A stretch of DNA of 64,000 nt from an uncultured Polyangiaceae bacterium (GTDB taxonomy: Bacteria; Myxococcota_A; Polyangia; Polyangiales; Polyangiaceae), in contig CAZVPE010000006.1 in assembly GCA_964628155.1 (NCBI GenBank), forward strand, positions 291-64,290. Reading direction: 5' to 3'. Below the pieces are notes generated by a model that did no database searches, was not told the origin of the DNA, and was given only the letters and a program-made list of their open reading frames with translations. The position numbers were made by a program, and so were the translations under genes. Of the stretch, positions 1-64,000 are shown piece by piece (positions within the stretch are counted from its first letter, which is position 1; each line of letters starts with the position of its first letter).

Positions 1-1471
1 CGTCTTCCGCGTGGGCGCATTCGAGAAGCGGAAGTGCGACGGCTGTATCCTCCGGGTACCGATCGCTGTCGACGAAGACGACGGGCGCGCCCGGGGGCGG
101 CGTCCGGCGTCCGACGAAGTCGAACTCCGTGCGCCTTGGGCTCGCGCAGTAGACCGCAGGCGAATCGTCGAGAGCGGCCTGCAAGTGCCCGCAGAGTACG
201 TTGTGCCCTCCGGCGACGACGGTGCCCGGCCCGAGCATCGCCGTGTGCGCACGGACCGCGGCGCTCACGCGGTCCCAGCCGATCGTCTCGTTGATCGGGT
301 CCGCGTCGGGATTGTACGAAGGCAGCGCCTTGGCCAGCACCGGGGAACGCAGGTGCACGGCGTAGAGCCCCAGCGCGCCGGCGCTGACCGCGAGCGCCGC
401 CACGAACGCCGCGCGGGTGAACCGGCGCAGCGCTCCGGAGCTCTCGTCCAGCAGTCCACCGGCGCCGACGACCAGCGGTAGATAGCCCATCATTGTCCAG
501 TGCGGCTCGGAGTCGCCCGCACGCACCATCATGACCAGCAGGAACGCGAGCACGGGCAGGCTCGCCGTCAACAAGAATCGATAGCGATCGTCACGGCTCG
601 ATCTCCAGGCCGCGTATCCGAGAATCCCGAGCAATGCCGGCAAGACGAGCGGCTGGAAATTGACCAATTGGCCACTCCCCACGCGCCAGAGCGCACTGGC
701 CAGCGTCTCGCCGGCCGAGTGGCCCATGCGCTCGGAGAGGTGCAGGTGGACCGAGGGCCAGTCGTGGAGCGCGTTCCAGGCGATGACGGGCGAGGCGATC
801 GCCACCGCCGCCAAGCCCGCCCCGTAGAAAGACGGCCGCCGCAGCCACCGGCGCGTATCGGGCGATCCCGCGACGTAAAGGAGGGCGACCGGCACCGCCA
901 GGATTGCAGTGTACTTCGCCAGAAAGGCGACGCCGACCACCGCGCCGATCGCCAGCGGCCTCCAAGGCTGGTCGTGATCGCGAAGGTCGAGCAAGAAGAG
1001 GAGGAACAAGGCCCGGAGGGGCGCGAGAAGGCCCTCGGGGTTGAGCAGGAACCCCGTGAAGAAGAACACGGGGATGGCCGTGAGAGTCGCGACTGCAAAG
1101 AACCCGGCGCGCGGAGAGAACAGGCGTGACGCCAGTCGATAGACGAGAGCGTCGAAGACCACCGCGTAGAGGACGGGCCCCAACCGGACGGCCCATGGAG
1201 CGCTCGACAGATGCCTCACGAGCCACGTGGTCCACGCGACCAGCGGGGGATGGTCGTAGTAGCTGAGAGACGGCACGCGGGCCCATTGCGCGTAGTATGC
1301 TTCGGTGTCCGACAGTCCTGTCGTCATCGCGACAATCCAGCGAAGGACCGTCACGGCGAGGATGAGAAGAGCCGTCCGCTCGGACCACGTCGCCGGAAGG
1401 ACCCGAATCGAACGGCCAGCGCCGGCAAGTGCGCGGGGCTCGAGACTCGGGTACTTGGTCGTGTCCTTCAT
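1..1471 (-). CDS. GT-C membrane glycosyltransferase, family 39 (ArnT/PMT-like); C-terminus lies beyond the left window edge
   Basis: Absent from the ORF track because it runs off the edge. My translation from ATG at 1471 gives an unbroken 490-codon frame (MKDTTKYPSLEPR...GLSDTEAYYAQWARVPSLSYYDHPPLVAW...FLAKYTAILAVPVALLY...). It has many hydrophobic helices, the D-x-E-x-YY first-loop motif of ArnT/PMT enzymes and high GC3. Confidence 0.7.
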   Translation of the reverse strand, partial: MKDTTKYPSLEPRALAGAGRSIRVLPATWSERTALLILAVTVLRWIVAMTTGLSDTEAYYAQWARVPSLSYYDHPPLVAWTTWLVRHLSSAPWAVRLGPVLYAVVFDALVYRLASRLFSPRAGFFAVATLTAIPVFFFTGFLLNPEGLLAPLRALFLLFLLDLRDHDQPWRPLAIGAVVGVAFLAKYTAILAVPVALLYVAGSPDTRRWLRRPSFYGAGLAAVAIASPVIAWNALHDWPSVHLHLSERMGHSAGETLASALWRVGSGQLVNFQPLVLPALLGILGYAAWRSSRDDRYRFLLTASLPVLAFLLVMMVRAGDSEPHWTMMGYLPLVVGAGGLLDESSGALRRFTRAAFVAALAVSAGALGLYAVHLRSPVLAKALPSYNPDADPINETIGWDRVSAAVRAHTAMLGPGTVVAGGHNVLCGHLQAALDDSPAVYCASPRRTEFDFVGRRTPPPGAPVVFVDSDRYPEDTAVALPLLECAHAED

Positions 1472-1719
1472 CGCGATGTTCATGGAAAATGCTCCGAAAC
1501 CGCCACGCCTCGCGGGCGCACGCCTTCCGCGTCCGCACCGGCGATAGCGCCCGAATGGGCATTTCGCGGCAGCCAATGGCTACGATGCGCGCCTTCATGC
1601 GATCGTCTCACCCGTTCACGTTTGGTTTGCGACGAACGCGCTGTCCTGCGGCGGAACCGGCACGCGGTTGTGTTGGCGACTTCAGAACCGTCCGACCCGC
1701 GCGAACATCCAACGGGCAG

Positions 1720-2013
1720 ATGACCTCCGCTGCCGAATGCCGGGCCGAGCCCGGAGCCTTCGCGCCCGTCGTGGACCGCGGGAAATGCGAAGGAAAGGCC
1801 GATTGCGCCGCCGTCTGCCCCTTCCACGTGTTCGAAGTTCGCCGCATCGACGACGGCGACTTCGCCAAACTGGGCATGCTGGCAAAGCTCAAGAGCATCG
1901 CCCACGGCCGAAAGACCGCCTACACGCCTCTCGCCTCTTTGTGTCAGGCCTGCGGGAAATGCGTCGAGGCGTGCCCGGAGAAAGCGATCAAGCTCGCGCG
2001 CGTCGGTTCGTGA
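1720..2013 (+). CDS. 4Fe-4S ferredoxin-type small protein
   Basis: C-terminal 97 aa of ORF 1429..2013, starting at ATG 1720. It has a canonical CQACGKCVEACP cluster plus a variant CEGKADCAAVCP cluster. Confidence 0.7.
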   Translation: MTSAAECRAEPGAFAPVVDRGKCEGKADCAAVCPFHVFEVRRIDDGDFAKLGMLAKLKSIAHGRKTAYTPLASLCQACGKCVEACPEKAIKLARVGS

Positions 2014-2034
2014 CCGAGGCCGCTCCCCGCGCCT

Positions 2035-2958
2035 TCACGGCGGAAGAATGGTGACGGGGACGCGGGCCTCGTTGTTCTCGTAGTTGGACTCCGGCAAATA
2101 ATCCTGACTATTGATGATGACCGAGAGGATGTACGAGCCGGCTGGAACTCCCGTGATGTCGACCCATTGGCAATCGATGTCGTTTGGATAAATATCTTCG
2201 AACCCGACGTGAAGTCCCTGGTTCGTGCACGTAAAGGGTGTGTCGGGGGGCGCGGGGGGCGGATCGAGGGACGGGATGGGCTCCACGTCTTCCAGGCAAA
2301 AGCCCTGCTTGTGACCCACCGCCGCGACCGTGGTCCCGTCGGGTTGGTATAGCGTGTACTTGCCCACTCCCTTGAAGTGGTAGTGCTGGTGGCACGCGGA
2401 CCACTGAAAGCACGCGTTGGCGGTGGGGTCGCCCACGACGACGTCCGCGGTTCCGACGTTTTGTGTCCCGGTGTCGAAATGAAGCAGTCGGCGTGTGCCC
2501 GGCGTGAGAATGCATCCCTCGACCATCGCGCAGTCGGTCGCCGCGAACGTCCGCGTGTCGACGAGGATCGACGCCAAGAGATCGTCGCGGTCTACGGTCA
2601 AGTCCGCGCACGGCGAGTCCGGCGGGCAAGCGGAAAAGCCGCATACTTGCGGCCCGGTCGGCGACTCGTCCGGCGGCACGCCGGAATCGGGAGCAGCGTC
2701 TGGGGCCACGGCGGTCACCCCCGTGACGGTGGTCGCGTCCGGCGTAGGCCCCGAGCCCGCGGCGTCTTGGTTCGGCGCGAGCGACCCGTCGGCCGCGTCG
2801 GGAGCCGGGGGCGCCGCTCCGTCCACGACGCGAACGACGGCGTACACGTGGGACGCTTCCGGCGACGAACACGCGACCGCCGCGCTCACCGCAACGGCAC
2901 GGATTCCGATTCGAGCGATCGCGACGGAGAGCGCTCTGGATGCGCGGTCTCGATTCAT
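2035..2958 (-). CDS. Lysyl oxidase-like copper amine oxidase, lipoprotein
   Basis: WSACHQHYHF (Cu-binding His triad), GHKQGFCLED (LTQ Lys), EDIYPNDIDCQWVDITGVPAGSY (LTQ Tyr) and NSQDYLPESNYENN are near-colinear with the animal LOX catalytic domain. The N-terminus has lipobox AVAC. Confidence 0.85.
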   Translation of the reverse strand: MNRDRASRALSVAIARIGIRAVAVSAAVACSSPEASHVYAVVRVVDGAAPPAPDAADGSLAPNQDAAGSGPTPDATTVTGVTAVAPDAAPDSGVPPDESPTGPQVCGFSACPPDSPCADLTVDRDDLLASILVDTRTFAATDCAMVEGCILTPGTRRLLHFDTGTQNVGTADVVVGDPTANACFQWSACHQHYHFKGVGKYTLYQPDGTTVAAVGHKQGFCLEDVEPIPSLDPPPAPPDTPFTCTNQGLHVGFEDIYPNDIDCQWVDITGVPAGSYILSVIINSQDYLPESNYENNEARVPVTILPP

Positions 2959-3215
2959 GTCGCACCCACCTGCAACGCCCGAACCTCGAGCTACGGATCA
3001 CGAGTTTCCGCTTGCACGTTCCAATCGCAGACTCGGCATTGCGTGCGATCGTGTCGAGAGGTCGCAAGCTGGACCGCACGTTCCTTCATCGTTCGTGACG
3101 TTGCTTGCCAATCGCAATTTGCGACTCCACGTTGGCACCCATGACGCAGTTCCGTCGCGAAACTCCCAAGCATTCGAAGACAACCGCAAAGCTGTCTCGC
3201 CGTGCTTTGCGTGCA

Positions 3216-4253
3216 ATGGCCACTTGTCCTCGCTCGGTGGTACTGGGGTGTGCGCTCGCGGCGTGTGGCGGCTCGAGCGGCGCAGCCGTGACATCGGGGG
3301 TCGTCGATCTCGACGCCTCGGCGGCCGATGCCTACAAGGCCGGGAGCGCGGCGGACGCCGCGGGTCCGACCGTCGAGAGCGACAGCGGCGGGCACATCGA
3401 CGCGGGAGACGCGGTCGCGAACGGTGGATTCATCGTTCCAGGAGCGGACGCTTCGTCGACGCCGAACGCGACGCAGGCTTTGGTTCGCTTCGCAGATTGG
3501 GCGCCGGATGCGCCGTCGGCAGGGGTCGATTTCTGCCTCGCCCCGACGGGTACGACGGAGTGGACGGGCCCCCTCTTGCAGCAGGACCTGCCGGCGGGAT
3601 CGCTCGGACAGGGAGGGCCCAACGGTCTCGAGTTTCCCACCGTCACCGCGTACCTCGCGATTGCGCCCGGAGATTACGATTTGCAGGTCGTGGAGACCGG
3701 CAGCGCGGATTGTACGGTCGGCATCCTTCCCGCCACGATGGGCCTCCCCTCGTTGGCAGCCGGCGCCCATACGACGTTTGCCCTCATGGGAGATGTCCAG
3801 CCCACGGGCGATGACGCGAGCCTGAAGGTCGGCGCGTTCTCGGACGACTCGGCCGCACCGGCCGGCACAACGGTCCTGCGGGTCATCAACGCCGTTCCGT
3901 CGCTCGCGTACATCGATGTCGGTTCGGGCAGTGTGGCGGCCGACAATCTCGCCCCGATTTTCGCAGACGTGCCCTTCGGGAGCGCGAGCGCCACGCTGCT
4001 CGACGGCGGGTCTGCCGACCCGAACGGGTACACTGCGTTCCCGCCGACGCCCGACGTCCAATTCAGCGCGCAGGCGAGCGGAACGGGCTCCGACAGCGCG
4101 ACGGCGACGCACGTGGTCGTCGGCGCGGGGGCGGTGACCACGCTGACGCTCATCAACGGTCAAAACGGCGGCAGGCCGCCCCAGTTTCTCGTGTGCTCGG
4201 ACAGCGGTCTTGGGCTCGGGCCGATGTCGCCGTGCAAAGTCTTTCCGCAGTGA
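3216..4253 (+). CDS. DUF4397-type secreted lipoprotein
   Basis: Lipoprotein signal MATCPRSVVLGCALAACGG. Repeated motifs LVRFADWAPDAPSAGVDF and LRVINAVPSLAYIDVG match the RxxHxxPDAPxVDV pattern of DUF4397. The start could also be 3105 or 3141. Confidence 0.65.
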   Translation: MATCPRSVVLGCALAACGGSSGAAVTSGVVDLDASAADAYKAGSAADAAGPTVESDSGGHIDAGDAVANGGFIVPGADASSTPNATQALVRFADWAPDAPSAGVDFCLAPTGTTEWTGPLLQQDLPAGSLGQGGPNGLEFPTVTAYLAIAPGDYDLQVVETGSADCTVGILPATMGLPSLAAGAHTTFALMGDVQPTGDDASLKVGAFSDDSAAPAGTTVLRVINAVPSLAYIDVGSGSVAADNLAPIFADVPFGSASATLLDGGSADPNGYTAFPPTPDVQFSAQASGTGSDSATATHVVVGAGAVTTLTLINGQNGGRPPQFLVCSDSGLGLGPMSPCKVFPQ

Positions 4254-4260
4254 GGCGGGG

Positions 4261-4809
4261 TCAGCGCGCCACGGGATACTTCGACAGCTTGCGCTGAAGG
4301 CTGCGCCTGTGGATTCCCAGCAGCCGGGCCGCCTGGGAGACGTTGCCGTGGCAGTCGGTGAGCACGCGATGAATGTGCTCCCACTCGGTCCGAGCCAGCG
4401 ACGCGACCTCGTGCTCGATCGTCATCGGGTCTTCGGGTCGCTTGGTCGCGCGCCCGAACGCCGCGAGAATCTCGTCGACGTCGGCAGGCTTGGTCAGGTA
4501 GTGGGTTGCACCGAGACGAACGGCCTCGAGCGCGGTCGCGATGCTGCCGTAGCCCGTCAGGATGACCACGTTGGTCGTCGCATCGATCGTCTTGAGCTCG
4601 AGCACCAGTTCTAGGCCGCTTCGACCCGGCATGCGAAGGTCGACGACCGCCAGCTCCGGACTGTCGTGTGCGGCGCTCGCCACCGCTTCGTCGACGGTCG
4701 ACGCCCCGCGAACGTCGAAGCCGCGAGCCTCGAACGCCCGCATCAAGCGCGTTCGAAATGTGGCGTCGTCGTCGACGACGAGAATGCTACGCGGGGCGCT
4801 CGCCGCCAC
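4261..4809 (-). CDS. regA: RegA/PrrA/ActR-family response regulator (receiver + Fis-type HTH)
   Basis: Receiver motifs LVVDDD and VVDLRMPG. The C-terminal HTH NVSQAARLLGIHRRSLQRKL closely resembles the invariant RegA HTH. The gene abuts the kinase stop. Confidence 0.85.
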   Translation of the reverse strand: MAASAPRSILVVDDDATFRTRLMRAFEARGFDVRGASTVDEAVASAAHDSPELAVVDLRMPGRSGLELVLELKTIDATTNVVILTGYGSIATALEAVRLGATHYLTKPADVDEILAAFGRATKRPEDPMTIEHEVASLARTEWEHIHRVLTDCHGNVSQAARLLGIHRRSLQRKLSKYPVAR

Positions 4810-6165
4810 TCATTTCTCCTTGTTCGGGATCTCGAGGACGGCCCGGGTGCCTTTGCCGGCCTCCGAGGTGAGAGTCAAACTCCCTCCGAGCCGGTCGGCG
4901 AACGCCCTCGACAAGAAGACCCCGAGCCCCATCCCCGCGCCAGGCGATTTCGTCGTGAAGAACGGCTCGCCTACGCGCGCAAGCGCCTCGGGCGCGATTC
5001 CGGTCCCGTCGTCGGTGACGACGAACCGCGCCCTCGAAGTCTGCGCGTCGACAGAGAGGACGACCCGCCGCCCGCTGCCCGCGCTTGCTTCGACGGCGTT
5101 CTTCACCAGCGAAGCGACGGCCTGGACCAGACCCCGCCAAGGCACCGTGAGGACCCTGAGGCCGCTCAACTGCACATCCAAGGCTGCCGCGCGGCCGTCG
5201 TCGAACCGGCGGAGAAGCTCCGAGACGATCGTCCCGACCTCGACGGGCTCCGGCACCTCTCCGAGCGCGTCGCCGGCTCGGGCGCCCATCTGCTGGACGA
5301 TGTCGCGGCAGCGATCGACCTCTTGTCGAATGAGCCGAGCATCCTCGCGAAGCGATTCGGCGCTGGCGATCCCCTCGGCGGCGTGTTCAAGCTCCTTCGA
5401 GGCGACGGCGATGGTCGCGAGCGGCGTTCCCAGCTCGTGCGCGGCTCCGGCGGCAAGCGTGCTGAGCGACGCCAGCCGCTCGTGAACCGCGACGAGGCGC
5501 TGCGCTTCCGCAAGCTGCGCGTCGCGCTCTCGCAGCGCGCGCGACACGCGGGTCACGAAATAAGCGATCAGGATCGCCGCGAGTGTGAATGCCGCGAACA
5601 TTCCCTGAAGGTGGACGTTGAAGGCGCTCGTCCCGGCGTGCTGCATGTGCTCCATGCCCCTCAGGGGCACGTTGCCAAAGAAGAGGAAGGCGTACGACGC
5701 GGTCGAGAGGGCGACGATGAGGAGCGCGTAGCGCATCCCGAGGACGAGTGCGGCAAGCGTGATTTGCACGAGAAAGAGCACGCTGAACGGATTGGTCGGA
5801 CCTCCGCTGAAGTAGAGCAGCCCGCACAGAAGCAGGGTGTCACCCGCGAGCACGGCCGCGACGAGCGCCGAAGAGACTACCCTCGGCCGGCGGATCCAGG
5901 AGTGCAGCGCGACGTTGCTCAGCGCGGTCAACGCGATTATCGCGGCGAGCGGCACTACCGGCAGCTCGACGCCGAAGACGAGTGACGCCGTCGTAACCGT
6001 CACGGCTTGGCCGAGCACCGCGCCCCAGCGCAGGTGCCGGATCCAGCCGAGCGTGATCATCGGAATCGACAGAAACGCCGGCGAGTCCACAGGGGCGGCG
6101 CGGTCGGCCGGCGCCGGCTCGACGGTCCGCGGAGCGATCGGAGAGAGGGTGGCGTGCGCCTGCAT
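4810..6165 (-). CDS. regB: RegB/PrrB-family redox-sensing histidine kinase
   Basis: Multi-TM N-terminus containing GGPTNPF (the GGxxNPF quinone-site motif of RegB), H-box HELGTPLATI and HATPase G-boxes DDGTGI and GAGMGLG. The start is taken at MQAHATLS (6165); the upstream part of the ORF looks like noise. Confidence 0.8.
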   Translation of the reverse strand: MQAHATLSPIAPRTVEPAPADRAAPVDSPAFLSIPMITLGWIRHLRWGAVLGQAVTVTTASLVFGVELPVVPLAAIIALTALSNVALHSWIRRPRVVSSALVAAVLAGDTLLLCGLLYFSGGPTNPFSVLFLVQITLAALVLGMRYALLIVALSTASYAFLFFGNVPLRGMEHMQHAGTSAFNVHLQGMFAAFTLAAILIAYFVTRVSRALRERDAQLAEAQRLVAVHERLASLSTLAAGAAHELGTPLATIAVASKELEHAAEGIASAESLREDARLIRQEVDRCRDIVQQMGARAGDALGEVPEPVEVGTIVSELLRRFDDGRAAALDVQLSGLRVLTVPWRGLVQAVASLVKNAVEASAGSGRRVVLSVDAQTSRARFVVTDDGTGIAPEALARVGEPFFTTKSPGAGMGLGVFLSRAFADRLGGSLTLTSEAGKGTRAVLEIPNKEK

Positions 6166-6304
6166 GGGTGGCGTGGAGCGTAGCGAACGGGGCCGGCAAG
6201 CGCCCGCACCGACCTTTCTAGCCATCGGCAGTGGCCCTCCCCCACTGCGTGCGTCGATTTGCCGCATGGAGTCTCGCTCGGAGCCAGGCCATGGTGTGGC
6301 CCGC

Positions 6305-6733
6305 ATGCACCGCTCCTCCGCAATGGCGTTCGCGGCGCTGGCCGGCTGTGGGGCGCCGGCTTCGGCGGCGCCGGCGGGTCCGTCGGAGTTCCCGGCTCAA
6401 CCGGTGATGACTCTGACGAGCGCCTCGGGACAGCTCCAGATCGAGGTTCGCACGGCGCCCCAGCAGCCGCCTTCGCGCGGCGACGGGAGCGTCGAGCTGG
6501 TCATCCGAAACACAACGACCAACGCGCCCGAGAGCGGGCTCTCGATCGACGTCGTACCCTGGATGCCGGCCATGGGTCACGGGGCGTCCATCGTTCCGGC
6601 CGTTGCGTCGCCGTCTCCGGGGACGTACGTCATCACGAACGTCGACCTCTTCATGCCCGGCACGTGGGAGCTGCGGACGACCGTGTCCGGGTCCGTCGCC
6701 GACCATGTCGCACCGTCCTTTCAGATTCCCTAG
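6305..6733 (+). CDS. YtkA/FixH-like small lipoprotein (possible metallochaperone)
   Basis: Tail of ORF 5837..6733. It has signal/lipobox MHRSSAMAFAALAGC, an Ig-like beta-rich body and Met/His patch PWMPAMGHG. It is divergent from regB. Confidence 0.5.
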   Translation: MHRSSAMAFAALAGCGAPASAAPAGPSEFPAQPVMTLTSASGQLQIEVRTAPQQPPSRGDGSVELVIRNTTTNAPESGLSIDVVPWMPAMGHGASIVPAVASPSPGTYVITNVDLFMPGTWELRTTVSGSVADHVAPSFQIP

Positions 6734-7652
6734 ACGATTCGTCGGCTCCGCCGCCGCCCTGGCGCTGCTCGCCGCGACGGCCCAGGCACACGCGCAAGCG
6801 TGCTGCGCGGCCACGGGAGCCGTGACCCCCGGCCGGCTCGCGCTCCACGAGGACGCTCTGGCGGGTCTGCAGGGGAAGGCGAGCTCGGTCCTCGGATCGT
6901 TCGACGCAACCGGGCGAACCCTCGCGTCGCCGCCGGGCGCGTCCGAGATCGATTTCGAGGAGGACCTCTTCGGCGCCGTGCGCTTTCTGCGGCGCGGTCA
7001 GGCCGCGCTCCTCGTGCCGCTCGTCGAGACGCATCGGGCGAGCCAGGGGCTCTCCGAATTCGGCGGCGGCATAGGCGACGTCAACGCGAGCGTGCGCTTC
7101 GATTTCTTTCTTGCGGGGGCCTCGCGGGTCGTACCCGGCGTCGCGATCCTCGCGGGTCTCACGTTCCCGACCGGAAAGCCGCCCGATGCGGCCGGCCTCG
7201 GACCGCTCGCCACCGGCGCGACCGGGATCGGCGCGTGGCAAGGGAACGTCGGTCTCGCGATCGAGCAGGTGTTCGGTCCGTGGCTGGTCAACGCGAGCGC
7301 CTTCGTCGCCCAGCGCCTAGCACGCACGGCGGGCACCGGGCCGGACGCGGTGCACGAACGGCTCGGCGCCCAGTGGACGATGATCGTGGCCGGGGCCTAC
7401 ACGTTTCCGAGCGGGATCGCGCTTGCGCTGAGCGCGTCGTACACGCTCGAAGAAGACGCCACGATCGACGGACACGATACGCCCGGAACGGCACACCGAC
7501 TGCCCGCGCTGTCGCTCTCCGGTGTTCTGCCGGTGGGCGACTCGTGGCGCGTGCAGGCGGCCCTCTTCGACGACCTTCCCATCTCCGGGCTCGGACTCAA
7601 CCAGCCGGCGAACGCGGGGATGCTCGTCACTGTGTTGCGATCCTGGATGTGA
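6705..7652 (+). CDS. Putative outer-membrane beta-barrel protein
   Basis: Signal peptide MSHRPFRFPRRFVGSAAALALLAATAQAHA, alternating amphipathic beta-strand pattern and aromatic C-terminal end (LRSWM). It overlaps the upstream gene by 29 nt. Confidence 0.5.
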   Translation: MSHRPFRFPRRFVGSAAALALLAATAQAHAQACCAATGAVTPGRLALHEDALAGLQGKASSVLGSFDATGRTLASPPGASEIDFEEDLFGAVRFLRRGQAALLVPLVETHRASQGLSEFGGGIGDVNASVRFDFFLAGASRVVPGVAILAGLTFPTGKPPDAAGLGPLATGATGIGAWQGNVGLAIEQVFGPWLVNASAFVAQRLARTAGTGPDAVHERLGAQWTMIVAGAYTFPSGIALALSASYTLEEDATIDGHDTPGTAHRLPALSLSGVLPVGDSWRVQAALFDDLPISGLGLNQPANAGMLVTVLRSWM

Positions 7653-7685
7653 CGGTCACGCTCGCGAGGCGGTCGTCGTTCGCCT

Positions 7686-10205
7686 TCACCAGTAGAGGGC
7701 CGCGTGCAGCATCCATGTTCTGGGCAAGCCAGGCGTGAAGCTGATGCCTTGCGGCGGGTTCGGGCCTTCACCCGGCAGCCGCGACTGAACGGCGAACTGC
7801 CCCTCCCGATAGGCGACATCGGCCAGGTTGAAGACGTCGGCGACGGCCTCGACGTTCTTCCAGCGTAGCCCCACTTCGGCGTCGAACACCGTGGAGCCCG
7901 TCTCCACGAGGCTGTAGTCGGGCAGGGCGGGCCGGTCGGAGATCGACCGCACGCGGAGCGAGCCGAGGATCCGGAATGGTCCCACGGGCTTGCGCACGCC
8001 GATGCCCGCCGAGAACGTCCGAATCGGAGCGTTCGGCAGGTAGACCGTGCCCGCGGCGATGTCGGCGGCGTCCGTGTACCGCGAATGAGAAACGGTCAGC
8101 GCGGCGTCGGCGAAGACGTCCTCGCGAAAGTGGTATCTCGCTGTGAACTCGCCTCCGTAACGGCGGGTCGGACCCGACGGAGACGTGGAGGCCGTGTCGC
8201 CGTCGTACGTCAGCTCCGAGGTGAGATCGAGCAAGAACCCGACGGCGGAAACCGACAGTCCCTCGACGGGCCGCAGAGCCGCCCCAACTTCGTATCCGGT
8301 CGCGGTCGCGATGAGCGTGGTCGCTGCCCCCGCGACGAGGGTGCGCCCGTCGTTGGAGTGGAATCCGCGTCCGTAGTTCGCGAAAAGGTCCAGCCAGGGT
8401 GCCGCGTAGACGATGGCCGCCGCCTTTGGGGACAGCTGAGCGGCGCCCCGCACTCCCGTAGCGCGGTCGACGGCAGTCTGGCTCTCGCTGGCGACGGCGA
8501 CGTCGATCCTGTCTTCGCGTGCCCCGATGACGAAACGCAGCCATTTGAGCGGACGGAAGTCCTCTTCGAACCACGCGGCGAGCTCCGTCTCGTTCACGGC
8601 GTCATCGACGATGGGACCCGGAATGTTCGCGTCGACGCCGTCGAGGCGCGTTCGAGCCTGCGTCCGGTGAAGCTGGGCCTCGATGGCGTCGTCGCGCAGC
8701 TGGAGACCGAAGGCCGACTGGACCGGAATTCCGGCGAGCGTGCCCCGATGGGTCAGTCGAACGGTGGCGCCGGCCTCGGTGCGGGTATCGTCCTGCTCGA
8801 TTTGCGATCCGTAGAGCGCCCCGTCGGGCTCGAAGGGCGCCGCGATTCCATCGTTGGGGAAGAGTTGCAAGTTGGAGCGCAGCGCGAACGCACTCGCGCG
8901 CAGCTCCCACGGCTCGTCGAACTGCCGCCGGTACGTCGTCGCGATCATCAAGCGCTGGCTCGCGCCGCCCTGCGTCGGATCGAACGAATCCCACCGGCTA
9001 ACGCAGTGCGACCCCGCGTACGCCGCGGGCACGGCCGTCCCGTCCCCCTCGCCGCAGACCGCGCGGGCGGGTAGGACGCCGGACGCGTTCCAGGACCCTC
9101 CGTATGCCATCACCAAGAGCGAGACGTCGCTCTGGTCGTCGAGAGCGCGCGTCGCTTTCGCGTAACCGTTGAAGCGCGAGAAGTCTTGGGGGTGGATGAA
9201 CGGCCCGTCCTCGTGGAAGACCTCGGCGGCGACGGCCAGGCGCCAGCCCGGCCCCAGATTGGGCGACTCGACCACCACCGCGCGGTCGTGACCGTACTGC
9301 CCGAGCTCGATGATCGCGACGCTCTCGGACAGGTGATCCGTCATGCGAAGCGTGACCGAGCCCGCGGTCGCGAAGTCGCCAATCCGAGCCGAGTACGGAC
9401 CCTTGGTGGAGTCGAGCGACTCGATCGTCTCGGGGATGAGGAAGTGGAGATCCGAGAATCCCTGGCCGTGCGCATGACTGACGGCGTTGATCGGGACGCC
9501 GTCCGCGAAGAAGGCGATGTCCGTTCCGTGGTCGGCGTCGAACCCTCGGAGAAAGTACTGCTGGGACTTGCCTCCGCCGCTGTGCTGGACCGTATAGAGA
9601 CCCGGCACGGCTTGCAGCACTCCCTCGGCGCGGTACCGGGGCATCCGCGAGAGCTCGGTCTGTGCGGTGCTCGAATCGGACGCGGCGATGCCAGGTGCCT
9701 CGTTCCGTTCGCCGAGGACGCGCACCTCTTGGAGCTCGGGGAGCAGCCGCGCCGGCGACGGTGCGTCGCGAGCGGGCGCTACCGCCGCGACGCTAGAGGA
9801 GCTGACCTCGGGAGTCGGCAGCGGGGGCGGCTGGAAGTCGTAGGAGAGCACGATCCTCGCGCGCACCGGCACGCCAGCCCTCTTGGCCGGTTCGAAGACG
9901 AACTGGCGGGCGGCCTCGAGCGCCGACTCGTCGAAACCGTGGCCCGCCGGTTTCGTGACTCGCGCGTCGGCGACGTGGCCTCCTTCGTCGACGACGATCT
10001 CGAGGCGCACCGTCGCCGAGAGTCGCTCGGGTAGCGCGGCGGCCGGATAGCGCGCATGAGCGTGGGCGCGCGCGACAGGTGGGGTCACGGGCGAGTCGGC
10101 CAAGGGTGCGCGTTCGTCGGCGGGCCCAGCCGCGTGCGCGGGAGTGGCCCCGAGCAAGGCCTCCAGCACCATGCACGCTTGGATGAACCGTCGCCGCGTC
10201 GGCAT
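7686..10205 (-). CDS. TonB-dependent receptor with an N-terminal TonB C-terminal-like domain
   Basis: 839 aa. The N-terminal segment YPAAALPERLSATVRLEIVVDEGGHVADARVTKPAGHGFDESALEAARQFVFEPA is TonB_C-like. It is followed by a plug (VQHSGGGKSQQYFLRGFDADHGTDI) and a long barrel ending in ALYW. Confidence 0.85.
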   Translation of the reverse strand: MPTRRRFIQACMVLEALLGATPAHAAGPADERAPLADSPVTPPVARAHAHARYPAAALPERLSATVRLEIVVDEGGHVADARVTKPAGHGFDESALEAARQFVFEPAKRAGVPVRARIVLSYDFQPPPLPTPEVSSSSVAAVAPARDAPSPARLLPELQEVRVLGERNEAPGIAASDSSTAQTELSRMPRYRAEGVLQAVPGLYTVQHSGGGKSQQYFLRGFDADHGTDIAFFADGVPINAVSHAHGQGFSDLHFLIPETIESLDSTKGPYSARIGDFATAGSVTLRMTDHLSESVAIIELGQYGHDRAVVVESPNLGPGWRLAVAAEVFHEDGPFIHPQDFSRFNGYAKATRALDDQSDVSLLVMAYGGSWNASGVLPARAVCGEGDGTAVPAAYAGSHCVSRWDSFDPTQGGASQRLMIATTYRRQFDEPWELRASAFALRSNLQLFPNDGIAAPFEPDGALYGSQIEQDDTRTEAGATVRLTHRGTLAGIPVQSAFGLQLRDDAIEAQLHRTQARTRLDGVDANIPGPIVDDAVNETELAAWFEEDFRPLKWLRFVIGAREDRIDVAVASESQTAVDRATGVRGAAQLSPKAAAIVYAAPWLDLFANYGRGFHSNDGRTLVAGAATTLIATATGYEVGAALRPVEGLSVSAVGFLLDLTSELTYDGDTASTSPSGPTRRYGGEFTARYHFREDVFADAALTVSHSRYTDAADIAAGTVYLPNAPIRTFSAGIGVRKPVGPFRILGSLRVRSISDRPALPDYSLVETGSTVFDAEVGLRWKNVEAVADVFNLADVAYREGQFAVQSRLPGEGPNPPQGISFTPGLPRTWMLHAALYW

Positions 10206-10345
10206 GGACAGCGCGTAACACGAAGCTCGAAATTGGTGCTACACGAAACGAAAGGTCAACATTCTCCGCAGATTCGACGACACGCTCTTCCCAGTGCACC
10301 AACCCCCTCGGCTCGCGGTCACATTTCCCTGGTACGCTGGACGTA

Positions 10346-11551
10346 GTGACCGACGCGCTCTCGGCGCGCATCTGCCCATGTCCGCGGTGCGAGGATACGG
10401 CGATGGCACCGCTCTCGATCGAGCGCGGGATCACCGTCGAGTTCTGCGACGCGTGCGGTACGGTCTGGTGCGACGCCCGCGAGATCGAGCGACTCGTGGG
10501 CGCAGCGGCGCACGTCGAGCCCGACGCGGCGACCGAAGTCGAGACGCGCGGCGCGCAGTGCCCGCTTTGCCCGAACGAACGGCTCGTCCATGCGCACGTC
10601 CGTGGTGCGTCGCGGCCGTTGCTCACGTGCCTGGCCTGCGGCGGCGTTCTGCTCGACCGCGGCGCACTGGCGGCGACCCGCCACGAGCTCGACGCGCACA
10701 TCCATGCTGCCGCGCGCCCGTGGCCCACTCCGGTTCCGCTCCCCGACCCGCCGGATGCGACCGGTCCCGACGACCCGCATCCGCTCGCCGCGGAGCGCTT
10801 CCCGTTCGATGACCCGCTCATCCAACTCTACGCGCTCCCCGCGGCGTTCGGGCTGGCGCTCTTGGCCACGTTCGCCGGCAGTCCCACGCCCACCTGGATC
10901 TTCGCCGATCTCCCGTCGATGGTGCTGCACGAACTCGGCCACGCCGTCACGGCCTGGATCGCGGGCCGATTCGCCGTTCCGATTCCGTTCTTGACGGTGA
11001 TTCGCGACGGCCGCAGTGCGACGGCGACCGTGGTCGTCCTCGGGCTCGCGTGCGGCGCCGTCTTCGCGGGGTATCGGTCCCGCCGCCCGGCACTCATCGC
11101 CTTCGGGGCTCTGCTCGCGCTGTTGCACATGGGCGCGTTCGCCCTTTCGGAGCCTCAAGTCCGCGAATGGTTCCTCTTCGGGGGCTGCGCCGGCCACATC
11201 CTCTTCTCGACGTTGCTCGTCGTCGCGTTCTACGTCCCCCTGCCCGACTGGCTCCGGTGGGATTTCTGGCGGTTCGGCGCCCTGCTCTTCGGTGCGACTG
11301 CGCTGCTCTATGCTGCCAAGATCTGGTTTCCGGCGGTGCGCGACGCGTCGCTCGTGCCGATGGGCAGCGCGGTTGGAGACAAGAAAGACGGGGACATGAG
11401 CATTCTCGTCGCCCGCTTCGGCTGGACGGCCGAGCGGCTCGCGTCTGTCTACGCGCAGCTCACGCTCGCCGGCATCCTGCTCGTCGCGTGCGTGTACGCG
11501 GGCGTGCTCGTGCGGGCTCGGCTGGCGAGAGCGCGGACGAGCCCTCGCTGA
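10346..11551 (+). CDS. Two zinc-ribbon domains fused to a polytopic membrane HExxH (M50-like) putative metalloprotease
   Basis: GTG start at 10346, which is needed to include CPCPRC. Two CxxC..CxxC ribbons are present (CPRC..CDAC and CPLC..CLAC). Then come five or more TM helices with HELGH in the first helix. Confidence 0.6.
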   Translation: MTDALSARICPCPRCEDTAMAPLSIERGITVEFCDACGTVWCDAREIERLVGAAAHVEPDAATEVETRGAQCPLCPNERLVHAHVRGASRPLLTCLACGGVLLDRGALAATRHELDAHIHAAARPWPTPVPLPDPPDATGPDDPHPLAAERFPFDDPLIQLYALPAAFGLALLATFAGSPTPTWIFADLPSMVLHELGHAVTAWIAGRFAVPIPFLTVIRDGRSATATVVVLGLACGAVFAGYRSRRPALIAFGALLALLHMGAFALSEPQVREWFLFGGCAGHILFSTLLVVAFYVPLPDWLRWDFWRFGALLFGATALLYAAKIWFPAVRDASLVPMGSAVGDKKDGDMSILVARFGWTAERLASVYAQLTLAGILLVACVYAGVLVRARLARARTSPR

Positions 11552-11602
11552 AAGTCACCGAGAGCTGGCTGCCGCGCGGAGGGAAGGATTCGACGCGACT
11601 TT

Positions 11603-13090
11603 TCACGTGCCGCAGAACGTCTTGTACACGCGCTGCTCCGGCCCCGGCGGCTCGGCGAGGTAGGCCAGGTCGGCTCGATGGTCGTAGGGCCGCCCGAGCA
11701 CGTCGACCAACGTTTCGAAAGGCCTGAAATCGCCGTGGCTCACTGCGGCCTCGATGGCCTGTTCCACGCGGTGGTTGCGCGGGATGAAGGCGGGATTGGC
11801 GCGGCGCATGGCCGCGGCTCGCGCGGACGGTGGATCGGCCTCACGGGCGAGCCGGCGGCGCCAGGCTTCGGTCCACGACCGGAACGAGTCGGGCTCGGTG
11901 TCGAAGAGAGACGTGAGCTCGGAGTCCAACGACGGGTCCGCCGCAGCCCCGCATAGCCTGCGGAAGAAGAGGGTGTAGTCGACCCGATGCGCGGTGAGCT
12001 GCGCGAGGAGGCTCTCCAGGAGGGCGCGATCGTCCTCCTCCTCGCGCACGAGACCGAGCTTCGCACGCATCACGTCGAGGTGCGCGCTCTCGAAGCGCGA
12101 CGGGAAGCGCTCGAGGCGCTCGGTCGCCAGACGAACGGCCTGCTCGGCGTCCTCCGAAATCAGTCCGAGCAGCGTCTCGGCGAGACGCGCGAGGTTCCAG
12201 AGAGCGATGCGCGGCTGATTCGCGAACGCGTACCGGCCGCCGTGGTCGATCGAGCTGAACGTCTTGGCGGGGTCGTACTCGTCGAGGAAGGCGCAAGGAC
12301 CGTAGTCGATCGTCTCGCCCGAGACGGCCGTGTTGTCGGTGTTCATCACGCCGTGGACGAAGCCGACCCCGAGCCAGAGGGCGATCAAGTGCGCCTGGCC
12401 ATCGATGACCCGTTCGAGCAGCGCCAGCGCGTCGTTTCCCGTTCCGGCCGCTTCAGGGTAGTGGCGCACGAGGGCGTAGGAGGTCAGCGTTCGAAGCGCG
12501 TCCTGATCGTCGCGCCCGGCGAAGAACTCGAATGTTCCGACTCGGATGTGGCTCGCCGCGACGCGGGTTAGCACGGCTCCCGGAAGCGCCTCGTCGCGAA
12601 GGACGCGCTCGCCGGTCGTAACCGCGGCGAGCGCACGCGTGGTCGGAATCCCGAGCGCTGCCATCGCCTCGCTGACGACGTACTCGCGGAGCACGGGACC
12701 GAGCGCGGCCCGCCCGTCGCCTCCGCGCGAAAAGGGCGTGCGCCCGGCGCCCTTGAGCTGGATGTCCCGCCTTCGGCCATCCTTGCCGACGACCTCGCCG
12801 AGGAGAATCGCGCGCCCGTCGCCCAACTGCGGAACGAACGAGCCGAACTGGTGCCCGGCGTACGCCAGAGCGATCGGCTCCGCGCCGGCGGGTACCACGT
12901 TGCCCGCGAGGATCTGTGCTCCGGCGGGTGACGCAAGGAGTTCGATGTCGCCGCCAAGTAGCTCCGCCAGCGGCCGATTGAGCTTCACGAGGCGCGGGTC
13001 GCTCGCGCGCGCGGCGGCGACGCGCGCGTAGAAGCGCTCGGGAAGGCGCGCGTACGTGTTGTCGAATGCGAACATGGTCTCTCTTGGCAC
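11603..13090 (-). CDS. selO: Protein adenylyltransferase SelO (YdiU/UPF0061)
   Basis: FDNTYARLPERFY N-terminus, AYAGHQFG, LGDGRA and HGVMNTDNTAVSGETIDYGPCAF signature. 495 aa. Confidence 0.9.
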   Translation of the reverse strand: MPRETMFAFDNTYARLPERFYARVAAARASDPRLVKLNRPLAELLGGDIELLASPAGAQILAGNVVPAGAEPIALAYAGHQFGSFVPQLGDGRAILLGEVVGKDGRRRDIQLKGAGRTPFSRGGDGRAALGPVLREYVVSEAMAALGIPTTRALAAVTTGERVLRDEALPGAVLTRVAASHIRVGTFEFFAGRDDQDALRTLTSYALVRHYPEAAGTGNDALALLERVIDGQAHLIALWLGVGFVHGVMNTDNTAVSGETIDYGPCAFLDEYDPAKTFSSIDHGGRYAFANQPRIALWNLARLAETLLGLISEDAEQAVRLATERLERFPSRFESAHLDVMRAKLGLVREEEDDRALLESLLAQLTAHRVDYTLFFRRLCGAAADPSLDSELTSLFDTEPDSFRSWTEAWRRRLAREADPPSARAAAMRRANPAFIPRNHRVEQAIEAAVSHGDFRPFETLVDVLGRPYDHRADLAYLAEPPGPEQRVYKTFCGT

Positions 13091-13132
13091 GAGTCGCGCG
13101 CCGCGCCCAGGACCGGGCGACGGCGGGGCGCG

Positions 13133-14179
13133 TCAGCAGATTCGCGGGAGCTGCTCTCCGGAGAGAAGGTCGAGCCATCGCCGACCGCCCAGCCGACCGC
13201 GGAGCACCACGCTGCCGCGTCCCTCGACGACGCGACCGATCACGACGGCGTCTTTTGCTACGGCATGACCGCGCATCGCCCGGACCGCAGCCTCGACGTC
13301 CTCGGGCGGGACGAACGCGACGAAGCGGCCTTCGTTGGCCACGTACAAGGGGTCGAGCCCGAGGAGCTCGCACGCGCCCTCGACCGCGCTCGTGACGGCA
13401 ATGGCCGTCTCGTCGACTTCGACGCAAAAGCCGGAGTCCATCGCGATCTCGTTCAGCGCGGTCGCCAGACCTCCGCGCGTGAGATCGCGCAGACAGTGCA
13501 CGTCGACCCCGGCCTCCAGAACGCCCTGGACGACCGCCGCGAGCGGCGCACAGTCGCTCTCAATCGACGTCTCGAACGCGAGCGACTCGCGCACGGAGAG
13601 CACCGCGATGCCGTGGCGGCCGACATCCCCGCTGAGAACGACGAGGTCGCCCGCTCGCACGCGCGCCGGGGCTATCGGGCGAGCGGCTGCGACAAGACCC
13701 ACGCCCGAGGTGTTCACGAAGCAACGATCGGCCTTTCCGCGACCGACGACTTTCGTGTCGCCGGTAACGAGCTCCACCCCCGCTTGCGTCGCGGCCTCGC
13801 GCATCGACGCGACGATTCGCCTCAGGTCGTCGAGCGGCAGCCCCTCCTCAAGAACGAATCCGGCACTCAAGAACGCGGGGCGGGCTCCCACCATCGCCAG
13901 GTCGTTCACGGTTCCGAAGACGGCCAACTTCCCGATGTCGCCGCCGGGGAAAAAAAGTGGGTCGACGACGTAGCTGTCCGTCGTGAACGCGAGCCGCGCG
14001 CCTCCGAGGTCGAAAACCGCTGCGTCGAGCCGCGCGGCGAGGGCCGGGTTGTCGAATGCCGGGAGAAAGACCTGTTCGAGCAAGCCGCGCGTCAGCCGCC
14101 CGCCACCGCCGTGCGCGAGCTGAATCGTCGCGCGCGGGCCGATCGGAGATGGGCACGTCAGGATGAAGTCGTCGGCCAT
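13133..14179 (-). CDS. hypE: Hydrogenase maturation carbamoyl dehydratase HypE
   Basis: Tail of ORF 13133..15010 from [13 protein letters not shown]-synthase-like fold motifs and the invariant C-terminal PRIC. Confidence 0.9.
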
Positions 14180-15267
14180 GGTCCCATCCTCCGATAGCGG
14201 TAGTATGCGGCGCACGCACCTTCCGACGACACCATGGTCGCTCCCAGCGGAGTCTCGGGCGTACAGCGCGAGCCGAACGCCGGACACTCCGGCGGCTTCT
14301 TGAGTCCCTGGAGGATCAACCCGCTGACGCACTCGGTCGCCTCCTCGGCGACGACGTCCGCGACATCGAACTTGCGCTCGGCGTCGAACTCGGCGAACTC
14401 CTCGCGAAACGCGAGCCCGCTCTCGTCGATCCGGCCGATGCCTCGCCAGGGGCGGGCGACCACGCGGAAGACTTCGCGGACCATCCGGACGGCGAGCTCG
14501 TTGCCGCGGTCGCGTACCGAGCGCGCGTATTGATTCTCGACTCGTGCGCGCCCCAGCTCGAGCTGCGTCACGCACATGTGGATCCCCTGGAGGATGTCGA
14601 TCGGCTCGAACCCCGTCACGACGATCGGCACTCGGTATTTCTCGGCGATCGGGGCGTACTCGCCGGTGCCCATGATCGTGCAAACGTGGCCCGCGGCCAG
14701 AAAGCCGTTCACGCGGCAGGACGGCGACGCGAGGATAGTCTCCATCGCCGGGGGAACGAGGACATGCGAAACGAGGAGCGAGAAGTTCGAGCGCCCTTCC
14801 CTCCGGGCCTGAAATGCCGCCATGGCGGTTGCGGGCGCGGTCGTCTCGAAGCCCACGGCGAAGAAGACCACCTGACGCTCCGGGTTGGCCCGCGCGAGCG
14901 TGAGCGCATCCATCGGCGAGTACACGACGCGTACGTCGCCCCCGGCGGCTTTGACCCCCGCGAGGTCGTCTCTCGATCCCGGAACGCGGAGCATGTCGCC
15001 AAACGAACAAAAAATCACCTCGCGACGCGAGGCGACGGCGATCGCCCGATCGAGGAGCTCGACCGGCGTCACGCAGACCGGACAGCCGGGCCCGTGAACG
15101 AGCGTGACGCCGGGGGGCAAGAGCTCGTCGAGTCCGAATCGAACGATCGAATGGGTCTGCCCGCCGCAGACCTCCATGATGACCCAGGGGCGCGTGGCGA
15201 TCGCCCGGATCGCCACGGCGTAACGCCGCGCTCCGTCCGCGTCCCGGTACTCGTCGATGTGCTTCAG
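14158..15267 (-). CDS. hypD: Hydrogenase maturation factor HypD
   Basis: KHIDEYRD N-terminus, [14 protein letters not shown] and FETTAP motifs. Only a CTG (15265-15267) is available at the conserved N-terminus, overlapping the hypC stop. It overlaps hypE by 22 nt. Confidence 0.85.
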
Positions 15268-15515
15268 GGCGTCCCCCCGTCCGCGAGCTCGGCGAGGACC
15301 TCCATCTCGCGCAGGTACGAGAAGACGCGGGCCGCCTCCGCCTCGTCCAATCGGCTGATGGCGAAGCCGACGTGGACGATGACGTAGTCGCCCGCGTGCG
15401 CCTCGGGGACGTACGCGAGACAGACCTCTTTGACGATTCCTCCGAACTCCACGCTGGCCATCCGCAGATCGCCTTCGGTCACGTTGAGGACGCGGCCCGG
15501 GACTCCTAGGCACAT
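15264..15515 (-). CDS. hypC: Hydrogenase assembly chaperone HypC/HupF
   Basis: Begins MCLGVPGRV (invariant N-terminal Cys2). 83 aa. Confidence 0.9.
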
Positions 15516-15570
15516 GGATCGCTCCACCTCTTCTGGATGGTAGCCGGCGCCACGTTGCTCGACGACGGCA

Positions 15571-15915
15571 TCACCCTTCCACGTCCATCGATTCGACCAG
15601 AATTCCGACGCGTCCGAGTAGCTCGCCGTCGGTGCTGCCGCAACGCGGGCAGAGGAGAACGTGGTGATCGGGAAGAAAGACGGCTCCGCACGCGACGCAG
15701 CGCGCCTCCACGTGACGCACCAGGAGATCGAGATCCGCGTCCTCGGCGATGGTGCCCCGGGCGAGGGCCCGGAAATGAAACGTGATGCTCTCGACGGAGA
15801 GTCGCTCGGTCTCGGCGATCCATCCCCGCACCGCGCGCACGCGGACGGCACCTTCTCGCGCGCCGCGATCGAGCACCGTCGCTAGGATTTGTTTGGCGAG
15901 CGACGACTCGTGCAT
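15571..15915 (-). CDS. hypA: Hydrogenase nickel insertion protein HypA
   Basis: MHESSLA N-terminus (MHE Ni site) and zinc site CVACG...CPRCG. 114 aa. Confidence 0.85.
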   Translation of the reverse strand: MHESSLAKQILATVLDRGAREGAVRVRAVRGWIAETERLSVESITFHFRALARGTIAEDADLDLLVRHVEARCVACGAVFLPDHHVLLCPRCGSTDGELLGRVGILVESMDVEG

Positions 15916-15917
15916 GG

Positions 15918-16373
15918 CTAGGCGTGCGCGAGGACGGCGCGAGCGGCAGCGGGGATCGCGGCCCGGACAGCCGGGGTCAGGCCGTGAACGAATCGGCGCG
16001 GAGGTGCAATGCGCACGCCGACGACCCAGATAGCGGGCGACAGCGCATCTGCCGAGAGGATCCGCGCAAGCGCAACCGCTTGGCCGATGTCCACGCCGTG
16101 CGTCGAGACGGGCCGCGGCCCGCGCGTCGGCGCGTCGAGCGCCTCCACTCCGAACGCAAGCACCTCGCCGATCACGCCTTGACCAACCATCGCGTCGACC
16201 AGCACGACGGGCCGAGGCGTCTCCAGTAGCGCAATCAGCGCTGTGGCCTCCCTCGCCACGAGGAGCTCGGTGCCCGAGGGCGCTCCGGTTTCGCGGATCC
16301 ACTGGAGGATGGCGAGCCCGACGCCGTCGTCTCCCGCGGCGGACTGCCCTAGCCCGATGACGCGCGTGCCCAC
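15918..16373 (-). CDS. Hydrogenase maturation endopeptidase (HyaD/HoxW family)
   Basis: VIGLGQSAAGDDGVG motif (GxGNxxxxDDGxG-like), 151 aa, immediately after the large subunit. Confidence 0.8.
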   Translation of the reverse strand: MGTRVIGLGQSAAGDDGVGLAILQWIRETGAPSGTELLVAREATALIALLETPRPVVLVDAMVGQGVIGEVLAFGVEALDAPTRGPRPVSTHGVDIGQAVALARILSADALSPAIWVVGVRIAPPRRFVHGLTPAVRAAIPAAARAVLAHA

Positions 16374-16376
16374 CGC

Positions 16377-17672
16377 CTACTCCCTCTCGATCCTCAGATC
16401 GATGAAATGCGTAGAGCAGGAGATGCACGGATCGTAGTTGCGCACCGCTTGCTCGGCTCTCCACGTCGCGTCCGCGAGGGGTAGCTCGGCGAGCGAAGGC
16501 GCCATCCGAAAGAGGTCTTCCTCGATCGTCTTCTGGTTCTGCGAGGTGGGCGGCACGATCCGCGCGTCGAGGATCGTCCCGCGCTCGTCGACGGCGTAGC
16601 GGTGGTAGAGGATCCCCCTCGGCGCCTCGGTACAGCCGTATCCGGTGCCCGCACGCTCCGGGGTCTCGACGAAGGGCCTCTCGGGGGGATCGTAGGCGTC
16701 GATGATCCGGCGCGCCTCGTCGAAGGCGTGAAGGACCTCGAGCAAACGCACGAGGATGCTCTTGAATGGGTTCCTGCAAGGAGCGACCAGCCCGATCGAT
16801 CGGGCCGCTTCGCTCGCCGCGTCCGAGAGGCGATCGAAGTTCAGATTGAACCGCGCGAGCGGCCCGCAAAAGTAGGCCCCTCGCTCGCGCATTCGAGCAT
16901 GGAGTGCCGTGGAGTACGGCACCTGCTCCTCGACGACGTGCGCGTCGAAATCGCGGGCTTCGATGTCGAGACCCGCGCTCGACGTGATTCGGCCGTCCAG
17001 CATCGGATATTCGCTCGGGTGCCGCAGTGCTACGAACTCGTAGTCCCGCTCGAAGTCCGGGAATGCCAGCGTCGAGGCCCAGCTGAGCGATTCGCGAACC
17101 GATTCGAGAGCCCAGTCGATCTCGGGTAGGAGCGCGCGGAGATCGGCCGCGGACGGTGTCTTGTAAAAGCCTCCGACGCGAACGTTGATGGGATGGATCT
17201 CGCGGCCGCCGACCCGCGCGACGATGGCGTTTCCGGCCTTCTTGATGCGCAGGCCCCGCTTGACGATCTCCGGATGATCCTTCGCCATCGCCAGCGCGTC
17301 GGGATAGCCGAGGAAATCGGGCGCGTGGAGCATGAAGACGTGAAGGGCGTGGCTCTCGATCCACTCGCCGCAATAGAGGAGGCGCCGCAGGCTCCGTATC
17401 GGACCTTCGACTCGGACCCCCAACGCATCTTCGACCGCCTGACAACTCGACATCTGATAGGCGACCGGGCAGATGCCGCAAATCCGCGCGGTGATGTCCG
17501 GCACCTCGGCGTAGGAGCGGCCGCGCAAGAACGCTTCGAAAAAACGTGGCGGCTCGAAGATGCGGAGCTCGACGGCGGTCGCCCGGCTGCCCTGGAGGCG
17601 GATCGTCAGAGACCCCTCCCCTTCGACGCGGGCGAGCGCCTCGACTTTGATCGTGCGTACGGTCTCGGTCAT
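16377..17672 (-). CDS. hyhL: [NiFe]-hydrogenase large (alpha) subunit, group 3b-like
   Basis: 431 aa. N-terminal ligands [10 protein letters not shown] and C-terminal DPCISCSTH, followed by a short cleavable tail FIDLRIERE. Confidence 0.85.
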
Positions 17673-18463
17673 CGCGCTTTCTCGCTCTCTTCGAGCCGGA
17701 TGGACTCGTTGCGAAAGGGCTCCGCGTTTGCATAGAAGGTGCGGAGCGCGCGCACGAGCGTTGCCTTTTTCGCGCCGGCGGCGAGAAATGTCCGGCCGAG
17801 CGAGGCCGCGTTCGGCGTTTCCATCGGGCCGTAACACCCGTAGCAACCGCGGTCGTAGCTCGGGCAAAGCGCTCCGCATCCCGCGTGGGTGATTGGGCCC
17901 AGGCAAGGCGTCCCGTGCGCGACGAGGACGCAAACGTTCCCTCTGCGTTTGCATTCGACGCACACGCTGTGCGCGGAGATTGCCGGCTTTCGCCCGTTCA
18001 AGAATGCGCCGATGACCTCGAGGAGCTGCGACTTTTCGACGGGGCAGCCCTGTAGCTCGAAGTCGACGCGCACGTGACGGGCGATGGCCGTCGATGTTGC
18101 CAGAGCGGCGACGTACTCCGGCGAAGCGTAGACGACGCTTCGGAATTCGTTCACGTCCGAGAAGTTGCGCAGCGCCTGGATGCCGCCGGAGGTCGCGCAC
18201 GCACCAATCGTCACGAGTGCCTTCGAAACGCGGCGCACCTCTTGGATTCGGCGCTCGTCGTCCGGCGTGGTGATCGACCCCTCGACGAGCGAGAGGTCGT
18301 ACGGGCCGGCGACGTCCGCCTTCGTTGCCTCTCTGAATTGGGCGATTTCCACGGCTCCCGCCAAGGCGAGAAGATCGTCCTCGCAGTCGAGGAGCGTCAG
18401 CTGGCACCCGTCGCATGACGCGAACTTCCAGACCGCCAACTTGGGTCGCTTTCGAGGGCGCAT
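17669..18463 (-). CDS. hyhS: [NiFe]-hydrogenase small (delta) subunit, group 3b-like
   Basis: 264 aa with no signal peptide. Motifs FASCDGCQ and GACATSGG plus distal Cys clusters ([25 protein letters not shown]). 4-nt overlap with hyhL. Confidence 0.85.
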
Positions 18464-18464
18464 A

Positions 18465-19307
18465 TCAGAGCTCCCGCCGATCGAGGAGGCTCGAAATCCG
18501 ATCGAACCGGAGCACCGGCCCGTCTCGGCACAAGAACGACTCGCGATACTGGCAGTGACCGCAGAACCGCAACGCACATTTCATGTTCCGCTCCATGGAG
18601 ACGAACATTCGGTCGCCCGGGAGGCCCCGGTTCGCGAGCGCGCGCGCGGTGAAGCGCATCATCACTTCCGGTCCGCAGATCATCGCGACCGTCGCGGCGG
18701 TGTCGATCGACACCTTGTCGAGAAGTGCCGGCACGACGCCGACGGGCCCGACCCAGTCTGCCTCCGCATGGTCCACGGTGACGTGGACACGCCCGTCGAG
18801 CTTCTTCTCCCAGCGCGCGACCTCCTTTCGATAGACGAGGTCCGCAGGGCTACGGGCCCCGTAGAGGAGCGTGACGTTGCGGAAGCGCCCCCGCTGGCGA
18901 ACGAGCTCGTAGACAACCGGCCTGAGCGGAGCGATCCCGAGTCCGCCCGCGATCACGATCACGTCTTTGCCGAAGGCCTGGTCGACCGGCCACCCGGCTC
19001 CGTACGGGCCGCGAACGCCGACCGTATCGCCGCGCTTGAGGCGCTGCATCGGTGTCGTAACGCTGCCGACTGCGCGAATCGTGTGGACCAGCGCGTGCGT
19101 CTGATTCGGGTCGCCGCTGATCGAGATCGGGACCTCGCCCACCCCGAAGAGGTAAAGCATGTTGAACTGACCGGGAGCGAACGAGAATCCACCGTTCGCG
19201 ACGTCGAGCCAGAGCGTGAAGGTGTCGGCGGTTTCTTGGGTGCGGCGCAGCACTCGGACCGGTTGCGGAAGCCACGGGTCAGCGCCGGCCGCGAATGGTT
19301 CGCTCAT
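18465..19307 (-). CDS. hyhG: Hydrogenase gamma subunit: FNR-like FAD/NAD(P)-binding protein with C-terminal 2Fe-2S
   Basis: 280 aa. Flavin-reductase pattern ([18 protein letters not shown]) and C-terminal [17 protein letters not shown]. Confidence 0.8.
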
Positions 19308-19762
19308 GGCGCTTGATAGACGTCGAGGCGCTGCAGGCGAACGTGGTCCAGCCGCTGGACCGTTTTCTCGTAAAGTCGCAGCACGAGTTCGTAGCCGAGG
19401 TCGTGGTCCTTCGAGATCTTGCCCCGCAGGCACGCGCCGTCGAACGCGAGCGCGACCACGGGCTCGACCGCGCGGGCGTCGAGGTTCACCCGGTACGGCG
19501 GGACGAGCCACGAGAGTCCCAGGACGTCGCCGGGGCCGACGCTTTCCATTTGGAGCGTTCCTCTGCCCGGCACGTGGACCTCGAGGGCGACGCGCCCGAC
19601 GCGAAGGAGGAAGAAGGTATTGGCATCGCCCCCTTCCCTCATCAGAAACTCGCCGGCTTCGAAGCGCAGATTTTTCGCGCACGCGACAATGAGCGCGACA
19701 TGCGCCTCGGAAAAGCCTTTGAGAAATTCGTGCTCGTGGAGGAGCCGCTCGAGGTTCTCCAT
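19304..19762 (-). CDS. Stand-alone cyclic-nucleotide-binding (CAP-effector-like) domain protein
   Basis: 152 aa: [49 protein letters not shown]...[11 protein letters not shown]...[12 protein letters not shown]. No HTH or other domain. It starts 3 nt after the hyhB stop, and its stop overlaps the hyhG ATG (ATGA). Confidence 0.75.
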
Positions 19763-19764
19763 GG

Positions 19765-20913
19765 TCAGCCTGGGTCGGAAGCCCGAATTGCGGCGACCTC
19801 TTGGGTGATGTCGATCGCCACGGGGCACCAGGTGATGCATCGGCCGCACCCGACGCATCCCGACGTTCCGAACTGGTCGATCCAGCTCGCGAGCTTGTGC
19901 GTGAGCCACTGCCGGTAGCGCGACTTGATCGACGCGTGCACGCTTCCGCCGTGCAAATAGCTGTGATCCATCGTGAAGCAGGAGTCCCAGCGCTGCACCC
20001 GCTCGGCCTGCTCTCCCGCCAGGTCGGTGACGTCGTCGACGGAAGAGCAAAAACACGTGGGACAGGCGAGCGTGCAATTCGTGCACGCCAGACACCGGCT
20101 CGCGACGTCGTCCCAGCGAGGGTGCTCCGCGTTTCGGTAGAGGAGCTCCTTGATCCCGTCCGTATTCATGGTCCGTCCCATTTGGGCTGCCGTTCGCGCC
20201 ACGATGGCTTCGGCCGCTTCGAGGTCGGCGCGAGGTGCCTCTTCGTAGCCCACGCGCTCCAAGACTTGCGCCCCTGATTCGCTCCCGATCCCGACGACGA
20301 AGCGGTGGCCCTTGTCGTCGAGGAGCTCGGTGAGCGCCAGGTCGAAGCCGAGCGTAGCCCGCGGCCCCGTTCCAAGGGAGGTGCAGAAACACGTCCCGCC
20401 GGCCTGACCGCAATGGACGGCCACGACGAACGTGCCGCTGCGTCGGGCAAGGTACTCCTGGTCGACCGATGGTCCCTCGAGAAACACTTTGTCTTGGATC
20501 GCGATGGCGTGGAGATCGCACGAACGCGCGCCGATGAGGGCGAGCAAGGGCGCACTTCGCGTCTTCTCGAGGACGACGAAAGAACCGTCGCGCCGCCTGG
20601 CGCGCCAAAGCTGGAGGGTCGGGACGAAAAAGAACGGCTTCCAAGACTGCGGGCCGACCGAGTACCCGAAGAGCGCCCGGTCATCGCGGCGGCGGAGGCG
20701 ATAGGTGCCGGCGTCTTGGGACTCCGTCCATCCCTCGGGCAGGTCCTCGATTCCGGAGATCGATTCGTGGACGATCGCGCCGTCTCGCACGGTGGGTCCG
20801 ACGAGCTGGAAGCCGTCCTGGCGCAGGACCTGGAGGAGCCGCGCAAAGCGGTCTCGCGAGAGAAGCGCGCGCTCTCCAAGACGGGTCGACTTCGTCATGG
20901 GCGCATCGGTCAT
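19765..20913 (-). CDS. hyhB: Hydrogenase beta subunit (AsrA-like 4Fe-4S protein)
   Basis: 382 aa with Cys clusters [16 protein letters not shown] and [12 protein letters not shown]. Size and order match the sulfhydrogenase-type beta subunit. Confidence 0.8.
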
Positions 20914-21080
20914 GGCCTCGCCGGAGCGCCGAAGTCAAGCATGCCCACGAAGGCGCGCACCAGCCCGGAGTCCCTTTGCCTTTTTGAGCCGCGTTTCGTG
21001 GACGGATCCGCCGGCCCGGCTTGCGGGCTCGGCCCAGCGGAACATGCAACGTCGATCTTGGCGTAGAGTCACTTTCGCCC

Positions 21081-21632
21081 ATGCCCTCCGCAAGAGCCAT
21101 TGCCCTCGGTGTTGCCGGTCTCGCCGCACTTGCAGTCGTCGCCCTCGTCGTCCGTCGTGGCCGCGACCCGGAGTGGGAGTTCGAGCCCGTGTCGTCGGTG
21201 ACCGGCCCGACGACGGCGTCGCCGCACTCGACCATCTCGCTCGCCCGGCTTTCGAGTCCAACGACTCCGGACAATTGCGCCGACGTGACGTTCTGGGACG
21301 CAAAGCCCATCGACTACAAGCACCTTCAAGAGAGGGGCTTCGTCGTCCTGAAGTCGACCTGCGCGAAGACCTTCAAGAACCTTCCGGTCTTCGCCACGTG
21401 CACCCGCTCAGACAAGGACGAGAACCACGCCCCGATCCTCGACGCGGTCGCCTACTACTATGACCTCGCGACCGTAGAGAGCGACGAAACGTACCGCGGA
21501 CAGTGCCTCGGAAACGGCGGATCATGGACGGCCAAGGCCCCGGACGACCCGGAGTACGCGCGGGCGCGCGCTCGACTGCACGGAGGTAGTCCTCACCATG
21601 AAATCGATTCTTTGATGGAGGTCGCTCCGTGA
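21081..21632 (+). CDS. Hypothetical membrane-anchored protein
   Basis: MPSARAIALGVAGLAALAVVALVV signal anchor and good GC3. No recognisable domain. Confidence 0.45.
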   Translation: MPSARAIALGVAGLAALAVVALVVRRGRDPEWEFEPVSSVTGPTTASPHSTISLARLSSPTTPDNCADVTFWDAKPIDYKHLQERGFVVLKSTCAKTFKNLPVFATCTRSDKDENHAPILDAVAYYYDLATVESDETYRGQCLGNGGSWTAKAPDDPEYARARARLHGGSPHHEIDSLMEVAP

Positions 21633-21653
21633 ATCGATCGCCCCAACGCAAAC

Positions 21654-22751
21654 TCAGGGCCGCGTCGCGACATAAAGATGAGCGGCCCCGTCGCGATCGC
21701 TGCTCAAGTACAGGCGGCAGGCGTCTTGGGAAAGCCACGTCGGAGCGTCGAGCCCGCCGGAGTTGACCTCCCGAAGATCGAACGCATTGGCAAAGACTGC
21801 GGTCTTGCTGGTGCGCTGGGCAAGCCAAATGTCTTGGCCGCCGAGGCCCCCGCTTCTGGTCGAAGAATAAAGAATCGTCAGGTCGTCCGCCGAGAGGACC
21901 GGGTCCCCCTCGTTGACGCCCCCGCCCTGGTTCAACTCGGTTACAAGGGTCGGGGCCGCGAAGCCCGCGCCGCTTCTCGCCGCTCGATAGATGTCGTAAT
22001 CGCCGGCGCGACTCGAAGAAAAGTAGATCTCCGAACCGTCCGGCAGGATGAAAGGCTGCACGGTGCTCGTCGCCGTGGCGTTCAACTCGGCGAGCGCGCT
22101 TCGGCTGGAAAAGTCTCCGCCGTCCGGCCGCTGGGCTGAGTAAAGCTGATCGATTCCGGCATCGTCCTTCCCGGTCTTGACCCGGAACACGAGGGCGAGA
22201 CCGTCCCCCGTGCTACTGGGATCGATCGTGAGCGAATTGGGCATGTTGATGTTGCCGTTCAGCAGTTTGATGTTTCCGAACGGCGAGCCGAGATCCGAGC
22301 GGGTCGTGACGTAAAGGTTGCTCGATCCGGGGCCGCCGGGTCGCGAGCTCCAGAAGAACCCCGTGAGCTCGTCGGACAAAAGGCGAAGGCCTCCTTCGGT
22401 GGTGGCGGACTCCAGAGTGGTGAGCAGGACCGGCGGACCGAACGGTCTCGTGAGGTCGCAATTCCCCGCGTCGCCTCCCCCGTCGATTCCAGAATCAGGC
22501 GCCGCGGCGGAATCGGGCGCCGCGGCGGAATCAGGCGCCGCGGCCTCTACGGAAGCCTCCGCCTGCGCGTCCGGCGGTCCCCCGCCGTCGACCGCGACTT
22601 TGACAGTCCCTGCATCGATGACGATGAAGCCAAGGAGCTCGGTTACGTCGCCGCAGCCGCCCAAAAGGAGCGGCGCGAGGAGGACGAACCCGTGTCGGGG
22701 GATGAGCGGACCGGCGCGCAACGTGACGCGCATTAAAGCACGACGGGGCAC
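21654..22751 (-). CDS. TolB-like PD40/WD40 beta-propeller repeat lipoprotein
   Basis: Lipobox LLLGGCG. Repeated 'dg..ifFsSsR.Gg.DIy.a.R' units (EIYFSSSRAGDYDIYRAAR, ILYSSTRSGGLGGQDIWLAQR, LYLSSDRDG). The alternative start is 22733. Confidence 0.65.
   Translation of the reverse strand: MPRRALMRVTLRAGPLIPRHGFVLLAPLLLGGCGDVTELLGFIVIDAGTVKVAVDGGGPPDAQAEASVEAAAPDSAAAPDSAAAPDSGIDGGGDAGNCDLTRPFGPPVLLTTLESATTEGGLRLLSDELTGFFWSSRPGGPGSSNLYVTTRSDLGSPFGNIKLLNGNINMPNSLTIDPSSTGDGLALVFRVKTGKDDAGIDQLYSAQRPDGGDFSSRSALAELNATATSTVQPFILPDGSEIYFSSSRAGDYDIYRAARSGAGFAAPTLVTELNQGGGVNEGDPVLSADDLTILYSSTRSGGLGGQDIWLAQRTSKTAVFANAFDLREVNSGGLDAPTWLSQDACRLYLSSDRDGAAHLYVATRP
22492..22545. repeat. 3 x 18-nt tandem repeat inside the PD40 lipoprotein linker
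   Basis: gaatcaggcgccgcggcg / gaatcgggcgccgcggcg / gaatcaggcgccgcggcc, encoding (AAAPDS)x3 on the minus strand. Confidence 0.85.
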
Positions 22752-22799
22752 CGCTCTCCGGAGAGGAGCGGCACAGCGGACCTCAGGGACGGCGCCCGA

Positions 22800-25622
22800 T
22801 CAGTGGGCGGTCTCTTTTTTCGACGCAGCGCCGAGGGCCGTTTGCGGCCGCACCCAGACTTCGACACGGCGATTTCGGTCTCGTCCGCCGGGCGATTCGT
22901 TGTCGGCCACCGGCCTCTCGTCGCCGAGCCCCTCGACGAGCGATGCGTGCAGTCCGTAGGCCTCGAGCCGGTGAGCGACCCTATCGGCGCGCTCGTGCGA
23001 GACGTGGCTCTTGACGTCGCTCGTGCCCTGGTTGTCCGAAAACCCGAGCAGAATGAACTCTGGCGTGCGCTGCATACGGAGGACTGCGGCCAATCGTCCG
23101 ATGTCTTGCGCGGCGCGGCTGTCGAGATCGCTCTGGCCGCTCCGAAAGCGGAACGTCAGTGACAGTCGCTTGGCGCCGCGCGTAAGCCCGGCGTAGTCCG
23201 CGGGGCAATCCGCGCACGAGTCCGAGTCGTCGGCCAGTGCGGACAGGTTTACAAAGCCCGCCGCCGCGACCAACGTCTGCCCCTCGGGCGACAGCGCAAA
23301 CTGAACGAAAGGCCCCGCCAGAGGATGGGTCGAGGGCGACGGCGCGTACAGATAGAGGCGTCGCGTCAACGGGTAATCTTCGCTTCCGACACTGAATCGG
23401 GTCGGGAAGAGCGCTCCCGCGCCGCTGGATACGGCTACCGCACTCGCGCGGCCGACCAACGACATTCCGACAAAACCGATTGCCTGCGGATTGGCCGCCA
23501 CGGCGGACGAAAGCTCCCCGCTGTCGGTGAAGCGCTTGGCCTTGGCGGCCAGGGGATGCTCCCCCAAAACGAGGGCTTTGAACGTGTCGTAGGTTCCCGA
23601 TCGGTCGTCGCGCGCGTACACCTCGATAGGGCTCGACGCGCCATCCACGGCGGCCGGCCAGTTGGTGGTCTCGCCGTCGAAGATGCGCGCGATGTCGTCG
23701 ATCGCCAGCGTGCGCAGCGGGTTGCTCTCGTTCACGACGACGGCGACTCCGTCCAGACCGATTACGTTCTCGTTCGAAGGGGCGCTCAGATCGCCGAGCC
23801 CGGCTTGCTTCAGCCGCTCGGCCTCTTCGGGCCGGATCATGCGCGAGGCCATGCCGAGATCGCAGCGACCCGCGCCGAGGTCGTCGAACGCCGTTCCAGA
23901 GCCCGCGGCGTCGATGTCGATCTCCACGGGCTGCGCGGACCCGGGCACCGTGCCCGAGACGACCCACGCGTGTCCGTCTGCATTCTTCGTGCGGGCCACG
24001 TCTTTGGCGCCCATGTGCTGAAGCAAGCCCGCGGCAAGCGACGGCGCGAGCTCGGCGCCGAACGTGTTGGACCCGTGCAACCGCAACGGCTTGACGGAGA
24101 CGGGCAAGACGGCGGCCGTTTCCCCGGCTTGCTCGAAGCGAACGGTGGGCGTCGTCGCCGCAGCATGCGCGTCGGGAATGAGCGCGCGAAAGAGAAGAAA
24201 GAGGCCCCCAGCCAGGAGCGTGGCCGCCGGCAGCGTCAACACCCAGGCGAGCGCGATGTTGCGAACGGTCGAGCCCTGGAGGCCCGACTTCTGTGCGATC
24301 ATGGTTCCCGCGATACCCGAAGACAGTACGTGCGTCGTGCTGACGGGCATTCCGAACGACCCGGAGAGGCCGATCGTCGTCATCGCCACGATCTCGGCCG
24401 AAGCACCCTGCGCGTACGTCAGGTGCGTTTTGCCGATCTTCTCCCCCACGGTCACGACGATGCGCTTCCAGCCGATCATCGTGCCGATGCCGAGCGAAAA
24501 AGCGATGAGACCGATGACCCAACCGGGCGCGTAGTCGATCGAAGCACGCAGGGTCTTTCGGTCCTTCTGGATGGCGGCCAGCCTCTCGGGGGAGAGCGCC
24601 GCTGCGCCCGTACCCTTCTCGAGCGTCGCCAGCTCGTTGTCCACGCGCATGATCCGCGATCGGACGTCGAAGCGTGCATCGGGCGGGATGTCTCGAATGG
24701 ATTCCTTTCCGTTGAGCGCCGCCCGGATCTCGCCGAGATCCGTAAGGACCGCTCCGGCGGGAGTCTTCGGTACGGCCATGTCGACCGTCGACGCGAGTCG
24801 CCCGGTCTCTCCGCCGAACGCGTCGCGGGTGTTGGTCTCCAGCCTCTCGGCGACCTGCACTGCGTCGTGGATCTGCGCCTTTGCGAGCGATGTGTTCAGC
24901 GCGTAGTCCGCGGGCAGCAGCCCGATGAGAATCAGCATGATGAGGCCGACGCCCTTCTGTCCGTCGTTCGATCCGTGGGCGAAGCTCACGCCGCTACACG
25001 TGCCGATGAGGATCGCCCGGATCCAACCCGGCGGCGTTTTGTCCGGATCGGCGGGCTGATGCAGCGCGGGAGACTTGAGGAGGTAATTTCTGGCCAAGAG
25101 CAGCAAGAGCGCGGCGGCCCCGAGTCCAAAAACGGGAGAAATGAGGAGCGAGAGGCCGATTTCACGGACCTTGTGCCAGTTGACCCCGCTCCCGAAGACG
25201 TGATTCGGCATGAGCGAATTGGCCAGGCCGACCCCCACGATCGCGCCGATGAGCGTGTGTGAGCTCGAAGCCGGCAGGCCGAGCCACCACGTGCCGAGAT
25301 TCCACATGATGGCCGCGACGAGCAGCGCGAGCACCATCGCAAGCCCGGCTCCGCTTCCGCTCGCAGCCAGGAGTTCGACCGGCAAGAGCTTGATGATGCT
25401 CATCGCCACCGCGATACCTCCGAGATACACGCCGAGGAGGTTGAGGACACCAGAAATGAGGACGGCCTTCCAGGGGCGGAGCGAGCGCGTGTAGATCACG
25501 GTGGCCACCGCGTTCGCCGTGTCGTGGAAGCCGTTGACGAACTCGAAGCCGCACGCGATGAGCAGCGCGACAATCAAGAGAACGAATTGGCCGGTCCCGA
25601 TGTTGGTGTCGAAGAGGTGCAT
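22800..25622 (-). CDS. Triple fusion: PiT-family phosphate permease + PstS-like periplasmic phosphate-binding domain + OmpA-like domain
   Basis: 940 aa. Residues 1-482 are PiT (GFHDTANAVAT, HGSNDGQKG, VSTTHVLSSGI). Residues ~511-793 are PBP-like (RLHGSNTFG..., GLDGVAVVVN, RDDRSGTYDTF, YPLTRRLYLY). Residues ~818-926 are OmpA-like (LLGFSDNQG...RADRVAHRL...NRRVEVWV). Confidence 0.85.
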   Translation of the reverse strand: MHLFDTNIGTGQFVLLIVALLIACGFEFVNGFHDTANAVATVIYTRSLRPWKAVLISGVLNLLGVYLGGIAVAMSIIKLLPVELLAASGSGAGLAMVLALLVAAIMWNLGTWWLGLPASSSHTLIGAIVGVGLANSLMPNHVFGSGVNWHKVREIGLSLLISPVFGLGAAALLLLLARNYLLKSPALHQPADPDKTPPGWIRAILIGTCSGVSFAHGSNDGQKGVGLIMLILIGLLPADYALNTSLAKAQIHDAVQVAERLETNTRDAFGGETGRLASTVDMAVPKTPAGAVLTDLGEIRAALNGKESIRDIPPDARFDVRSRIMRVDNELATLEKGTGAAALSPERLAAIQKDRKTLRASIDYAPGWVIGLIAFSLGIGTMIGWKRIVVTVGEKIGKTHLTYAQGASAEIVAMTTIGLSGSFGMPVSTTHVLSSGIAGTMIAQKSGLQGSTVRNIALAWVLTLPAATLLAGGLFLLFRALIPDAHAAATTPTVRFEQAGETAAVLPVSVKPLRLHGSNTFGAELAPSLAAGLLQHMGAKDVARTKNADGHAWVVSGTVPGSAQPVEIDIDAAGSGTAFDDLGAGRCDLGMASRMIRPEEAERLKQAGLGDLSAPSNENVIGLDGVAVVVNESNPLRTLAIDDIARIFDGETTNWPAAVDGASSPIEVYARDDRSGTYDTFKALVLGEHPLAAKAKRFTDSGELSSAVAANPQAIGFVGMSLVGRASAVAVSSGAGALFPTRFSVGSEDYPLTRRLYLYAPSPSTHPLAGPFVQFALSPEGQTLVAAAGFVNLSALADDSDSCADCPADYAGLTRGAKRLSLTFRFRSGQSDLDSRAAQDIGRLAAVLRMQRTPEFILLGFSDNQGTSDVKSHVSHERADRVAHRLEAYGLHASLVEGLGDERPVADNESPGGRDRNRRVEVWVRPQTALGAASKKETAH

Positions 25623-25800
25623 GGCTCCGCCGTGTACCGCCTCGTGCGCGCGGACTTGCGCGGTTGGGCGGCACGCGAGGAGAGCACGCCGACTCCCGAC
25701 CTCTTGTGACTTATCCGAAACGGAAGCGGAGCGACTTCGCGTCGCTGAGAACGGTAAATAGCTCTGGGCAACGACTGAACGCTGATAGTATGTTCAGCCA

Positions 25801-26295
25801 ATGGACGCCGTCACCGCCCCCGTTCGGGCCGCCCTCGAGCTCTTTGAGACCGCCCTTGCCGAGGTGCGCTTTGCCGACCTCGATGCCAAGACTCTTGCAC
25901 GCGCCGCGGCCGACGTGGAGGCGGTCGCCGCCGTGGTCGCCTCGGCCCAGGCCGCGCTCGACAGTGCGCGCTCCGCGCTGCAAGAGCGGCAAGAAATATT
26001 GTTCGACAAGGTCCAGCGCGCGGTTGCCTACGCGCGAGTCTACGCGGAGAATGACCAGGCGCTGACCGAGCGTCTCCAGTCGATCGCCCTTCCGCGCACT
26101 CCGCGGGGTGCGCGGACCAAAGACGACTCGGCGCTGGTCTTGTCCTCCACGCCCCAAGCCCCGCCCCGGCCGAGGGCCGGCCGGCGCAAGCCGATGCACG
26201 CCGGACCGATGCTCGTCGTGGATCGCTCGGACGAGAGCTTGGGCGAAAAGACCGGCGATGACTCCGAAGGTGACCTGGCGGTCGGTTCCCGATGA
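25801..26295 (+). CDS. Hypothetical protein (helical N-terminus, basic/Pro-rich tail)
   Basis: 164-aa ORF with good GC3 and no recognisable domain. Confidence 0.45.
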   Translation: MDAVTAPVRAALELFETALAEVRFADLDAKTLARAAADVEAVAAVVASAQAALDSARSALQERQEILFDKVQRAVAYARVYAENDQALTERLQSIALPRTPRGARTKDDSALVLSSTPQAPPRPRAGRRKPMHAGPMLVVDRSDESLGEKTGDDSEGDLAVGSR

Positions 26296-26316
26296 ACGGC
26301 GCCGCCGGGAGCTCCC

Positions 26317-26556
26317 TCAGAGGCGTCGGGTAATGCGCCCGCGCGTCGTATCGTAGGGACTCACCTCGAGGCGAACGCGGTCCCCTTCCGTCAGGCGGAT
26401 GCGGTGGACATTCAACCGGCCGCTACGCTTGGCGAGGACGGTTCCGCGATGCGCACCGGAGACATACTCTACGGTGTAAAAGCCGCCACGACTGCACTTC
26501 GTCACTGTTCCTTCGAGGACGAGAAAGTCGCGATCGCTCGGTGCAGCTCCACTCAT
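26317..26556 (-). CDS. infA: Translation initiation factor IF-1-like S1/OB-fold protein (divergent copy)
   Basis: LEGTVTKCSRGGFYTVEY...RSGRLNVHRIRLTEGDRVRLEVSPYDTTRGRITRR aligns with canonical IF-1 (GTV.E......F.V.L....V.A..SG.....IRI..GD.V..E..PYD...GRI..R). Confidence 0.65.
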   Translation of the reverse strand: MSGAAPSDRDFLVLEGTVTKCSRGGFYTVEYVSGAHRGTVLAKRSGRLNVHRIRLTEGDRVRLEVSPYDTTRGRITRRL

Positions 26557-26772
26557 TAGCCTATGCTACTCCATCTGACCCGCGAGCGCTCCCGTTCTTT
26601 GCGCGCTCTTTCTTCTTGGCGCAGAGCTTTCGCGGAGCAGCGCTGCCGGGCGTGCGCGTGCGTGCGCTACGGCTCGTGACCCCCCGCGCCCGCTCTCACA
26701 CGGGGACCGCGTCTCGACCTCGTCACTGACCCGCCGGTGGAGTAGGAAGAGGCCCCCACGTCACGATGCACG

Positions 26773-29703
26773 ATGCAGCGACTCCTTGACTCCGCGCGAA
26801 AAGCGAGCCTCTCGGCCGTTTGGTCGCAGGGTGTAAAGCTCGCACGCGACAAGGCCGTCTCGCTCGTCGCCTCCGGAACGGGAGAGCTGACGCTGCGCGT
26901 CCGCGCACCAGGACACGCGATCGCGCCGACGGTGACGCTGTACCTCGAGTCCCTCGAGTGGTCGTGCGACTGCGGGAGCAAAGTCGACCCTTGTGCCCAC
27001 GTGGCCGCGGGGGTCATCTCTGCCGCGGCCGCAGGGGTTGACGGACTCGCGGCGGCACCCGCCGACGTGCCGGCTCGGCTCGTGTATCGGCTGGGCACGA
27101 AAGGGAAGATTCTGACGCTCAACCGATTCATCGTGCACGGCGATGGGCGCGAAGAGCGACTGACCAGCGCCCTTTCTTCGGACCTCGCGCGCGGGCGGCT
27201 GCCCGCCGGGCTCACGCCGACCCACGACGACTTGCGGATCGATCGGATTTTAGGGTTCCCCGCGCGAGAAATCGTGCCGTTGGCTCGCGTGGCCGACGTC
27301 TTCGGCGCGCTCACCGGCGCTGAGGTGCGCTACGCAGGCGAGCCGGTGCGCCTTTCGAGCGATCCGCTTCTCCCGCGGGCGATCGTCGAAGACGCGCCCG
27401 GGGGCGGCTTCGTCTTGCGTATCGAGCGCGACCCGAGCGTGAGCGAAGTCATCGCGATGGGAATTGCGAAGTGTGGCGACGTGCTCCGTCCTCTCGGGGA
27501 AACGGCCACCACCGGCGAGTTCCTGGAGCGCCTCCCGCTTTCGCGCACGTTCGGTCGGTCCCAACAGACCGAGCTCGTGACCGCGGTTCTTCCGGAGCTC
27601 GAGAAGAAGCTCGCGGTCGTACTGACGACCAAGCTCCTTCCGCGCAAAAAGGTCGGAGCGCGACCGCGTATCGCGATGGACTTGGCCCACCAAGGGCACA
27701 CCCTCTCCATCCTGCCGGCGCTCGTCTACGGCGACCCGCCGATGGCGCGCGTCGACGGCGACGAAATCGTCCTCCTCGGAAGCGATGTGCCGGTCCGATT
27801 GGTAGAGGAGGAGCGGGCGCTTCTGAGGCGATTGCGCGATGAGCTCAACCTCGTCCCAGGCCGCCGGGTGGACCTCGATGGCGTCGAGGCCATCCGCTTT
27901 GCGGCCAAGCTGCGCGGATGGCAGGAGCGCAGCGGCGACGAGGCCCACGCCGCAATCTTCGACCGCAGGCCGCTTCTGGCTCGGCTCGATTTCGACGAAG
28001 GCGTGCTCGACGTCGCGTTCGAGTGCGAGACCGACCCCGACTCGGGCGAGCCGCCGAAGCGCGCGGACGCCGCGACGGTGATCCGGGCCTGGCGCGACGG
28101 ACTGGATCTGGTGCCGCTCGACGGGGTCGGCTGGGCACCGCTTCCCGCCGACTGGCTGGAGCGCCACGGCCACCGGGTCGCCGACCTTCTGGCCGCTCGC
28201 GACGAACAGGGAAAGCTGCACCGCGCCGCCCTTCCCGAGCTCGGCGCCCTATGGGACGCGCTCGGCTCGCCGAAGCCGCTCGGTCTGGACAAGCTCGCGC
28301 CCCTGGTCGAGGGCTTCGACGGGATTCCTCGGGCGAAGCTGCCGGAGGGCGTCACGGCGCATCTTCGTACCTATCAGGAGCACGGCTACGATTGGTTGAC
28401 GTTTCTCCGCGACGCCGAGTTCGGCGCGGTCCTCGCCGATGACATGGGTCTCGGAAAGACGCTGCAAACGATCTGCGCCCTGCGCGGTCGCGCCCTCGTC
28501 ATCTGTCCGAAGAGCGTCGTCTACAACTGGGTCGACGAAATCGCCCGCTTTCGTCCTGGGCTGCGCACAGCCATCTACCATGGCGCGAAGCGCGAGCTCG
28601 ATCTGAACGCGGACGTGACGTTGACCACATACGCCGTGCTTCGAATCGACGTGGATCGACTCGCCGCGCAATCGTGGGACACCATCGTGCTCGACGAAGC
28701 GCAGGCCATCAAGAACGAGTCGAGCCAGACCGCGCGCGCCGCCTACCTTCTGCGCGGGGCGTTTCGGGTCGCGCTCAGCGGCACCCCAATCGAGAACCGC
28801 CTCGAAGAACTCTGGAGCGTGATGCACTTCGCCAACCCGGGGCTCCTGGGTGGCCGGAGCGACTTTCAGGAGCGCTACGCGATCCCAGTCTCCAACGGCG
28901 ACGCGTCCGCCGTCGCGCGGCTACATGCCAAGATTCGGCCCTTTGTGCTCCGGCGGATGAAGCGCGAAGTGCTCCCAGAGCTGCCGCCGCGCACCGACTC
29001 GATACTCCACGTCGAGCTCGACGAGGTGGAGCGCGCCATCTACGACTCGGTGCGGGTGGCGACCAGGAAGGACATCGTGACGAAGCTCGCGCAGGGCGGA
29101 GGCGTTCTTGCGGTGCTGGAAGCTCTCCTTCGCTTGCGTCAGGCGGCCTGCCATCCGTCGCTCCTTCCCGGGCAAGAAGCGGCCACCTCGTCGAAGGTCG
29201 AGCGCCTGCTCGAGGCCTTGAGCGAAGCGATCGCCGACGGACACAAGGCGCTCGTCTTCTCGCAGTGGACGGGGCTCTTGGACCTCGTGGAGCCCCACTT
29301 GAACGCGGCCAGCATCCCCTTCGTGCGCCTCGACGGCTCGACGCGGGACCGCGCGGCGGTCGTGGCTCAATTCCAAAGCGAAACGGGACCGCCCGTGATG
29401 CTCGTGTCGCTCAAAGCGGGTGGGACGGGCCTGAATCTCACCGCCGCGGACCACGTTTTTCTGCTCGATCCCTGGTGGAACCCCACAGTCGAAGACCAGG
29501 CGGCCGACCGCGCCCATCGCATCGGCCAAGATCGACCGGTCATGGTCTACCGCATGATCGCCAAGGACACGGTGGAGGAGCGCATCTTCACGCTGCAGGA
29601 AAAAAAGCGCACACTTGCGGACATCGCGCTCGGAGCCGCAGCCGGCTCGGCGAGCCAGGGCAGCGGCATTACCCGCGACGATCTCCTGGCCATCCTCGAC
29701 TGA
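26773..29703 (+). CDS. SNF2-family helicase with N-terminal SWIM zinc finger
   Basis: SWIM motif [18 protein letters not shown]2_N motifs [12 protein letters not shown] and [10 protein letters not shown], Helicase_C motifs [26 protein letters not shown] and [11 protein letters not shown]. Confidence 0.9.
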
Positions 29704-29795
29704 CGGGGCCCAGTCCCCCCGGGGATGCAATCGGCTGCAATACCCGGTCCTCCGCGCGCGTGGTATCCGGGGGGAGGGGTCGCGAGGGGCTTCGT

Positions 29796-30104
29796 TTACG
29801 GCACTTTGCCGGGGACCGAACACGCGACGGAACCGTTGTCCCCGAAGAGGGAGAGCGTTCGACTTGGACGCACCGCCGTGCGGGCAGCGAGCGCCTTCTC
29901 GATCGCCGCTTGCACCATTGCGCTGTGCTCCTCGTCGCGGCCGAGCCACGCAGAACACTGAAGTCGTCCGCCTTCCCATCGGGCGGCCGCCACTTCTGCG
30001 AAAGGCCCAGCCAAGTCCGTGAGGATGGTCACCCGGTCCCCTTTGAGCACCGCAATGGCCAGCACGCCGTCAACCGCTGCTTGCACCACAACAATGTTCT
30101 GCAT
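29796..30104 (-). CDS. Hypothetical small protein (weak call)
   Basis: 102-aa ORF from MQNIVVVQAAVDG with moderate GC3 and no domain. It lies between convergent larger genes. Confidence 0.3.
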   Translation of the reverse strand: MQNIVVVQAAVDGVLAIAVLKGDRVTILTDLAGPFAEVAAARWEGGRLQCSAWLGRDEEHSAMVQAAIEKALAARTAVRPSRTLSLFGDNGSVACSVPGKVP

Positions 30105-30172
30105 TGGGACTCCCTGAAACAGGCTGATCAAACGTATCGCCCAATTCTTCCCAAGCTATGCTGCTCTCTTGT

Positions 30173-32203
30173 TCAAGTCAACGGCCGCCCCCGCTCTTTT
30201 TCTTCCAGCGCTTCCCAGCGCACCAAGAGCCGCGCTGCCTCGGCCCTCGCGCCTTCTAGCCGCGCCTTTAGCTCGGCAACTTTCTCCCCCCCTCTCGTCG
30301 CCGCGTAAAGAGCGGGGTCGGCGAGCTCCGCTTCGAGCTCTTGGACACGCTTTTCGGCCTCGTCGACCGCCGGAACGATCCCGGCCAGCTCGATCCGCTC
30401 GGCATACGTGAGCACCGCGCGCTTGGGCTCGTCTTTTTTCGGGGGTCTCGGCGCGGGGCTCGCCGCGGCCGGCGCAGGCGCCTTCTTGGCTTCCGACCGA
30501 TCACTCCTCTGGACGACGTAGTCTTCGTAGCCCCCCGCGTACCGGACGGGTGTCGCCAAGCTGCCACGCGCTTCGCCACCGGCAGCAGACGGCTCGAAGG
30601 CGAGAATTGCGGTCGCGATGCGGTCGAGAAACGCCCGGTCGTGGGTCACGACGATTGCGGACCCCTCGTAGTCTTCGAGAAGGCCTTCGAGCGCCGTCAG
30701 CGTCGGCAAATCGAGATCATTGGTCGGCTCGTCGAGCACGAGAAGGTTTCCCTCCCCCCGCAGCATCTTGGCGAGCGCGACGCGGGCCCGCTCGCCACCA
30801 GACAAAGAAGCAACCTTCTGCCGCTGCTTTTTCGCGTCGAAAAGGAAGAGCTCCAAGTAGCTCCGCAGATCCATCGCTTCCCGCCCACGCACGCCGAGGT
30901 GCACCGTGGTGCCGCCGCCCTCTCCGCGAACGTCGTCGAAAATCGACTTCGTGTCGTCGAGTCCCGCGCGCGCCTGGTCGAGGTAAGCCACCCGAGTGTT
31001 TTTGCCGACGACGATGGACCCGGCGACCAGAACGGGCGCGTCCTTGGGGCGCGCTCCGCCGCGGGACTCTTCGACTGCCGCGAGAATCGCCCGCAAAAGC
31101 GTCGTCTTTCCGGCGCCGTTCGGTCCGACCACCCCGATTCGTTCGCCCGCTGTAACGATGAGGTCGAACGGCGCGTTCAACGCGGGCGTCTCGCCCGTCG
31201 CGGCGACCTGCAGACCGCGAAGCTCGAGCACAGTCTTCCCCTGCTGCGGCGCGGACCCGGTGACCAACGTCACTTCGCCCGGCCTTCCAGCCGTCGCCGG
31301 GGTCGCGGCTTCCAAGACGGCTGCGCGCTGGATGCGCGCCTTCTGCTTGGTACTCCGCGCTTTGGGGCCGCGCGCCAGCCATTCGCGCTCGCGGCGAAGG
31401 GCGTTCTTCCTATTTTGCTCGACGCGCTCTTCGTGCGCGAGAAGCTCGGCCTTTTTGTCGAGATAGTCGCCGTAGCCCCCTGGGTAAGAGACGAGCTTTC
31501 CTCGCTCGAGCTCGACGATCCGCGTCGCCACGGCATCGAGGAAGTACCGGTCGTGGGTCACGAGGACCAGGGCTCCACGGAACCGGCGGTCGAGGAGATC
31601 TTCCAGCCAAGCCGCCGTGTCTGCGTCGAGATGGTTGGTCGGCTCATCCAGAATGGCAACGTCGGGGCTCGCGACGAGCAGCTGCGCGAGGGCAATCCGC
31701 CGTCGCTCGCCGCCGCTCCGGAGCCCGCAGGGACGATCGACGTCGCGTACGCCCAGCTTGTCGAGAAATCCGAGCGCCTCGTGCCCTCGTTCCCAGCCGC
31801 CCAGCCGGACGATGGCCTCATCGAGCTCGGCTTGTTCGGCCAAGAGGGCCTCGTGCCGGTCACTCTCCGTCCCTTGGGCGAGCTTCGCCGTCACCTCTGC
31901 GTGACGCGACGACGCTTGACGCCAGGCGGTCAGCGCGTCTTCGACCACCGCTCGCGCGCTCGCGTCCGGGTCGATCTCGGGCTCCTGGGCCAGGTATCGC
32001 ACCGAGAGGCCTCGGCGCACGCTCAGGGTGCCGCCGTCGGGCGTCTCCAAGCCGGCGAGGATCTTCGCGAGCGTCGATTTGCCCGCGCCGTTGGCACCGA
32101 TGAGCCCGACCTTCTCGCCGCGCGCGAGCGTGAACGTGGCGTCGTCGAGAACGACTTGCGGACCGAACGCTTTTCGAAGGTGCTGGGCGGAGAGCGCAGG
32201 CAT
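30173..32203 (-). CDS. ABC-F family ATPase (Uup-like, C-terminal coiled coil)
   Basis: Two ABC cassettes (GANGAGKSTL and GPNGAGKTTL, LSGGERRR and LSGGERAR), no TM domain and a C-terminal helical tail. The start is taken at MPALSAQHL. Confidence 0.9.
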   Translation of the reverse strand: MPALSAQHLRKAFGPQVVLDDATFTLARGEKVGLIGANGAGKSTLAKILAGLETPDGGTLSVRRGLSVRYLAQEPEIDPDASARAVVEDALTAWRQASSRHAEVTAKLAQGTESDRHEALLAEQAELDEAIVRLGGWERGHEALGFLDKLGVRDVDRPCGLRSGGERRRIALAQLLVASPDVAILDEPTNHLDADTAAWLEDLLDRRFRGALVLVTHDRYFLDAVATRIVELERGKLVSYPGGYGDYLDKKAELLAHEERVEQNRKNALRREREWLARGPKARSTKQKARIQRAAVLEAATPATAGRPGEVTLVTGSAPQQGKTVLELRGLQVAATGETPALNAPFDLIVTAGERIGVVGPNGAGKTTLLRAILAAVEESRGGARPKDAPVLVAGSIVVGKNTRVAYLDQARAGLDDTKSIFDDVRGEGGGTTVHLGVRGREAMDLRSYLELFLFDAKKQRQKVASLSGGERARVALAKMLRGEGNLLVLDEPTNDLDLPTLTALEGLLEDYEGSAIVVTHDRAFLDRIATAILAFEPSAAGGEARGSLATPVRYAGGYEDYVVQRSDRSEAKKAPAPAAASPAPRPPKKDEPKRAVLTYAERIELAGIVPAVDEAEKRVQELEAELADPALYAATRGGEKVAELKARLEGARAEAARLLVRWEALEEKERGRPLT

Positions 32204-32340
32204 GCACGGACGGGAGCACGCTCGAGGGCTCTGGCGCAACCTTTGGCCAGCGGCACGGGGCTCGTAACTTCCCGTCGCTTCGATGGACTCGAGGCACTAG
32301 CCCCCGGCCGCGAACCGAGCTAGGTGCCCTGGATTCCTCG

Positions 32341-34083
32341 ATGGCCGATCCGCTCCTCGCGCTCGTCTCGCCGTTTCGTGCCGCCATTGCGAGCGCGTTC
32401 GGTCCCGAGCACGCGCACTTCGACCCCGCGCTCCGACGCTCCGACCGCGCCGACTACCAGGCGAACGTGGCACTGGCCCTCTGCAAGGTCGTGGGCGGCC
32501 GTCCGCGCGACGTCGCCGCAGCGATCGTCCGACACCTCGATGTCGCCCATATGGTCGCGCACGTCGAAATCGCCGGACCTGGTTTCATCAACCTCACCCT
32601 CGACGCGAATTTCCTGTCCGACTCGGTGAGCCGGCTCGCGGGCGATTCGCAGCTCGGCGTTCTCCCCGCCCCGGTCCGCGAGACGGTCGTCATCGACTAT
32701 TCATCGCCGAACGTCGCGAAGGAGATGCACGTCGGCAATCTGCGGAGCACCATCATCGGCGACGCCCTCTCCCGGGTGCTCGAGGTCGTCGGTCACAACG
32801 TCATTCGCCAGAACCACCTCGGCGACTGGGGAACACCGTTCGGAATGCTCATCGAGCACTTGCTCGACATCGGAGCCGCCGCGGACGGCGGCGCGAAGGA
32901 CGCGCTCTCCATCACCGATCTCAACGCGTTCTATCGACAGGCTCGAGCGAAGTTCGACAGCGATCCGGCCTTCGCCGAGCGTGCGAGGCGGCGCGTCGTC
33001 CTCCTTCAGAGCGGCGACGAGACCACGCTCACGGAGTGGCGCGTCCTGGTAGACGCCTCGAAGCGCTACTTTGCCGCGATATACGACGCGCTCTCCGTCA
33101 AGCTCACCGACCGCGACATCGCTGGCGAGAGCCTCTATAACCCGATGCTCCCCGAAGTCGTCGCGGAGCTCGAGAGCAAGGGTCTCACGAGCCTGAGCGA
33201 CGGCGCGCTTTGCGTCTTTCCCCCGGGCTTCCCGGGCCGCGACAACGAACCTCTCCCCCTCATCGTTCGCAAGCAAGACGGAGGCTACGGATACGCGACG
33301 ACCGACCTCGCCGCGATTCGCTACCGGGTCGCCACGCTCGGCGCGCAGCGCGTCATCTACGTCGTGGGCGCCCCGCAGAGCCAGCACCTCGCCATGGTCT
33401 TCAAGACCGCGGAAATGGCCGGCTGGCTCCTCCCTCCCGCGCGCGCAGAGCACGTCGCGTTCGGCTCCGTCCTCGGCGCGGACCGAAAGATGTTCAAGAC
33501 GAGGAGCGGAGAGTCCGTGCGTCTCATCGACCTCCTGGACGAAGCGAAAGAGCGCGCGCTGGCCATCGTGACCGAGAAGAACCCCTCGCTCGACGAGGCT
33601 GCCCGCGCGGCGGTTGCGCGCGCGGTGGGCATTGGCGCAGTCAAGTATGCCGACCTCTCGAGCGATCGCATCAAGGACTACATGTTCGATTGGTCGCGAA
33701 TGCTCGCGTTCGACGGGAACACGGCGCCCTACCTTCAATACGCGCACGCGCGCATTGCATCCATCTTCCGGCGCGGTGAGGTGAGCCCCACCGAGCTCGG
33801 GCCCATCACGCTCCGCGAGCCGGCGGAGCGCGCCCTCGGTCTCGAGATTCTCGGCTTCGGAACGGTCGTGCACGACGTGGCGGCGACGCTCCAGCCACAC
33901 CGCCTGTGCACCTACCTCTACGGCCTTTCGACCGCATTCTCCGCGTTCTACGAGGCCTGTCCGGTCTTGAAGGCATCGACCGAGCTCGAGCGAGACTCTC
34001 GAATCTCCCTCTCCCATCTCACCGCCCGGGTGCTCGCCCGGGGGCTGGATCTCCTGGGAATCGAAGTGCCCGAACGCATGTGA
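32341..34083 (+). CDS. argS: Arginine--tRNA ligase
   Basis: 580 aa. SSPNVAKEMHVGNLRSTIIGD (HIGH-type region) and the C-terminal DALR anticodon-binding domain pattern. Confidence 0.95.
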   Translation: MADPLLALVSPFRAAIASAFGPEHAHFDPALRRSDRADYQANVALALCKVVGGRPRDVAAAIVRHLDVAHMVAHVEIAGPGFINLTLDANFLSDSVSRLAGDSQLGVLPAPVRETVVIDYSSPNVAKEMHVGNLRSTIIGDALSRVLEVVGHNVIRQNHLGDWGTPFGMLIEHLLDIGAAADGGAKDALSITDLNAFYRQARAKFDSDPAFAERARRRVVLLQSGDETTLTEWRVLVDASKRYFAAIYDALSVKLTDRDIAGESLYNPMLPEVVAELESKGLTSLSDGALCVFPPGFPGRDNEPLPLIVRKQDGGYGYATTDLAAIRYRVATLGAQRVIYVVGAPQSQHLAMVFKTAEMAGWLLPPARAEHVAFGSVLGADRKMFKTRSGESVRLIDLLDEAKERALAIVTEKNPSLDEAARAAVARAVGIGAVKYADLSSDRIKDYMFDWSRMLAFDGNTAPYLQYAHARIASIFRRGEVSPTELGPITLREPAERALGLEILGFGTVVHDVAATLQPHRLCTYLYGLSTAFSAFYEACPVLKASTELERDSRISLSHLTARVLARGLDLLGIEVPERM

Positions 34084-34105
34084 GCCGCGGCGGAGCGGCC
34101 GCGTC

Positions 34106-36667
34106 TCACTCGTTGGCCGCGACCCGTGCCGGCGCCGGGGCACGCTCGCCGATCTCCGCCTTTACCGGGACGATGCCCCAGATTTCGCGGGCGTACGCGC
34201 TGATCGTCGCATCGCTCGAGAAAGCGCTCGCGCCCACGACGTTGAAGAGAGAGCGCCGCGCCCACTCCCTCGGCGAGCGATAGAGAAGAGCCGCCTCCCT
34301 CATCGCGGACGAGTAGGAATCGAAGTCCGCGCATACCATGTATTGGTCGTTGTGCCGGAGCGTCTGTATCACGGACGCATATCGCTCTCGATCCCCGATG
34401 CAGAAGAACCCGGTCTCGAGGAGCTCGATCGCCTTCGCGAGATCCGGGCTTTGCGCGATGAAGCGGCCCGGGTCGTAGCCTACCCGCCAGAGATCGCGAA
34501 CCTGATCCACGGTGAGCCCACACAGAAAGAAATTCTCGGGGCCCGCCGCGTCGCGAAGTTCTACGTTCGCACCGTCGAGCGTCCCGACCGTGAGCGCCCC
34601 GTTGAGCGCGAGCTTCATGTTGCTCGTCCCGGAAGCCTCCTTGCCCGCTTGCGAGATTTGCAGCGACACGTCTGCCGCGGGGATGATGACTTGAGCGAGC
34701 GACACGCCGTAGTTCGGGACGAACACCACCTTCAAGCGGTCGCGCGTCGCCGGATCGCTGTTGACGACGTCGGCGATGTCGTTGATGAGCCGAATGTGGG
34801 TCTTGGCGACGATGTATCCCGCAGCCGCCTTGCCGGCGAAAATGTACACGCGCGGCGTCTGCGACTCGTCGGCCGGGGTGCTCTTCAAATGCCAGTAATG
34901 GGCGATGATCTCCAGACATGCGAGGAGCTGCCTTTTGTATTCGTGAATGCGCTTTATCTGAGCCACGAACATGGCCTCCGGATCGACCGATATTCCGGTG
35001 AGCCGGAGCAGAAGGGCTGCGAGCACGCGCTTGTTGTCACGCTTGATCTCGCTGAGCGCGTCGAGCAGGCTCTCGTCCTCCGCGTGCTTCGACAAGTGCG
35101 CCATGAGGGCGAGGTCGCGATCGATCCAATTGGGGCCCAGACGGTCCGAGAGGAGCCTGGCGAGGGCGGGGTTCGAGTAGAGAAGCCAGCGCCGAGGGGT
35201 CACACCATTCGTCTTGTTGTTGAATCGCTCCGGGAACATCTCCCAAAAATCGGGCAGTAGCTCCCGTTTGATGAGCTCCGTGTGCAGGCGGGCGACGCCG
35301 TTGACGCTGTGTGACCCGACCACCGCGAGATGGGCCATTCGGATCTGCTGGACCGGTCCCTCTTCGATAATCGACATCCGCGCCATACGCGACGGATCCG
35401 CGGGCCAGTGCGTGCTGACCTGGCGCATGAAGCGGTGATTGATCTCGAAGATTATCATCAGATGGCGCGGCAGGACCCGGCGGAACATCGACACCGGCCA
35501 CTTTTCGAGCGCCTCCGGCAAAAGGGTATGGTTCGTGTACGCAATCGTCCGCTGCGTGATGTCCCACGCGACATCCCAGTCGACGCTCTCCTCGTCGACG
35601 AGAACCCGCATCAGCTCTGCGACCGCAATGGCCGGGTGCGTATCGTTCAGCTGGATGGCAGCGCGATCCGGCAGCAGTCGAAAGTCTTTGTGGCGCAGCT
35701 TGAACTGGGAAACGATGTCGGCAATCGAGCATGCAACGAAGAAGTACTGCTGCTTCAGCCGAAGTTCCTTGCCGTGCTCGGTGTGATCGTTCGGGTAGAG
35801 CACCTTCGAGATGTTTTCGACTTCGACTTTCTCCTCCACGGCACGCAAGTAATCGCCCTCGTTGAAGAGTCGCAGATCGAAGTCGCGGGACGCGCGCGCT
35901 GACCAGAGGCGCAGCGTGTTGACGGTGTCCGTCTCGTGGCCGACGATGAACGAATCGTACGGCACGCCGTATACGACCCGCGTCCCGATCCAATCGACGA
36001 CGAGCCTTCCGCTCGCGTCCTTGCGCGTTTCGGTGGTCCCGTAAAGCCGCACCACCTGCATGCGGTCATGCCGCGGGAGCTCCCACGGATTGCCGTACTG
36101 GAGCCAGTTGTCCGAGTTTTCGAGCTGCTGGCCGTTTTCGATGCGCTGCTCGAAAATACCGAACTCGTACCGAATCCCGTAGCCGACTGCCGGAAGCTCC
36201 AGAGTCGCGAGCGAGTCCATGAAGCACGCGGCCAGCCTGCCGAGGCCACCGTTTCCCAAGCCCGGATCTCCTTCGGCGTCCAGGACGTCGCCGAGGTCGT
36301 ATCCCCACTCCGCCACGAGCTGCTCGGCGACCCCGTAGAGCCCGAGGTTCACGAGACACAGACCCAAGCTGCGCCCGGTCAGAAACTCGGACGAAAGATA
36401 ATGGACGCGCTTTACGTCCCGCTCGGCATAGGTGCGCTGCGTCGAGAGCCACCGCTGCACCAACCGATCGCGAACCGTGTGCGCCATCGCCCGGTACACG
36501 TCCACGACACCTGCGTCCGGGCGTTCTTTGACGCACGTGTAGAGGAGGTGGTCCAAGAGGTCCTTTCGGAACTGCTCGGGATCGACCCGCGCGGGCTGCC
36601 GTGCCGGCGGGCTGACGAACTTGCGCTTCGGTTGGATCAGACGCTCATCCATCGGGCTGGTGCTCAC
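34106..36667 (-). CDS. glgP: Glycogen/alpha-glucan phosphorylase
   Basis: 853 aa with PLP site EASGTSNMKLALNGALTVGTLDGANVE. Confidence 0.95.
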   Translation of the reverse strand: MSTSPMDERLIQPKRKFVSPPARQPARVDPEQFRKDLLDHLLYTCVKERPDAGVVDVYRAMAHTVRDRLVQRWLSTQRTYAERDVKRVHYLSSEFLTGRSLGLCLVNLGLYGVAEQLVAEWGYDLGDVLDAEGDPGLGNGGLGRLAACFMDSLATLELPAVGYGIRYEFGIFEQRIENGQQLENSDNWLQYGNPWELPRHDRMQVVRLYGTTETRKDASGRLVVDWIGTRVVYGVPYDSFIVGHETDTVNTLRLWSARASRDFDLRLFNEGDYLRAVEEKVEVENISKVLYPNDHTEHGKELRLKQQYFFVACSIADIVSQFKLRHKDFRLLPDRAAIQLNDTHPAIAVAELMRVLVDEESVDWDVAWDITQRTIAYTNHTLLPEALEKWPVSMFRRVLPRHLMIIFEINHRFMRQVSTHWPADPSRMARMSIIEEGPVQQIRMAHLAVVGSHSVNGVARLHTELIKRELLPDFWEMFPERFNNKTNGVTPRRWLLYSNPALARLLSDRLGPNWIDRDLALMAHLSKHAEDESLLDALSEIKRDNKRVLAALLLRLTGISVDPEAMFVAQIKRIHEYKRQLLACLEIIAHYWHLKSTPADESQTPRVYIFAGKAAAGYIVAKTHIRLINDIADVVNSDPATRDRLKVVFVPNYGVSLAQVIIPAADVSLQISQAGKEASGTSNMKLALNGALTVGTLDGANVELRDAAGPENFFLCGLTVDQVRDLWRVGYDPGRFIAQSPDLAKAIELLETGFFCIGDRERYASVIQTLRHNDQYMVCADFDSYSSAMREAALLYRSPREWARRSLFNVVGASAFSSDATISAYAREIWGIVPVKAEIGERAPAPARVAANE

Positions 36668-36743
36668 GGACGGACCGTGGCACTCGAGCGAGCCCCGATT
36701 TGTATCCAGCCTTTTTCCGGCGTGTTTCCGAGGCGTCGCTCCC

Positions 36744-38045
36744 TCAGAGGGGCGGGTTCGCGTTCTTGGCGAGCTCGATCAGATACTTTCCGAACCAGGC
36801 CCCCGCCGGCGGCGAGCCCGGCTCGCTATCGGGCGACTTCGGCCCGCAGCTTTCGTCGAAGCCGGGCTTCGACGGGTCGGAGCCGCCGTCCGCTTCGCCA
36901 GGCGGCTTGATCCAGAAGTAGGCGTCCACCATCGGGGCCGGCGACACCTGCGGACGCTCGCCCAGGCCCGCCCCTTTCACGTTGCACCAGCTGCCCGACT
37001 TCGTCCGGATCCCGGCTCGCCCGTTCCGGCTGGTGTCGATGAGGAAGGCCTTTCCCGAGATGCCCGCCTCCGTCAACGATGCATCGAGGATTTTCACGTA
37101 CGTGAGCTCGTCCGTGCACGGGTCGGTGGGCTCGAGCTTCGGAAGATCGCCGGGGGTGAGGGTGTCGTAATTGGACACATTGGTCGCGAAGCCGCGAATC
37201 TTGTCGGCGCCGCCTGCTTCGGCCAAGACGTCGGAGAATATCTTGGCAATCTTCTCGCGGTTTTTCGACCAGCCAAGCCATCCCGCGTGCGCCGCGTCCA
37301 AGTACAGGCTCACATTCGGCATCGCGAGCGTCTTGACGGCGTATGCGACCGAATGCCGGTACACGGGCTCCGCCGCGGCGCATTTGGGCACGCTCAGGTT
37401 CGTCGCACTGTTGGGCAAAGAGTCGGGTTCGACGACCGCGACGATACGCTGCTTTGGATGCGCCTTGAAAGCCGCGGCGATCTTGTCGATGAATTCTTTT
37501 TGGTACCGCTTCTCGCCGCCATTCGCGACCGTGAGCTCCCCGTTCGAAGCCACCGCCGCACAGTCGCGGTCGGGCATGTCGTAGACCGCGAAGACCGTGA
37601 CGACCGGATGGCCCGCCTTTTTCTCCTGGGCCATCGCGTCGTCCAGTGTCTTCGAGACCGCGCCCGCCCTCTTGATCGAATCGAGCCAGACCGCGGTCGG
37701 GAAGGCTTCGATTTTCTTCAGCAACGCGGCATCCGCCGCCGATTCCTTGATGGATGACTCGACCTTCGCGACGTACCCCGGGTCGATGTAGAAGTGTGCT
37801 CCCGCAAACGGATTTCCCTCGGCCGAAGGAGGAACGACCTGCACTTGCGGCTTCGCCTCGGCTGCACCGACGGGGGGCGGCAGCGAAGGAGGGGGCTGCG
37901 CGGCGCTCGCAACGACAGAAGCCCCGGCCGGAGGGGGCAGAGCGGCACCGGCCTGCGCAGGATTGGAGGTCGCGGGCGGCGGTGCAGACCCGCAGGCAGC
38001 GGTGGCAAGGGCGGAGAGGAGGACGGCGACAGTGGGGCGGGTCAT
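36744..38045 (-). CDS. Glycoside hydrolase family 6 (cellulase/cellobiohydrolase-type) lipoprotein
   Basis: Lipobox LATAACG, Pro/Ala linker and GH6 signatures VYDMPDRDCAA, VVEPDSLPN, YLDAAHAGWLGW, FLIDTSRNG and FWIKPPGEADG. Confidence 0.85.
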   Translation of the reverse strand: MTRPTVAVLLSALATAACGSAPPPATSNPAQAGAALPPPAGASVVASAAQPPPSLPPPVGAAEAKPQVQVVPPSAEGNPFAGAHFYIDPGYVAKVESSIKESAADAALLKKIEAFPTAVWLDSIKRAGAVSKTLDDAMAQEKKAGHPVVTVFAVYDMPDRDCAAVASNGELTVANGGEKRYQKEFIDKIAAAFKAHPKQRIVAVVEPDSLPNSATNLSVPKCAAAEPVYRHSVAYAVKTLAMPNVSLYLDAAHAGWLGWSKNREKIAKIFSDVLAEAGGADKIRGFATNVSNYDTLTPGDLPKLEPTDPCTDELTYVKILDASLTEAGISGKAFLIDTSRNGRAGIRTKSGSWCNVKGAGLGERPQVSPAPMVDAYFWIKPPGEADGGSDPSKPGFDESCGPKSPDSEPGSPPAGAWFGKYLIELAKNANPPL

Positions 38046-38160
38046 GTGGTTTTCGCCGACATCAGAAGCACATGAGGGCCGCGCGGGTCAACGTGCGGCG
38101 GGGGCACGCGCCCAAAATCCAAGCAGCGATAGACGGCGACAAGCGGTATCCTCATGGAGC

Positions 38161-39057
38161 ATGGGCGATGTCGAACGTCCCTTCCCGAACGCCAACGTGC
38201 TGCTCGATCGCGTGGTCGATATCTGTCCCTTTCCAGCGACGGCGCAACGCCTGATGCTCCTCGTCAACGACGACCGGGCTCAGGTCGACACCATCGCTTC
38301 GGCGGTTCAGTGCGACCCCGCGCTCGCCACCCAATTGCTCCGCGTCGCGAACAGCGCGGCCTTCCGGCCGACGGGGGCCGAACCGGTGCGCGACATCCGA
38401 CAGGCGCTCGTCTCGGTCGGGCTCGAAGAGCTCCGGATGATGGCCGGAGCGATGGCGCTCATGGCTGCCTTCGCGACGCGCGACGAGCTCTCGCTGGACC
38501 TTCATCGGACGAGCGCAGTCTCGGGCGCCATCGCCGAGCTGATTGCGCCGCCGGGCCCGGGGGTCTCGCGAGGGATGCCTCATATCTGCGGCCTGCTCTG
38601 CGAAGTCGGTGCGCTCGCGTGCCTCGCCGTCGACGGACCCGGGTACGTCGAGGTGTGGCAACGCACCGTCAAGAGCAACGGGGGACGCTGGTCGCCCGAA
38701 TCCGTTACCGCGCGCGACGCGCTCGAAGTCAGGCGCTACGGCATCACCACCCGCTCGGTGGGCGCGAGACTCCTCCGGCGCCACCAGCTCCCGCAGGAGA
38801 TGGGCGCGGCGATCGAGACGCCGCCCTTGTCGTCGCCGGACGTGCCGCTCTTGCATCGGGCCACGGCGTTCGTGAGGATCGCGACGCCTCTCGTCGTCGA
38901 GGCGCTCCGGACGAAAGATTCGGCGGCGCTCGCCGCCCAACTTGGGGAAGTCGCGCGGATGACCGCGTTCATCGAAGTGGCGGCCGACGAGCTGATGCGA
39001 CGCTGCCTCGTCGCAGCCACGAACATGGAAAAAACGCTGCGCGCCGCGCGCGATTGA
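38161..39057 (+). CDS. HDOD domain protein
   Basis: Starts at ATG 38161. FPATAQRLMLLVNDDRAQVDTIASAVQCDPALATQLLRVANSAAF...IRQALVSVGLEELR is the typical HDOD N-terminal pattern. Confidence 0.75.
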   Translation: MGDVERPFPNANVLLDRVVDICPFPATAQRLMLLVNDDRAQVDTIASAVQCDPALATQLLRVANSAAFRPTGAEPVRDIRQALVSVGLEELRMMAGAMALMAAFATRDELSLDLHRTSAVSGAIAELIAPPGPGVSRGMPHICGLLCEVGALACLAVDGPGYVEVWQRTVKSNGGRWSPESVTARDALEVRRYGITTRSVGARLLRRHQLPQEMGAAIETPPLSSPDVPLLHRATAFVRIATPLVVEALRTKDSAALAAQLGEVARMTAFIEVAADELMRRCLVAATNMEKTLRAARD

Positions 39058-39074
39058 CTCTAGCCAGTCCTAAT

Positions 39075-39202
39075 CTAGAACCCTGGTGATTGTCGTCGAG
39101 ACCGAGCGAGGCCGGTGGCGAGCGCGCGGAGCCTACTTCTGTAGGCGAGCACGCTCGACGCCGGGATCGCGAAGGTATCGGCGATAATCACCAGGGTTCT
39201 AG
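39075..39202. repeat. 128-nt element bounded by 25-bp imperfect inverted repeats (MITE-like element or long bidirectional hairpin)
   Basis: Left arm CTAGAACCCTGGTGATTGTCGTCGA (39075-39099). The reverse complement of the right arm is CTAGAACCCTGGTGATTATCGCCGA (39178-39202). The outer 17 nt are perfect and there are 2 mismatches overall. The interior has nested hairpins (gcctac-ttct-gtaggc and cgagcg...cgctcg). Confidence 0.8.
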
Positions 39203-39696
39203 CCTTCGAGCATGATGCGCCGCACGGCTTCCGCGTAGTCGAACTCGCGGCGACGGCGGGTGAGTTCGGGCGGGGGCTGGCGCTGCGGCGCGGTTTGAGG
39301 CGCTTGGCCGAGGTGACCGCGCAGGATGAGCCTCGCGACGGCGGACAGCGACTCGAAGTGCAGGCCGAGGGAGCGCCCGTCATCGCCCGGGCGGCGGCCT
39401 TCCACCGTGCGCCGGAGCGTCGCGCGCGTGTCGAACCATAGGGAGAGCTCGGTGGCCTGAAAGCTCACGACCAAATCGGCGCCGTCCTCCAAGCGCTCGT
39501 CCGAGCGAACGAGCATGCCCTGCGGCGAGAGGTCCACGGTGCGGTCGCCGACCAAACGGCCGTTTCTACGCCGGACCTGGCATCCGAGGCGGACCACACG
39601 ACGCATCTCTCCGCGTCGATTCGGAGGGAGATGCCCGCACGCGGCGCGCGTCAGCGAAGGGGTGAGCAGGCGCAGGGAATACGCGACGTTTGCCAT
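39199..39696 (-). CDS. PilZ domain protein (paralogue A)
   Basis: From MANVAYS. RRGEMRR (RxxxR) and DLSPQG (DxSxxG) c-di-GMP motifs. The stop codon TAG lies inside the right inverted repeat. Confidence 0.75.
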   Translation of the reverse strand: MANVAYSLRLLTPSLTRAACGHLPPNRRGEMRRVVRLGCQVRRRNGRLVGDRTVDLSPQGMLVRSDERLEDGADLVVSFQATELSLWFDTRATLRRTVEGRRPGDDGRSLGLHFESLSAVARLILRGHLGQAPQTAPQRQPPPELTRRRREFDYAEAVRRIMLEG

Positions 39697-39754
39697 GGGA
39701 GACCCTCCTCGATTCCGAATCGTAAGGGGTACACTTCGGTGAGGGCCAACTTGC

Positions 39755-40198
39755 TCACGAGAGCGCGCGTCCCACGCTCGCCGCATAGTCGATTCGCGCC
39801 TCACGCCGCGGCACGGGCGGCGGCACGCCCTGGAGCGCGGTGTGCAAGAAATATTGCAGTGCACCGTCGAGGCCGTCGAATTCGAGCCCGACGCAGCGTC
39901 CGTGGTCGCCAGGGCGGCGCCCGTGCACCACGCGAGCAACCGTAGCCTCCGCGTCGAACCACCAAGTGCTCCGGGGCAGCCGAAACGCCACGAGCAGCGC
40001 CTCGCCCGTCATGACGGGTTTCTCTGCCAAAACGAGCATGCCGAGGGGCGAAAGGTCGAGGCCGCATCTTCCGACCAGCGTGAAATCACGCTCCCGGACA
40101 ACCTGGCAGTCGACGCGAACACCGCGGCGAAGGGCACGGCGCTGCTGGGCGGGCACGAGCGTGGCGAACATGGGGGCCTCCTCCGACGATTCGACCAC
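39755..40198 (-). CDS. PilZ domain protein (paralogue B)
   Basis: QQRRALRR and DLSPLG motifs. It is colinear with paralogue A (shared GRRPGD.GR..GL.F and WFD). The alternative start is 40171. Confidence 0.75.
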   Translation of the reverse strand: MVESSEEAPMFATLVPAQQRRALRRGVRVDCQVVRERDFTLVGRCGLDLSPLGMLVLAEKPVMTGEALLVAFRLPRSTWWFDAEATVARVVHGRRPGDHGRCVGLEFDGLDGALQYFLHTALQGVPPPVPRREARIDYAASVGRALS

Positions 40199-40330
40199 GC
40201 CCCAAAGCGGGATGCGGGCCGTCGAAGTCGGATCGTAGGGGGGGGCGCCGGGTCGCGGCCAAGTTCTCGCGCGAACTTTCGCGGCGTAGGCGCGCCCCGC
40301 GGCTGCGACGATGCGCGGCCGGGCGCCTCG

Positions 40331-41479
40331 TCAGACCCCGCCGCCCATCAACATCGCCGAGAGCTTCCCCAGTCCCTCGAGATCGTGCACGTCGCTCGAG
40401 AGCTCGGGGATGCGCACGACGGGCACCTTGCCCTTGGCGCGGTCCTCGAGCGCGCGGACGTGCATCGCGTCGAGGGCGGCCAGGCGGACGGCGTCGGCGT
40501 GCGCTTGCACCAGGCGCGCCGGGGCATCGTCGTCGAGCACGAGACCGTGGGCGGCGACCGCCCCCGCCACTTCGTCCGGGGTGGGGGCTGCATCCGCCAA
40601 GGGGGGCGGTAGGCGGAATCGATTCACGACGAACGCTCCGCGCGGCATTTGGGACGCCTCCAGTCGATCGCTGAAGAAGACGACCTCCTGGATGCTCATC
40701 GGCGCCGGGCTCGTCGCGAGCACGAACGAGACCTCGGGCGAGCGGAGCGCCGCTTCGACGATCTTCGCGCGCTCCCGGAACCCGCCGAAGAGGTCGTTCA
40801 GCTCCGTGATGAACTCCGCCATCGCCTCGAGAAAGCCGCCACCGGTGATGCGGCCCAGGCCCCGCAGAACCACCACGGCCGATCGTGCGAGCAAGTTCAG
40901 CGACAGCTTGCCCGTGGACTGGAACGCCTGGACGAACCATCGAATCGCCGCCGAGTCGAGCGCTTCGACGAGGCGCTCGGGTGCATCGAGAAAGTCGAGC
41001 GCGTTCGTCGTAGGGGGCGTGTCGAGAATGACGAGGTCGAAGCGGGGGTCTTTCTGGACGGAGACGAGCTTCTCCATCGCCATGTACTCTTGCGTGCCCG
41101 CGAGCGACCGGGACACGTATTGGTAGAGCTTGTTGCCGAGGAGCTTCCTTGCCCGCTCCGGCGAAGGCGAATACTTGAGAACGAGCTCGTCGAACGTGGC
41201 GCTCGGATCGAGCATCATCGCGGTCAGTGAACCGCGCGGCGACGCTCCTTGCGGGATGTACGGATCGGCGACGACCTGCTCTTCGCCCATCATGCTCTCG
41301 AGCCCGAGCGCTTGGGCGAGGCGCTTGGCCGGGTCGATGGTGAGACACAAGACGCGCCGCCCACGCCGCGCGGCCGCGACCCCGAGGGCGGCCGCCGTCG
41401 TCGTCTTGCCGACTCCCCCCGCCCCGACGACGACGAGGACGTGGCGTGACATCACGAGCTGGTCGAGGGCTTCAGCCAT
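40331..41479 (-). CDS. ArsA/Get3-family P-loop ATPase (single-domain)
   Basis: VVVGAGGVGKTTTAAALG deviant Walker A, LTIDPAKRL and DTPPT. Its start overlaps the dnaB stop by 8 nt (ATGGCTGA). Confidence 0.8.
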   Translation of the reverse strand: MAEALDQLVMSRHVLVVVGAGGVGKTTTAAALGVAAARRGRRVLCLTIDPAKRLAQALGLESMMGEEQVVADPYIPQGASPRGSLTAMMLDPSATFDELVLKYSPSPERARKLLGNKLYQYVSRSLAGTQEYMAMEKLVSVQKDPRFDLVILDTPPTTNALDFLDAPERLVEALDSAAIRWFVQAFQSTGKLSLNLLARSAVVVLRGLGRITGGGFLEAMAEFITELNDLFGGFRERAKIVEAALRSPEVSFVLATSPAPMSIQEVVFFSDRLEASQMPRGAFVVNRFRLPPPLADAAPTPDEVAGAVAAHGLVLDDDAPARLVQAHADAVRLAALDAMHVRALEDRAKGKVPVVRIPELSSDVHDLEGLGKLSAMLMGGGV

Positions 41480-42953
41480 TTCCTTCGTACCCGCCGTCCG
41501 CGAGGTTGTCGAAGCGCGTGTACTGCGCGTCGAAGCGCACGCGAACCGTGTCGGTAGGCCCGTTTCTTTGCTTGGCGACGATGAGCTCGGCCACGTTCCG
41601 GTCGGCCGTTTCCTTGTTGTAATAGTCGTCGCGATAAATAAAGCAGATGTTGTCGGCGTCCTGCTCGATGGCGCCCGATTCGCGGAGGTCCGAGAGCTGG
41701 GGGCGCTTGCTCTTCTCGCCGCGGGTCTCGACCGCGCGATTGAGCTGGCTGAGGGCGATGACCGGAAGGCTGAGCTCCTTGGCGAGTTGCTTGAGACCGC
41801 GCGAAATCTCGCTGATCTCCTGCTCGCGTGACGGTTGCCCGTCGCGCCCCTTCATGAGCTGGAGGTAGTCGACGATCACGAGGCCGATACGCCTCTTCTT
41901 TTCGCCGGTCGCGGGGTCGACGTGGTCGAACTCCGCTTGCAGCCGGCGCGCCTTCGACCGAAGCTCGAGGATCGATAGCGCCGGAGTGTCGTCGATCCAC
42001 ACGTTGAGGCTCGCCAGGTGCGTCGCCGCTTGCGTCAGCTTGCTCCAATCGCTCGGAGTCAGCATGCCGGTACGCACGCGGCTCACGTCGACCTTCGCCT
42101 CGGAGCAAAGCATACGGTTGCAGATTTGCTCTCTCGGCATCTCCAGCGAGAAGACCGCGACCCCGGAGCCCGGCTCCTCCCATCGCTCGTTGGGGTCGCG
42201 CGCGCTCTCGAGCTGTTGCGGACTCGCGACGTTGGCGGCCACGTTGAGGACGAAGCTCGTTTTGCCCATCCCAGGGCGCGCCGCGACGATCGTGAGCTCG
42301 CCGTCGTGGAGGCCGCTCGTGATGCGATCGTAGCGATCGAAGCCTGTCGGGATCCCCGTGATGCGGGCGCCGCGCGCGTTCGCCTTGTCGATGCGCTCGA
42401 ACGTCTCGCGCATCACCTCTTTCAGCGTGCGGACGCTACTCGACTCCCGCGTCCGCGCGATGTCGTAGACGGCCTGCTCGGCCGAGTCGATGAACTGCTG
42501 CGCGTCGCCGTAGCCCGCGTACCCCTGCGCGGTGAGCCGCTGGCAGGTGAGCACGAGCTGGCGAACACGCCACTTTTCGTGAATCGTGGCGCCGTAGGAG
42601 CCGACGTTGGCGACCGCGGGAGCCGCGTTGAGGACCTCGGTCAGGTAGGCGACCCCACCGACCTGGGCCAGCCGGTCGCGATCCCGGAGCCAGGTCGCCA
42701 CTTGGACGACGTCGACCGGTTTGCCTTCGGAGCTCAGCTCGACGCAGGCCTCGAAGATGCGCCTGTGCGCCTCCGAGTAGAAATGCTCGGCCTTGAGGAA
42801 CTCGTTCACCTTGTCGAGGGCGAGCGGGTCGAGCATGACGGCCGACAGAACCGCCGCCTCCACCGCGAGATCGTGCGGCGGAACGCGCTCGCTGAAGGCG
42901 ACCGAATCCTGCGTTTGCCCTCCGATCACTCGCAACTTTTCCACAGTTCGCAC
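41472..42953 (-). CDS. dnaB: Replicative DNA helicase DnaB
   Basis: 493 aa with PPHDLAVEAAVLSAVMLDP, Walker A RPGMGKTSF and IALSQLNR. Confidence 0.95.
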   Translation of the reverse strand: MRTVEKLRVIGGQTQDSVAFSERVPPHDLAVEAAVLSAVMLDPLALDKVNEFLKAEHFYSEAHRRIFEACVELSSEGKPVDVVQVATWLRDRDRLAQVGGVAYLTEVLNAAPAVANVGSYGATIHEKWRVRQLVLTCQRLTAQGYAGYGDAQQFIDSAEQAVYDIARTRESSSVRTLKEVMRETFERIDKANARGARITGIPTGFDRYDRITSGLHDGELTIVAARPGMGKTSFVLNVAANVASPQQLESARDPNERWEEPGSGVAVFSLEMPREQICNRMLCSEAKVDVSRVRTGMLTPSDWSKLTQAATHLASLNVWIDDTPALSILELRSKARRLQAEFDHVDPATGEKKRRIGLVIVDYLQLMKGRDGQPSREQEISEISRGLKQLAKELSLPVIALSQLNRAVETRGEKSKRPQLSDLRESGAIEQDADNICFIYRDDYYNKETADRNVAELIVAKQRNGPTDTVRVRFDAQYTRFDNLADGGYEGNG

Positions 42954-43069
42954 CCCAAAATGACCGGCGCCCCGGACCGAACGGATCGGCCGAGGCGCGC
43001 ATCACACGACGAAGATAGGGGACGGGACCGCTCCAGTCGAGCCCGACGCGGAATGTCTGGCGGGCGGTC

Positions 43070-43528
43070 CTACGCGCGCGCGGCAACCTCCACCTTGAGC
43101 GTAGCGGCCACGTCGGAGACCAGTTTCACGGCGACCTCGTACGACCCGACGTTCTTGATCGGTTCGGCGAGCTGAATGCGCTTTCGATCGATCGTGACGC
43201 CGAGCGCCTTGACGGCTGCCTCGATGTCTTTCGCAGTAACCGAGCCGAAGAGACGGCCGTCTTCGCCGGCCTTCTGGGTGATCTTCACGCGAAGCGCGCC
43301 CAGCTTGTCGGCGACCTCACGACCTTCCTTCTTTGCCTTCTCGGCCTTCGCGAGCGCGACGACCTTGTCGTGCTCGACGCGACGGACTGCCGCAGTCGTC
43401 GCCGGAACGGCGAGCTGACGCGGCAGGAGGTAATTTCGCGCGAAGCCCGGGCGAACCCGAACGAGGTCTCCGCTCTTGCCGACTTTTTCGACGTCGTGCT
43501 GGAGAACGACCTGGATGTTGGCGGGCAT
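43070..43528 (-). CDS. rplI: 50S ribosomal protein L9
   Basis: VVLQHDVEKVGKSGDLVRVRPGFARNYLLPRQLA. Confidence 0.95.
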   Translation of the reverse strand: MPANIQVVLQHDVEKVGKSGDLVRVRPGFARNYLLPRQLAVPATTAAVRRVEHDKVVALAKAEKAKKEGREVADKLGALRVKITQKAGEDGRLFGSVTAKDIEAAVKALGVTIDRKRIQLAEPIKNVGSYEVAVKLVSDVAATLKVEVAARA

Positions 43529-43546
43529 GGCTATCTCTTTTCCGCT

Positions 43547-43837
43547 CTAGCTCGCGTGGGTGACGGTGAAGGGCAAGAGCGCGATGTTGCGCGCTCGTTT
43601 GACGGCCAGCTGCACCTTGCGCTGGTGGCGCGCGCAGTTGCCGCTGATGCGGCGGGGGACGATCTTCCCTCGCTCGGTGATGAAGTACTTGAGCGCCTGA
43701 GGGTCCTTGTAGTCGATGACCAGCGCCTTGTCGGTGCAGTACCGGCACACGCGCTTCTTTCCGGTCCGCCGCCGGCCGACATCGGCGTTCAGATCCGGGG
43801 CTCGCCCGATGTCCCTGTCGTCGTCCATCATTGCCAT
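43547..43837 (-). CDS. rpsR: 30S ribosomal protein S18
   Basis: [53 protein letters not shown]. Confidence 0.9.
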
Positions 43838-43840
43838 GGC

Positions 43841-44416
43841 TCAGACCTCCTCCCCGCCACCCGCACTCGGGGGCTTCACACCAGCATCTTCGCCTTCCTC
43901 CGGCACGACCGCCTCGAACTCTTCTTCGGGCACACGAGGCGCCCGGGGCGCGTCGGGTCCGAGATCGACCAAGCCCAATTGTTTCTCGCGCGACTCTTCC
44001 TTCTCTTCTTCCGGCGGCGGCTCCAGCTTGCCCAGCTTGGTCTCCTCCGGATCGATTTGAAGCGCCTCGAGATCCACGTCCTCGGCCGTCTGGACGGTCA
44101 TGTACTTCACGACTGCGTCTTGCAGCTTCAGGTTGCGCTCGACCTCGGCGACGAGCCCTCCCGACCCCACGTACCGCAAGTACACGTAAACGCCGCGGCG
44201 ATGCTTCTTCAGAGGATAGGCCAGCCTGCGCCGGCCCCACGTCTCGACCTTCACGAGCTTGCCGCGCTCGCGTTCGACCGCGTCGCTGACGCGCGCTTGA
44301 ACGCGTTCGGCGGAGTCGGCGTCGATGTCGGCGCGCAGAATGTAGATTGTCTCGTACTCTCTGGATCGGATGCGGGTCGGCGCGCGTTCGGCCGCCTGCG
44401 GCGTGGTGACGTTCAA
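43841..44416 (-). CDS. rpsF: 30S ribosomal protein S6 with a long acidic C-terminal extension
   Basis: TTG start at 44416, preceded by GGAGAA-5nt. YETIYILRADIDADSAERV...WGRRRLAYPLKKHRRGVYVY core, then a Glu/Pro-rich tail of about 75 aa. Confidence 0.8.
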   Translation of the reverse strand: MNVTTPQAAERAPTRIRSREYETIYILRADIDADSAERVQARVSDAVERERGKLVKVETWGRRRLAYPLKKHRRGVYVYLRYVGSGGLVAEVERNLKLQDAVVKYMTVQTAEDVDLEALQIDPEETKLGKLEPPPEEEKEESREKQLGLVDLGPDAPRAPRVPEEEFEAVVPEEGEDAGVKPPSAGGGEEV

Positions 44417-44522
44417 TGTCGTTCTCCTGGACTCGTCTTTCGACGCGGGCCCGCGGGACGATGTGCCCGCGAGCGAGGGGCAGCGCTCATAGCACGGCTT
44501 TGGCAAGCCTCCAAACTCGCCC

Positions 44523-45101
44523 TCAGTTCTTGGTGCGGGTGTTGACGAGATTCATGGCGGCCGCCGGGCCGATCTCGGCGACGCGGCGAATGGCGTCCGC
44601 GGCTCGGGCGACGACCTCGGAGAGTTCGGCCTTTTCGACCCCGTCGAAGTTCGAGAGAACCCAATCGGCGCCCTCCCCGCGGAAGCCGGCCGGGGGCTTG
44701 CCGATTCCGACACGGACGCGCAAGAAGTCCGGCGTTCCGAGCGACTGGATGATGCTTCGAATGCCGTTGTTGCCGGCGTGACCGCCGCCCATCTTCAGCC
44801 GGACGTCGCGCCAGGGTAGGTCGAGCTCGTCGTGTGCGACGACGATCTGCTCGGGGGGCACCTTGAAGAAAGCCGCCGCGGGCTGAACGCTGGTTCCGGA
44901 CAGGTTCATGTACGTCTGCGGCTTCAGGAGGACCACTTCGTGACCCTCGAGCGAACCGCGTGTCCAAAGGCCGGAGAACTTTTGCTTGAAGTCCGGCCAC
45001 CCGTGTAGGCGCCTGACTTCGTCGGCGACCAAGAAGCCGACGTTGTGACGATTGTTCTCGTGCTCGCGCCCAGGATTGCCGAGGCCGACGACCAGAAACA
45101 C
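44523..45101 (-). CDS. pth: Peptidyl-tRNA hydrolase
   Basis: LVVGLGNPGREHENNRHNVGF and HDELDLP motifs. Confidence 0.95.
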   Translation of the reverse strand: MFLVVGLGNPGREHENNRHNVGFLVADEVRRLHGWPDFKQKFSGLWTRGSLEGHEVVLLKPQTYMNLSGTSVQPAAAFFKVPPEQIVVAHDELDLPWRDVRLKMGGGHAGNNGIRSIIQSLGTPDFLRVRVGIGKPPAGFRGEGADWVLSNFDGVEKAELSEVVARAADAIRRVAEIGPAAAMNLVNTRTKN

Positions 45102-45104
45102 GAC

Positions 45105-45815
45105 TTATTTCTTTTTCTTGTCGTCCTTCGCCGGCGCCGCCTTGGCCGCTGCATCGGCACCGCCCGCCGCAGCCGCGCCGGCCGCCGGAGCCACCGACGC
45201 CCCCGCCGGCGCCGCGCCTGCAGCGCCCGGCGTAGCGGCTTCTTCGACTTCCTTTTCCGGCGCGACGACCGCGACGAGCGTTAGCTCGGCGGGCAGCAGG
45301 ACGGAAACTCCCTCGGGCAGCTTGAGGTCTTGGGTGGCGACGTGCTGGCCGAGCTCGAGGTGCGTGACGTCGGCCTCGATTTTGACCGGAATGCGATCGG
45401 GCAAGCACCGAACCGGAATCGTTCGGAGGACGATCCGGAGCACGCCACCCTTGGTCACGCCCACCGGCTTGCCCGTCGAAAAGAGCGGGACTTCGACGTC
45501 CACCGGCTTGTCGAGCTTCACCTCGATGAAGTCGACGTGCTCCAGCGCCCTCTTGACCGGATGGACGCTGAAATCGCGAATCATCGCCAAAAGCTTCTTC
45601 CCGTCGAGCTCGAGCTCGATCACGGTGTTCTGCCCGCGTTCGCTCTTGAGAATGACCGCGACTTCCTTCGGAGCGACCGCGATTGGGGTCGACGGCAGGC
45701 CTTTGCCGTACGCGATGGCCGGGACGAAACCGGTGCGGCGGAGGCGCCTCGCCTCCCCTTTTCCTGCGGGAGCGCGCGATTGGGCCTTCAGTGTGGGCAT
45801 CTCGACAGCAGCCAT
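45105..45815 (-). CDS. rplY: 50S ribosomal protein L25/general stress protein Ctc
   Basis: LKAQSRAPAGKGEARRLRRTGFVPAIAYG N-terminus and an Ala/Lys-rich tail. The start at 45815 has GGAGGA 7 nt upstream. Confidence 0.85.
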   Translation of the reverse strand: MAAVEMPTLKAQSRAPAGKGEARRLRRTGFVPAIAYGKGLPSTPIAVAPKEVAVILKSERGQNTVIELELDGKKLLAMIRDFSVHPVKRALEHVDFIEVKLDKPVDVEVPLFSTGKPVGVTKGGVLRIVLRTIPVRCLPDRIPVKIEADVTHLELGQHVATQDLKLPEGVSVLLPAELTLVAVVAPEKEVEEAATPGAAGAAPAGASVAPAAGAAAAGGADAAAKAAPAKDDKKKK

Positions 45816-45942
45816 GACGTCGTCCTCCATCCCCTGTCGGCTCGGCGCGTTGCGGCCGAGCGTGCGGGGTTCGATGCGGGGGGGCGCTCTCCTAGCAGAT
45901 GCCCGCGGGCAATGCCAACGACAGGAGCTCTTCAGCAGGAGC

Positions 45943-46887
45943 TCACGCGAAGAGGGAGCTCACGCTATCGGAGCTGTGGATTCGCTTGATCGCTTCGCCG
46001 AGCAGGCGGGCGATCGAAAGTTGCTTGATCTTCGGGCAGCTCTTGGCCGAGTCCGAAAGAGGAATCGAATCGGTGACGATGACTTCGGCCAGCGGCGACT
46101 CGGCGATGCGCTGCACGGCAGGCCCGGAAAGCACGCCGTGGGTGGCGCACGCCACGATCTTCTTGGCGCCCTTGTCGGAGAGGGCGCGCGCGGCGCCGCA
46201 GAGCGTGCCGGCCGTATCGATGATGTCGTCGATGATGATGCAGTCTTTCCCTTTGACCTCGCCGATGAGATTGACGACGTCACTCACGTTGGCGCGCTCG
46301 CGCCGCTTGTCGATGATCGCCAGCGACGCATCGAGCCGCTTCGAATAGGCGCGCGTGCGCTCCACCCCGCCCGCGTCGGGCGAGACGAACACCGCGGACG
46401 AATCGAAGTGTTTTCGCAGGTAATCCTCGAGGAAGACCGGCAGCGCGTACAGATGATCGAAGGGAATGTTGAAAAACCCCTGAATCTGCCCGGCGTGGAG
46501 GTCGACCGAAACCACTCGATTCACGCCTGCGACCTGGATGAGATCGGCGACGAGCTTGCTCGTGATGGGCGTCCGGGGGGCCACTTTGCGGTCTTGACGC
46601 CCGTAGCCGTAGTACGGGATGACCGCCGTGATGGATCCGGCGGAGGCGCGACGGAGAGCGTCGGTCATGATGAGGAGCTCCATCACGCTGTCGTTCGTGG
46701 GGCTGCTCGTCGACTGGATGATGAAGGCGTCCACACCGCGGACGTTCTCACCGATTTCGACGAAGCTCTCTCCGTCGCTGAAACGCGTGACCCTGCATTT
46801 GCCGAGCGGGGTCTCCAGATACTGGCCAATCGTGGCGGCCAGGTGGGGGTTGGCGTTGCCGGAGAAAAGGCACACCTTCTTGAACAC
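45943..46887 (-). CDS. prs: Ribose-phosphate pyrophosphokinase
   Basis: GTG start at 46887 after GGAGGAGG. Motifs [21 protein letters not shown] and [11 protein letters not shown]. Confidence 0.95.
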
Positions 46888-46970
46888 GCGCTGACCTCCT
46901 CCAGGCGCCAGGCCGTGGGTACGGCAACGGCGCGCTCCGCTCGTAGCCGGCTCGTCACACGCTGTCAACG

Positions 46971-48074
46971 TCAACGCAGCATTGCTGCGCAGTCGGACGT
47001 GGGCCCTCGCTTGCCCTGAGAGACGCACGCCCGGAAGCTTCGGGCGGCGTTCTTCGCGTCGCCTTTCTGCTGGTAGGCGGCCCCGAGGATGAGCCACGCT
47101 TCCGCGTCCGTCGAGTCGAGCGCGACGGACCTCTCCCCAGCCGCGATGGCGGCCGGCATGTTCCCGCGTTCAAGCGCTGCGCGGGATTTCGCCTTTTCCT
47201 TCCCCGCGGTCACTTTGGGATCGGCGGGCGGCTCGGCCGCCGCGGCAACCTCCCGCGCGGGAATTGCTGCCGCGCGTGACGCCTCTACGGAGTGCGCCGG
47301 CGTTCCGGCGACAGGAGGCGCTGTGGCTGCCCCCGGTGCGCCGAGCTCTTGGGTTGCGGCGGCCACGGGCGCTTGCACCACGGCCGAGGCCACGGGAGGC
47401 GTCGCCTCCGCCACGGCTGGGGCGCTTCCCGCCTTCGCGGGAGCATCAGCTGGAGCGGAATTCGCCGGCAATGCGGGGGACGGAACCGACTCCGTGACCG
47501 CCGCTCCGTTCAGGGCGGCCGCTGTCGCTGCCGCTTGCGCCTCGAACGACGCCCGTTGTGGCCGGGTCGATTCGTGGCCCCCGGCGAACGAACTCTTGAC
47601 GAGCGCGGCGATGCAAAGTGCGGACGCGAGTCCGACCGCAGCGGTCACGTATTTGGCCAGATGCGCGCGCCGTCGCGCGGCCGCCGGTGTCCGCTTCAGC
47701 GCGGCGAGCGGGTCGCGCGCGTCCACCTCGAACGAGGCTTCGTTCGACTCGGCGCCGCCGGAAAAAAACCCCGCGTCCAGGTCGACGGGCGGAACACTCG
47801 CGTCGTCGTCGCGACCTACTCTCGGCGGCTCGTCCGATCGTTCGAAATCCTCGGCTCTGTCGGGTGCCGGCGACAAGTCGAACTCCGGCGCTTCGGGCCG
47901 CAGTGAAAGGATGCGCGGGGGGGACGTCGTTTCGACCATCTCGCCCCCTCCAAGAAGCGACGTCGTCTCGCTGGCTCCGCTCTCGGGCTGCTCGTGGTTG
48001 GCCAATCCATTTTGCGTCGAAGACACGTTCCCAACCGGCAGTTTCGGCCTGTTCAATCGCCCCTTCGTGGTCAT
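46971..48074 (-). CDS. Single-pass membrane protein with a C-terminal TPR-like repeat
   Basis: Acidic N-terminus, TM helix [18 protein letters not shown], Ala/Pro-rich linker and [25 protein letters not shown]. Confidence 0.5.
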
Positions 48075-48386
48075 CGTTTCACATGTCTCCGTTCCAACAG
48101 GGTGTTTCGCGTGCTGCCGATTCAGAAAATGACCGCACGAGTGGCAGAGTCACACTTCGGTAGAGCAAAGTACGTGCGTGAGGCAGCGAGCAAGGATTGC
48201 GGCGGCGTGGTGCCGCGTCAATGGCGGCGCGAAAGCCACCGATCATCGACGCAAGCGCGGCCGCGACGCCCAACCCCAGCGTAAGAACGATGACACACGG
48301 ACGCCTCGTGTCGACTTGCTGCACCGCGCAGAGACGCTCTTGAGGCACCCTTGACGAGCGTCGCCCCGTCGGGTCGAAAGAAGCGC

Positions 48387-49568
48387 ATGGCAGGCACAGT
48401 GCGCCAAATCGCGTTACGTCAGCGTGCCACGGCCGAACGGCTCCTACGAGGGCATCCCTGGGTGTGGCGCGAGGCCATTGAAGACGGGCTCGCAGGAGCG
48501 GAGGCCGGTGAAGAAGTGCAAGTCGTCGCGGGCGCGACCGCCGTTGGACGCGGCTACGCCGACCCCGCGTCGCCAATCGCAGTGCGCCTGTGGACGCGCG
48601 GACGCGACCCCGTCGATCGCGGCCTCTGGCGCGCGCGGGCTGCCCGGGCGTGCACCTTGCGGGCGATGCTCTTCGCGCACACGCGCACCGACGCGTTCCG
48701 AGTCGTCCACGGCGAGGGGGATCGCATGCCGGGACTGGTGGTGGATCGCTACGGCCCGGTCGCGGTCGTGCGAACGGACGGCGACGCCGCCCGCGCGCAC
48801 GTCGAGAATCTCGCAGAAGCGATCTGGCCGGCGCTCACCTCGTGGGGCGTTTCGACGCTCGTCCACAGGATCGGGTCCAAGGGGGAGGTGCCGACGCTCG
48901 CCGTGCTCCGCGGCGAACCCCCGCCAGGGACCGTTCGCGTCGAAGAACACGGAGTCCCCTTCGTGGTCGACCTCGCGAAGGGACAGAAGACGGGAGCATT
49001 CCTGGATCAGCGGGACAACCGGCGACTCGTCGGCGAGCTCGCCCGCGGCCGGCGGGTGCTCAATCTGTTCTCGTACGCGGGCGGCTTCTCTCTCCACGCG
49101 GCGCTCGGCGGAGCGACGCGCGTCGTCAGCGTCGACGTCGCCGCCGCGGCCCACGCGACCGCGCAGGCGAGCTTTCGGGCGGCGGCCGTCGACCCCGCGG
49201 GACACGCGTTCGTGACGGCCGACGTCGGTGCCTTCCTCGACGGCGCGAGAGCGCGCGGGGAGACGTGGGATCTCATCGTGAGCGACCCGCCGAGCTTCGC
49301 GCCGAGCGACAAAGCGGTCGCTCGAGCACTTTCGGCCTATCGGTCGCTGCATCGTGCCTGCGCCGCGGTGCTGGCGCCCGAAGGCATTCTTTGTGCGTCG
49401 TCGTGCTCCAGCCACGTCGACGCACCTTCGTTTCTGGGGACCCTCGACGACGCAGCACTCGACGGACGTGCGCTGTCGGTGCTGGAGCTGCGAGGTGCGG
49501 GCGCAGATCACCCGACGCTCGCCGGGTTCCCGGAGGGGCGTTATCTGAAATTCGTGGTGCTCGGGTAG
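48387..49568 (+). CDS. RlmI/RlmK-like class I SAM-dependent rRNA methyltransferase (PUA-like N-terminal domain)
   Basis: LLRGHPWVW, GLVVDRY, GQKTGAFLDQRDNR, LNLFSYAGGFS and IVSDPPSF. Confidence 0.8.
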   Translation: MAGTVRQIALRQRATAERLLRGHPWVWREAIEDGLAGAEAGEEVQVVAGATAVGRGYADPASPIAVRLWTRGRDPVDRGLWRARAARACTLRAMLFAHTRTDAFRVVHGEGDRMPGLVVDRYGPVAVVRTDGDAARAHVENLAEAIWPALTSWGVSTLVHRIGSKGEVPTLAVLRGEPPPGTVRVEEHGVPFVVDLAKGQKTGAFLDQRDNRRLVGELARGRRVLNLFSYAGGFSLHAALGGATRVVSVDVAAAAHATAQASFRAAAVDPAGHAFVTADVGAFLDGARARGETWDLIVSDPPSFAPSDKAVARALSAYRSLHRACAAVLAPEGILCASSCSSHVDAPSFLGTLDDAALDGRALSVLELRGAGADHPTLAGFPEGRYLKFVVLG

Positions 49569-49572
49569 CCCG

Positions 49573-50160
49573 TTATCCCCGTTCGAGCTCGTAGAAGACC
49601 TTGTCGCCACCTTTGATGTGATAGAGCCCGCAGCCGACGGCCTCGAAGTGCCGCCCGAGCATGCGCCGGTAGAACGCCGCCGGTCGCGCGTGGACGGTCA
49701 AGTCCGTGCGCGCGCGGTCGCAGACTTCGCGGAGGTCACGGTCCGTGATCGCCTCGAGAAAGAGAAAGCCGCGGCACATGGCGGCGATGTTGGCGATGGC
49801 GCTGCTGCACGCTTCGTCGTCCAGATAGGGAAGGACGCCCTGGCACACGACCAGATCGAATTTCGTTCGCGCGCGCCAGCGGGAAATGTCGCGATGCTCG
49901 TGACCGTACTTGGCACACGCGTATTCGCTGACGTCGATCGAGCGATAGGCGGCACCGGGCATATGGACTCGAAACCAGTCGCCCCAGAGACCGGTGCCCG
50001 CGCCCACGTCGAGGACGCGTTCGACGCTGCCGCCGAACCAGTTGACGAAGCCGGTCACGCCGCGAGCCAGCTCGGCGATTTGCTCGCTCCCGTAGACGCG
50101 TGAGCGTCGCGACTCGTAGTAGCGCCGGAAGTACGACGCGTCGAAAGAGCGGTCGGTCAT
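49573..50160 (-). CDS. Class I SAM-dependent methyltransferase
   Basis: Motif I VLDVGAGTGLW. 195 aa. Confidence 0.7.
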   Translation of the reverse strand: MTDRSFDASYFRRYYESRRSRVYGSEQIAELARGVTGFVNWFGGSVERVLDVGAGTGLWGDWFRVHMPGAAYRSIDVSEYACAKYGHEHRDISRWRARTKFDLVVCQGVLPYLDDEACSSAIANIAAMCRGFLFLEAITDRDLREVCDRARTDLTVHARPAAFYRRMLGRHFEAVGCGLYHIKGGDKVFYELERG

Positions 50161-50282
50161 TCTCGAGTGCGGCGTTGTACCATGGCGACTGCCGTGGGTC
50201 GTCCGCTATGGGGAGACCACCAGGGTCGCGGGGGGCGCCACGGGAGGAAAGAAACGGGGGCCCCCGGCCGGAAAGGTCTCGA

Positions 50283-50840
50283 TCACCTCTTCAGGTATTC
50301 CGTGAAGACGTAGTCGCGCTGCTTCACGGCCGTGTGGCACGTGTATCCGCACTTGGCGTCGTTGTTCTGCGGCGGATGGTCCGCTTCGTTGCCGGGTCTG
50401 AACGTATCGGACGCGGTGTCATACTCGAATGCGGCATATCCCCATCCGCCGCTGTCGGCGAACCGCTTGGCATCCTTCACCATGAAATCGACGTCATGGA
50501 GCGTACTGGGCACCAGCGGCTGACCGGGGGTCGCCGGGTTCCTCTTCGGACTCCAGTGGATCTTTGCCATCTTTGCGCCGTCGGGGAAAGGCTTTCCGTT
50601 ACCGGGAAAGCCTGCCTTGTACGCGTCGATCATCGTGGGGTTCCCGAGGATCACGGCGAGAAGCCCCCCGTTGCTGACGGAAATGACCTGCCAGCCTTCG
50701 TATCCCCGGAACTCGGAGAAGGCGAGCCCGTTCGGCACTTTGAGGCTGTACCTGTCCTCGGCGGAAACGGCGGCCCCGGCCGCCAAGACGGCGAGCGCCA
50801 ATGGAATAGCCACACCGATCTGCTTGCGTTTGCGTTTCAT
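50283..50840 (-). CDS. Cytochrome P460 family protein
   Basis: Signal peptide, GYEGWQVISV, KIHW and C-terminal heme site CGYTCH. GAAAGGAG Shine-Dalgarno site upstream. Confidence 0.7.
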   Translation of the reverse strand: MKRKRKQIGVAIPLALAVLAAGAAVSAEDRYSLKVPNGLAFSEFRGYEGWQVISVSNGGLLAVILGNPTMIDAYKAGFPGNGKPFPDGAKMAKIHWSPKRNPATPGQPLVPSTLHDVDFMVKDAKRFADSGGWGYAAFEYDTASDTFRPGNEADHPPQNNDAKCGYTCHTAVKQRDYVFTEYLKR

Positions 50841-51137
50841 CGGCCTGCTCCTTTCTCAAGCCAATGAACCGAGCCCACCCATATCGTCGTCCTGTTCATT
50901 GACCTTTTGCGTTGCGTTGTTCACGACCAGTCAAGCGTCTTCCCTATTCAAAGAAAAGGCGCGTGGCCAGCGCTAAATCGCCATTGTGCAGGGGCAACCG
51001 TCGTCCCGGCGACCTGGACCGAGTGTTCGCAGCGAGCTACCGCTCGAAGTATGGAATGGGTATGTACCTGGCCGTCCGTTGCCGAGGTCGCGGCCGCTTG
51101 GCAGGCCGCCCGCGTGCGGTGAGAAAGTAACGCCGCC

Positions 51138-51968
51138 ATGCCGGAGCTACCCGACGTCGAGATGGCCCGGCGGGACCTGAAGCGCTGGCTGGTCGGCACG
51201 GTGGTGACCGCGGCTTTCACAGAGGATGCCCGCCTGTCCCGCCCCGCATCACCTCGGGCGTTCGCTCCCGCGCTCGTCGGCCGGACCTTCGAGCGCGTCG
51301 AGCGACGAGGGAAGTGGCTGCGCCTTGACCTCGACGACGGCGGCAAGGTCTTCTCGCATCTGGGGATGACCGGCGGCTGGGTGCGTGTCGCCCTCGGCGC
51401 GCCCGTCGTGCGCTTCGAGCGCGCCCGGATTGACGTCGTCCGCCGCCAAGCGCGCGCCGGACGCAAGGCCGAGCGCGATCGCGCCCTGAGCGTGCGGTAC
51501 GTGGATGCACGTCGCTTCGGCCGGCTACTCGCCGCCCGCGAAGACATCGCGGACTGGACCGCGCTCGGCCCGGACCCCTTTGCGGACGGCATCGACATGG
51601 GCCGCTTCTCCCAGGCGCTCGCGAAGGGGCGACGCGCGGTGAAGGAGATCGTCATGGACCAGCGCGTATTTGCCGGCGTCGGCAACATCTTGGCGACCGA
51701 GGGTTTGTGGCTCGCGCGCGTCGATCCGCGGTCTCCTGGCAACGCGCTGCGCCTTCCCGCCGACGCGCGCGCGATCGCCCGAGGCCTCCAGCGCGCGATC
51801 GCGCGCGAACTCGCGGGCCTCGAACGGTGCAGGGACGGCGGCGCCTCGTCGTTCTTCGTCTACGGCCGCGCGGGGCAGGCCTGCCCTCGGTGCGCAGCGC
51901 GCTTGTCCAGCGTCGTCCTGGGCGGACGCACCACCGTGTTCTGCCGGAAGTGTCAGGTGCGGTCATGA
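51138..51968 (+). CDS. mutM: Formamidopyrimidine-DNA glycosylase (Fpg/Nei family)
   Basis: MPELPDVE N-terminus, H2TH region and C-terminal zinc finger CPRC...CRKC. Confidence 0.9.
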   Translation: MPELPDVEMARRDLKRWLVGTVVTAAFTEDARLSRPASPRAFAPALVGRTFERVERRGKWLRLDLDDGGKVFSHLGMTGGWVRVALGAPVVRFERARIDVVRRQARAGRKAERDRALSVRYVDARRFGRLLAAREDIADWTALGPDPFADGIDMGRFSQALAKGRRAVKEIVMDQRVFAGVGNILATEGLWLARVDPRSPGNALRLPADARAIARGLQRAIARELAGLERCRDGGASSFFVYGRAGQACPRCAARLSSVVLGGRTTVFCRKCQVRS

Positions 51969-52114
51969 CCCTGTTCCGATGGCCGCTCGTGAGAATTTTT
52001 GGCCCAAGAGCCGAGCGATTGCCGGCGCTTGCACGCGACGGTTCCTGATTCCACGTGCAGGACGATAGTTCAACGATTACAAGCACGAGGAGGCGCCCCT
52101 CCGAAGCACCGTTC

Positions 52115-52190
52115 GCCCCCGTAGCTCAGTGGATAGAGCAAGGCTTTCCTAAAGCCGAGGTCGCAAGTTCGACTCTTGCCGGGGGCGCCA
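52115..52190 (+). tRNA. tRNA-Arg (anticodon CCT), CCA encoded
   Basis: Hand-folded cloverleaf. Acceptor gcccccg/cgggggc, D stem gctc/gagc, anticodon loop ttCCTaa, 5-nt variable loop, T arm gcaag-ttcgact-cttgc, discriminator g plus cca. Confidence 0.9.
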
Positions 52191-52292
52191 ATCGTTGGCT
52201 GCTCGCATTCGACGCCTGAAGACGACGACTGGGTGAAGTGCGGAGGCCAGCGGCGACGTCCCTCGAGAAACCAATACGACTAAGGTTGATCG

Positions 52293-53132
52293 TTGACGAG
52301 ACCTCAAACTTTCAGATGGGGCAGGTTTGCGCGTCGGTTGGGCGTGGCGCTGGGAGTTGCATACGTGTGCTCAGCACTTCTGCTGGTTGCGGGCGAAGAG
52401 GTCATGGCCCGTTGGCACGACCGAGATGCCGTGATGAACGGTTCAGGGGCTGATGTTTGGCTGCGCACAGACGACGGTGTGCGCTACTACGCTCGAGATC
52501 CGGCTTTGCCAACATTGCTTTATTTTCACGGCGGAGCGGGAAACCTCGCGAGCCGCAGCGATCGGCTCGAACTTTTCGCAACCCTGGGCGCCAACTTGTT
52601 CGCGATTGACTATCGCGGCTACGGTCCAAGCGAGGGGACAGCTTCGGAGCATGGTCTTGAGCTCGACGCCGCCGCTGCCTACGCCTGGCTGCGCGAGCAT
52701 ACGGAGGCCGCTAAAATCGTACCATTCGGAGAGTCGGTCGGCGGCGGACCCGCGACATGGTTGGCGATCTCGCGTCCGGTGGGCGGGCTTATCCTGCTCT
52801 CCGCCTCCACCAGCACCCCGGAACTCTTTGGTCGCTACATGCCATGGTTGCCGACGCAACTGCTGGTACGCATGCACTTCGACAATCTGCACAGGATCAA
52901 TCAAGTGACCGTTCCAAAGTTGTTCATCCACTCACGTTCGGACGGGGTCGTACCCTTCGACATGGCGGAAGCGTTGTGGTCGGCCTCGTCAGAGCCGAAG
53001 CGACATCTCTGGCTCGACGGTGTCGGCCACAACGAGACGTTCTACAAGTCGCGAAAGGAAGCCAGTCTGGCGATACGCGAATTTTTGTCTTCGCTCGGCA
53101 ATCGCAATGCGGATCTCGAGAACCGCCGGTGA
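52293..53132 (+). CDS. Alpha/beta hydrolase (serine aminopeptidase S33-like)
   Basis: N-terminal TM anchor, HGGAGN, nucleophile elbow GESVGG and a late Asp and His (SRSDGVVP, GVGHNE). GC content is visibly lower than the flanks. Confidence 0.8.
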   Translation: MTRPQTFRWGRFARRLGVALGVAYVCSALLLVAGEEVMARWHDRDAVMNGSGADVWLRTDDGVRYYARDPALPTLLYFHGGAGNLASRSDRLELFATLGANLFAIDYRGYGPSEGTASEHGLELDAAAAYAWLREHTEAAKIVPFGESVGGGPATWLAISRPVGGLILLSASTSTPELFGRYMPWLPTQLLVRMHFDNLHRINQVTVPKLFIHSRSDGVVPFDMAEALWSASSEPKRHLWLDGVGHNETFYKSRKEASLAIREFLSSLGNRNADLENRR

Positions 53133-53166
53133 GCGAAGGCGTTTGTCGAAGGCGGCGGCAACTTGG

Positions 53167-54408
53167 TCACCGTGGCGCCGAAACAGGAGCCGCGGGTACC
53201 GCCGGCGCGGCCCGCTCGGGCACGAGGCGGTGGATTCGGCTCATCATGACGACCGTCACGAGCGAAGTTCCGACGATGATGTACCCGATTTTATCGAAGT
53301 GAAGAAGAACGCCGCCGGGTCCCTCGACGACCACGAGTCCGGCGATCGCCGAGGCGAACCCCCCCGAGATCTGCTGCACCGAAGAGCTGACCGACATGAA
53401 CGAGCCCCGCGTGTCCGGCGAGGGGATCGCCGAGAGCAGGGCTTGCGATGGGACCATCCGGGAAAAGATGCCGACGAACAGCACCGCGTTGATTGCGATC
53501 AGCAGCGGCAGCGGGGTCCTGCCGAGGTGCGTGTAGATGAGGACCATGAGGATGGTCACGGACGTTCCGAACACGAACGTTCGGAACTTGCCGAATCGAT
53601 CGGCCGCGCGGCCCACGAGCAGCCCGGTGAAGATCGTAAAGCCCCCGGTGACCAGATAGAGGAGGGGCAGCTTCTCGATGCCGATGCCCAGATTGTGAAC
53701 CGTGTAAGCGCTACCGAACGGCATCAGCATGAAGCCGCCCGTGCTGAGAAGCGCCGTGGTCGCAAACGCCTGGAGGTAGCGCCCCTTGGTGACCGTGGCC
53801 CTCAAGTGGCCCATCGGTCCGATTCGGCTGCCTTTCAGGTGCAAGTGAGCGTCGATCGGTCGGAGCCAGATCACGATGACGACGCCGACCACCGAGCTGA
53901 CGGCGACGATCATGATGAAAGGCGCGTGCCAGCCCCATAGATTCGAGAAGAAGAGGCCGGCCGGAATGCCGAGCACCTGGCTCGCGGCGAAGGCCGTCTG
54001 GACGAACCCCATCACCCGACCGCGCATCTCGAACGGGAACAAGTCGGTGGTGATGGCGAAGACGATCGAGCCGATGACGCCGCCGAAGACCCCGGTGACC
54101 ATGCGCGCGGCGAGAAGCACTTGGTAGCTCGTGGCCATACCGCAAAGCAGCGTTCCCAGTACGAAGCCGCAGTAGAAGAAGAGCAAGAACTTCTTGCGGT
54201 CGAAGCGATCGGCGAAGCCAGCGGCGAGAAACCCCGAGATGCCCGCGCTGAACGCGTAGACCGAGACGACGAGCCCGAACTCGGAGGGGGTGATGCCGAG
54301 CGCCGGCATGAGGACGGCGCCCAGTGGCGACAGCGTCATGAAATCGAGGATGACGGTGAACTGCAAGAAGGCCAGGAGAGCGACGACGAACTTCTGGTAG
54401 CGGCTCAC
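53167..54408 (-). CDS. MFS transporter
   Basis: About 12 TM helices and MFS motif GFLAAGFADRFDRKK. The GTG start at 54408 forms a GTGA overlap with the upstream stop. The longest ORF start (54474) would overlap the upstream gene by 70 nt. Confidence 0.85.
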   Translation of the reverse strand: MSRYQKFVVALLAFLQFTVILDFMTLSPLGAVLMPALGITPSEFGLVVSVYAFSAGISGFLAAGFADRFDRKKFLLFFYCGFVLGTLLCGMATSYQVLLAARMVTGVFGGVIGSIVFAITTDLFPFEMRGRVMGFVQTAFAASQVLGIPAGLFFSNLWGWHAPFIMIVAVSSVVGVVIVIWLRPIDAHLHLKGSRIGPMGHLRATVTKGRYLQAFATTALLSTGGFMLMPFGSAYTVHNLGIGIEKLPLLYLVTGGFTIFTGLLVGRAADRFGKFRTFVFGTSVTILMVLIYTHLGRTPLPLLIAINAVLFVGIFSRMVPSQALLSAIPSPDTRGSFMSVSSSVQQISGGFASAIAGLVVVEGPGGVLLHFDKIGYIIVGTSLVTVVMMSRIHRLVPERAAPAVPAAPVSAPR

Positions 54409-54845
54409 GGGGCGCCCGTTTCGGTTTGCGGACCCAAGAGGTCGATATGAAGGTAAGCGCCGCATTGCGGGCAATACCCGGTTTTATCCGTCGCTTCGAT
54501 CCTTGTCTTGCATCGAGGGCACTTGGCCCATCTCGCCCCTTCCCGTTCGTCGCCGTCGGCCGTGGACATGAGCGCGACTTCGAGCGGAGTGCGACGTTCG
54601 TCGTCGACCGCCAGCGGAGCGTTCGGGTCGCCACCACGCTCGCGGATCCATTTCGTCAGATCCCCGAGCGTGGGCTTGGTGGAAGCGATGCGCAGGTCCG
54701 GACGTCGCTTCAACGCTCCCATTCGGATCAACGCTTCGACCGCCGATGAGACGAGCTCGATGCGTTCTTTCGAGACGGCCGCGATTTCGCCCACGTGAAC
54801 GAAGCGCCCATGAACGATGCGGAGAACGTCGGCGTAGCTGGCCAT
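54405..54845 (-). CDS. Hypothetical protein with a C-terminal zinc ribbon
   Basis: 146 aa from MASYADVLRIV. CPRCKTRIEATDKTGYCPQCG. The N-terminal half is helical. Confidence 0.5.
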   Translation of the reverse strand: MASYADVLRIVHGRFVHVGEIAAVSKERIELVSSAVEALIRMGALKRRPDLRIASTKPTLGDLTKWIRERGGDPNAPLAVDDERRTPLEVALMSTADGDEREGARWAKCPRCKTRIEATDKTGYCPQCGAYLHIDLLGPQTETGAP

Positions 54846-54990
54846 AGGGGCGCTGAAGATAGTGCCGCGGAGCGGAGCGCGCCCGTCCGTCGCATCGCCG
54901 GCCGTGTCCAGCGACGGCCGCGGGCGACCATCAGGGCCCAAACCGATGGCGCGGACCCTTCGCACTTGAGCACCGACCAGCCCAGGCGCC

Positions 54991-55506
54991 TCATTGAAGC
55001 GCGGCGATGAGCTCCTCGAGCTGGTCCAGCGTCGCGCGCATGCCGCCCTCCATGCCCGACTCGATGGCGCCGTCGAGCACCTGCTTGGACGGATAGAGCT
55101 CGTGGGAGACGACCTGCGTCTTGCCCTCTTGCTCGTCGAACGCCACCGTGATGAGCCCTTCCCCGGCGGCACGCATCGGCTCGAATATCTGCGTGAACGC
55201 GAGGCGCGTGTGCGGCGCGACCTCCGTGTACGTGCCCGAAAAGGCCATCGAACGAGCCTCGTCGTGCCCGAAGACGAAGCGGTAGCTCCCGCCGACGCGG
55301 AGGTCGACGTCGCACGAGAACAGGGTGACGCCGAGGGACTTGGGCGCCCACCAGCGCTTGAGCAGCTCGGGCTTCGTCCACGCGTCGAAGACAATCCGTG
55401 CCGGCCCGTTGAAAGTGCGTGTGATGACGAGCTCGCGATCGGAGCGGCGCTCGACGACGGTGCGGTTCACGGGGGCGGTCTCATTTTCTCTTCTTGCTGC
55501 GTTCAT
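54991..55506 (-). CDS. SRPBCC/AHSA1-family protein
   Basis: ELVITRTFNGPARIVFDAWTKPELLKRWW...GGSYRF...GTYTEVAPHTRLAFT is the typical Aha1-like pattern. It is paired with an ArsR gene. Confidence 0.8.
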   Translation of the reverse strand: MNAARRENETAPVNRTVVERRSDRELVITRTFNGPARIVFDAWTKPELLKRWWAPKSLGVTLFSCDVDLRVGGSYRFVFGHDEARSMAFSGTYTEVAPHTRLAFTQIFEPMRAAGEGLITVAFDEQEGKTQVVSHELYPSKQVLDGAIESGMEGGMRATLDQLEELIAALQ

Positions 55507-55825
55507 TGTGTTTCTCCGTTTCTTTGAGCTCTAGGACGAGCTCGTCCAGTGCCTCGAATCGCGCGTCCCACACTCTTCGGTAGCGTTCCAGCCAGTCGTG
55601 AAGTTGGCGAAGGGGCTTCGCCCGAAGCTCGTAGAGCCGCTGCTGGGCGTGCGGCTGCGCATCCACGAGCCCGGCTTCTTTCAATACTCGCAGATGCTTC
55701 GAGACCTGCGGCTGGTTGAGCCGAAGTCGCTCACCGATTTCGTTCACGGCCCGAGGGCCGGAGCGCAGCAGCTCCACGATGCGAAAGCGGTTGGGTTCGG
55801 AGAGGGCCGCGAAGGTCTCGATCAC
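55481..55825 (-). CDS. ArsR/SmtB-family transcriptional regulator
   Basis: FAALSEPNRFRIVELLRSGPRAVNEIGERLRLNQPQVSKHLRVLKEAGLV. Confidence 0.85.
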   Translation of the reverse strand: MIETFAALSEPNRFRIVELLRSGPRAVNEIGERLRLNQPQVSKHLRVLKEAGLVDAQPHAQQRLYELRAKPLRQLHDWLERYRRVWDARFEALDELVLELKETEKHNERSKKRK

Positions 55826-55963
55826 GGCCTATATATGCCTTCGCAGGCATATGCTTGTCAAGACATGTATCCGGCGGCAGGGCGCTTCAGCGTTCTTGCA
55901 GGGCGCTGTACCAGATTGCGTCGGCGGCAACGCCTATCACCTTCGTGCGCGGCGAAGCGCACG

Positions 55964-56302
55964 TCATCGGCGGAACCCATACGCGCGTTCGACCCTGCAC
56001 ACGCGGAGTTCGTACGCTCCGTACCAGCGCTCGCGTCCAAGACGCTGAGCGGCCGCGTGCTCCGCCACGGCCTTCCACGCTCGGATGGCCTCCATGGTCG
56101 CCCAATACGAGACTGTGATGCCGACCCCGTCAGGCCCGCGTGCGCTTTCGATGCCGAGATACCCGGGCTGCTTCGACGCAAGCGCCTCCATCGCATCGGC
56201 CATCGCCGCATAGCCAGCGGGATCCTCGGTCGTGCGCTCCGAGGTGAAGACGACCGCGTAATAGGGGGGCTCGGGCGTCGCGGCCAATTTCGAACGCTCC
56301 AT
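55964..56302 (-). CDS. Antibiotic biosynthesis monooxygenase (ABM) family protein
   Basis: From MERSKL. YYAVVFTSERT...QPGYLGIESAR...ITVSYWATMEAIRAWK...WYGAYELRVCRVERAY. Confidence 0.75.
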   Translation of the reverse strand: MERSKLAATPEPPYYAVVFTSERTTEDPAGYAAMADAMEALASKQPGYLGIESARGPDGVGITVSYWATMEAIRAWKAVAEHAAAQRLGRERWYGAYELRVCRVERAYGFRR

Positions 56303-56472
56303 GACCGGCCGAACTCTACGTGTGGAACGCGCACTCCGCACCCGGTTCAATCCTTGGACGATCGGGAATTCCGCACGAAGAGAAGGCGCGGCTGCGACGG
56401 CCGTCGTGGACGTGGACGACGGCTGTTGTCCACGTTCGGGCTCGCCTTCGATGGCGCGCGGACGTCACCCCC

Positions 56473-57081
56473 TCACTGCACGACGTACGACAGGGGATCG
56501 CACCAATCCCCCACCCCACTTCGCGTGACCGGTCGCATCCGAAACGAGTACGTCCTCGCCGGCGTCAGCCCCGTCACCGTCGTCTTGGCCTGCAGCGTCC
56601 TCGGCTGGTCGACCCAGGCCTCGCCCGCGTTTTGGCGCAGCTGCCACTCGTAGCTCGCGACCTTCGCCACCGCCTTGGCGACGAGACGGACCGAGCCTGA
56701 CAGGTTTCCCGGAAGGACCGCGAGCGCCGGCTTCGGTTTCGTGCTTCGCGCCGCGACGCCCATCCGGGCCTCCTCGATGATCGACTGCGCAAACTCGGGG
56801 TTTTCGTCGGCGACACCTTGCACGTATGCCTTCAGCCGCGTGAGCAGCTTGACCAGCGCGGAAACGGCTTCGTCGCGCGCTTCCTTCAGCCCGCGCGTGC
56901 GTGCGAGCGCCGCCGTCTCGGTGTCCGAGAGCTTGTCGATCGCCGCTTGGACGGTGGCCAAGGGCGGTACCGGCGCGGAAAACCAGCGGTTGCCGGTCAT
57001 GCCCTCGACGATGGCCTGGGCGCGCAGAATCAGCTCGGGGATTTTGGTGGGCCGCTTCAGGGCGACCGGGACCCGTTTCAT
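56473..57081 (-). CDS. Hypothetical protein with a C-terminal fibronectin type III-like domain
   Basis: From MKRVPVAL. Helical N-terminal half, then YEWQLRQNAGEAWVDQP...VTGLTPARTYSFRMRPVTRSGVGDW. Confidence 0.55.
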   Translation of the reverse strand: MKRVPVALKRPTKIPELILRAQAIVEGMTGNRWFSAPVPPLATVQAAIDKLSDTETAALARTRGLKEARDEAVSALVKLLTRLKAYVQGVADENPEFAQSIIEEARMGVAARSTKPKPALAVLPGNLSGSVRLVAKAVAKVASYEWQLRQNAGEAWVDQPRTLQAKTTVTGLTPARTYSFRMRPVTRSGVGDWCDPLSYVVQ

Positions 57082-57319
57082 GTTGTTCCGCGCGCGGTGA
57101 TCCCGCATGGGACTCGAGCGCACTCCGTCGCGCACCCCGCGCAAGACACGACGCCGGACGACCCGGTGCCAGGGTGTCGCCCGGTGTCCGGTGACGCACC
57201 CGAAGCAGGAACTCCTCGCATTTCTGGAGGAAAAAGACGTTGCACGGATGCGGCGCAAAGATTGCTGGTGTCGTCTTGGTCATCCGGGTGGCCCACAACC
57301 TGGTGCACGGAGCTGGCGA

Positions 57320-57604
57320 ATGACATCTGGTCCACCGAGCGATCCGCATCCGCCGAGCGATTCATCGCCGCCCAGCGAACCCCCGCCATCGACCGATCCG
57401 CCACCGCCCACCGATCCTTCTCTGCCGAACCCGCCGCCCACGACGCCGGAACTACCGGGTCCCATCCCGGCCGGCCAAGCGCTGCTTCACGTCACGGGAG
57501 CGCTGATGGACGTCTACACGGCCATGTCGCGATTGGAGGCGGTCGTCGCCGCGATCGCCAGGGCGCTCGACGAGAGCGCGGGGAAGGGACCGACTGCGCC
57601 GTGA
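57320..57604 (+). CDS. Small proline-rich hypothetical protein (weak call)
   Basis: 94 aa with a PPSDPHPPSDSSPPSEPPPSTDPPPPTDPS repeat region, then an amphipathic helix ALMDVYTAMSRLEAVVAAIARAL. Confidence 0.3.
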   Translation: MTSGPPSDPHPPSDSSPPSEPPPSTDPPPPTDPSLPNPPPTTPELPGPIPAGQALLHVTGALMDVYTAMSRLEAVVAAIARALDESAGKGPTAP

Positions 57605-57639
57605 TGCGCCCGCTCGATTCGGTCCCCTTCCCGCTCCGG

Positions 57640-58761
57640 TCAGTACTTTTGAGAGTACTGGTACATCGTGACCCCGCCGCGGCTAATCGCGATGGAGAAG
57701 GTTCCCCACTGCTGAACCCCGTTGACCGTGCGCGTCGCCCACTGCGAGGCGTGCGTGGCGTCGGCCAAGAGCAGGTTCGCGTTGATGACGAACGGGTTGG
57801 CCTGCGTCCCGAGGAGATTGCTGTTCGGGTCGAATTGCGAGCCGGGCTCCGCGTACGGAACCGGGTCGATGATCATCGAAGAACGGCAGGTGGCCGACGG
57901 ATTGTTCCAGCAGTTGGTCGGATTGAAGCTCTCGAACGCCCAGTTCTGGGGCGTTCCGTTGATCGAGACGAGAAGGTACGGGTTGGAGCCGGTCCGGCCC
58001 ATGTACGGCGTAAACGATTCGTTTGCGTTGTCGATCGTTTGGCCTTCGGCGGTGCCGCCCGTGACGCCGGTGTAAGCCGAGGGAGCGCTTCGCCAGTCGC
58101 TCACGGGCGGGAACGAGATCGGCAGATACTTCGACGTATCGCTAACCGACTCCGACAACGTCACGGCCGTCGACGTGCACCACGAACCGCTCGTAAGGGT
58201 CACATAGTGACTGTTGTTCGAGCTGGTGGAGTCCGAGAGGTGGACCGTCGAGCTCTGGCCGGTCTTGAATTGCGCGAGCGCCGGAATCGAGAAGATCGAC
58301 GGATAGTATTTGCCGTTGGTGAACTTCTGGGCGAAGAACAAGCCATTCGCGAGGTAGGACCCCACGGTGGCGTCGGTCTGACCAAGGGCCAGAATCGCCT
58401 GCATTTTGGCGTTCACGTGGGCGTACAGGGGATCGCTCGTGTCGAACTGGATGCCCGGGCCGAGGCACTCCCACGAATTGCAAGTGGTGCCGGGCAAGTA
58501 CGTATACCGCTGCGGCGCCAGGATCGACCGAGCGGCGAGCAGGTTTCCGTCGGCCTGCGCCTGCTGCGCCGCGGCGACCATCAGGTTGAACGCGATCGTC
58601 GCGGCAGCGAGCTCCTGTCCACTCGTCGAGTCGCTCGGACAGGAGGTGACGGCCTCCGACGAACGCGCCAGTTCTTCGGAGGTCATCACGTCGGTCGCGC
58701 AGGCGCTTACGGACGCGAGACAGAGGGCGGCGGGTATGGCAATGAATGCACGCTGAGACAT
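57640..58761 (-). CDS. Orphan secreted lipoprotein, Ser/Thr/Asn-rich
   Basis: From MSQRAFIAIPAALCLASVSAC (lipobox). 373 aa with 8 Cys and no domain I recognise. GC content is markedly lower: one 60-nt line I hand-counted was about 53%. Confidence 0.6.
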   Translation of the reverse strand: MSQRAFIAIPAALCLASVSACATDVMTSEELARSSEAVTSCPSDSTSGQELAAATIAFNLMVAAAQQAQADGNLLAARSILAPQRYTYLPGTTCNSWECLGPGIQFDTSDPLYAHVNAKMQAILALGQTDATVGSYLANGLFFAQKFTNGKYYPSIFSIPALAQFKTGQSSTVHLSDSTSSNNSHYVTLTSGSWCTSTAVTLSESVSDTSKYLPISFPPVSDWRSAPSAYTGVTGGTAEGQTIDNANESFTPYMGRTGSNPYLLVSINGTPQNWAFESFNPTNCWNNPSATCRSSMIIDPVPYAEPGSQFDPNSNLLGTQANPFVINANLLLADATHASQWATRTVNGVQQWGTFSIAISRGGVTMYQYSQKY

Positions 58762-59057
58762 GGCAGTTCCTTTTGCGGGGGGCGGCAGCGCGACTAGCGC
58801 CATGCGTTTGACACATCGCAAGGTGCGCGCCAGCGGGAGCGAAGACTCGGTTCGAGGCCAAAACGTCGGCGGATCACGAAGGGATGACGCGATGCAGAAG
58901 ACCGAGCCCCCGCCGCGTCCTTGATTGCCAACTTTTGCGTCCACCGAGTCCACTCTTTGTGGCCGCCGGCGCATCATGCTGTGGCGGGAGAGACCACGCC
59001 GGGCTCGGAGCGGCGGGTCGGCGCGGCGGCGACGCATCGTCACCCGCCGTCTCACGG

Positions 59058-59125
59058 GAGGCTCCGTGCGCCCGTGTGCGCCACACGACGGCCGGCCAAA
59101 GAGGCTCCGTGCGCCCGTGTGCGCC
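59058..59125. repeat. Two copies of a 25-nt direct repeat spaced 43 nt start to start
   Basis: gaggctccgtgcgcccgtgtgcgcc occurs at 59058-59082 and 59101-59125. Each copy holds two GTGCGCC half-sites. It is intergenic between the LamG stop and the lipoprotein promoter region. Confidence 0.85.
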
Positions 59126-59152
59126 GGACGACAACGAGCCTACGACGAGGGG

Positions 59153-60298
59153 TCACTCTTGCGAGACGAAGAGTTGCTCGACTTCGGCCGGGCTCAGGGC
59201 ACGATTGTAGATCCGGAAGTTGTCGATCTGACCGTTGAAGTAGGGATCCGCGGGGAACTGCGACCGGCCGAGCCAGTTCTGCATGGTGACACCCAGACGC
59301 GCGGGTGTGAGCGTAATCGTCGTGACTTGCTGGATCTGGACGCCGGAGACGTAAAGAGTCCCTGTCGAGCCCTGCAACGTAATCGCGACGTCTTGCCACA
59401 CGCCGGTCGGCAGCGCGTTGGTCTCGTAGACATCCTGCTCCGCATTGGCCGTGTTGATCGAGATCCCGAAACCGCGACCGGCGCTGCTGGGCGTAAAGTA
59501 CATATACTGGTTGATGCCCGACCCGAAGTCGAACAAGCGATCGAAGCGCTGCGACACATTCACACGGACCCACGCGGTAATGGAAAAATCGGTCAACGTG
59601 CTGACGATTCCGGCGGGGAGCTCGACATACTGGCCTTTTCCGTTCATCGTCGCGGCGTTGCCGGTAAGGCCGGAACTGAACGTGGCCCCCACCATCGTCG
59701 CCGCATGGCAGTTTCCCGAGACGTCGTTCGCCGTCGTTCCGATTGCCTCGTCGAATCGGTAGTCCGCGACGAGGCCGACCGCCAAACCACCCCCGTCGGT
59801 TGCCACGTCTCGGGTTGGGACACAGGCGCCGTTTGCGTCGCTGTCTGAGTCGGCGACGGCGCCCGCGTCGCGCAGCGGCGTTCCTTCGGGCCCGGTCGAC
59901 GGAGAGGGGCTCCCATCCGCGACTGCGCTTCCCCCCTCCGCCTGCCCCGAGGCAGGCGCGCCTTGCTCTTGGCCGAGCCCGCCGAGGTCACCCGGTCCGG
60001 CGGATGGAGCCGATACCCCGGTTTCGACGCCATTTTGCCGCGCGCCATCGAAGGTGTCCCCGCCCACGCTCCCTTCGGCCTGCGGCCCTTGGACGACCGG
60101 AGCGTCTTCGTAGCCCCCATCCGGGCCGAGCGTCGAGTCGACGAATGACGCGTCCGCCGTTCCGTCCGACACCCCCAAAGAAGATCCGCCTTGGTCCAGT
60201 CGGTCGGGGTCGTAGATCAGCGAACAATGAAGAAGGGATCCGGAACAAACGATTGCAGCGCAGCCGAACCAACGAGTCGCCGACGGCATCGAGAACAC
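59153..60298 (-). CDS. Secreted LamG (concanavalin A-like, Laminin_G_3) domain protein
   Basis: Signal peptide with a Cys-containing h-region, a Gly/Asp/Ser-rich linker, then LVADYRFDE...GQYVELPAGI...DFSITAWVRV...WQDVAITL...GQIDNFRIYNRALSPAEV. Confidence 0.8.
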   Translation of the reverse strand: MFSMPSATRWFGCAAIVCSGSLLHCSLIYDPDRLDQGGSSLGVSDGTADASFVDSTLGPDGGYEDAPVVQGPQAEGSVGGDTFDGARQNGVETGVSAPSAGPGDLGGLGQEQGAPASGQAEGGSAVADGSPSPSTGPEGTPLRDAGAVADSDSDANGACVPTRDVATDGGGLAVGLVADYRFDEAIGTTANDVSGNCHAATMVGATFSSGLTGNAATMNGKGQYVELPAGIVSTLTDFSITAWVRVNVSQRFDRLFDFGSGINQYMYFTPSSAGRGFGISINTANAEQDVYETNALPTGVWQDVAITLQGSTGTLYVSGVQIQQVTTITLTPARLGVTMQNWLGRSQFPADPYFNGQIDNFRIYNRALSPAEVEQLFVSQE

Positions 60299-60505
60299 TC
60301 CAGCAAATGCCGTAGCACCAAACGACGGGCAGGCCCGTCGAGTTCTTCGTGTATTTGCTCTTCATGGGATAGGCGCCGCGCGGCAATCGCGGAATACCCG
60401 GTCGACATCGACACTCGGAACGGCTGTCTCTGGATTTTTCGTCAACGGGCACTGCGCAACAGGAGGCGCCGGCGGCTCGGGCAGCGCCTCCGCCACCGCA
60501 GACAT

Positions 60506-60961
60506 TTACCGCACGCATCGAACCCAATAGGCACCGGAAGGCGCGCTGCAGCTCGAAGCTCCGGTACGGAAGTCGACGTACCAGGCGCCGGCGGCCGGGG
60601 TGGTGCACGGCGTGGAGGTCCAGAAGTAGCCGGCCGGCGTAGCGGGAAACGCGACCGGATCGATCGCGGGAGGAGCTGTGGCCGAGAAGTCCTCAATCGT
60701 CACCAGCTCCTTCATCGTCGGCAGCCGCCACCCCGCGGCTCCGTTCAGAGTGAGGCCCGAGCAATAGGTCGCGGCGGCGGTTTGTGCGAGCATGACCGGC
60801 GCGATCGTTTGCTGCCAAGTTCGAGTCGTCTTCGAGTCGTAGACAGTCCCGGTAGAGACGGTATATCGGGTCCCGTGCGCGGCCGCGCGTGCGGCCACGA
60901 TCGGGACCATCGCGATGGCGGGGATCGCGGCGCGAAGAAGCCAGATGGACCATCGTTTCAT
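60506..60961 (-). CDS. DUF1566 (Lcl C-terminal-like) secreted protein
   Basis: From MKRWSIWLL. YCSGLTLNGAAGWRLPTMKELVTI...FWTSTP...AWYVDF...WVRCVR. Confidence 0.8.
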   Translation of the reverse strand: MKRWSIWLLRAAIPAIAMVPIVAARAAAHGTRYTVSTGTVYDSKTTRTWQQTIAPVMLAQTAAATYCSGLTLNGAAGWRLPTMKELVTIEDFSATAPPAIDPVAFPATPAGYFWTSTPCTTPAAGAWYVDFRTGASSCSAPSGAYWVRCVR

Positions 60962-60998
60962 CGGATTCTCTCGGAATGGGCCGGACAAGCCGGCACGT

Positions 60999-62033
60999 TC
61001 AGCGAACGCATCGAACTTGTGCGTCGAAGTTGCTGCCCAGAATGGCGGTATATCCGCCGCCAAAAAATACGTCCCAGCCGTTTCCGGCCGGCGGCTGCGC
61101 GAACGGCGTGGAGGACCAAAAGGCCTGTGGGGGCGTATTCGGGAAGTAGGTCTTGTCGATTGTGGGAGGCGCCACGCCCGGGTCGACGATGGACACGAGC
61201 TCGACGACCGTCGGCAGTCGCCAATCCGTAAAGCCCCCGAGGCTGAGCCGGGCACAATAGGCCCTGGCATCCGCCTGAACGTAGATCGTCTCCGGGACCG
61301 CTTGCTGCCAGACGAGGCCCGTGACGTTGTCCGTGACTGTGCCGTCGCCGTTGTCCGCATAGCTCTCCGGGGTCGGAGCCCCGGCCGCGACGTCGACCGG
61401 AGCGTTGGGCATCGGCCATTCGGCCCAACCCGGATCGACGCACGCCGCCATTGGATACCGCTCGCAGACCAGACCCGCGGCACAGGGCGACGGGGTGGCC
61501 GTGCACCCGGTAGTCCCCACGGAACACGACAGAATCTCGGTGCTGCTCTCCGCGAGGCACGAGGGTCCCCCGTCGCATCCGTCCGTACAGCAATCGCCAT
61601 AGGCCGAATCCGGGCAGACGGACGAGGACGAGCCGCTTCCGCAGTCGTTGCCGCACGCCATCGCGCCGGCCTCCGGCTCCGGCGCGGCGTTCGCATCGGC
61701 CGCGGCTACGGGGACGTTCGGCTGCGCATCTCCCGCGACGTCGGTTTGCGCGTCTCCCGCCAGGGTGGCGTCTGCGTTGGCGGATGGAACATCGCCGGCC
61801 GCAGCGTCTCCGTTTTCACCCGAGTCGTCGCCTCGAGGGGGCTCTCCGTCGCCGTTCGCGTCGAGGGCTTGGGCCGAGCCGAGTCCTTGTCCTTCGTCGG
61901 AAGCATCGGTGCCAAACGTCCCATCAGCCTCCCCGTCTGCGGTACCGGCGCGTTCCTCCGGCCCCAACCCCTCGGGGCTCGGGCGACATGCGGCCAGCGC
62001 CGCGACGAGGAGAACGTCCGTCACCCGCCGCAT
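60999..62033 (-). CDS. Lipoprotein: acidic linker, Cys-rich module and DUF1566 domain
   Basis: From MRRVTDVLLVAALAAC. 14 Cys between residues ~127 and 198 (ACGNDCGSGSSSSVCPDSAYGDCCTDGCDGGPSC...). Then YCARLSLGGFTDWRLPTVVELVSI...FWSSTP...VRCVR. Confidence 0.8.
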   Translation of the reverse strand: MRRVTDVLLVAALAACRPSPEGLGPEERAGTADGEADGTFGTDASDEGQGLGSAQALDANGDGEPPRGDDSGENGDAAAGDVPSANADATLAGDAQTDVAGDAQPNVPVAAADANAAPEPEAGAMACGNDCGSGSSSSVCPDSAYGDCCTDGCDGGPSCLAESSTEILSCSVGTTGCTATPSPCAAGLVCERYPMAACVDPGWAEWPMPNAPVDVAAGAPTPESYADNGDGTVTDNVTGLVWQQAVPETIYVQADARAYCARLSLGGFTDWRLPTVVELVSIVDPGVAPPTIDKTYFPNTPPQAFWSSTPFAQPPAGNGWDVFFGGGYTAILGSNFDAQVRCVR

Positions 62034-62117
62034 GGGTGGGGTCCTGCGCTGACGTAGCCGTTTCGCAGGTCGCTTTGCACCACGCTTACCCCCCGCAGCT
62101 CGAGTGAGCGGCCCGGC

Positions 62118-62136
62118 GCAAGGGAGTCGCCCTTGC
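62118..62136 (-). other. GC-rich stem-loop between the HExxH gene and the DUF1566 lipoprotein gene
   Basis: gcaaggg-agtcg-cccttgc has a 7-bp stem and 5-nt loop with no U tract. It lies about 70-85 nt after the HExxH stop. It could be a terminator, attenuator or processing site; the function is not established. Confidence 0.3.
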
Positions 62137-62203
62137 AACACCCAGCTATACGCTCCCGGGGGCGAACCGTAAACTTTGGTGCGCTCGCAAATCGCTCGGC
62201 TGA

Positions 62204-63796
62204 TTACGCCGCCAGCAAGACCGCGATCAAGCTCTGACTCGACCTCTCGACCATCGCCTGAATCCTCTGTTCGAGCGCGATCGACTCGGGCGAAGGCGGG
62301 CGGCGCAAGCCGTAGCCATCGGCGGAAAACTTCTGGAGGATCGTCGCGACGACGTTGCGAAACCGCAAGAACTCCGCTCCGACGGCCTGGTCGGGGCGGC
62401 GCACGGAGGCCTCCTGGAGCCGGCCCGAGTCGGGTCCCTCCGCGTCGATGACGCGAAGCACGCCGGCGATCGTGTCCGCTTCGTCGGCGATGACCCCCAG
62501 AAGGGCGGCCTCGAGCTCGGGGGGGAGCTTTTTGCCCGCAATCGTGACGGCTTCGACGAGATAGCGGTGGAGCAGAAGATGAATGTAGGAAGTCTCGAGC
62601 GGCGGCGGCGCGGCGTCGACGCCTTGGAGGACCGAGAGAAGCCAGTCGACGAGGAACCGTCCGGCCGGTCCGAGCTCCGGCCAACACAATTCTTTGATCT
62701 TTCGTCCGAGATACTGCGCCCGCTCCAGCGCATCGCGCTTGTTGGTCATCGCGGGCGCGACTCCATACGGCGAACCGAATCGGCTCGCGAGCTCCGCCAT
62801 TCGCCGCTCGGTCTGAAGGCAGACCACCGCTTGGTGGACGTAGACGTGGAACGCGGCAACGGCGCGGAACGCGTCCCAGTAGTTTACCGGATGGGCTCCT
62901 CCGACATTCCAGATGGCCGAGACCCGGGCGACGTTCTCGGTGGTTTCGGGCGTGAGGTCCTCCGTCAGGAGGGAGTGGGTGTGGCGAAAATCGTAGAGCT
63001 TCTGGTGCAACGATTCATGGAGCAGGTGCTCGGCTACCCACCACGGGTTCTGGAGCATCTTGCGGTTGATGAAGATCGTGCCGCTTATCCGAAATTCCGA
63101 GCACGACCCCTTCCGGCTCCAGGTACCGGCGTGAGGAACGAGGACGACCAGGTGGGTATGACCGAGCACGCTGTGCGACGTGAGCGGCATGAGCAGGCGG
63201 AGCAAGGTCGCCCCTTTGGCGAGCAGGGCCAGGTCGTCGGGCTTCGGCGTCATCAGCGGCTGACCGCCGAAGTTCTCGTGAACGATCTTGCGGAAGGCGC
63301 GGCCGAACACGTCGTCCGAGTGGGCTTCGCTCCACACCCAGCCGTAGCCGGGCGCCGCTCCGATGCGACGGACATTGCCTCCGCCGGCCTCGAGGGGTCC
63401 CCCCGCGCTGCCTTCCTTCAAAAGGCGGATCGTCTCGCGAAAGATCTCCTCGTGCTCCGGCTGCGGCGCGTCGTGACGCTGGGCTTGGTGAATCGTGTTG
63501 CGGACGACCGGATCGCCGATCACCCGATAGCGAACGTCGTCGGTCGCGTCGTCGAGAGCGCGCGCGAGCTCGCCCGCGACAGGGATAGTCGCGGCGAGTC
63601 GTCCGAGGCGCTGCTTGTACCGGACATGCAGATGTTCGTGGAGATACTCGCTGTCGCCGAACGGCCGATGTCGAGCCAAGAGCTCGTCGACCATGTCGAG
63701 CGGGTGCGGCGGCGCTTGGCCCGCCGGCCGCGGCGCGCTCGTGACTCCCGAACTTCGTTTCGCGCTCGATTGTTTTCGTCGACTGGCTGAGCCCAT
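62204..63796 (-). CDS. Large HExxH-motif protein (resembles the TIGR04267 'HEXXH motif domain' peptide-modifying family)
   Basis: 530 aa, no signal peptide, basic Ser/Arg-rich N-terminus. Central WWVAEHLLHESLHQKLYDF (HESLH at 63005-63019) and a second HEHLH near residue 53. Family assignment is by motif context only. Confidence 0.6.
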   Translation of the reverse strand: MGSASRRKQSSAKRSSGVTSAPRPAGQAPPHPLDMVDELLARHRPFGDSEYLHEHLHVRYKQRLGRLAATIPVAGELARALDDATDDVRYRVIGDPVVRNTIHQAQRHDAPQPEHEEIFRETIRLLKEGSAGGPLEAGGGNVRRIGAAPGYGWVWSEAHSDDVFGRAFRKIVHENFGGQPLMTPKPDDLALLAKGATLLRLLMPLTSHSVLGHTHLVVLVPHAGTWSRKGSCSEFRISGTIFINRKMLQNPWWVAEHLLHESLHQKLYDFRHTHSLLTEDLTPETTENVARVSAIWNVGGAHPVNYWDAFRAVAAFHVYVHQAVVCLQTERRMAELASRFGSPYGVAPAMTNKRDALERAQYLGRKIKELCWPELGPAGRFLVDWLLSVLQGVDAAPPPLETSYIHLLLHRYLVEAVTIAGKKLPPELEAALLGVIADEADTIAGVLRVIDAEGPDSGRLQEASVRRPDQAVGAEFLRFRNVVATILQKFSADGYGLRRPPSPESIALEQRIQAMVERSSQSLIAVLLAA

Positions 63797-63844
63797 CTAC
63801 GGCTGGCGTAAGCGTACCCGCGACGGCGCGGGCGGCGCCAAGAC

Positions 63845-64000
63845 TTAAACCGCCTCGGCGAAGAGCCCCCTTTCCAGTGCAAACGGAAGGGCGAGACGCT
63901 CCGGGTGCGGTACGTTTGCGTGGCGAATGGAACCCAGCGAACCAGGCACGGGCGACGCTGGCGGAGCGAGCGCCGGCGCAAGCGAGACGACCACCCACAA
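63845..64000 (-). CDS. Possible 3' end of a CDS that starts beyond the right window edge
   Basis: My translation gives an open frame from the edge to TAA at 63845-63847: LWVVVSLAPALAPPASPVPGSLGSIRHANVPHPERLALPFALERGLFAEAV*. It ends 48 nt upstream of the HExxH gene on the same strand. GC3 is only about 70%. Confidence 0.3.
   Translation of the reverse strand: MWVVVSLAPALAPPASPVPGSLGSIRHANVPHPERLALPFALERGLFAEAV

Follow-up and report, generated by a model that had tools for sequence, protein, structure and literature searches.

Bacterial group 3b [NiFe]-hydrogenases belong to the most widespread hydrogenases found in genomes from soil and sediment. The enzymes with which our locus is most directly compared, SHI of Pyrococcus furiosus (PDB 9nez and 9nf0), the T. 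kodakarensis enzyme (5yxy) and Hyd3 of M. smegmatis, have homologous alpha to delta subunits encoded in the order B-G-S/D-L/A. They consist of four subunits, with no cyclic-nucleotide-binding (CNB) protein between beta and gamma. None of the chains in the P. furiosus SHI structure 9nez gives a CNB match, and in M. smegmatis the Hyd3 genes run consecutively from MSMEG_3931 (beta) to 3927, with 3930 as gamma and no CNB gene among them. Since P. furiosus SHI and M. smegmatis Hyd3 work without it, a CNB protein is dispensable for 3b catalysis.

A CNB-domain subunit has been described in a different class of NAD(P)-linked hydrogenase. HoxI, a homodimer of a CNB-domain protein, is bound to the diaphorase module of the soluble hydrogenase (SH) of group 3d, where it provides the site of NADPH activation (PMC3702609; PMC3189943); it falls off easily, at high ionic strength (PMC3189943). 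In group 3b, a CNB gene has already been listed in the R. equi cluster (PMC13332983), and the 3b-cluster CNB gene of a methanotroph has been labelled 'HoxI' (PMC12319191). Given the HoxI precedent and these two listings, the original prediction that nothing similar had been described was overstated. The gene and, through HoxI, the concept are partly known already; in the 3b enzyme the CNB protein is probably an uncharacterised subunit, and a search of the literature on sulfhydrogenases and group 3b structures found no study of it.

Here we analyse such a gene in a window of 64,000 nucleotides of DNA from an uncultured Polyangiaceae bacterium. Our favoured reading, to which we assign a probability of roughly 55%, is that the CNB protein serves the bacterial group 3b NAD(P)-linked [NiFe]-hydrogenase as an accessory subunit, probably a regulatory one.

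The host hydrogenase operon

The genes of the operon lie on the minus strand, and are listed below in the direction of transcription.

19765..20913, minus strand: hyhB, FeS (beta) subunit, 382 aa (Fer4_22, E=2e-30; NCBIfam ShyB/HydB, AsrA-like)
19304..19762, minus strand: stand-alone CNB-domain gene, putative fifth or accessory subunit, 152 aa (PF00027, AF2, Foldseek)
18465..19307, minus strand: hyhG, FAD/NAD(P)-binding [2Fe-2S] (gamma) subunit, 280 aa (NAD_binding_1, DHODB_Fe-S_bind)
17669..18463, minus strand: hyhS, small (delta) subunit, 264 aa (Oxidored_q6; NCBIfam HydD/ShyD)
16377..17672, minus strand: hyhL, [NiFe] large (alpha) subunit, 431 aa (NiFeSe_Hases; RICGIC and DPCISCSTH motifs)
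15918..16373, minus strand: hydrogenase maturation endopeptidase, 151 aa (HycI / TIGR00072)
15571-15915, minus strand: hypA, maturation gene (ORF translation)
15264-15515, minus strand: hypC, maturation gene (ORF translation)
14158 to ~15267, minus strand: hypD, maturation gene (ORF translation)
13133-14179, minus strand: hypE, maturation gene (ORF translation)

Apart from the CNB gene, the structural part of the operon comprises homologues of the four SHI alpha, beta, gamma and delta subunits in the order B-G-S-L, as in the NADP-coupled, sulfhydrogenase-type enzymes of group 3b. The definition of this group was taken from PMC5037454, and the operon was assigned to it by its best NCBIfam and PDB matches, the top NCBIfam hits (ShyA/B/C/D, HydA/B/G/D) all lying under the equivalog cut-offs. 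HyhB matches the beta chain of P. furiosus SHI (9nez_B) with E=1e-36, and HyhG matches the NCBIfam hydrogenase gamma family (HydG/ShyC) and 9nez_C with E=2e-46. HyhL scores 265 bits against NCBIfam ShyA; its top PDB matches, 5yxy and 9nez_D, are both group 3b enzymes, and 3b structures rank ahead of those from groups 3c (5odc) and 3d (5xf9). In an orthologous locus (L001), HypA, HupF_HypC, HypD and AIRS/AIRS_C follow one another in the same order as the hyp genes of the window.

The CNB gene is packed closely between its neighbours. The hyhB stop codon (TGA, 19767-19765) is followed by two nucleotides (CC) and then by the CNB start codon at 19762, and the CNB stop codon (TGA, 19306-19304) overlaps the hyhG start codon (ATG, 19307-19305) in an ATGA. 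These tight junctions had been taken as the signature of a subunit, an argument that does not discriminate, because the maturation protease is packed as closely without being a subunit. All the other junctions are comparable: 1 nt between hyhG and hyhS, an ATGA overlap between hyhS and hyhL, 3 nt between hyhL and the protease, and 2 nt between the protease and hypA. A heuristic survey of the junctions in CNB-carrying loci likewise revealed merely ordinary operon packing. We therefore rejected translational coupling as evidence that the CNB protein is a subunit.

A single CNB domain ending in a long C-helix

The CNB ORF is a true gene rather than a random open frame of the kind that high GC content produces. 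Its GC content at the three codon positions is 0.75/0.37/0.82, its dN/dS against an orthologue of 85% identity is 0.10, showing purifying selection, and homologues of equal length number in the thousands. The protein matches PF00027 (cNMP_binding) over residues 33-117 with E=1.1e-9 and 38.5 bits, above the curated cut-off of 27.5 bits, and the Pfam scan detects no other domain in its 152 residues. The stand-alone, single-domain gene that had been predicted between hyhB and hyhG is thereby confirmed, as is the predicted absence of a helix-turn-helix (HTH). There is no Pfam match to HTH_Crp_2, the winged helix-turn-helix of CRP/FNR regulators, and since the fold finishes with a long C-helix there is no space for one.

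The AF2 model of the protein (pLDDT 91.7, pTM 0.85) shows a CNB fold followed by this single long C-helix. An eight-stranded beta-barrel with a short helix in the phosphate-binding cassette (PBC) is flanked by N- and C-terminal helices, and the chain stops at residue 152, directly after the helix formed by residues 120-149. A Foldseek search with the model gave 643 PDB matches at E<=1e-3, and the best 50 of these 643 all have the CNB fold. The best match, by both sequence and structure, is Gmet_1532 of Geobacter metallireducens (PDB 3MDP; E=1.5e-8, TM 0.80/0.91, rmsd 1.4 Å), a structural-genomics target described as a putative cyclic nucleotide-binding protein. It is likewise stand-alone and of similar size, with a PBC of the form G-x-S-x-L-x-P-Y...ARA, although the identity is just ~26%. 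The sensor domains of CRP and GlxR rank next. These domains of the CRP/FNR family (E. coli CAP, M. tuberculosis CRP, C. glutamicum GlxR) resemble it in the beta-barrel and in the long C-helix, which is the CRP/FNR dimer interface (TM 0.75-0.79, query-normalised), but the winged HTH and the cAMP-contacting Glu and Arg are missing from the 3b CNB protein.

A conserved fifth gene in bacterial 3b operons

The scan for related loci matched at least 598 genomes. We examined loci from 80 genomes in more than 15 phyla, 74 of which had enough sequence to be judged. In 70 of these 74 group-3b-type loci (~95%) a CNB gene lies between hyhB and hyhG, the same slot as in the window. Where the gene is missing, in four loci, the closest HyhL relatives have it, a pattern that indicates secondary loss. 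The CNB gene is therefore not a local insertion: it is a conserved fifth gene of most bacterial group 3b operons, and the operon of the window falls within a large bacterial clade that bears it.

The rate at which the CNB protein evolves is that of a structural subunit, close to the slow pace of HyhB and HyhG. Pairs of homologues are on average 52.8% identical for CNB, 55.5% for HyhB and 58.1% for HyhG, and CNB distances correlate with those of the other hydrogenase subunits (r 0.37-0.56). Identity to the proteins of the window is 37-59% for CNB homologues, compared with ~25-50% for the maturation protease.

Natural fusions and family members outside hydrogenase operons

In several lineages the CNB domain is covalently joined to one of its neighbours. 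In Acidimicrobiales, tens of contigs, the longest of 2.46 Mb, encode a CNB-HyhG fusion of ~466 aa in the context HyhB - fusion - HyhS, and a CNB-CNB-HyhG fusion of 613 aa is found in Dormibacteria. A HyhB-CNB fusion of 542 aa is represented by two distinct sequences on two contigs; a further candidate (P0273) was discarded as a frameshift artefact. The natural linkers are roughly 16 aa long between HyhB and CNB and 30 aa between CNB and HyhG. The slot between HyhB and HyhG can also be filled by a USP-CNB protein. Separately, we observed a tandem CNB-CNB protein (P0241) on a short contig.

It is these recurrent fusions to HyhG and HyhB, and not the gene junctions, that argue that the CNB protein is likely a physical component of the hydrogenase. 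Together with the fixed slot they support, without its argument from coupling, the original prediction of a subunit, and the protein is more readily understood as belonging to the enzyme than as a regulator of the CRP/FNR type.

The fusions also bear on whether the protein might instead assist assembly or maturation of HyhB and HyhG, by inserting FeS clusters or flavin or by holding the apo-subunits, and then be released from the mature enzyme. The equally tight packing of the protease and hypA, neither of them a subunit, would suit such a factor, as would the fact that the Pyrococcus and M. smegmatis enzymes function without a CNB protein. A permanent fusion is hard to square with a released chaperone, however, and conservation of the CNB protein far exceeds that of the protease. 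We know of no maturation role for any CNB fold, and we consider this explanation improbable.

Members of the family are also found away from hydrogenases. Two orphans (P0341 and P0345) carry the 3b-CNB signature outside hydrogenase operons, and a third member (P0388, on a short contig) forms the N-terminal domain of a sigma-54 activator. Hydrogenases are thus not the only setting of the CNB module, and the residues conserved in it do not necessarily mark a surface that docks to HyhB or HyhG. These members, the sigma-54 enhancer-binding protein among them, are what would be expected if the CNB protein were made alongside the hydrogenase as a soluble sensor of small molecules and acted in trans, through a transient partner switch or on another protein, without being a stable subunit. 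In the AF2 model of a natural CNB-HyhG fusion (P0369), computed from a mostly unpaired alignment, both domains fold well with a disordered linker and a pTM of 0.63, but no confident CNB-HyhG interface is predicted; HoxI, too, comes off its enzyme easily (PMC3189943). We nevertheless regard a sensor acting in trans as unlikely, given the covalent fusions to HyhG and HyhB in several lineages, a slot between structural genes that is fixed in 70/74 loci, and the lack of any output domain in the protein itself.

A degenerate cyclic-nucleotide site

In HMMER profile alignments with PKG and CRP, the residues that make the hallmark contacts to cyclic nucleotides have been replaced. The canonical Glu of the GExAL motif, which contacts the ribose 2'-OH, is Leu83 in the window protein and Leu or Trp in the family. 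The canonical phosphate-binding Arg position holds Val92, and Trp in most members, and the following Ser/Thr position holds Asn93, with Asn, His or Gln across the family. The earlier reading that the PBC keeps its Arg and has Val in place of the next Ser/Thr is thus correct in that an Arg (Arg91) is conserved, but this residue lies one position upstream of the canonical one, so that Val occupies the Arg position itself, and the loss of the Glu had not been noted. In place of the canonical GE...R[ST]A the family has the signature G82-x-S84-W85-L86-x-P88-P89-Y90-R91...D95-A96-R97-A98. The combination of Glu with Arg-Ser/Thr that characterizes cAMP and cGMP receptors is absent, and cAMP or cGMP is therefore unlikely as the ligand, in line with the original suggestion that another molecule may be bound.

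A genuine cAMP/cGMP receptor coupling hydrogenase activity to second-messenger signalling is the explanation to which we give least credence. The protein does pass the Pfam cNMP_binding threshold, its homologues are annotated in public databases as 'CRP-like cAMP-binding protein', and Arg91 adjoins the canonical Arg position, into which the loop could shift. Against this stand the three substitutions just described and the genomic context, with no cyclase or phosphodiesterase gene among the window genes scanned.

The loss of these contacts could also mean that the pocket is empty and that the CNB protein is a ligand-free structural subunit, a dimer that scaffolds HyhBGSL protomers or stabilises HyhB and HyhG. 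A role in dimerisation is suggested by the CRP-like C-helix and by the tandem fusion CNB-CNB-HyhG, and the C-helix carries charged residues, R137, R142 and D147, that are nearly invariant in the family. However, conservation peaks in the pocket-forming PBC region (G82-S84-W85-P88-P89-Y90-R91-D95-A96-R97), and the signature is kept in the orphans and in the sensor domain of the sigma-54 activator, where a scaffold for HyhB and HyhG would make no sense. In addition, the USP-CNB protein brings a second nucleotide-type sensor domain into the slot. In our judgement a purely structural role is unlikely, to about the same degree as a sensor acting in trans. A [4Fe-4S] or redox-Cys role was also considered and rejected as too weak, with Cys28 present in 84% of members and Cys111, which the fusions lack, in 71%.

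Comparison with HoxI

Like the 3b CNB protein (152 aa), HoxI of Cupriavidus necator (Ralstonia eutropha), with 167 aa, is a small protein with a single CNB domain. Neither has an output domain, and the gene of each belongs to the operon of a cytosolic [NiFe]-hydrogenase linked to NAD(P). The two are nevertheless not orthologous, a relationship ruled out by their pairwise identity of 25% and by the score of HoxI against the 3b-CNB family HMM (49.9 bits), which is at the level of PKG (45.6) and E. coli CRP (39.1); 3MDP reaches 86 bits and true members 155-196 bits. The canonical Glu is also kept in HoxI, and the Arg position is occupied by His, whereas the 3b CNB protein has Leu/Trp and Val/Trp at these two positions. 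The hoxI gene follows hoxW at the end of hoxFUYHW, whereas the 3b CNB gene lies between hyhB and hyhG, and the HoxFU partner of HoxI is Complex-I-like, whereas the neighbouring HyhBG is AsrAB-like.

Proposed function

As an accessory and probably regulatory subunit, the CNB protein would be a CRP-like sensor module: a CNB beta-barrel with a long C-helix and no DNA-binding domain. It is most likely dimeric through the C-helix, and the tandem CNB-CNB forms and the CRP-like character of this helix fit a dimer. The most likely point of attachment is the HyhB/HyhG electron-input, or diaphorase-like, module, to which we presume that it binds stably in this organism. The pocket probably accommodates a small molecule that is neither cAMP nor cGMP; HoxI, taken as the analogue, makes a pyridine or adenine nucleotide our leading guess. 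Binding of this ligand would tune activation of the enzyme or the flow of electrons between NAD(P)H and the [NiFe] site; the allosteric gate on electron flow suggested originally is likewise hypothetical.

A more far-reaching version of this proposal is that most bacterial 3b hydrogenases are five-subunit enzymes, in which a CRP-like CNB dimer, recruited independently of HoxI, senses a metabolite that is not a cyclic nucleotide, e.g. NADPH/NADP or an adenine nucleotide, and acts as an allosteric switch on the NAD(P)H-dependent evolution or uptake of H2. We advance it tentatively, as a possibility that we would not yet bet on. Were it true, Pyrococcus SHI and M. smegmatis Hyd3 would be unrepresentative of the group, and CNB modules would have converged twice on NAD(P)-linked hydrogenases. 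It would also provide a second, independent case, beside HoxI, of a CNB fold that serves as an enzyme subunit and binds something other than a cyclic nucleotide. Cultivable hosts of CNB-bearing 3b hydrogenases include Sorangium cellulosum So ce56, Rhodococcus equi, Vitiosangium and Dictyobacter. Genome surveys infer fermentative H2 production and redox balancing from the presence of 3b genes, on the basis of two model enzymes with four subunits. The extra sensor-type gene in ~95% of the loci that could be judged suggests that 3b activity may be under direct metabolite control.

A CNB-domain gene conserved in group 3b hydrogenase operons

The original prediction described a gene for a cyclic-nucleotide-binding-domain (CNB) protein inside a group 3b-type [NiFe]-hydrogenase operon, and this observation is real; the gene is conserved far beyond the window. 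It lies in a compact cluster on the minus strand:

19765-20913, minus strand, hyhB, FeS (beta) subunit
19304-19762, minus strand, 152-aa CNB ORF, Pfam cNMP_binding
18465-19307, minus strand, hyhG, FAD/NAD(P) (gamma) subunit
17669-18463, minus strand, hyhS, small (delta) subunit
16377-17672, minus strand, hyhL, [NiFe] large (alpha) subunit
15918-16373, minus strand, maturation endopeptidase
after the endopeptidase gene, minus strand, hypA, hypC, hypD and hypE

In NCBIfam the neighbors of the CNB gene correspond to archaeal sulfhydrogenase subunits (beta, gamma, delta and alpha); they also match chains B, C and D of the Pyrococcus furiosus group 3b hydrogenase SHI (PDB 9nez), and for HyhL the group 3b structures (5yxy, 9nez) rank above those of groups 3c and 3d. 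Directly after hypE, on its downstream side, comes a gene for a SelO protein adenylyltransferase (11603-13090, minus strand). Because the related loci L001 and L002 are arranged alike, close relatives at least have kept this linkage of SelO to the hydrogenase cluster. A 940-aa protein encoded at 22800-25622 (minus strand) combines PHO4 phosphate-transporter, PstS-like periplasmic phosphate-binding (PBP_like_2) and C-terminal OmpA domains, an architecture kept upstream of the hydrogenase cluster in L001 (937 aa).

The CNB ORF is a genuine gene, unlike the many spurious ORFs that this high-GC sequence contains. Residues 33-117 match Pfam cNMP_binding with 38.5 bits (E=1.1e-9; curated threshold 27.5 bits), GC at the three codon positions is 0.75/0.37/0.82, and dN/dS is 0.10 when measured with the L001 orthologue (85% identity). 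A word-indexed search gave 3075 homologues, of which the 120 listed are nearly all 151-156 aa long, a few being longer (at most 173 aa); an exhaustive search gave 1527 clusters at 50% identity (E<=1e-10). The identical protein is present on 13 public contigs, and the annotation of one cluster member gives a Polyangiaceae MAG as its source.

A HyhL-profile scan with one genome per species matched at least 598 stretches. We took the best 80 loci (HyhL 58-69% identical to that of the window), a sample skewed toward relatives of the query, and scored the CNB slot by tblastn with the window proteins. Six contigs were too short to judge; a CNB gene occupies the same slot in 70 of the 74 assessable loci. 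The order hyhB-CNB-hyhG-hyhS-hyhL is found within 6 kb of hyhL in 68 loci, and in L012 the sequence is cut within the CNB gene. In L018, a Candidatus Brocadia MAG, an insert of ~3.3 kb (L018:6674-10001) separates hyhS from hyhL; the rest of the cluster is standard. Carriers include Myxococcota, Acidobacteriota, Planctomycetota, Chloroflexota, Bacteroidota, Ignavibacteriota, Zixibacteria, Calditrichota, Binatia, Deinococcota, Pseudomonadota, Bipolaricaulota, Sumerlaeota and Desulfobacterota, together with two archaeal MAGs. The gene is thus not a local insertion. By tblastn it was not found in four of the assessable loci, L040, L071, L077 and L032; in the first two, both Chloroflexota, hyhG directly follows hyhB. 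The nearest HyhL neighbors of all four carry the gene, which indicates secondary loss. Among 59 complete loci, mean pairwise identity is 52.8% for CNB, 55.5% for HyhB, 58.1% for HyhG, 70.4% for HyhS and 65.9% for HyhL, and the CNB distance matrix correlates with the subunit matrices at r 0.37-0.56, a range like that seen among the subunits themselves (0.42-0.67).

Fold and binding cassette

AlphaFold2 predicts the CNB protein with high confidence (130-sequence alignment; pLDDT 91.7, pTM 0.85) as N-terminal helices, a CNB beta-barrel, a short helix (83-85) and a single long C-terminal helix (120-149) reaching nearly to the end of the protein. Among PDB entries Foldseek ranks the stand-alone protein Gmet_1532 first (3MDP; TM 0.80/0.91, rmsd 1.4 Å), followed by the sensor domains of CRP-family proteins (GlxR, M. 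tuberculosis CRP; TM 0.75-0.79). As modeled, the protein is therefore essentially CRP minus its DNA-binding domain, and a helix-turn-helix would not fit; no second Pfam domain was matched in the 152-aa ORF.

The cassette register was set by profile alignments against PKG and against an HMM of the 130-member CNB family. The canonical Glu, which contacts the ribose 2'-OH, is replaced by Leu83 (Trp or Leu family-wide), and the canonical Arg by Val92 (Trp or Val family-wide). The Arg that the original prediction saw as retained is present, as the conserved Arg91, but one residue ahead of the canonical position, and the Ser/Thr position, read there as Val, is Asn93. Its doubt about cAMP or cGMP nonetheless stands, on stronger grounds: since both hallmark contacts are missing, either ligand seems unlikely from the sequence, and a true cyclic-nucleotide receptor is the least probable reading that we considered. 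What is strongly conserved instead is a family signature, G82-x-S84-W85-L86-x-P88-P89-Y90-R91-x-x-x-D95-A96-R97-A98, along with H11, C28, G56, D108, R113, R137, R142, D147 and Y149. Across the stand-alone family His11 is kept in 83%, Cys28 in 84% and Cys111 in 71%; Cys111 is absent in fusions to HyhG. A redox or metal role for these three residues is possible.

Junctions and gene fusions

Two bases separate the hyhB stop codon from the ATG of the CNB ORF, whose own stop overlaps the hyhG start (ATGA). The original prediction took such tight junctions as a sign of a subunit rather than a regulator. They do not decide the matter, because the hyhG-hyhS, hyhS-hyhL, hyhL-protease and protease-hypA junctions are equally tight, and across the CNB loci most junctions are overlaps or gaps of <35 nt, ordinary for operons (start codons being called heuristically). 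Tightness extends to the maturation genes. That the CNB protein is an assembly factor seems quite improbable.

The subunit idea is instead supported by gene fusions. The exhaustive search found a 468-aa CNB-HyhG fusion (P0369), identical on three contigs from three samples and each time placed between HyhB and HyhS. Used as query, it uncovered a lineage of 463-470-aa fusions (74-100% identity), annotated as Acidimicrobiales, on tens of contigs of up to 2.46 Mb. P0411 and P0415 are more divergent CNB-HyhG fusions, and P0401 (613 aa, Dormibacteria) joins two CNB domains to HyhG. HyhB-CNB fusions (542 aa, linker ~16 aa) are represented by two distinct sequences on two contigs. On a single contig, P0365 (465 aa, L090:2741-4138) places USP domains, a second nucleotide-type sensor, ahead of the CNB domain in the hyhB/hyhG slot of a 3b operon. 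Another apparent fusion, P0273, was discarded as a frameshift artefact. In L005:7941-9229 (Anaeromyxobacter MAG) the CNB frame continues for 232 codons; the CNB match extends to residue 132, and HyhG is matched from residue 35 on. This could be an assembly frameshift or a further fusion.

Recurrent covalent joining to both HyhB and HyhG is strong comparative evidence for a CNB module that works in direct physical association with these two subunits. In the AlphaFold2 model of a natural CNB-HyhG fusion both domains exceed pLDDT 90, the linker (153-181) is disordered, and the pTM of 0.63 is about that of two independent domains, so the model supports no interface between them. We regard a ligand-free scaffold as improbable.

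Relation to HoxI

In function, the nearest precedent is HoxI from the soluble hydrogenase of Cupriavidus necator (group 3d). This CNB-domain protein forms a homodimer on the diaphorase module, serves as the site at which NADPH activates the oxidized enzyme, and dissociates when the ionic strength is high (PMC3702609; PMC3189943). The 3b gene has been mentioned in two papers: one lists it in 3b clusters of Rhodococcus equi (PMC13332983), and the other, on methanotrophs, names it 'HoxI' (PMC12319191). Because this analogue is known and the gene had already been noticed, the novelty is smaller than originally claimed. The HoxI label fails at the sequence level. HoxI (pHG1) shares 25% identity with the window protein; its score on the CNB family HMM is 49.9 bits, compared with 45.6 for PKG, 39.1 for E. 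coli CRP, 86 for 3MDP and 155-196 for genuine members. Its cassette retains Glu and has His for Arg, and it also occupies another place in the operon and has another partner module. These differences place the 3b protein, by sequence, in a distinct subfamily, probably recruited independently. By analogy it may still plausibly work like HoxI. Group 3b enzymes studied by experiment are without the CNB gene: in Mycobacterium smegmatis Hyd3 (MSMEG_3931 to 3927) beta (MSMEG_3931) is followed by gamma (3930), then 3929, 3928 and 3927 (PMC2799521), and SHI is a four-subunit enzyme, with no match to the CNB protein among the chains of 9nez.

Proposed role of the CNB protein

Considering fold, domain architecture, loss of the cyclic-nucleotide contacts, conservation, selection and fusions, we propose, with a probability of roughly 0.55, that the CNB protein is an accessory regulatory subunit. 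In the Polyangiaceae host it would be attached, probably as a dimer, to HyhB/HyhG, the module on the NAD(P)H side, and would bind a small molecule other than a cyclic nucleotide, our leading guess being a pyridine or adenine nucleotide; binding may modulate hydrogenase activation or electron throughput. Tandem forms and the CRP-like C-terminal helix suggest the dimer as the working unit. In P0250 (840 aa), P0318 (532 aa), P0241 and P0243 the whole protein is built from tandem copies of the subfamily's CNB domain (five, three or two).

The subfamily extends beyond hydrogenases. Its GWSWLxPP[YF] signature also occurs in orphan stand-alone genes outside any hydrogenase operon (P0341, and P0345 at L091:1956-2429), one adjoining a PEGA-domain gene and the other near genes for an rsmH-like methyltransferase, an acetyl-CoA-synthetase/acetyltransferase fusion and a USP protein. 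On one 2-kb contig, P0388 (L089:466-1890) is a sigma-54 enhancer-binding protein with AAA+ and Fis-type HTH domains whose N-terminal sensor carries the signature and shares 47% identity with the window protein. That the CNB protein of the hydrogenase loci is a sensor acting in trans is about as improbable as the scaffold. The members outside hydrogenases argue against a surface evolved solely for docking to HyhB and HyhG, and favor a ligand-sensing module that may be plugged into various outputs.

Follow-up and report, generated by a model that had tools for sequence, protein, structure and literature searches.

Textbook accounts of bacterial phosphate uptake distinguish the Pit carriers, which are gradient-driven and of low affinity, from the Pst system, which is ATP-driven, of high affinity and dependent on a binding protein. 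An open reading frame (ORF) in the 64,000-nucleotide stretch of Polyangiaceae DNA analysed here (the window) joins parts that resemble both, and raises the question of whether the fusion is real and, if so, how a PstS-like domain might serve a PiT carrier. The ORF occupies positions 22800–25622 on the minus strand and encodes, from an ATG start, 940 residues plus stop in the order PiT, linker, PstS-like domain, linker, OmpA-like domain; coordinates and length are exactly those of an initial sequence-only reading of the locus.

Reality and overall architecture of the fusion

We conclude that the gene is real and conserved in soil myxobacteria of the Polyangiaceae, and is neither a chance ORF nor a chimeric assembly, since an identical 940-residue protein is called on four contigs and, of the first 59 clusters of homologues listed, 54 have all three Pfam domains, down to 49% identity. 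These 54 clusters are drawn from NCBI, JGI, ENA and Logan assemblies. An artefact in which mis-assembly or a frameshift has joined two genes can be practically discounted, given these contigs and clusters, the in-frame PiT fusion confirmed at the DNA level at seven loci, and the even GC content along the whole gene.

The three modules (residues 1–482, 513–795 and 818–926) all score above their Pfam thresholds and all match solved folds in Foldseek searches, for which TM-scores are normalised to the target. The original domain assignments thus stand, and the boundaries first proposed (1–482, ∼511–793 and ∼818–926) agree with the secondary structure predicted by AlphaFold2, in which the last transmembrane helix, TM8, ends at residue 481, the first PstS strand starts from 513 and the OmpA-like fold spans 818–925. 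AlphaFold2 gave no confident inter-domain arrangement or docking (pTM 0.55, with pLDDT below 50 in the first linker); a pTM of 0.55 is about the contribution expected from the PiT module by itself. A Pfam scan of the ORF returned PHO4, PBP_like_2 with related binding-protein families, and OmpA, with DctQ/DctM, TctA/TctB, DctP and TctC absent. Present annotation of the fused proteins reads simply 'PiT family inorganic phosphate transporter', which conceals half of the protein. Conservation counts given below refer to an alignment of 48 fused members at 42–100% identity.

The PiT carrier module

Residues 1–482 (positions 24177–25622, minus strand) form a PitA-type PiT carrier, identified by PHO4, by a PitA model and by alignment and fold similarity to the TmPiT structure 6l85. 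PHO4 matches residues 30–471 over positions 1–350 of its 350-position profile (E 9.8e-88; 294.9 bits, cut-off 33.7), and the permease is therefore complete, as had been proposed. The exception-level NCBIfam PitA model NF033774 matches residues 8–478 with 442.2 bits, a strong score that falls below its curated cut-off of 800; the module has a PitA-like layout, including the long L7 insert, and lies outside the curated E. coli-type group. It is ∼54% identical to ordinary unfused PiTs. Superposition on TmPiT gives a Foldseek probability of 1.0 and a TM-score of 0.64, and the sequence alignment to 6l85 extends to residue 397 of the 402-residue chain. TmPiT is divided into transport and scaffold domains and contains re-entrant hairpins.

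Members of the PiT family are defined by two PD001131 repeats, each carrying a G-Φ-N-D-Φ signature and a P-Φ-S-x-T motif (PMC7413737). Both repeats are present here, with the signatures GFHDTANA (residues 31–38) and GSNDGQKG (217–224), as are the hairpin-tip motifs PASSSH (117–122) and PVSTTH (426–431). These positions are essentially invariant, 24 of 27 being identical in all 48 members, with A118 kept in 46 and S218 in 45; A38 of GFHDTANA is invariant in a separate conservation listing. TM6 and TM7 are separated by a hydrophilic helical insert of ∼125 residues (238–366; 24525–24911, minus strand), corresponding to loop L7 of PitA-type proteins, which is predicted by AlphaFold2 to be helical and has no hydrophobic span. 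It is predicted to be periplasmic, since its flanking loops are K/R-rich, i.e. cytoplasmic. It is shared with E. coli PitA, in which L7 is unusually long (PMC3126765), and is partly deleted in one member of the family (P0035). Judged by its sequence, the module is a complete carrier with intact transport motifs, and ion-coupled phosphate transport is predicted.

Membrane topology and the first linker

In its repeats, its motifs and its N-out/C-out topology the query resembles the PiT family (TC 2.A.20) as a whole, including E. coli PitA and TmPiT. It differs from the characterised PiTs in its 458 extra C-terminal residues, placed in the periplasm; we know of no characterised PiT with a periplasmic C-terminal extension. 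The last transmembrane helix, TM8 (residues 450–481; 24180–24275, minus strand), is located by alignment to 6l85, by AlphaFold2 and by hydrophobicity, and runs from inside to outside. Both termini are extracellular in the TmPiT crystal structure, the C-termini of PiT1 and PiT2 have been located outside by C-terminal tags, and a positive-inside tally for the query gives 13.3 K+R in the cytoplasmic loops compared with 1.1 in the outside loops. Homology and charge bias thus place the PiT C-terminus in the predicted periplasmic position that the sequence-only reading called for, and the extension with it, no hydrophobic span having been found downstream of TM8 in the query.

The first linker (residues 483–512; 24087–24176, minus strand) is predicted to be flexible, with pLDDT below 50 over residues 487–508. 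Its sequence is variable, and its length is 26–36 residues throughout the family. It contains a candidate signal-peptidase-I site, with A485-H486-A487 providing the −3 and −1 residues (24162–24170, minus strand), within the sequence IPDAHA↓A, 7–9 residues after TM8. In 23 of the 48 members, all of which belong to the same sub-clade as the query, the AxA motif follows TM8 at an unchanged distance. It is absent from the divergent P0041–P0059 sub-clade, which has a Pro-rich linker instead, and from a second, OmpA-less type of fusion described below, so that it is not a trait of the whole family.

The PstS-type domain

Residues 513–795 (23238–24086, minus strand) form a putative phosphate-binding domain of the PstS-type Venus-flytrap fold, recognised by PBP_like_2, PDB alignments and fold. 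PBP_like_2 matches residues 564–780 (E 4.2e-27; 96 bits, cut-off 27), and the NCBIfam PstS family model TIGR02136 matches residues 565–792 with 145.8 bits, a strong score that is below its cut-off of 206.6. Among Pi-bound PstS structures, Foldseek gives TM-scores of 0.80 with 4gd5, the C. perfringens phosphate-binding protein PBP-1, and 0.87 with 1twy.

The phosphate ligands of PBP-1 are S11, T12, S13, S41, S59, R125, S129, G130 and T131 (PMC5381212). Mapping of these by PDB alignment with 4q8r/4gd5 (S575, S593, R671, S675, G676 and T677) and by the GS-T motif (S518, N519 and T520) gives nine predicted ligand residues, of which seven are identical; Ser13 is conservatively replaced by T520 and Thr12 is changed to N519. 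Six of the nine (S518, T520, S593, S675, G676 and T677) are kept in all 48 fused members, R671 in 44 and N519 in 42, and position 575 is Ser or Thr throughout. Inorganic phosphate is the ligand in almost all PBP_like_2 proteins with structural characterisation, and residues 513–795 probably bind it too.

The domain shares with PBP-1 not only the Venus-flytrap fold but also the substitution of Ser (S593, equivalent to Ser59) for the Asp that makes a low-barrier hydrogen bond. PBP-1 was the least arsenate-selective of the phosphate-binding proteins tested. The PstS-like assignment of the sequence-only reading holds, but that reading missed the Ser-type character of the site, and its 'high-affinity' label should be used with caution for a domain that lacks the Asp and its low-barrier hydrogen bond.

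The second linker and the OmpA-like domain

The second linker (residues 796–817; 23172–23237, minus strand) is 21–28 residues long, and mostly 22–24, in all OmpA-bearing members. In the query it holds C803-x-x-C806, and CxxC is found in 31 of the 48 fused members. It leads into an OmpA-like, putatively peptidoglycan-binding domain (residues 818–926; 22845–23171, minus strand), assigned by Pfam, alignments and fold. The Pfam OmpA match covers residues 826–918 (E 2.9e-11; 44 bits, cut-off 27.2), and the peptidoglycan-binding structures 5u1h and 3td3 superimpose with a TM-score of ∼0.76 and an rmsd of ∼1.8 Å. Among PDB sequences, YiaD matches residues 825–926 best.

In alignments with YiaD and further OmpA-family structures, D863 and R878 fall on the TD...RA motif, and they correspond to an Asp/Arg pair that binds diaminopimelate, a role described for Asp271/Arg286 (PMC12108004). 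The pair is kept in every OmpA-bearing member of the alignment. An NRRVEV motif follows at residues 917–922. From these residues the domain should bind peptidoglycan, non-covalently.

Distribution of the PstS-OmpA cassette

The PstS-like and OmpA-like domains also occur together elsewhere, as a cassette carried by 587 or more species genomes from many phyla, usually behind a signal peptide. NCBI names the two-domain proteins 'phosphate ABC transporter substrate-binding/OmpA family protein', in line with the statement in the sequence-only reading that PstS-OmpA fusions are annotated in databases. The PiT fusion accounts for seven of 85 cassette loci and comes from ∼5 species-level genomes in a narrow Polyangiaceae clade. 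A stand-alone cassette from Pseudomonas mosselii (WP_138218011.1) is collinear with residues 513–925 of the query, to which it is 42% identical. The GSNT, GS, SR and RDDxSGT motifs, the second linker and the D...R...NRRVEV pattern all recur in it; it differs at the N-terminus, where it has a cleavable signal peptide instead of PiT and the first linker, the TM8/linker region of the query occupying the place of the signal peptide in the alignment. We suggest from this collinearity that the PiT extension was derived from a ready-made cassette. Fused cassettes and the 78 unfused ones carry the same key residues, including the Asp/Arg pair and the NRRVE motif.

Other cassettes are carried behind a single TM segment by Ser/Thr kinases, the commonest membrane partner (three of the loci, plus seven of ten sampled long representatives), by receiver+DUF4388 proteins (two loci) and by a PilZ protein (one locus), with essentially the same ligand residues as the PiT-fused cassette. 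At least 300 non-PiT residues precede the cassette in ∼36 of the top 150 representatives. In the fused protein, the N-terminal element is instead a full multi-pass PiT, not a signal peptide of its own or a single TM anchor.

No pstCAB or phoU genes lie beside the fused genes, within ∼5 kb on each side in the window and 8 kb on each side at two further loci (L013 and L014), or beside stand-alone cassettes at the loci examined, so that the fused clamp has no evident ABC partner nearby, although a PstCAB may be encoded farther off in the genome. The 85 cassette loci have no conserved neighbour, and the 78 stand-alone loci no conserved transporter neighbour. A literature search found no paper on the triple PiT-PstS-OmpA architecture, which the sequence-only reading likewise did not know as characterised, and no experimental study of the fused proteins or of the stand-alone cassette.

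A second PiT-PstS pairing

Three further proteins (P0066, P0067 and P0069) have PiT fused to a different PstS subtype, 27–29% identical to that of the query, with OmpA absent. Their PiT modules are 53% identical to the query's, no nearer than unfused PiTs (median 54%), and sequence comparison suggests that a PiT-PstS fusion apparently arose a second time, independently. In an Acidobacteriota MAG (locus L095) the same parts as in the OmpA-less fusion are encoded by adjacent genes, the PstS-like gene lying directly downstream of the transporter gene and its product having its own lipoprotein signal. By this Rosetta-stone pattern, PiT and PstS appear to have been paired functionally more than once, and the existence of the OmpA-less variant implies that the wall anchor is dispensable for such pairing. 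Separate genes for both parts were seen only at L095, which belongs to the other fusion type; no support for an artefact was found.

Comparison with other transport systems

The fusion shares with the TRAP (DctPQM/SiaPQM) and TTT systems the concept of an ion-gradient carrier that works with a periplasmic binding protein. The TRAP membrane unit, like PiT, is a hairpin-type transport-plus-scaffold carrier with both termini outside, and SiaQM, an elevator of this type and topology, is strictly dependent on its binding protein. The resemblance is mechanistic only, there being no sequence or family kinship between PHO4 and PBP_like_2 on the one hand and DctP or TctC and their carriers on the other. 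In contrast to TRAP and TTT, the fusion has its binding unit covalently attached and putatively wall-anchored, and dependence of transport on that unit is hypothetical. The PstS of PstSCAB is free or lipid-anchored, whereas the domain described here is tethered at both ends and is not encoded with pstCAB.

The ABC importers GlnPQ and OpuA have their substrate-binding domains tethered to the translocator by a short flexible linker, and the covalent tether provides each carrier with a private receptor, as in the fusion. These importers are ATP-driven, however, whereas the fusion is a secondary carrier whose binding domain has a second, peptidoglycan anchor. MotB, YiaD and TssL, like the fusion, have a membrane-embedded N-terminal part and a periplasmic OmpA-like domain. 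They serve as stators, lipoproteins and components of secretion systems. No solute carrier is among them, and they lack a binding-protein domain between membrane and anchor.

Possible mechanism and alternatives

The reading that we tentatively favour, as a real possibility, is that of a binding-domain-assisted PiT, TRAP-like in its working and unrelated to TRAP by descent. On the topology given above, TM8 of the inner-membrane, ion-coupled PitA-type carrier exits to the periplasm and continues as a flexible tether of ∼30 residues to the PstS-family clamp, and the OmpA-like domain would rest non-covalently on peptidoglycan, so that the protein would span from inner membrane to cell wall with a phosphate trap above the carrier. 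The clamp would catch periplasmic phosphate at levels under the carrier's own working range and hand it over at the outward-facing site. A PMF-driven PiT would thus become a one-polypeptide uptake system, comparable to the TRAP 'elevator-with-an-operator' or to ABC importers with fused binding domains. Attachment of the assembly to the wall would be the task of the OmpA-like domain, which may in addition dimerise beside the dimeric PiT. Within this scheme we infer phosphate binding, peptidoglycan binding, hand-over to the carrier and a mature protein in which the covalent link survives.

Delivery is favoured by the architecture, by the near-invariant contact residues in all three modules, by the second fusion and the adjacent L095 pair, by the TRAP precedent for a hairpin elevator operated by a binding protein, by the constrained lengths of both linkers despite their variable sequences, and by the absence of ABC partner genes next to the clamp. 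Against it, AlphaFold2 predicts no confident docking, and a clamp fixed at both TM8 and peptidoglycan would be restricted in any docking movement. Moreover, the cargo of E. coli PitA is a neutral metal-phosphate complex and the ligand of PstS is free phosphate, so that direct hand-over would require an extra step. The cassette is also found far more often on kinases, receiver-DUF4388 and PilZ proteins, which suggests a sensing role for it generally. This raises an alternative, on balance unlikely, in which the cassette senses periplasmic phosphate and regulates PiT allosterically, for instance by opening or closing it, or in which the whole protein is a transporter-receptor, with no delivery. 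The many cassettes behind long non-PiT regions and the missing docking prediction fit such a role; PstS can signal as a ligand of the chemoreceptor CtpL, and fused regulatory domains are common among transporters. PiT has no cytoplasmic output domain, however, leaving the carrier itself, whose own site already responds to external phosphate, as the sole thing to regulate. A clamp of typical PstS affinity would be expected to saturate across the PitA working range, and hence to regulate poorly, and the L095 layout, with a lipoprotein binding-protein gene just after the transporter, is that of a classic uptake operon and not of a sensor.

Distinctly less probable is a cassette that, as it would in its stand-alone form, only buffers or stores phosphate at the wall, and that pins the carrier to peptidoglycan, holding it in place or bridging the periplasm, with no direct communication between clamp and carrier. 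It would be consistent with the lack of predicted docking and with the retention of the Asp/Arg pair and NRRVE motif in fused and unfused cassettes alike, and the orphan state of the stand-alone genes at 78 loci does argue that the cassette has an independent role. It leaves unexplained, however, both the OmpA-less PstS subtype joined to or adjoining PiT and the tight lengths of the two linkers. The AxA motif in the query's sub-clade could also permit proteolytic release. TM8 would then be an internal signal sequence, with signal peptidase I cutting after A485-H486-A487 to free PstS-OmpA as a conventional periplasmic protein, a prospect that we regard as slim; the fusion would in that case serve only to secure 1:1 co-production and co-localised insertion. 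The consensus IP[DN]AxA↓A does resemble a signal-peptide c-region, in which a helix-breaking Pro precedes small residues at positions −3 and −1. The motif keeps its spacing in nearly half of the members inside an otherwise variable linker, and the signal peptide of the stand-alone homologue aligns to exactly that spot. The motif is nevertheless missing from the P0041–P0059 sub-clade and the second fusion type, and the hydrophobic stretch of TM8, ∼24 residues from R454 to R479, is long for a cleavable h-region, which is typically shorter.

If binding-domain-assisted transport is correct, a carrier with its own PstS-type clamp would blur the division between Pit and Pst, and binding-protein assistance, known to us among secondary carriers only from TRAP and TTT, could be grafted on to a PiT-fold carrier. 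It would allow high-affinity phosphate scavenging on the PMF with no ATP spent, of use to slow-growing soil bacteria, and the Polyangiaceae version would be mechanically tied to the cell wall; fusion of PiT with PstS-OmpA may thus be a new way to equip a proton-driven carrier with a substrate-capture arm. More doubtful is the broader proposal that PiTs with dedicated PstS clamps make up a third class of binding-protein-dependent secondary transporters beside TRAP and TTT, one that evolved more than once and would include the Polyangiaceae fusion, the anchorless fusion of another lineage and the adjacent genes in Acidobacteriota. The fusion also draws attention to PstS-OmpA as a very widespread, wholly uncharacterised periplasmic cassette. 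Its commonest membrane partner being a Ser/Thr kinase, its distribution hints that the kinase-linked cassettes may be phosphate sensors anchored to the wall, a family not recognised so far.

Architecture and conservation of the fusion protein

The fusion protein is encoded on the minus strand by a single ORF of 940 codons with an ATG start (22800-25622), whose GC content is that of the rest of the window. Pfam detects three domains in it, each well over its gathering score: PHO4 (residues 30-471, the whole profile, E 9.8e-88), PBP_like_2 (residues 564-780, E 4.2e-27) and OmpA (residues 826-918, E 2.9e-11). NCBIfam matches are to the PitA model (residues 8-478, 442 bits, under the curated cut-off of 800), to the PstS-family model TIGR02136 (residues 565-792, 146 bits, under the cut-off of 206.6) and to numerous OmpA-like lipoprotein and stator models. 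Sequence matches in the PDB are to PstS structures, the PiT transporter 6l85 and YiaD/OmpA-like domains. The AlphaFold2 prediction, from a 48-homologue alignment, has a mean pLDDT of 84, with every module confidently folded. In Foldseek searches (TM-scores normalised to the target) the PiT part matches 6l85 (probability 1.0, TM-score 0.64), the PstS part matches phosphate-bound 4gd5 (0.80) and 1twy (0.87), and the OmpA part matches the OmpA-like domains of OprF and A. baumannii (∼0.76, rmsd ∼1.8 Å). The ORF, Pfam, AlphaFold2 and Foldseek results agree with the coordinates and domain borders of an earlier, sequence-only reading, and the Pfam scores bear out its PstS-like and OmpA-like assignments. 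No second copy of any of the three modules is present elsewhere in the window, and a promoter and terminator scan gave nothing over shuffled expectation.

That reading had also allowed for an assembly artefact, in which separate genes were joined. This is very improbable, since the identical 940-residue protein is called on 4 contigs, all three Pfam domains occur together in 54 of the 59 first-listed homologue clusters, down to 49% identity and drawn from NCBI, JGI, ENA and Logan assemblies, and the in-frame fusion of PiT to the PstS-OmpA half (the cassette) was confirmed on DNA at 7 loci. We conclude that the fusion is genuine. Among 48 aligned members (42-100% identity), the signature and hairpin-tip motifs of PiT are almost invariant (A118 in 46, S218 in 45, the remainder in all 48), the PstS ligand positions vary little or not at all, and the OmpA Asp/Arg pair is retained in every member having that domain; purifying selection therefore acts on all three modules as working parts.

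Ligand site, wall anchor and linkers

The closest solved relative of the PstS-type domain is C. perfringens PBP-1, which contacts phosphate through S11, T12, S13, S41, S59, R125, S129, G130 and T131 and does not have the low-barrier-hydrogen-bond Asp of the E. coli-type PstS (PMC5381212). By PDB sequence alignment and the GS-T motif, these contacts map to S518, N519, T520, S575, S593, R671, S675, G676 and T677; seven positions keep the PBP-1 residue, Ser13 is conservatively replaced by T520, and Thr12 gives way to N519. Inorganic phosphate is bound by almost all structurally characterised PBP_like_2 proteins, and phosphate is thus the best-supported predicted ligand. By analogy with PBP-1, the domain may discriminate only modestly against arsenate.

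In the OmpA-like domain, D863, R878 and NRRVEV align with TD...RA...NRRVE of YiaD and other OmpA-family structures. The equivalent pair in A. baumannii OmpA, Asp271/Arg286, binds the diaminopimelate of peptidoglycan (PMC12108004). Linker 1, between the PiT and PstS modules (residues 483-512), is predicted to be disordered and keeps a length of 26-36 residues across the family. Linker 2, between the PstS and OmpA domains (residues 796-817), has 21-28 residues, mostly 22-24, and in 31 of 48 sequences carries a CxxC motif (C803 and C806; residues 803-806, window 23205-23216, minus strand) that may form a disulfide staple in the periplasm or bind a metal.

Membrane topology

In the crystal structure of TmPiT, TM1/TM2/HP1/TM3 are followed by the scaffold pair TM4-5 and then by TM6/TM7/HP2/TM8, with both termini extracellular. 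The fusion protein differs in having no TM4-5 pair, and its alignment ends no more than 5 residues from the TmPiT C-terminus. PMC3126765 reports, from C-terminal tags, that the C-termini of PiT1 and PiT2 lie outside the cell. Under an N-out/C-out model the short cytoplasmic loops carry on family average 13.3 Lys and Arg residues, compared with 1.1 in the outside loops, and no hydrophobic span was found downstream of TM8 (residues 450-481). A periplasmic location is therefore predicted for residues 483-940; it is the one required by both fused domains and the one on which the idea of a tethered capture domain had depended. By the same topology logic, with charge bias, L7, a helical insert of ∼125 residues that is a PitA-type hallmark (residues 238-366, window 24525-24911, minus strand), is expected on the periplasmic rather than the cytoplasmic side. 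In E. coli PitA this loop is of unusual length. About 60 L7 residues are missing from the homologue P0035, which retains the fusion; this short PiT with a cassette was considered as a third independent fusion and rejected, being a main-clade member with part of L7 deleted.

The PstS-OmpA cassette in other proteins

A scan of one genome per species with residues 501-940 found relatives in at least 587 genomes from many phyla, including Acidobacteriota, Gamma- and Betaproteobacteria, Desulfobacterota and Myxococcota. In Pseudomonas mosselii the homologue (locus L003, 435 residues) runs collinear with residues 513-925, with 42% identity, and has a signal peptide that aligns opposite linker 1. Only 7 of 85 complete-cassette loci are fused to PiT, and those with a taxon name (L013 and L014 have none) all belong to Polyangiaceae or 'delta proteobacterium' MAGs. 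No PiT was found near the other 78 in flanks of at most 3.5 kb per side (for L003, 6 kb); these include a complete Sorangium genome (53% identity), and they conserve the ligand and peptidoglycan residues at 94-100%. When 1.84 billion representatives were searched exhaustively with HMMER, a single full-length 50%-identity representative stood for the main fused clade. The fused clade is narrow, which answers the matter of taxonomic spread raised by the sequence-only reading. Its statement that PstS-OmpA fusions are annotated in databases was right, the P. mosselii protein being named 'phosphate ABC transporter substrate-binding/OmpA family protein' at NCBI. Fusion and cassette proteins alike are filed under generic names; literature searches, including those for PHO4 with PBP_like_2 and for binding proteins fused to secondary transporters, found no paper describing the PiT-PstS-OmpA fusion or the cassette, in line with the earlier view of the triple architecture as uncharacterised. 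The modules are known and their combination is uncharacterised.

Elsewhere the cassette follows a single TM and another N-terminal module: a Ser/Thr kinase (L020:1794-4742, Vitiosangium; L042:2217-4709, Kofleriaceae; L056:2523-4682, Armatimonadota), a receiver with DUF4388 (L035:2406-4772 and L050:2355-4754), PilZ (L038:2703-4793) or a Cys-rich, zinc-ribbon-like N-terminus (L022:3012-5534 and L078, ∼3216-4739). About 36 of the best 150 representatives have at least 300 non-PiT residues ahead of the cassette, and 7 of 10 long representatives sampled are kinase-cassette proteins (P0153, P0164, P0166, P0170, P0204, P0221 and P0226). The cytoplasmic signalling modules in front of it suggest that in many proteins the cassette is a sensor ectodomain. 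The kinase layout (Pkinase, one TM, PBP_like_2, OmpA) occurs in Myxococcota, Armatimonadota and others with the phosphate-ligand residues intact, and these proteins have the appearance of a hitherto undescribed kinase family, wall-anchored and phosphate-sensing. Their diversity far exceeds that of the PiT fusion. Tandem forms also occur: P0131 carries the full cassette twice, and P0248 and P0267 each combine a pair of PstS domains with a single OmpA domain.

A second pairing of PiT and PstS

In three further clusters of ∼875 residues (P0066, P0067 and P0069), PiT is fused to a PstS domain of another subtype, with the motifs GSSTV, GTGAG and GPGPGSGTYDYF, no Arg at the position of R671 and no OmpA domain. 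Their PiT domain is 53% identical to that of the fusion protein, no closer than unfused PiTs (median 54%), and their PstS domain only 27-29%; the PiT domain of P0069 shares 59-66% identity with unfused PiTs from Bradyrhizobium, Pseudomonas and others. These values fit an independent fusion event. In the Acidobacteriota MAG locus L095, a pit gene (2947-4575) is followed by a separate, adjacent pstS-like ORF extending to 5687, which opens with a lipoprotein signal (LLTLLAAASIVAPGLGC) and shares 48% identity with the PstS domain of P0069. L095 is not a frameshifted fusion, as its PiT ORF ends in the way normal for PitA and the ORF after it has a lipobox of its own. Fusion in one genome and adjacency in another constitute a Rosetta-stone signature of functional coupling. 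The adjacent arrangement is rare, L095 being the only one of 80 loci searched in which a pstS-like gene adjoins an unfused pit. A PPK2 polyphosphate kinase gene ends 4 bp upstream of the P0069 gene.

Proposed function

The reading that we rank highest, and hold tentatively, is that the PstS-type domain (the clamp), tethered to the PiT module (the carrier), would capture phosphate, which would then pass from clamp to carrier. A precedent is TRAP SiaQM, an elevator carrier of the hairpin type with N-out/C-out topology that works under the control of a binding protein; TmPiT resembles it in its transport and scaffold domains and re-entrant hairpins. The likeness to TRAP/TTT systems is one of mechanism only, the Pfam matches placing the fusion protein outside that family. 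In the full-length AlphaFold2 run (48 sequences) the clamp is not docked on the carrier; interdomain contact was judged from the scores alone, a pTM of 0.55, as without confident docking, and a linker pLDDT below 50, so that the outcome is uninformative rather than evidence against contact. If coupling is confirmed by experiment, it could establish a new class of secondary transport that depends on a binding protein.

Such delivery is preferred to a phosphate-sensing gate on the carrier, which we consider possible but rather doubtful. A gate would accord with the cassette lying behind a single TM and cytoplasmic signalling modules in other lineages, but here the clamp's partner is a carrier of the same ligand with no output domain, and uptake systems classically have the binding-protein gene immediately behind that of the transporter. 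Moreover, a clamp of PstS affinity would presumably be saturated over the usual range of PitA, and would extend the reach of the carrier rather than regulate it. That the fused domains act as anchor and buffer only is unlikely, and that the protein is a cleaved precursor is slightly less likely. The motif IP[DN]AxA|A, read as IPDAHA|A at the start of linker 1 (residues 485-487, window 24162-24170, minus strand), looks like a candidate signal-peptidase site; it follows TM8 with identical spacing in 23 of 48 sequences, all within the sub-clade of the fusion protein, and is absent from the other fused sub-clade, whose linker 1 is rich in Pro.

Gene neighbourhood

No pstCAB or phoU gene lies beside any fused gene in the neighbourhoods examined, and when all flanking ORFs of the 85 cassette loci were clustered, no family occurred in more than 11 loci. 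The neighbours in the window are a PD40/TolB-like lipoprotein gene 48 nt downstream of the fusion gene (21654-22751, minus strand), genes for a SWIM, SNF2 and helicase protein (26773-29703, plus strand) and an ABC-F type ATPase (30173-32239, minus strand), and a small hypothetical protein. This arrangement is syntenic only with the two closest relatives (L001 and L002), so these neighbours probably have no functional tie to the fusion gene; in three further contexts the neighbours differ. A gene cluster at 16377-20913 (minus strand) contains a 4Fe-4S dicluster protein (Fer4_22) and, assigned by reading of the translations alone, [NiFe]-hydrogenase-like large and small subunit genes, an FAD/NAD-binding oxidoreductase-like ORF and an ORF of cyclic-nucleotide-binding appearance.

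Follow-up and report, generated by a model that had tools for sequence, protein, structure and literature searches.

A probable orphan HExxH-fold oxygenase of the Polyangiaceae and the secreted-protein genes beside it

We propose that a 530-aa protein encoded on the minus strand (62204–63796) of the window, the whole 64-kb stretch of DNA analyzed here, is an orphan, active-looking oxygenase of the aKG-HExxH fold, a reading that its sequence and its predicted structure make reasonably probable. Its relationship to the aKG-HExxH peptide hydroxylases is supported by a near-threshold HMM match, by the invariance of its HExxH motif and by a fold match specific to PDB entry 8S5F. Enzymes of this family were recognized only in 2024 and, to our knowledge, they are so far RiPP tailoring enzymes only, with reactions that are not yet predictable. 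The product of the 530-aa ORF would be a cytoplasmic non-haem-iron/2-oxoglutarate oxygenase with an HExxH fold of the type of the ChlB HExxH domain. Because peptide and methyltransferase genes are absent nearby, the enzyme is regarded as an orphan, and its substrate would be encoded elsewhere in the genome or would have changed. An orphan oxygenase followed by genes that do not form a conserved operon is, taken as a whole, the explanation that we consider likely.

The HExxH protein, its family and its fold

The four ORFs described in an earlier note on this DNA are all on the minus strand where it had placed them, with the domains that it had described. For the 530-aa ORF, the ATG at 63796 is backed by an N-terminus, MGSAxRRK, that is common to P0002, P0003 and P0009. 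The first 34 residues are rich in Ser, Arg, Lys and Pro and contain no hydrophobic stretch; the protein lacks a signal peptide, and residues 1–26 have a pLDDT below 50 in the AF2 model.

The resemblance to TIGR04267 (IPR026337, aKG-HExxH-type peptide beta-hydroxylase) that had been pointed out is upheld by an E-value of 2.1e-9 and by the 8S5F fold match, but the score of 37.6 bits, over residues 194–298 and profile positions 3–101 of 177, falls under the curated cut-off of 40 bits. The model also matches all 29 aligned homologues at an E-value of 1e-3 or better (best 5e-11), and these scores place the ~500-residue HExxH subfamily at the edge of TIGR04267. The databases searched give the subfamily no name, and it did not come up in the literature that was searched; some of its Streptomyces members (P0100) bear the aKG-HExxH-type peptide beta-hydroxylase name in NCBI. 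A Pfam search with the 530-aa protein returned no family, and hence no peptidase family.

The AF2 model (pLDDT 87.4, pTM 0.87) is nearly all helical. When it was compared with the PDB using Foldseek, the top matches were the chains of 8s5f (E 1e-7 to 4e-7, prob 1.0, TMt 0.63–0.67), followed by 22ob (SjiH-Ni) at an E-value of 5e-5, and every other match had an E-value above 0.5; 8S5F and 22OB are the two solved structures of the aKG-HExxH type. The protein in 8S5F is the HExxH domain of ChlB (ChlBH/ChlH), which acts as an aKG-dependent beta-hydroxylase on His/Asp (Morishita et al., Nat Chem 2024, as cited in PMC12636437 and PMC13060819). This domain, the top structural match and almost the sole one (TMt 0.67 at E 1e-7), shares with the window protein a conserved HExxH and a helical, zincin-like fold distinct from that of the DSBH oxygenases. 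However, the two are only 13% identical, and the window protein exceeds the domain by ~200 residues and has additional helical regions at its N- and C-termini; unlike the ChlB system, it has neither a cyclophane-forming partner nor a precursor peptide nearby. Because the TIGR04267 score is below the cut-off and a sequence-profile search with the HExxH protein found no PDB chain, the tie to characterized enzymes rests on the fold together with a weak HMM match.

The homologues found number more than 300, and the subfamily as a whole comprises 511 clusters at 50% identity, each with a representative. The earlier note had singled out the central HExxH, here HESLH at residues 260–264 (63005–63019, minus strand), and its conservation is clear: H260 and H264 are invariant in alignment A1, E261 is nearly so (at least 90%), and all three are also kept across 130 sequences covering both the Polyangiaceae clade and the other members. 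Alignment A1 has 50 further invariant columns. The HESLH is the presumed metal-binding motif, and the Fe/2OG site would comprise H260 and H264 together with further polar residues that are invariant, namely H213, E256, H274, N297, D308, R311, H317, Y319 and R359. The second HEHLH that had been noted (residues 53–57; 63626–63640, minus strand) does not hold up as a motif, as its last His is variable and the family consensus is YxHEQLx.

Peptide-bearing relatives and the Polyangiaceae clade

Outside the Polyangiaceae, the relatives of the window protein have a dedicated partner. An upstream gene for a peptide of 55–95 aa directly adjoins the HExxH gene in 87 of 94 such loci (HMM), and this peptide consists of a leader that is helical, (D/E)L-x-x-(D/E)L-x-x-(M/L)Q-x-x-x-D, and a core rich in His and Asp, of the form GHHDHDH or HDHD...HHDH. 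Many members, though not all, also have an O-methyltransferase, either as a fused domain or encoded next to the HExxH gene; a tblastn search with this domain located it in 18 loci of the first set. This cassette of peptide and ~500-aa HExxH protein, with or without the methyltransferase, is found in Janthinobacterium, Streptomyces, Acidobacteriota, Puia, Planctomycetota, Binataceae and alpha- and beta-proteobacteria, and the peptide-partnered subfamily extends over at least eight phyla. By analogy with ChlH, the enzymes would most likely hydroxylate the side chains of His or Asp in the partner peptide, which is possibly metal-binding. With its 511 clusters and its own His/Asp-rich peptide, the subfamily is a target for genome mining. 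The reactions described for the aKG-HExxH family as a whole are hydroxylation of His, Asp, Gln, Phe and Pro and cleavage of the backbone (PMC12636437, PMC13060819).

The window protein is clearly akin to the cassette enzymes, to which it is 34–48% identical over its full length (residues ~33–527). Among the 130 sequences, 76 conserved positions are common to the Polyangiaceae and the other members, including every invariant His, Glu and Arg, whereas clade-wide switches in the Polyangiaceae are limited to three positions, E234, F340 and R365. The genes nearby set the clade apart: the His/Asp-rich peptide gene is present in none of the 33 loci of the true Polyangiaceae clade (HMM), and the O-methyltransferase (tblastn) is in no Polyangiaceae locus and not in the window. 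The best peptide-HMM E-values were 4.8 over the 64-kb window and 0.8 over the Polyangiaceae loci, where the search reached 10 kb to either side of the gene in 20 lineages. A search for HDHDH-coding DNA gave nothing of note, no other conserved small ORF was found, and neither the window nor the loci of the Polyangiaceae clade have a precursor-like ORF.

Maturation genes of the usual RiPP kind are likewise missing beside the window gene, in agreement with the earlier statement that no radical-SAM partner is nearby. BpmH, PflC/PosC and PesO, the characterized stand-alone members of the family, belong to RiPP clusters, where their gene is accompanied by genes for a precursor, an MNIO, an rSAM enzyme, a protease or a transporter (PMC12636437, PMC13060819); the window gene has no such companion. 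A neighbor-joining tree (midpoint-rooted, unbootstrapped) has the Polyangiaceae clade as monophyletic and nested inside peptide-bearing clades. The Polyangiaceae clade has kept the enzyme, with essentially all of the subfamily-conserved residues, but not the peptide gene, and genes for DUF1566 lipoproteins are repeatedly adjacent to it.

The neighboring secreted-protein genes

The neighbors of the HExxH gene in the window encode a molybdopterin oxidoreductase, Lcl_C (DUF1566) proteins, a LamG protein and a lipoprotein. Directly downstream on the minus strand is the gene for a 344-aa lipoprotein (60999–62033) that has a lipobox start, MRRVTDVLLVAALAAC, an Asp/Gly/Ala-rich linker, a Cys-rich module and one Lcl_C domain (PF07603, 3e-27). 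It is followed by the gene for a 151-aa secreted, single-domain Lcl_C protein (60506–60961, minus strand), which begins with the signal-peptide-like MKRWSIWLLRAAIPAIAMVPIVAARA. Its start is most likely at 60961 (MKRWSIWLL...) rather than at 61696, and the PF07603 match of 1.3e-24 was obtained with the longer ORF. Further along the same strand are genes for a 381-aa Laminin_G_3 (LamG-like) protein (59153–60298; PF13385, 1e-29) and a ~373-aa lipoprotein (57640–58761) that starts MSQRAFIAIPAALCLASVSAC and has no Pfam family. As the gaps along this run are 170, 37, 207 and ~390 nt, tight packing is limited to the two Lcl_C genes. The 344-aa lipoprotein has an orthologue in L012/L062 (59% in the domain, 66% across 35 aa of the Cys-rich module), the 151-aa protein has one in L062, and a 41% homologue of the ~373-aa lipoprotein is encoded in L001, 1.3 kb downstream of the HExxH gene and on the opposite strand.

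The gene that the earlier note saw leaving the window upstream does exist, but it is divergent and not a member of an operon with the HExxH gene. Only its 5' start is in the window (63927–64000, plus strand; translation MEPSEPGTGDAGG), separated by 130 nt from the HExxH gene, and it was read as a molybdopterin oxidoreductase with the Mo-bisPGD Fe4S4 motif CNRDCPDACG from the 99%-identical contig L060, where it is also on the opposite strand. The same divergent neighbor is present in L001.

The genes downstream do not make up a conserved operon; three of their features, the LamG protein, the Cys-rich module and the lipoprotein, are local. Gene neighborhoods vary among the closest homologues of the HExxH protein, at odds with the conserved neighborhood that had been put forward as a check. 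LamG drops out as a partner, since by tblastn it is in no locus other than the window, as does the Cys-rich module, which is in the window and one other lineage (L012) only. Eukaryotic AspH is a DSBH (cupin-type) oxygenase of the ER lumen, and its likeness to the window is confined to the proposed beta-hydroxylation of Asp/Asn and to the presence of a Cys-rich module, itself so restricted, in a neighboring secreted protein; the window protein differs in its fold and in being cytoplasmic. A DSBH-type (AspH-like) beta-hydroxylase was rejected for the HExxH protein, as the model is helical and DSBH proteins are absent from its Foldseek matches.

The pairing with DUF1566 fared better, in part. Five of 20 Polyangiaceae lineages have co-directional Lcl_C genes no more than 1 kb from the HExxH gene, downstream in the window and L118 and upstream in L008, L063 and L078, and two more have them within 3.1 kb. 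In the nearest 1 kb, Lcl_C genes number 14.7 per 100 kb, compared with ~1 per 100 kb at 2–10 kb, an enrichment of about ten-fold. In L063, the Lcl_C stop and the HExxH start overlap by 4 nt. The enrichment, the shared direction on either side and this overlap take the adjacency beyond a purely incidental neighborhood. On the other hand, the gene order varies, and in 13 of the 20 lineages an intact enzyme is encoded with no Lcl_C gene in flanks of up to 10 kb, among them L001, the closest relative with long flanks (73% identity). Moreover, the same block contains unrelated genes that recur much as Lcl_C does, namely a PSD/HXXSHH pair, an FGE-sulfatase, X478 and the Mo-oxidoreductase, and this pattern fits inherited synteny. 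The recurrent DUF1566 neighbors are best explained as what is left of an ancestral clade arrangement, Lcl_C-Lcl_C-HExxH-X478 (as in L063 and L078), that has eroded in most lineages.

Alternative explanations

A pairing of the enzyme with the adjacent secreted proteins is possible, if weakly supported. In its specific form, the Polyangiaceae enzyme was recruited to hydroxylate the adjacent DUF1566 (Lcl_C) lipoproteins in the cytoplasm before Sec export, or is otherwise coupled to them, and they replace the peptide. The proximity, density and gene overlap given above are all in its favor, as is the scatter of the Lcl_C-adjacent loci over the clade in the tree, the adjacency having outlived changes in gene order. 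The loss of the peptide also coincides with the new neighborhood, and the three clade-specific switches are of charge or polarity. We nevertheless regard this recruitment as unlikely, given the 13 lineages that keep the enzyme without Lcl_C genes, the similar recurrence of unrelated block genes and the loss of LamG and the Cys-rich module as conserved partners. In addition, the neighboring Lcl_C genes are of two different types, their products have no leader-like or His/Asp-rich motif and are exported whereas the enzyme is cytoplasmic, and the 20 lineages are not independent samples. A change of role within the Polyangiaceae, from ancestral tailoring of a small His/Asp-rich peptide to the modification of secreted DUF1566 lectin-like lipoproteins, or to some other joint function with them, is in our estimation quite improbable. 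If true, it would connect the aKG-HExxH family for the first time with exported proteins instead of RiPP precursors, and would offer a first hint of what DUF1566 proteins do in myxobacteria. More generally, orphan enzymes acting on proteins would widen the substrate scope of the aKG-HExxH family; if they do not, the window simply encodes an ordinary orphan enzyme, in a region where many genes specify secreted proteins.

The enzyme might instead still modify a His/Asp-rich, leader-bearing peptide encoded elsewhere in the genome. Such a split cassette would be consistent with the nesting of the clade within peptide-bearing clades and with the retention of the 76 subfamily positions along the full length, among them positions in the helical regions that flank the catalytic core at the N- and C-termini, with three positions differing clade-wide. 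It would also be unusual, as the peptide gene is immediately adjacent in nearly all of the other loci, and neither the window nor the 10 kb to either side of the gene at the loci of the 20 lineages yielded such a peptide. Of the 67 clusters that the peptide profile retrieved from the protein database, most carry no label and none is labelled Polyangiaceae or Myxococcota. We therefore give this reading little credence and prefer an orphan oxygenase whose substrate would be encoded elsewhere or have changed. HExxH is classically the signature of zincins, and a conventional zincin-type metallopeptidase, or an inactive relic, would also be in keeping with a TIGR04267 score under the cut-off. The aKG-HExxH fold is itself reminiscent of zincins, and PflC has some hydrolytic activity (PMC12636437). 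Even so, such an identity is very improbable: a zincin protease fold was rejected since the best protease-like match, leukotriene A4 hydrolase (4gaa), has an E-value of 0.84 and prob 0.15, compared with 1e-7 and 1.0 for 8s5f, and a Pfam peptidase family is absent, while the strong conservation of the protein across more than 20 Polyangiaceae lineages speaks against a relic.

The HExxH protein and its family

The 530-aa protein (62204-63796, minus strand) matches no Pfam family. Over residues 194-298 it is recognized by the NCBIfam model TIGR04267, "aKG-HExxH-type peptide beta-hydroxylase," with an E value of 2.1e-9 and a score of 37.6 bits that falls below the curated cut-off of 40 bits, so the family match foreseen in an earlier note on this DNA is borne out by its E value and falls short in score. 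There are more than 300 homologues; the exact window sequence has no database record, and a shorter gene call that is 99% identical (P0001) led to a metagenomic contig, L060. In an alignment of 29 sequences (39-73% identity), all of which match TIGR04267, the HESLH residues H260 and H264 do not vary and E261 hardly varies, as the earlier proposal of an HExxH enzyme implied. H213, E256, H274, W296, N297, W307, D308, R311, H317, Y319, and R359 are also invariant. The family consensus at residues 53-57 is YxHEQLx, so the HEHLH found there, previously pointed out as a second copy, is not a motif.

A confident AlphaFold2 model was built from the 29-sequence alignment (pLDDT 87.4, pTM 0.87), and in it the N-terminus, which has no hydrophobic segment, is disordered. 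A Foldseek search of the PDB with this model retrieved 8S5F, [quoted passage not shown] (E 1e-7, prob 1.0, TMt 0.67), and one other significant entry, 22OB, "SjiH-Ni" (E 5e-5), while all further matches, including the best protease-like one, had E values above 0.5. PDB searches using the protein sequence or a profile as the query gave no match, hence the protein is only remotely related to the characterized members and the fold search alone succeeded. With the TIGR04267 match, the conserved HESLH and the predicted fold pointing the same way, the assignment of the protein to the HExxH enzyme family holds.

A peptide-enzyme cassette in related loci

Related loci were taken from genome and metagenome collections as two sets, of 54 and 80, and clustering of all ORFs in the first set revealed only two partners that are common across phyla, an O-methyltransferase domain and a small upstream ORF. 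The O-methyltransferase often accompanies the enzyme, as a C-terminal fusion, as a divergent gene (in Streptomyces) or as a gene just downstream. The small ORF lies directly upstream of the HExxH gene and encodes a peptide of 55-95 aa with a common leader, (D/E)L-x-x-(D/E)L-x-x-(M/L)Q-x-x-x-D, and a His/Asp-rich core of the form GHHDHDH or HDHD..GG.GHHDH. The Janthinobacterium peptide MSDSAPGGSSNAKAKLQMVLSRLLDGVTDDDLQKIQTEVDEMELRMKGDGHHDHDHPTVA is an example, and others contain ...HDHDSxGGxGHHDH.... An HMM built from 28 such peptides located one directly upstream of the ~500-aa HExxH gene in 87 of the 94 non-Polyangiaceae loci whose upstream sequence is 400 nt or longer. Examples are at 3066-3323 in L016 and, preceding HExxH genes at ~10001, at 9705-10007 in L025, 9533-9820 in L030, ~9755-9937 in L033 and ~9750-9943 in L022, with some 80 more loci of the same arrangement.

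The Janthinobacterium locus (L033, 5647-16104) contains the peptide and enzyme as a two-gene island between the housekeeping genes tig/clpX and an RND efflux operon, a convergent pair encoding AcrB and an HlyD-type MFP, and no dedicated protease or methyltransferase gene is present in this region. In another locus (L031, ~9530-10000) two tandem peptide genes (...ADHQHNHMNDHDNTAFVEP...) precede an HExxH-methyltransferase fusion. The peptide ORF of Janthinobacterium violaceinigrum (L053, ~9780-9950) is degenerate, with ...RMRGDSHPAPA in place of the His/Asp core, and its enzyme is the most divergent of the genus (34% identity to the window protein), so this may be a decaying cassette.

No NCBIfam model matches the small peptides, their named database relatives are all "hypothetical protein" except for one spurious JGI label, and the literature search returned nothing relevant on a His/Asp-rich precursor or on the ~500-aa HExxH subfamily. 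CoiH, a lanthipeptide sulfoxide enzyme, was weighed as a possible guide to the homologues associated with a methyltransferase and was set aside, as its published description is of a novel fold that lacks known oxygenase motifs and shows no evident site for a metal or cofactor. The reactions of characterized aKG-HExxH enzymes on RiPP precursors are hydroxylation of His, Asp, Gln, Phe, or Pro residues and, in some cases, backbone cleavage (PMC12636437, PMC13060819), and by analogy we infer that the ~500-aa subfamily would hydroxylate the His/Asp core of its cognate peptide. Cassettes of peptide, enzyme and, in many loci, methyltransferase occur in eight phyla or more, and clustering the enzyme subfamily at 50% identity gives 511 clusters. 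The cassette has the look of a RiPP-like system that is new and may bind metal; previously unnamed, it is the most useful by-product of the analysis.

The Polyangiaceae copy and its neighborhood

The window has a G+C content of ~67% and carries five minus-strand genes between 57.6 and 64.0 kb. In addition to the HExxH gene, these encode a 344-aa lipoprotein (60999-62033; Lcl_C/DUF1566, 3e-27), a 151-aa secreted protein (60506-60961; Lcl_C/DUF1566, 1.3e-24), a 381-aa LamG protein (59153-60298; Laminin_G_3, 1e-29) and a lipoprotein of ~373 aa with no Pfam family (57640-58761). The 151-aa protein has a signal-peptide-like start, MKRWSIWLL, at 60961, although the mechanical ORF reaches 61696. The ORF, Pfam, NCBIfam, and N-terminus results thus agree with the earlier description of these genes. 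PADLOC detected no defense-system signature in the five proteins, and a scan of 57-64 kb gave no promoter-like sites and no more terminator-like sites than expected from shuffled sequence. Ordinary neighbors are genes for an alpha/beta hydrolase (52293-53132, plus strand) and, on the minus strand, an MFS transporter (53167-54474), overlapping AHSA1/SRPBCC (54991-55506) and ArsR-family regulator (55481-55825) genes, an ABM monooxygenase-like protein (55964-56350) and a protein weakly matching fn3 (56473-57258).

The gene cut off by the end of the window, noted earlier as an upstream gene, is on the opposite strand. Contig L060, which is 99% identical and reaches beyond position 64000, shows that 63927-64000 (plus strand) encodes the N-terminus of a molybdopterin oxidoreductase, and a gene for such an enzyme (7830-9845) is likewise divergent from the HExxH gene at L001, the locus of a 73%-identical homologue. 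The HExxH gene is therefore the first of its transcription unit. The intergenic region is just 130-155 nt in the window organism and L001, and hence the two promoters are probably shared or overlapping. The 130 nt in the window leave no space for a precursor gene, and neither this gap nor the 170 nt downstream contains a small ORF.

Neighborhoods vary among the closest homologues. LamG is confined to the window, the Cys-rich module to the window and L012, and the 373-aa lipoprotein to the window and L001, which removes the first two as recurring partners of the enzyme. The proposed co-occurrence with DUF1566 is upheld in part. Among 20 lineage representatives, which are not independent, five have a co-directional tandem Lcl_C cluster within 1 kb, located downstream of the HExxH gene in the window and L118 and upstream in L008, L078, and L063, where 4 nt are common to the Lcl_C stop and the HExxH start. 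In L012 the cluster is divergent at 1.8 kb and in L002 convergent at 3.1 kb, and the other 13 representatives, L001 included, have no Lcl_C gene nearby. Cluster density falls from 14.7 per 100 kb within 1 kb to ~1 per 100 kb between 2 and 10 kb, and no Lcl_C gene is found in the non-Polyangiaceae loci. The association within the clade is real and non-random.

A probable orphan enzyme and the alternatives

In an unbootstrapped NJ tree of 130 sequences, the window protein falls in a monophyletic clade whose labeled members are Polyangiaceae or Myxococcales MAGs and which is nested among peptide-bearing clades. The peptide HMM found the upstream peptide in none of the 33 loci of this clade; the fragments L088 and L098 carry the peptide and are assigned by identity to the neighboring L082-L084 group, outside the clade. 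Searches with the same HMM produced no match anywhere in the 64 kb of the window (best E 4.8) and noise in all frames of the clade's flanks (best E 0.8). The single one-mismatch match to HDHDH-coding DNA in the window, at 18948, is at the level of chance (13 of 100 shuffled sequences have one or more). The only other conserved small ORFs within 1.5 kb of the gene in 23 Polyangiaceae loci are alternative frames of Lcl_C genes, and there is no O-methyltransferase gene in the window or the clade's loci. The clade retains 76 positions common to the other clades and differs clade-wide from all of them at only three, E234 (Q elsewhere), F340 (Y) and R365 (E), two of which alter the charge and are candidates for determining specificity. 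Judged by the retained residues, the enzyme appears active and hardly altered, and its substrate would be encoded somewhere other than beside its gene.

The most likely reading, to which we give somewhat better than even chances, is that the window protein would be an orphan oxygenase of the aKG-HExxH fold with a non-adjacent substrate, and that its DUF1566 neighbors would be left over from the locus of the clade's ancestor. A functional link to the DUF1566 lipoproteins would be the more interesting outcome and could draw on their clustering near the gene, but we consider it unlikely. As stated, the radical-SAM-less, secreted-protein-modifying system of the earlier note fails. Four observations speak against the Lcl_C proteins as substrates. 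The enzyme is kept in the many lineages where Lcl_C is missing nearby. Moreover, other genes of the block (the PSD/HXXSHH pair, FGE-sulfatase, X478, the molybdopterin oxidoreductase) are found again about as often, in shuffled positions, a pattern that is expected from eroding ancestral synteny. The Lcl_C proteins also represent two distinct orthologue types, and they have lipoboxes or signal peptides and no leader-like or His/Asp-rich segment. A split cassette, in which an unlinked His/Asp peptide serves the window enzyme, is about as improbable as the DUF1566 link.

A shuffled block of genes, all for secreted proteins, recurs around the HExxH gene in Polyangiaceae (L063, 2555-13221; L002, 11857-20070; L001, 4579-7730; and L078), comprising HXXSHH (DUF1552), a PSD-domain protein, the tandem Lcl_C lipoproteins, the Thr/Gly-rich X478 and X300, and the FGE-sulfatase. 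Low-complexity lipoprotein genes are generally common around the HExxH gene in this family, and Ser/Gly-repeat secreted proteins, one of which has a BfoA_C domain, flank it in a 68% relative (L061, 20-994, minus strand) and in the 73% relative (L001, 11720-12838).
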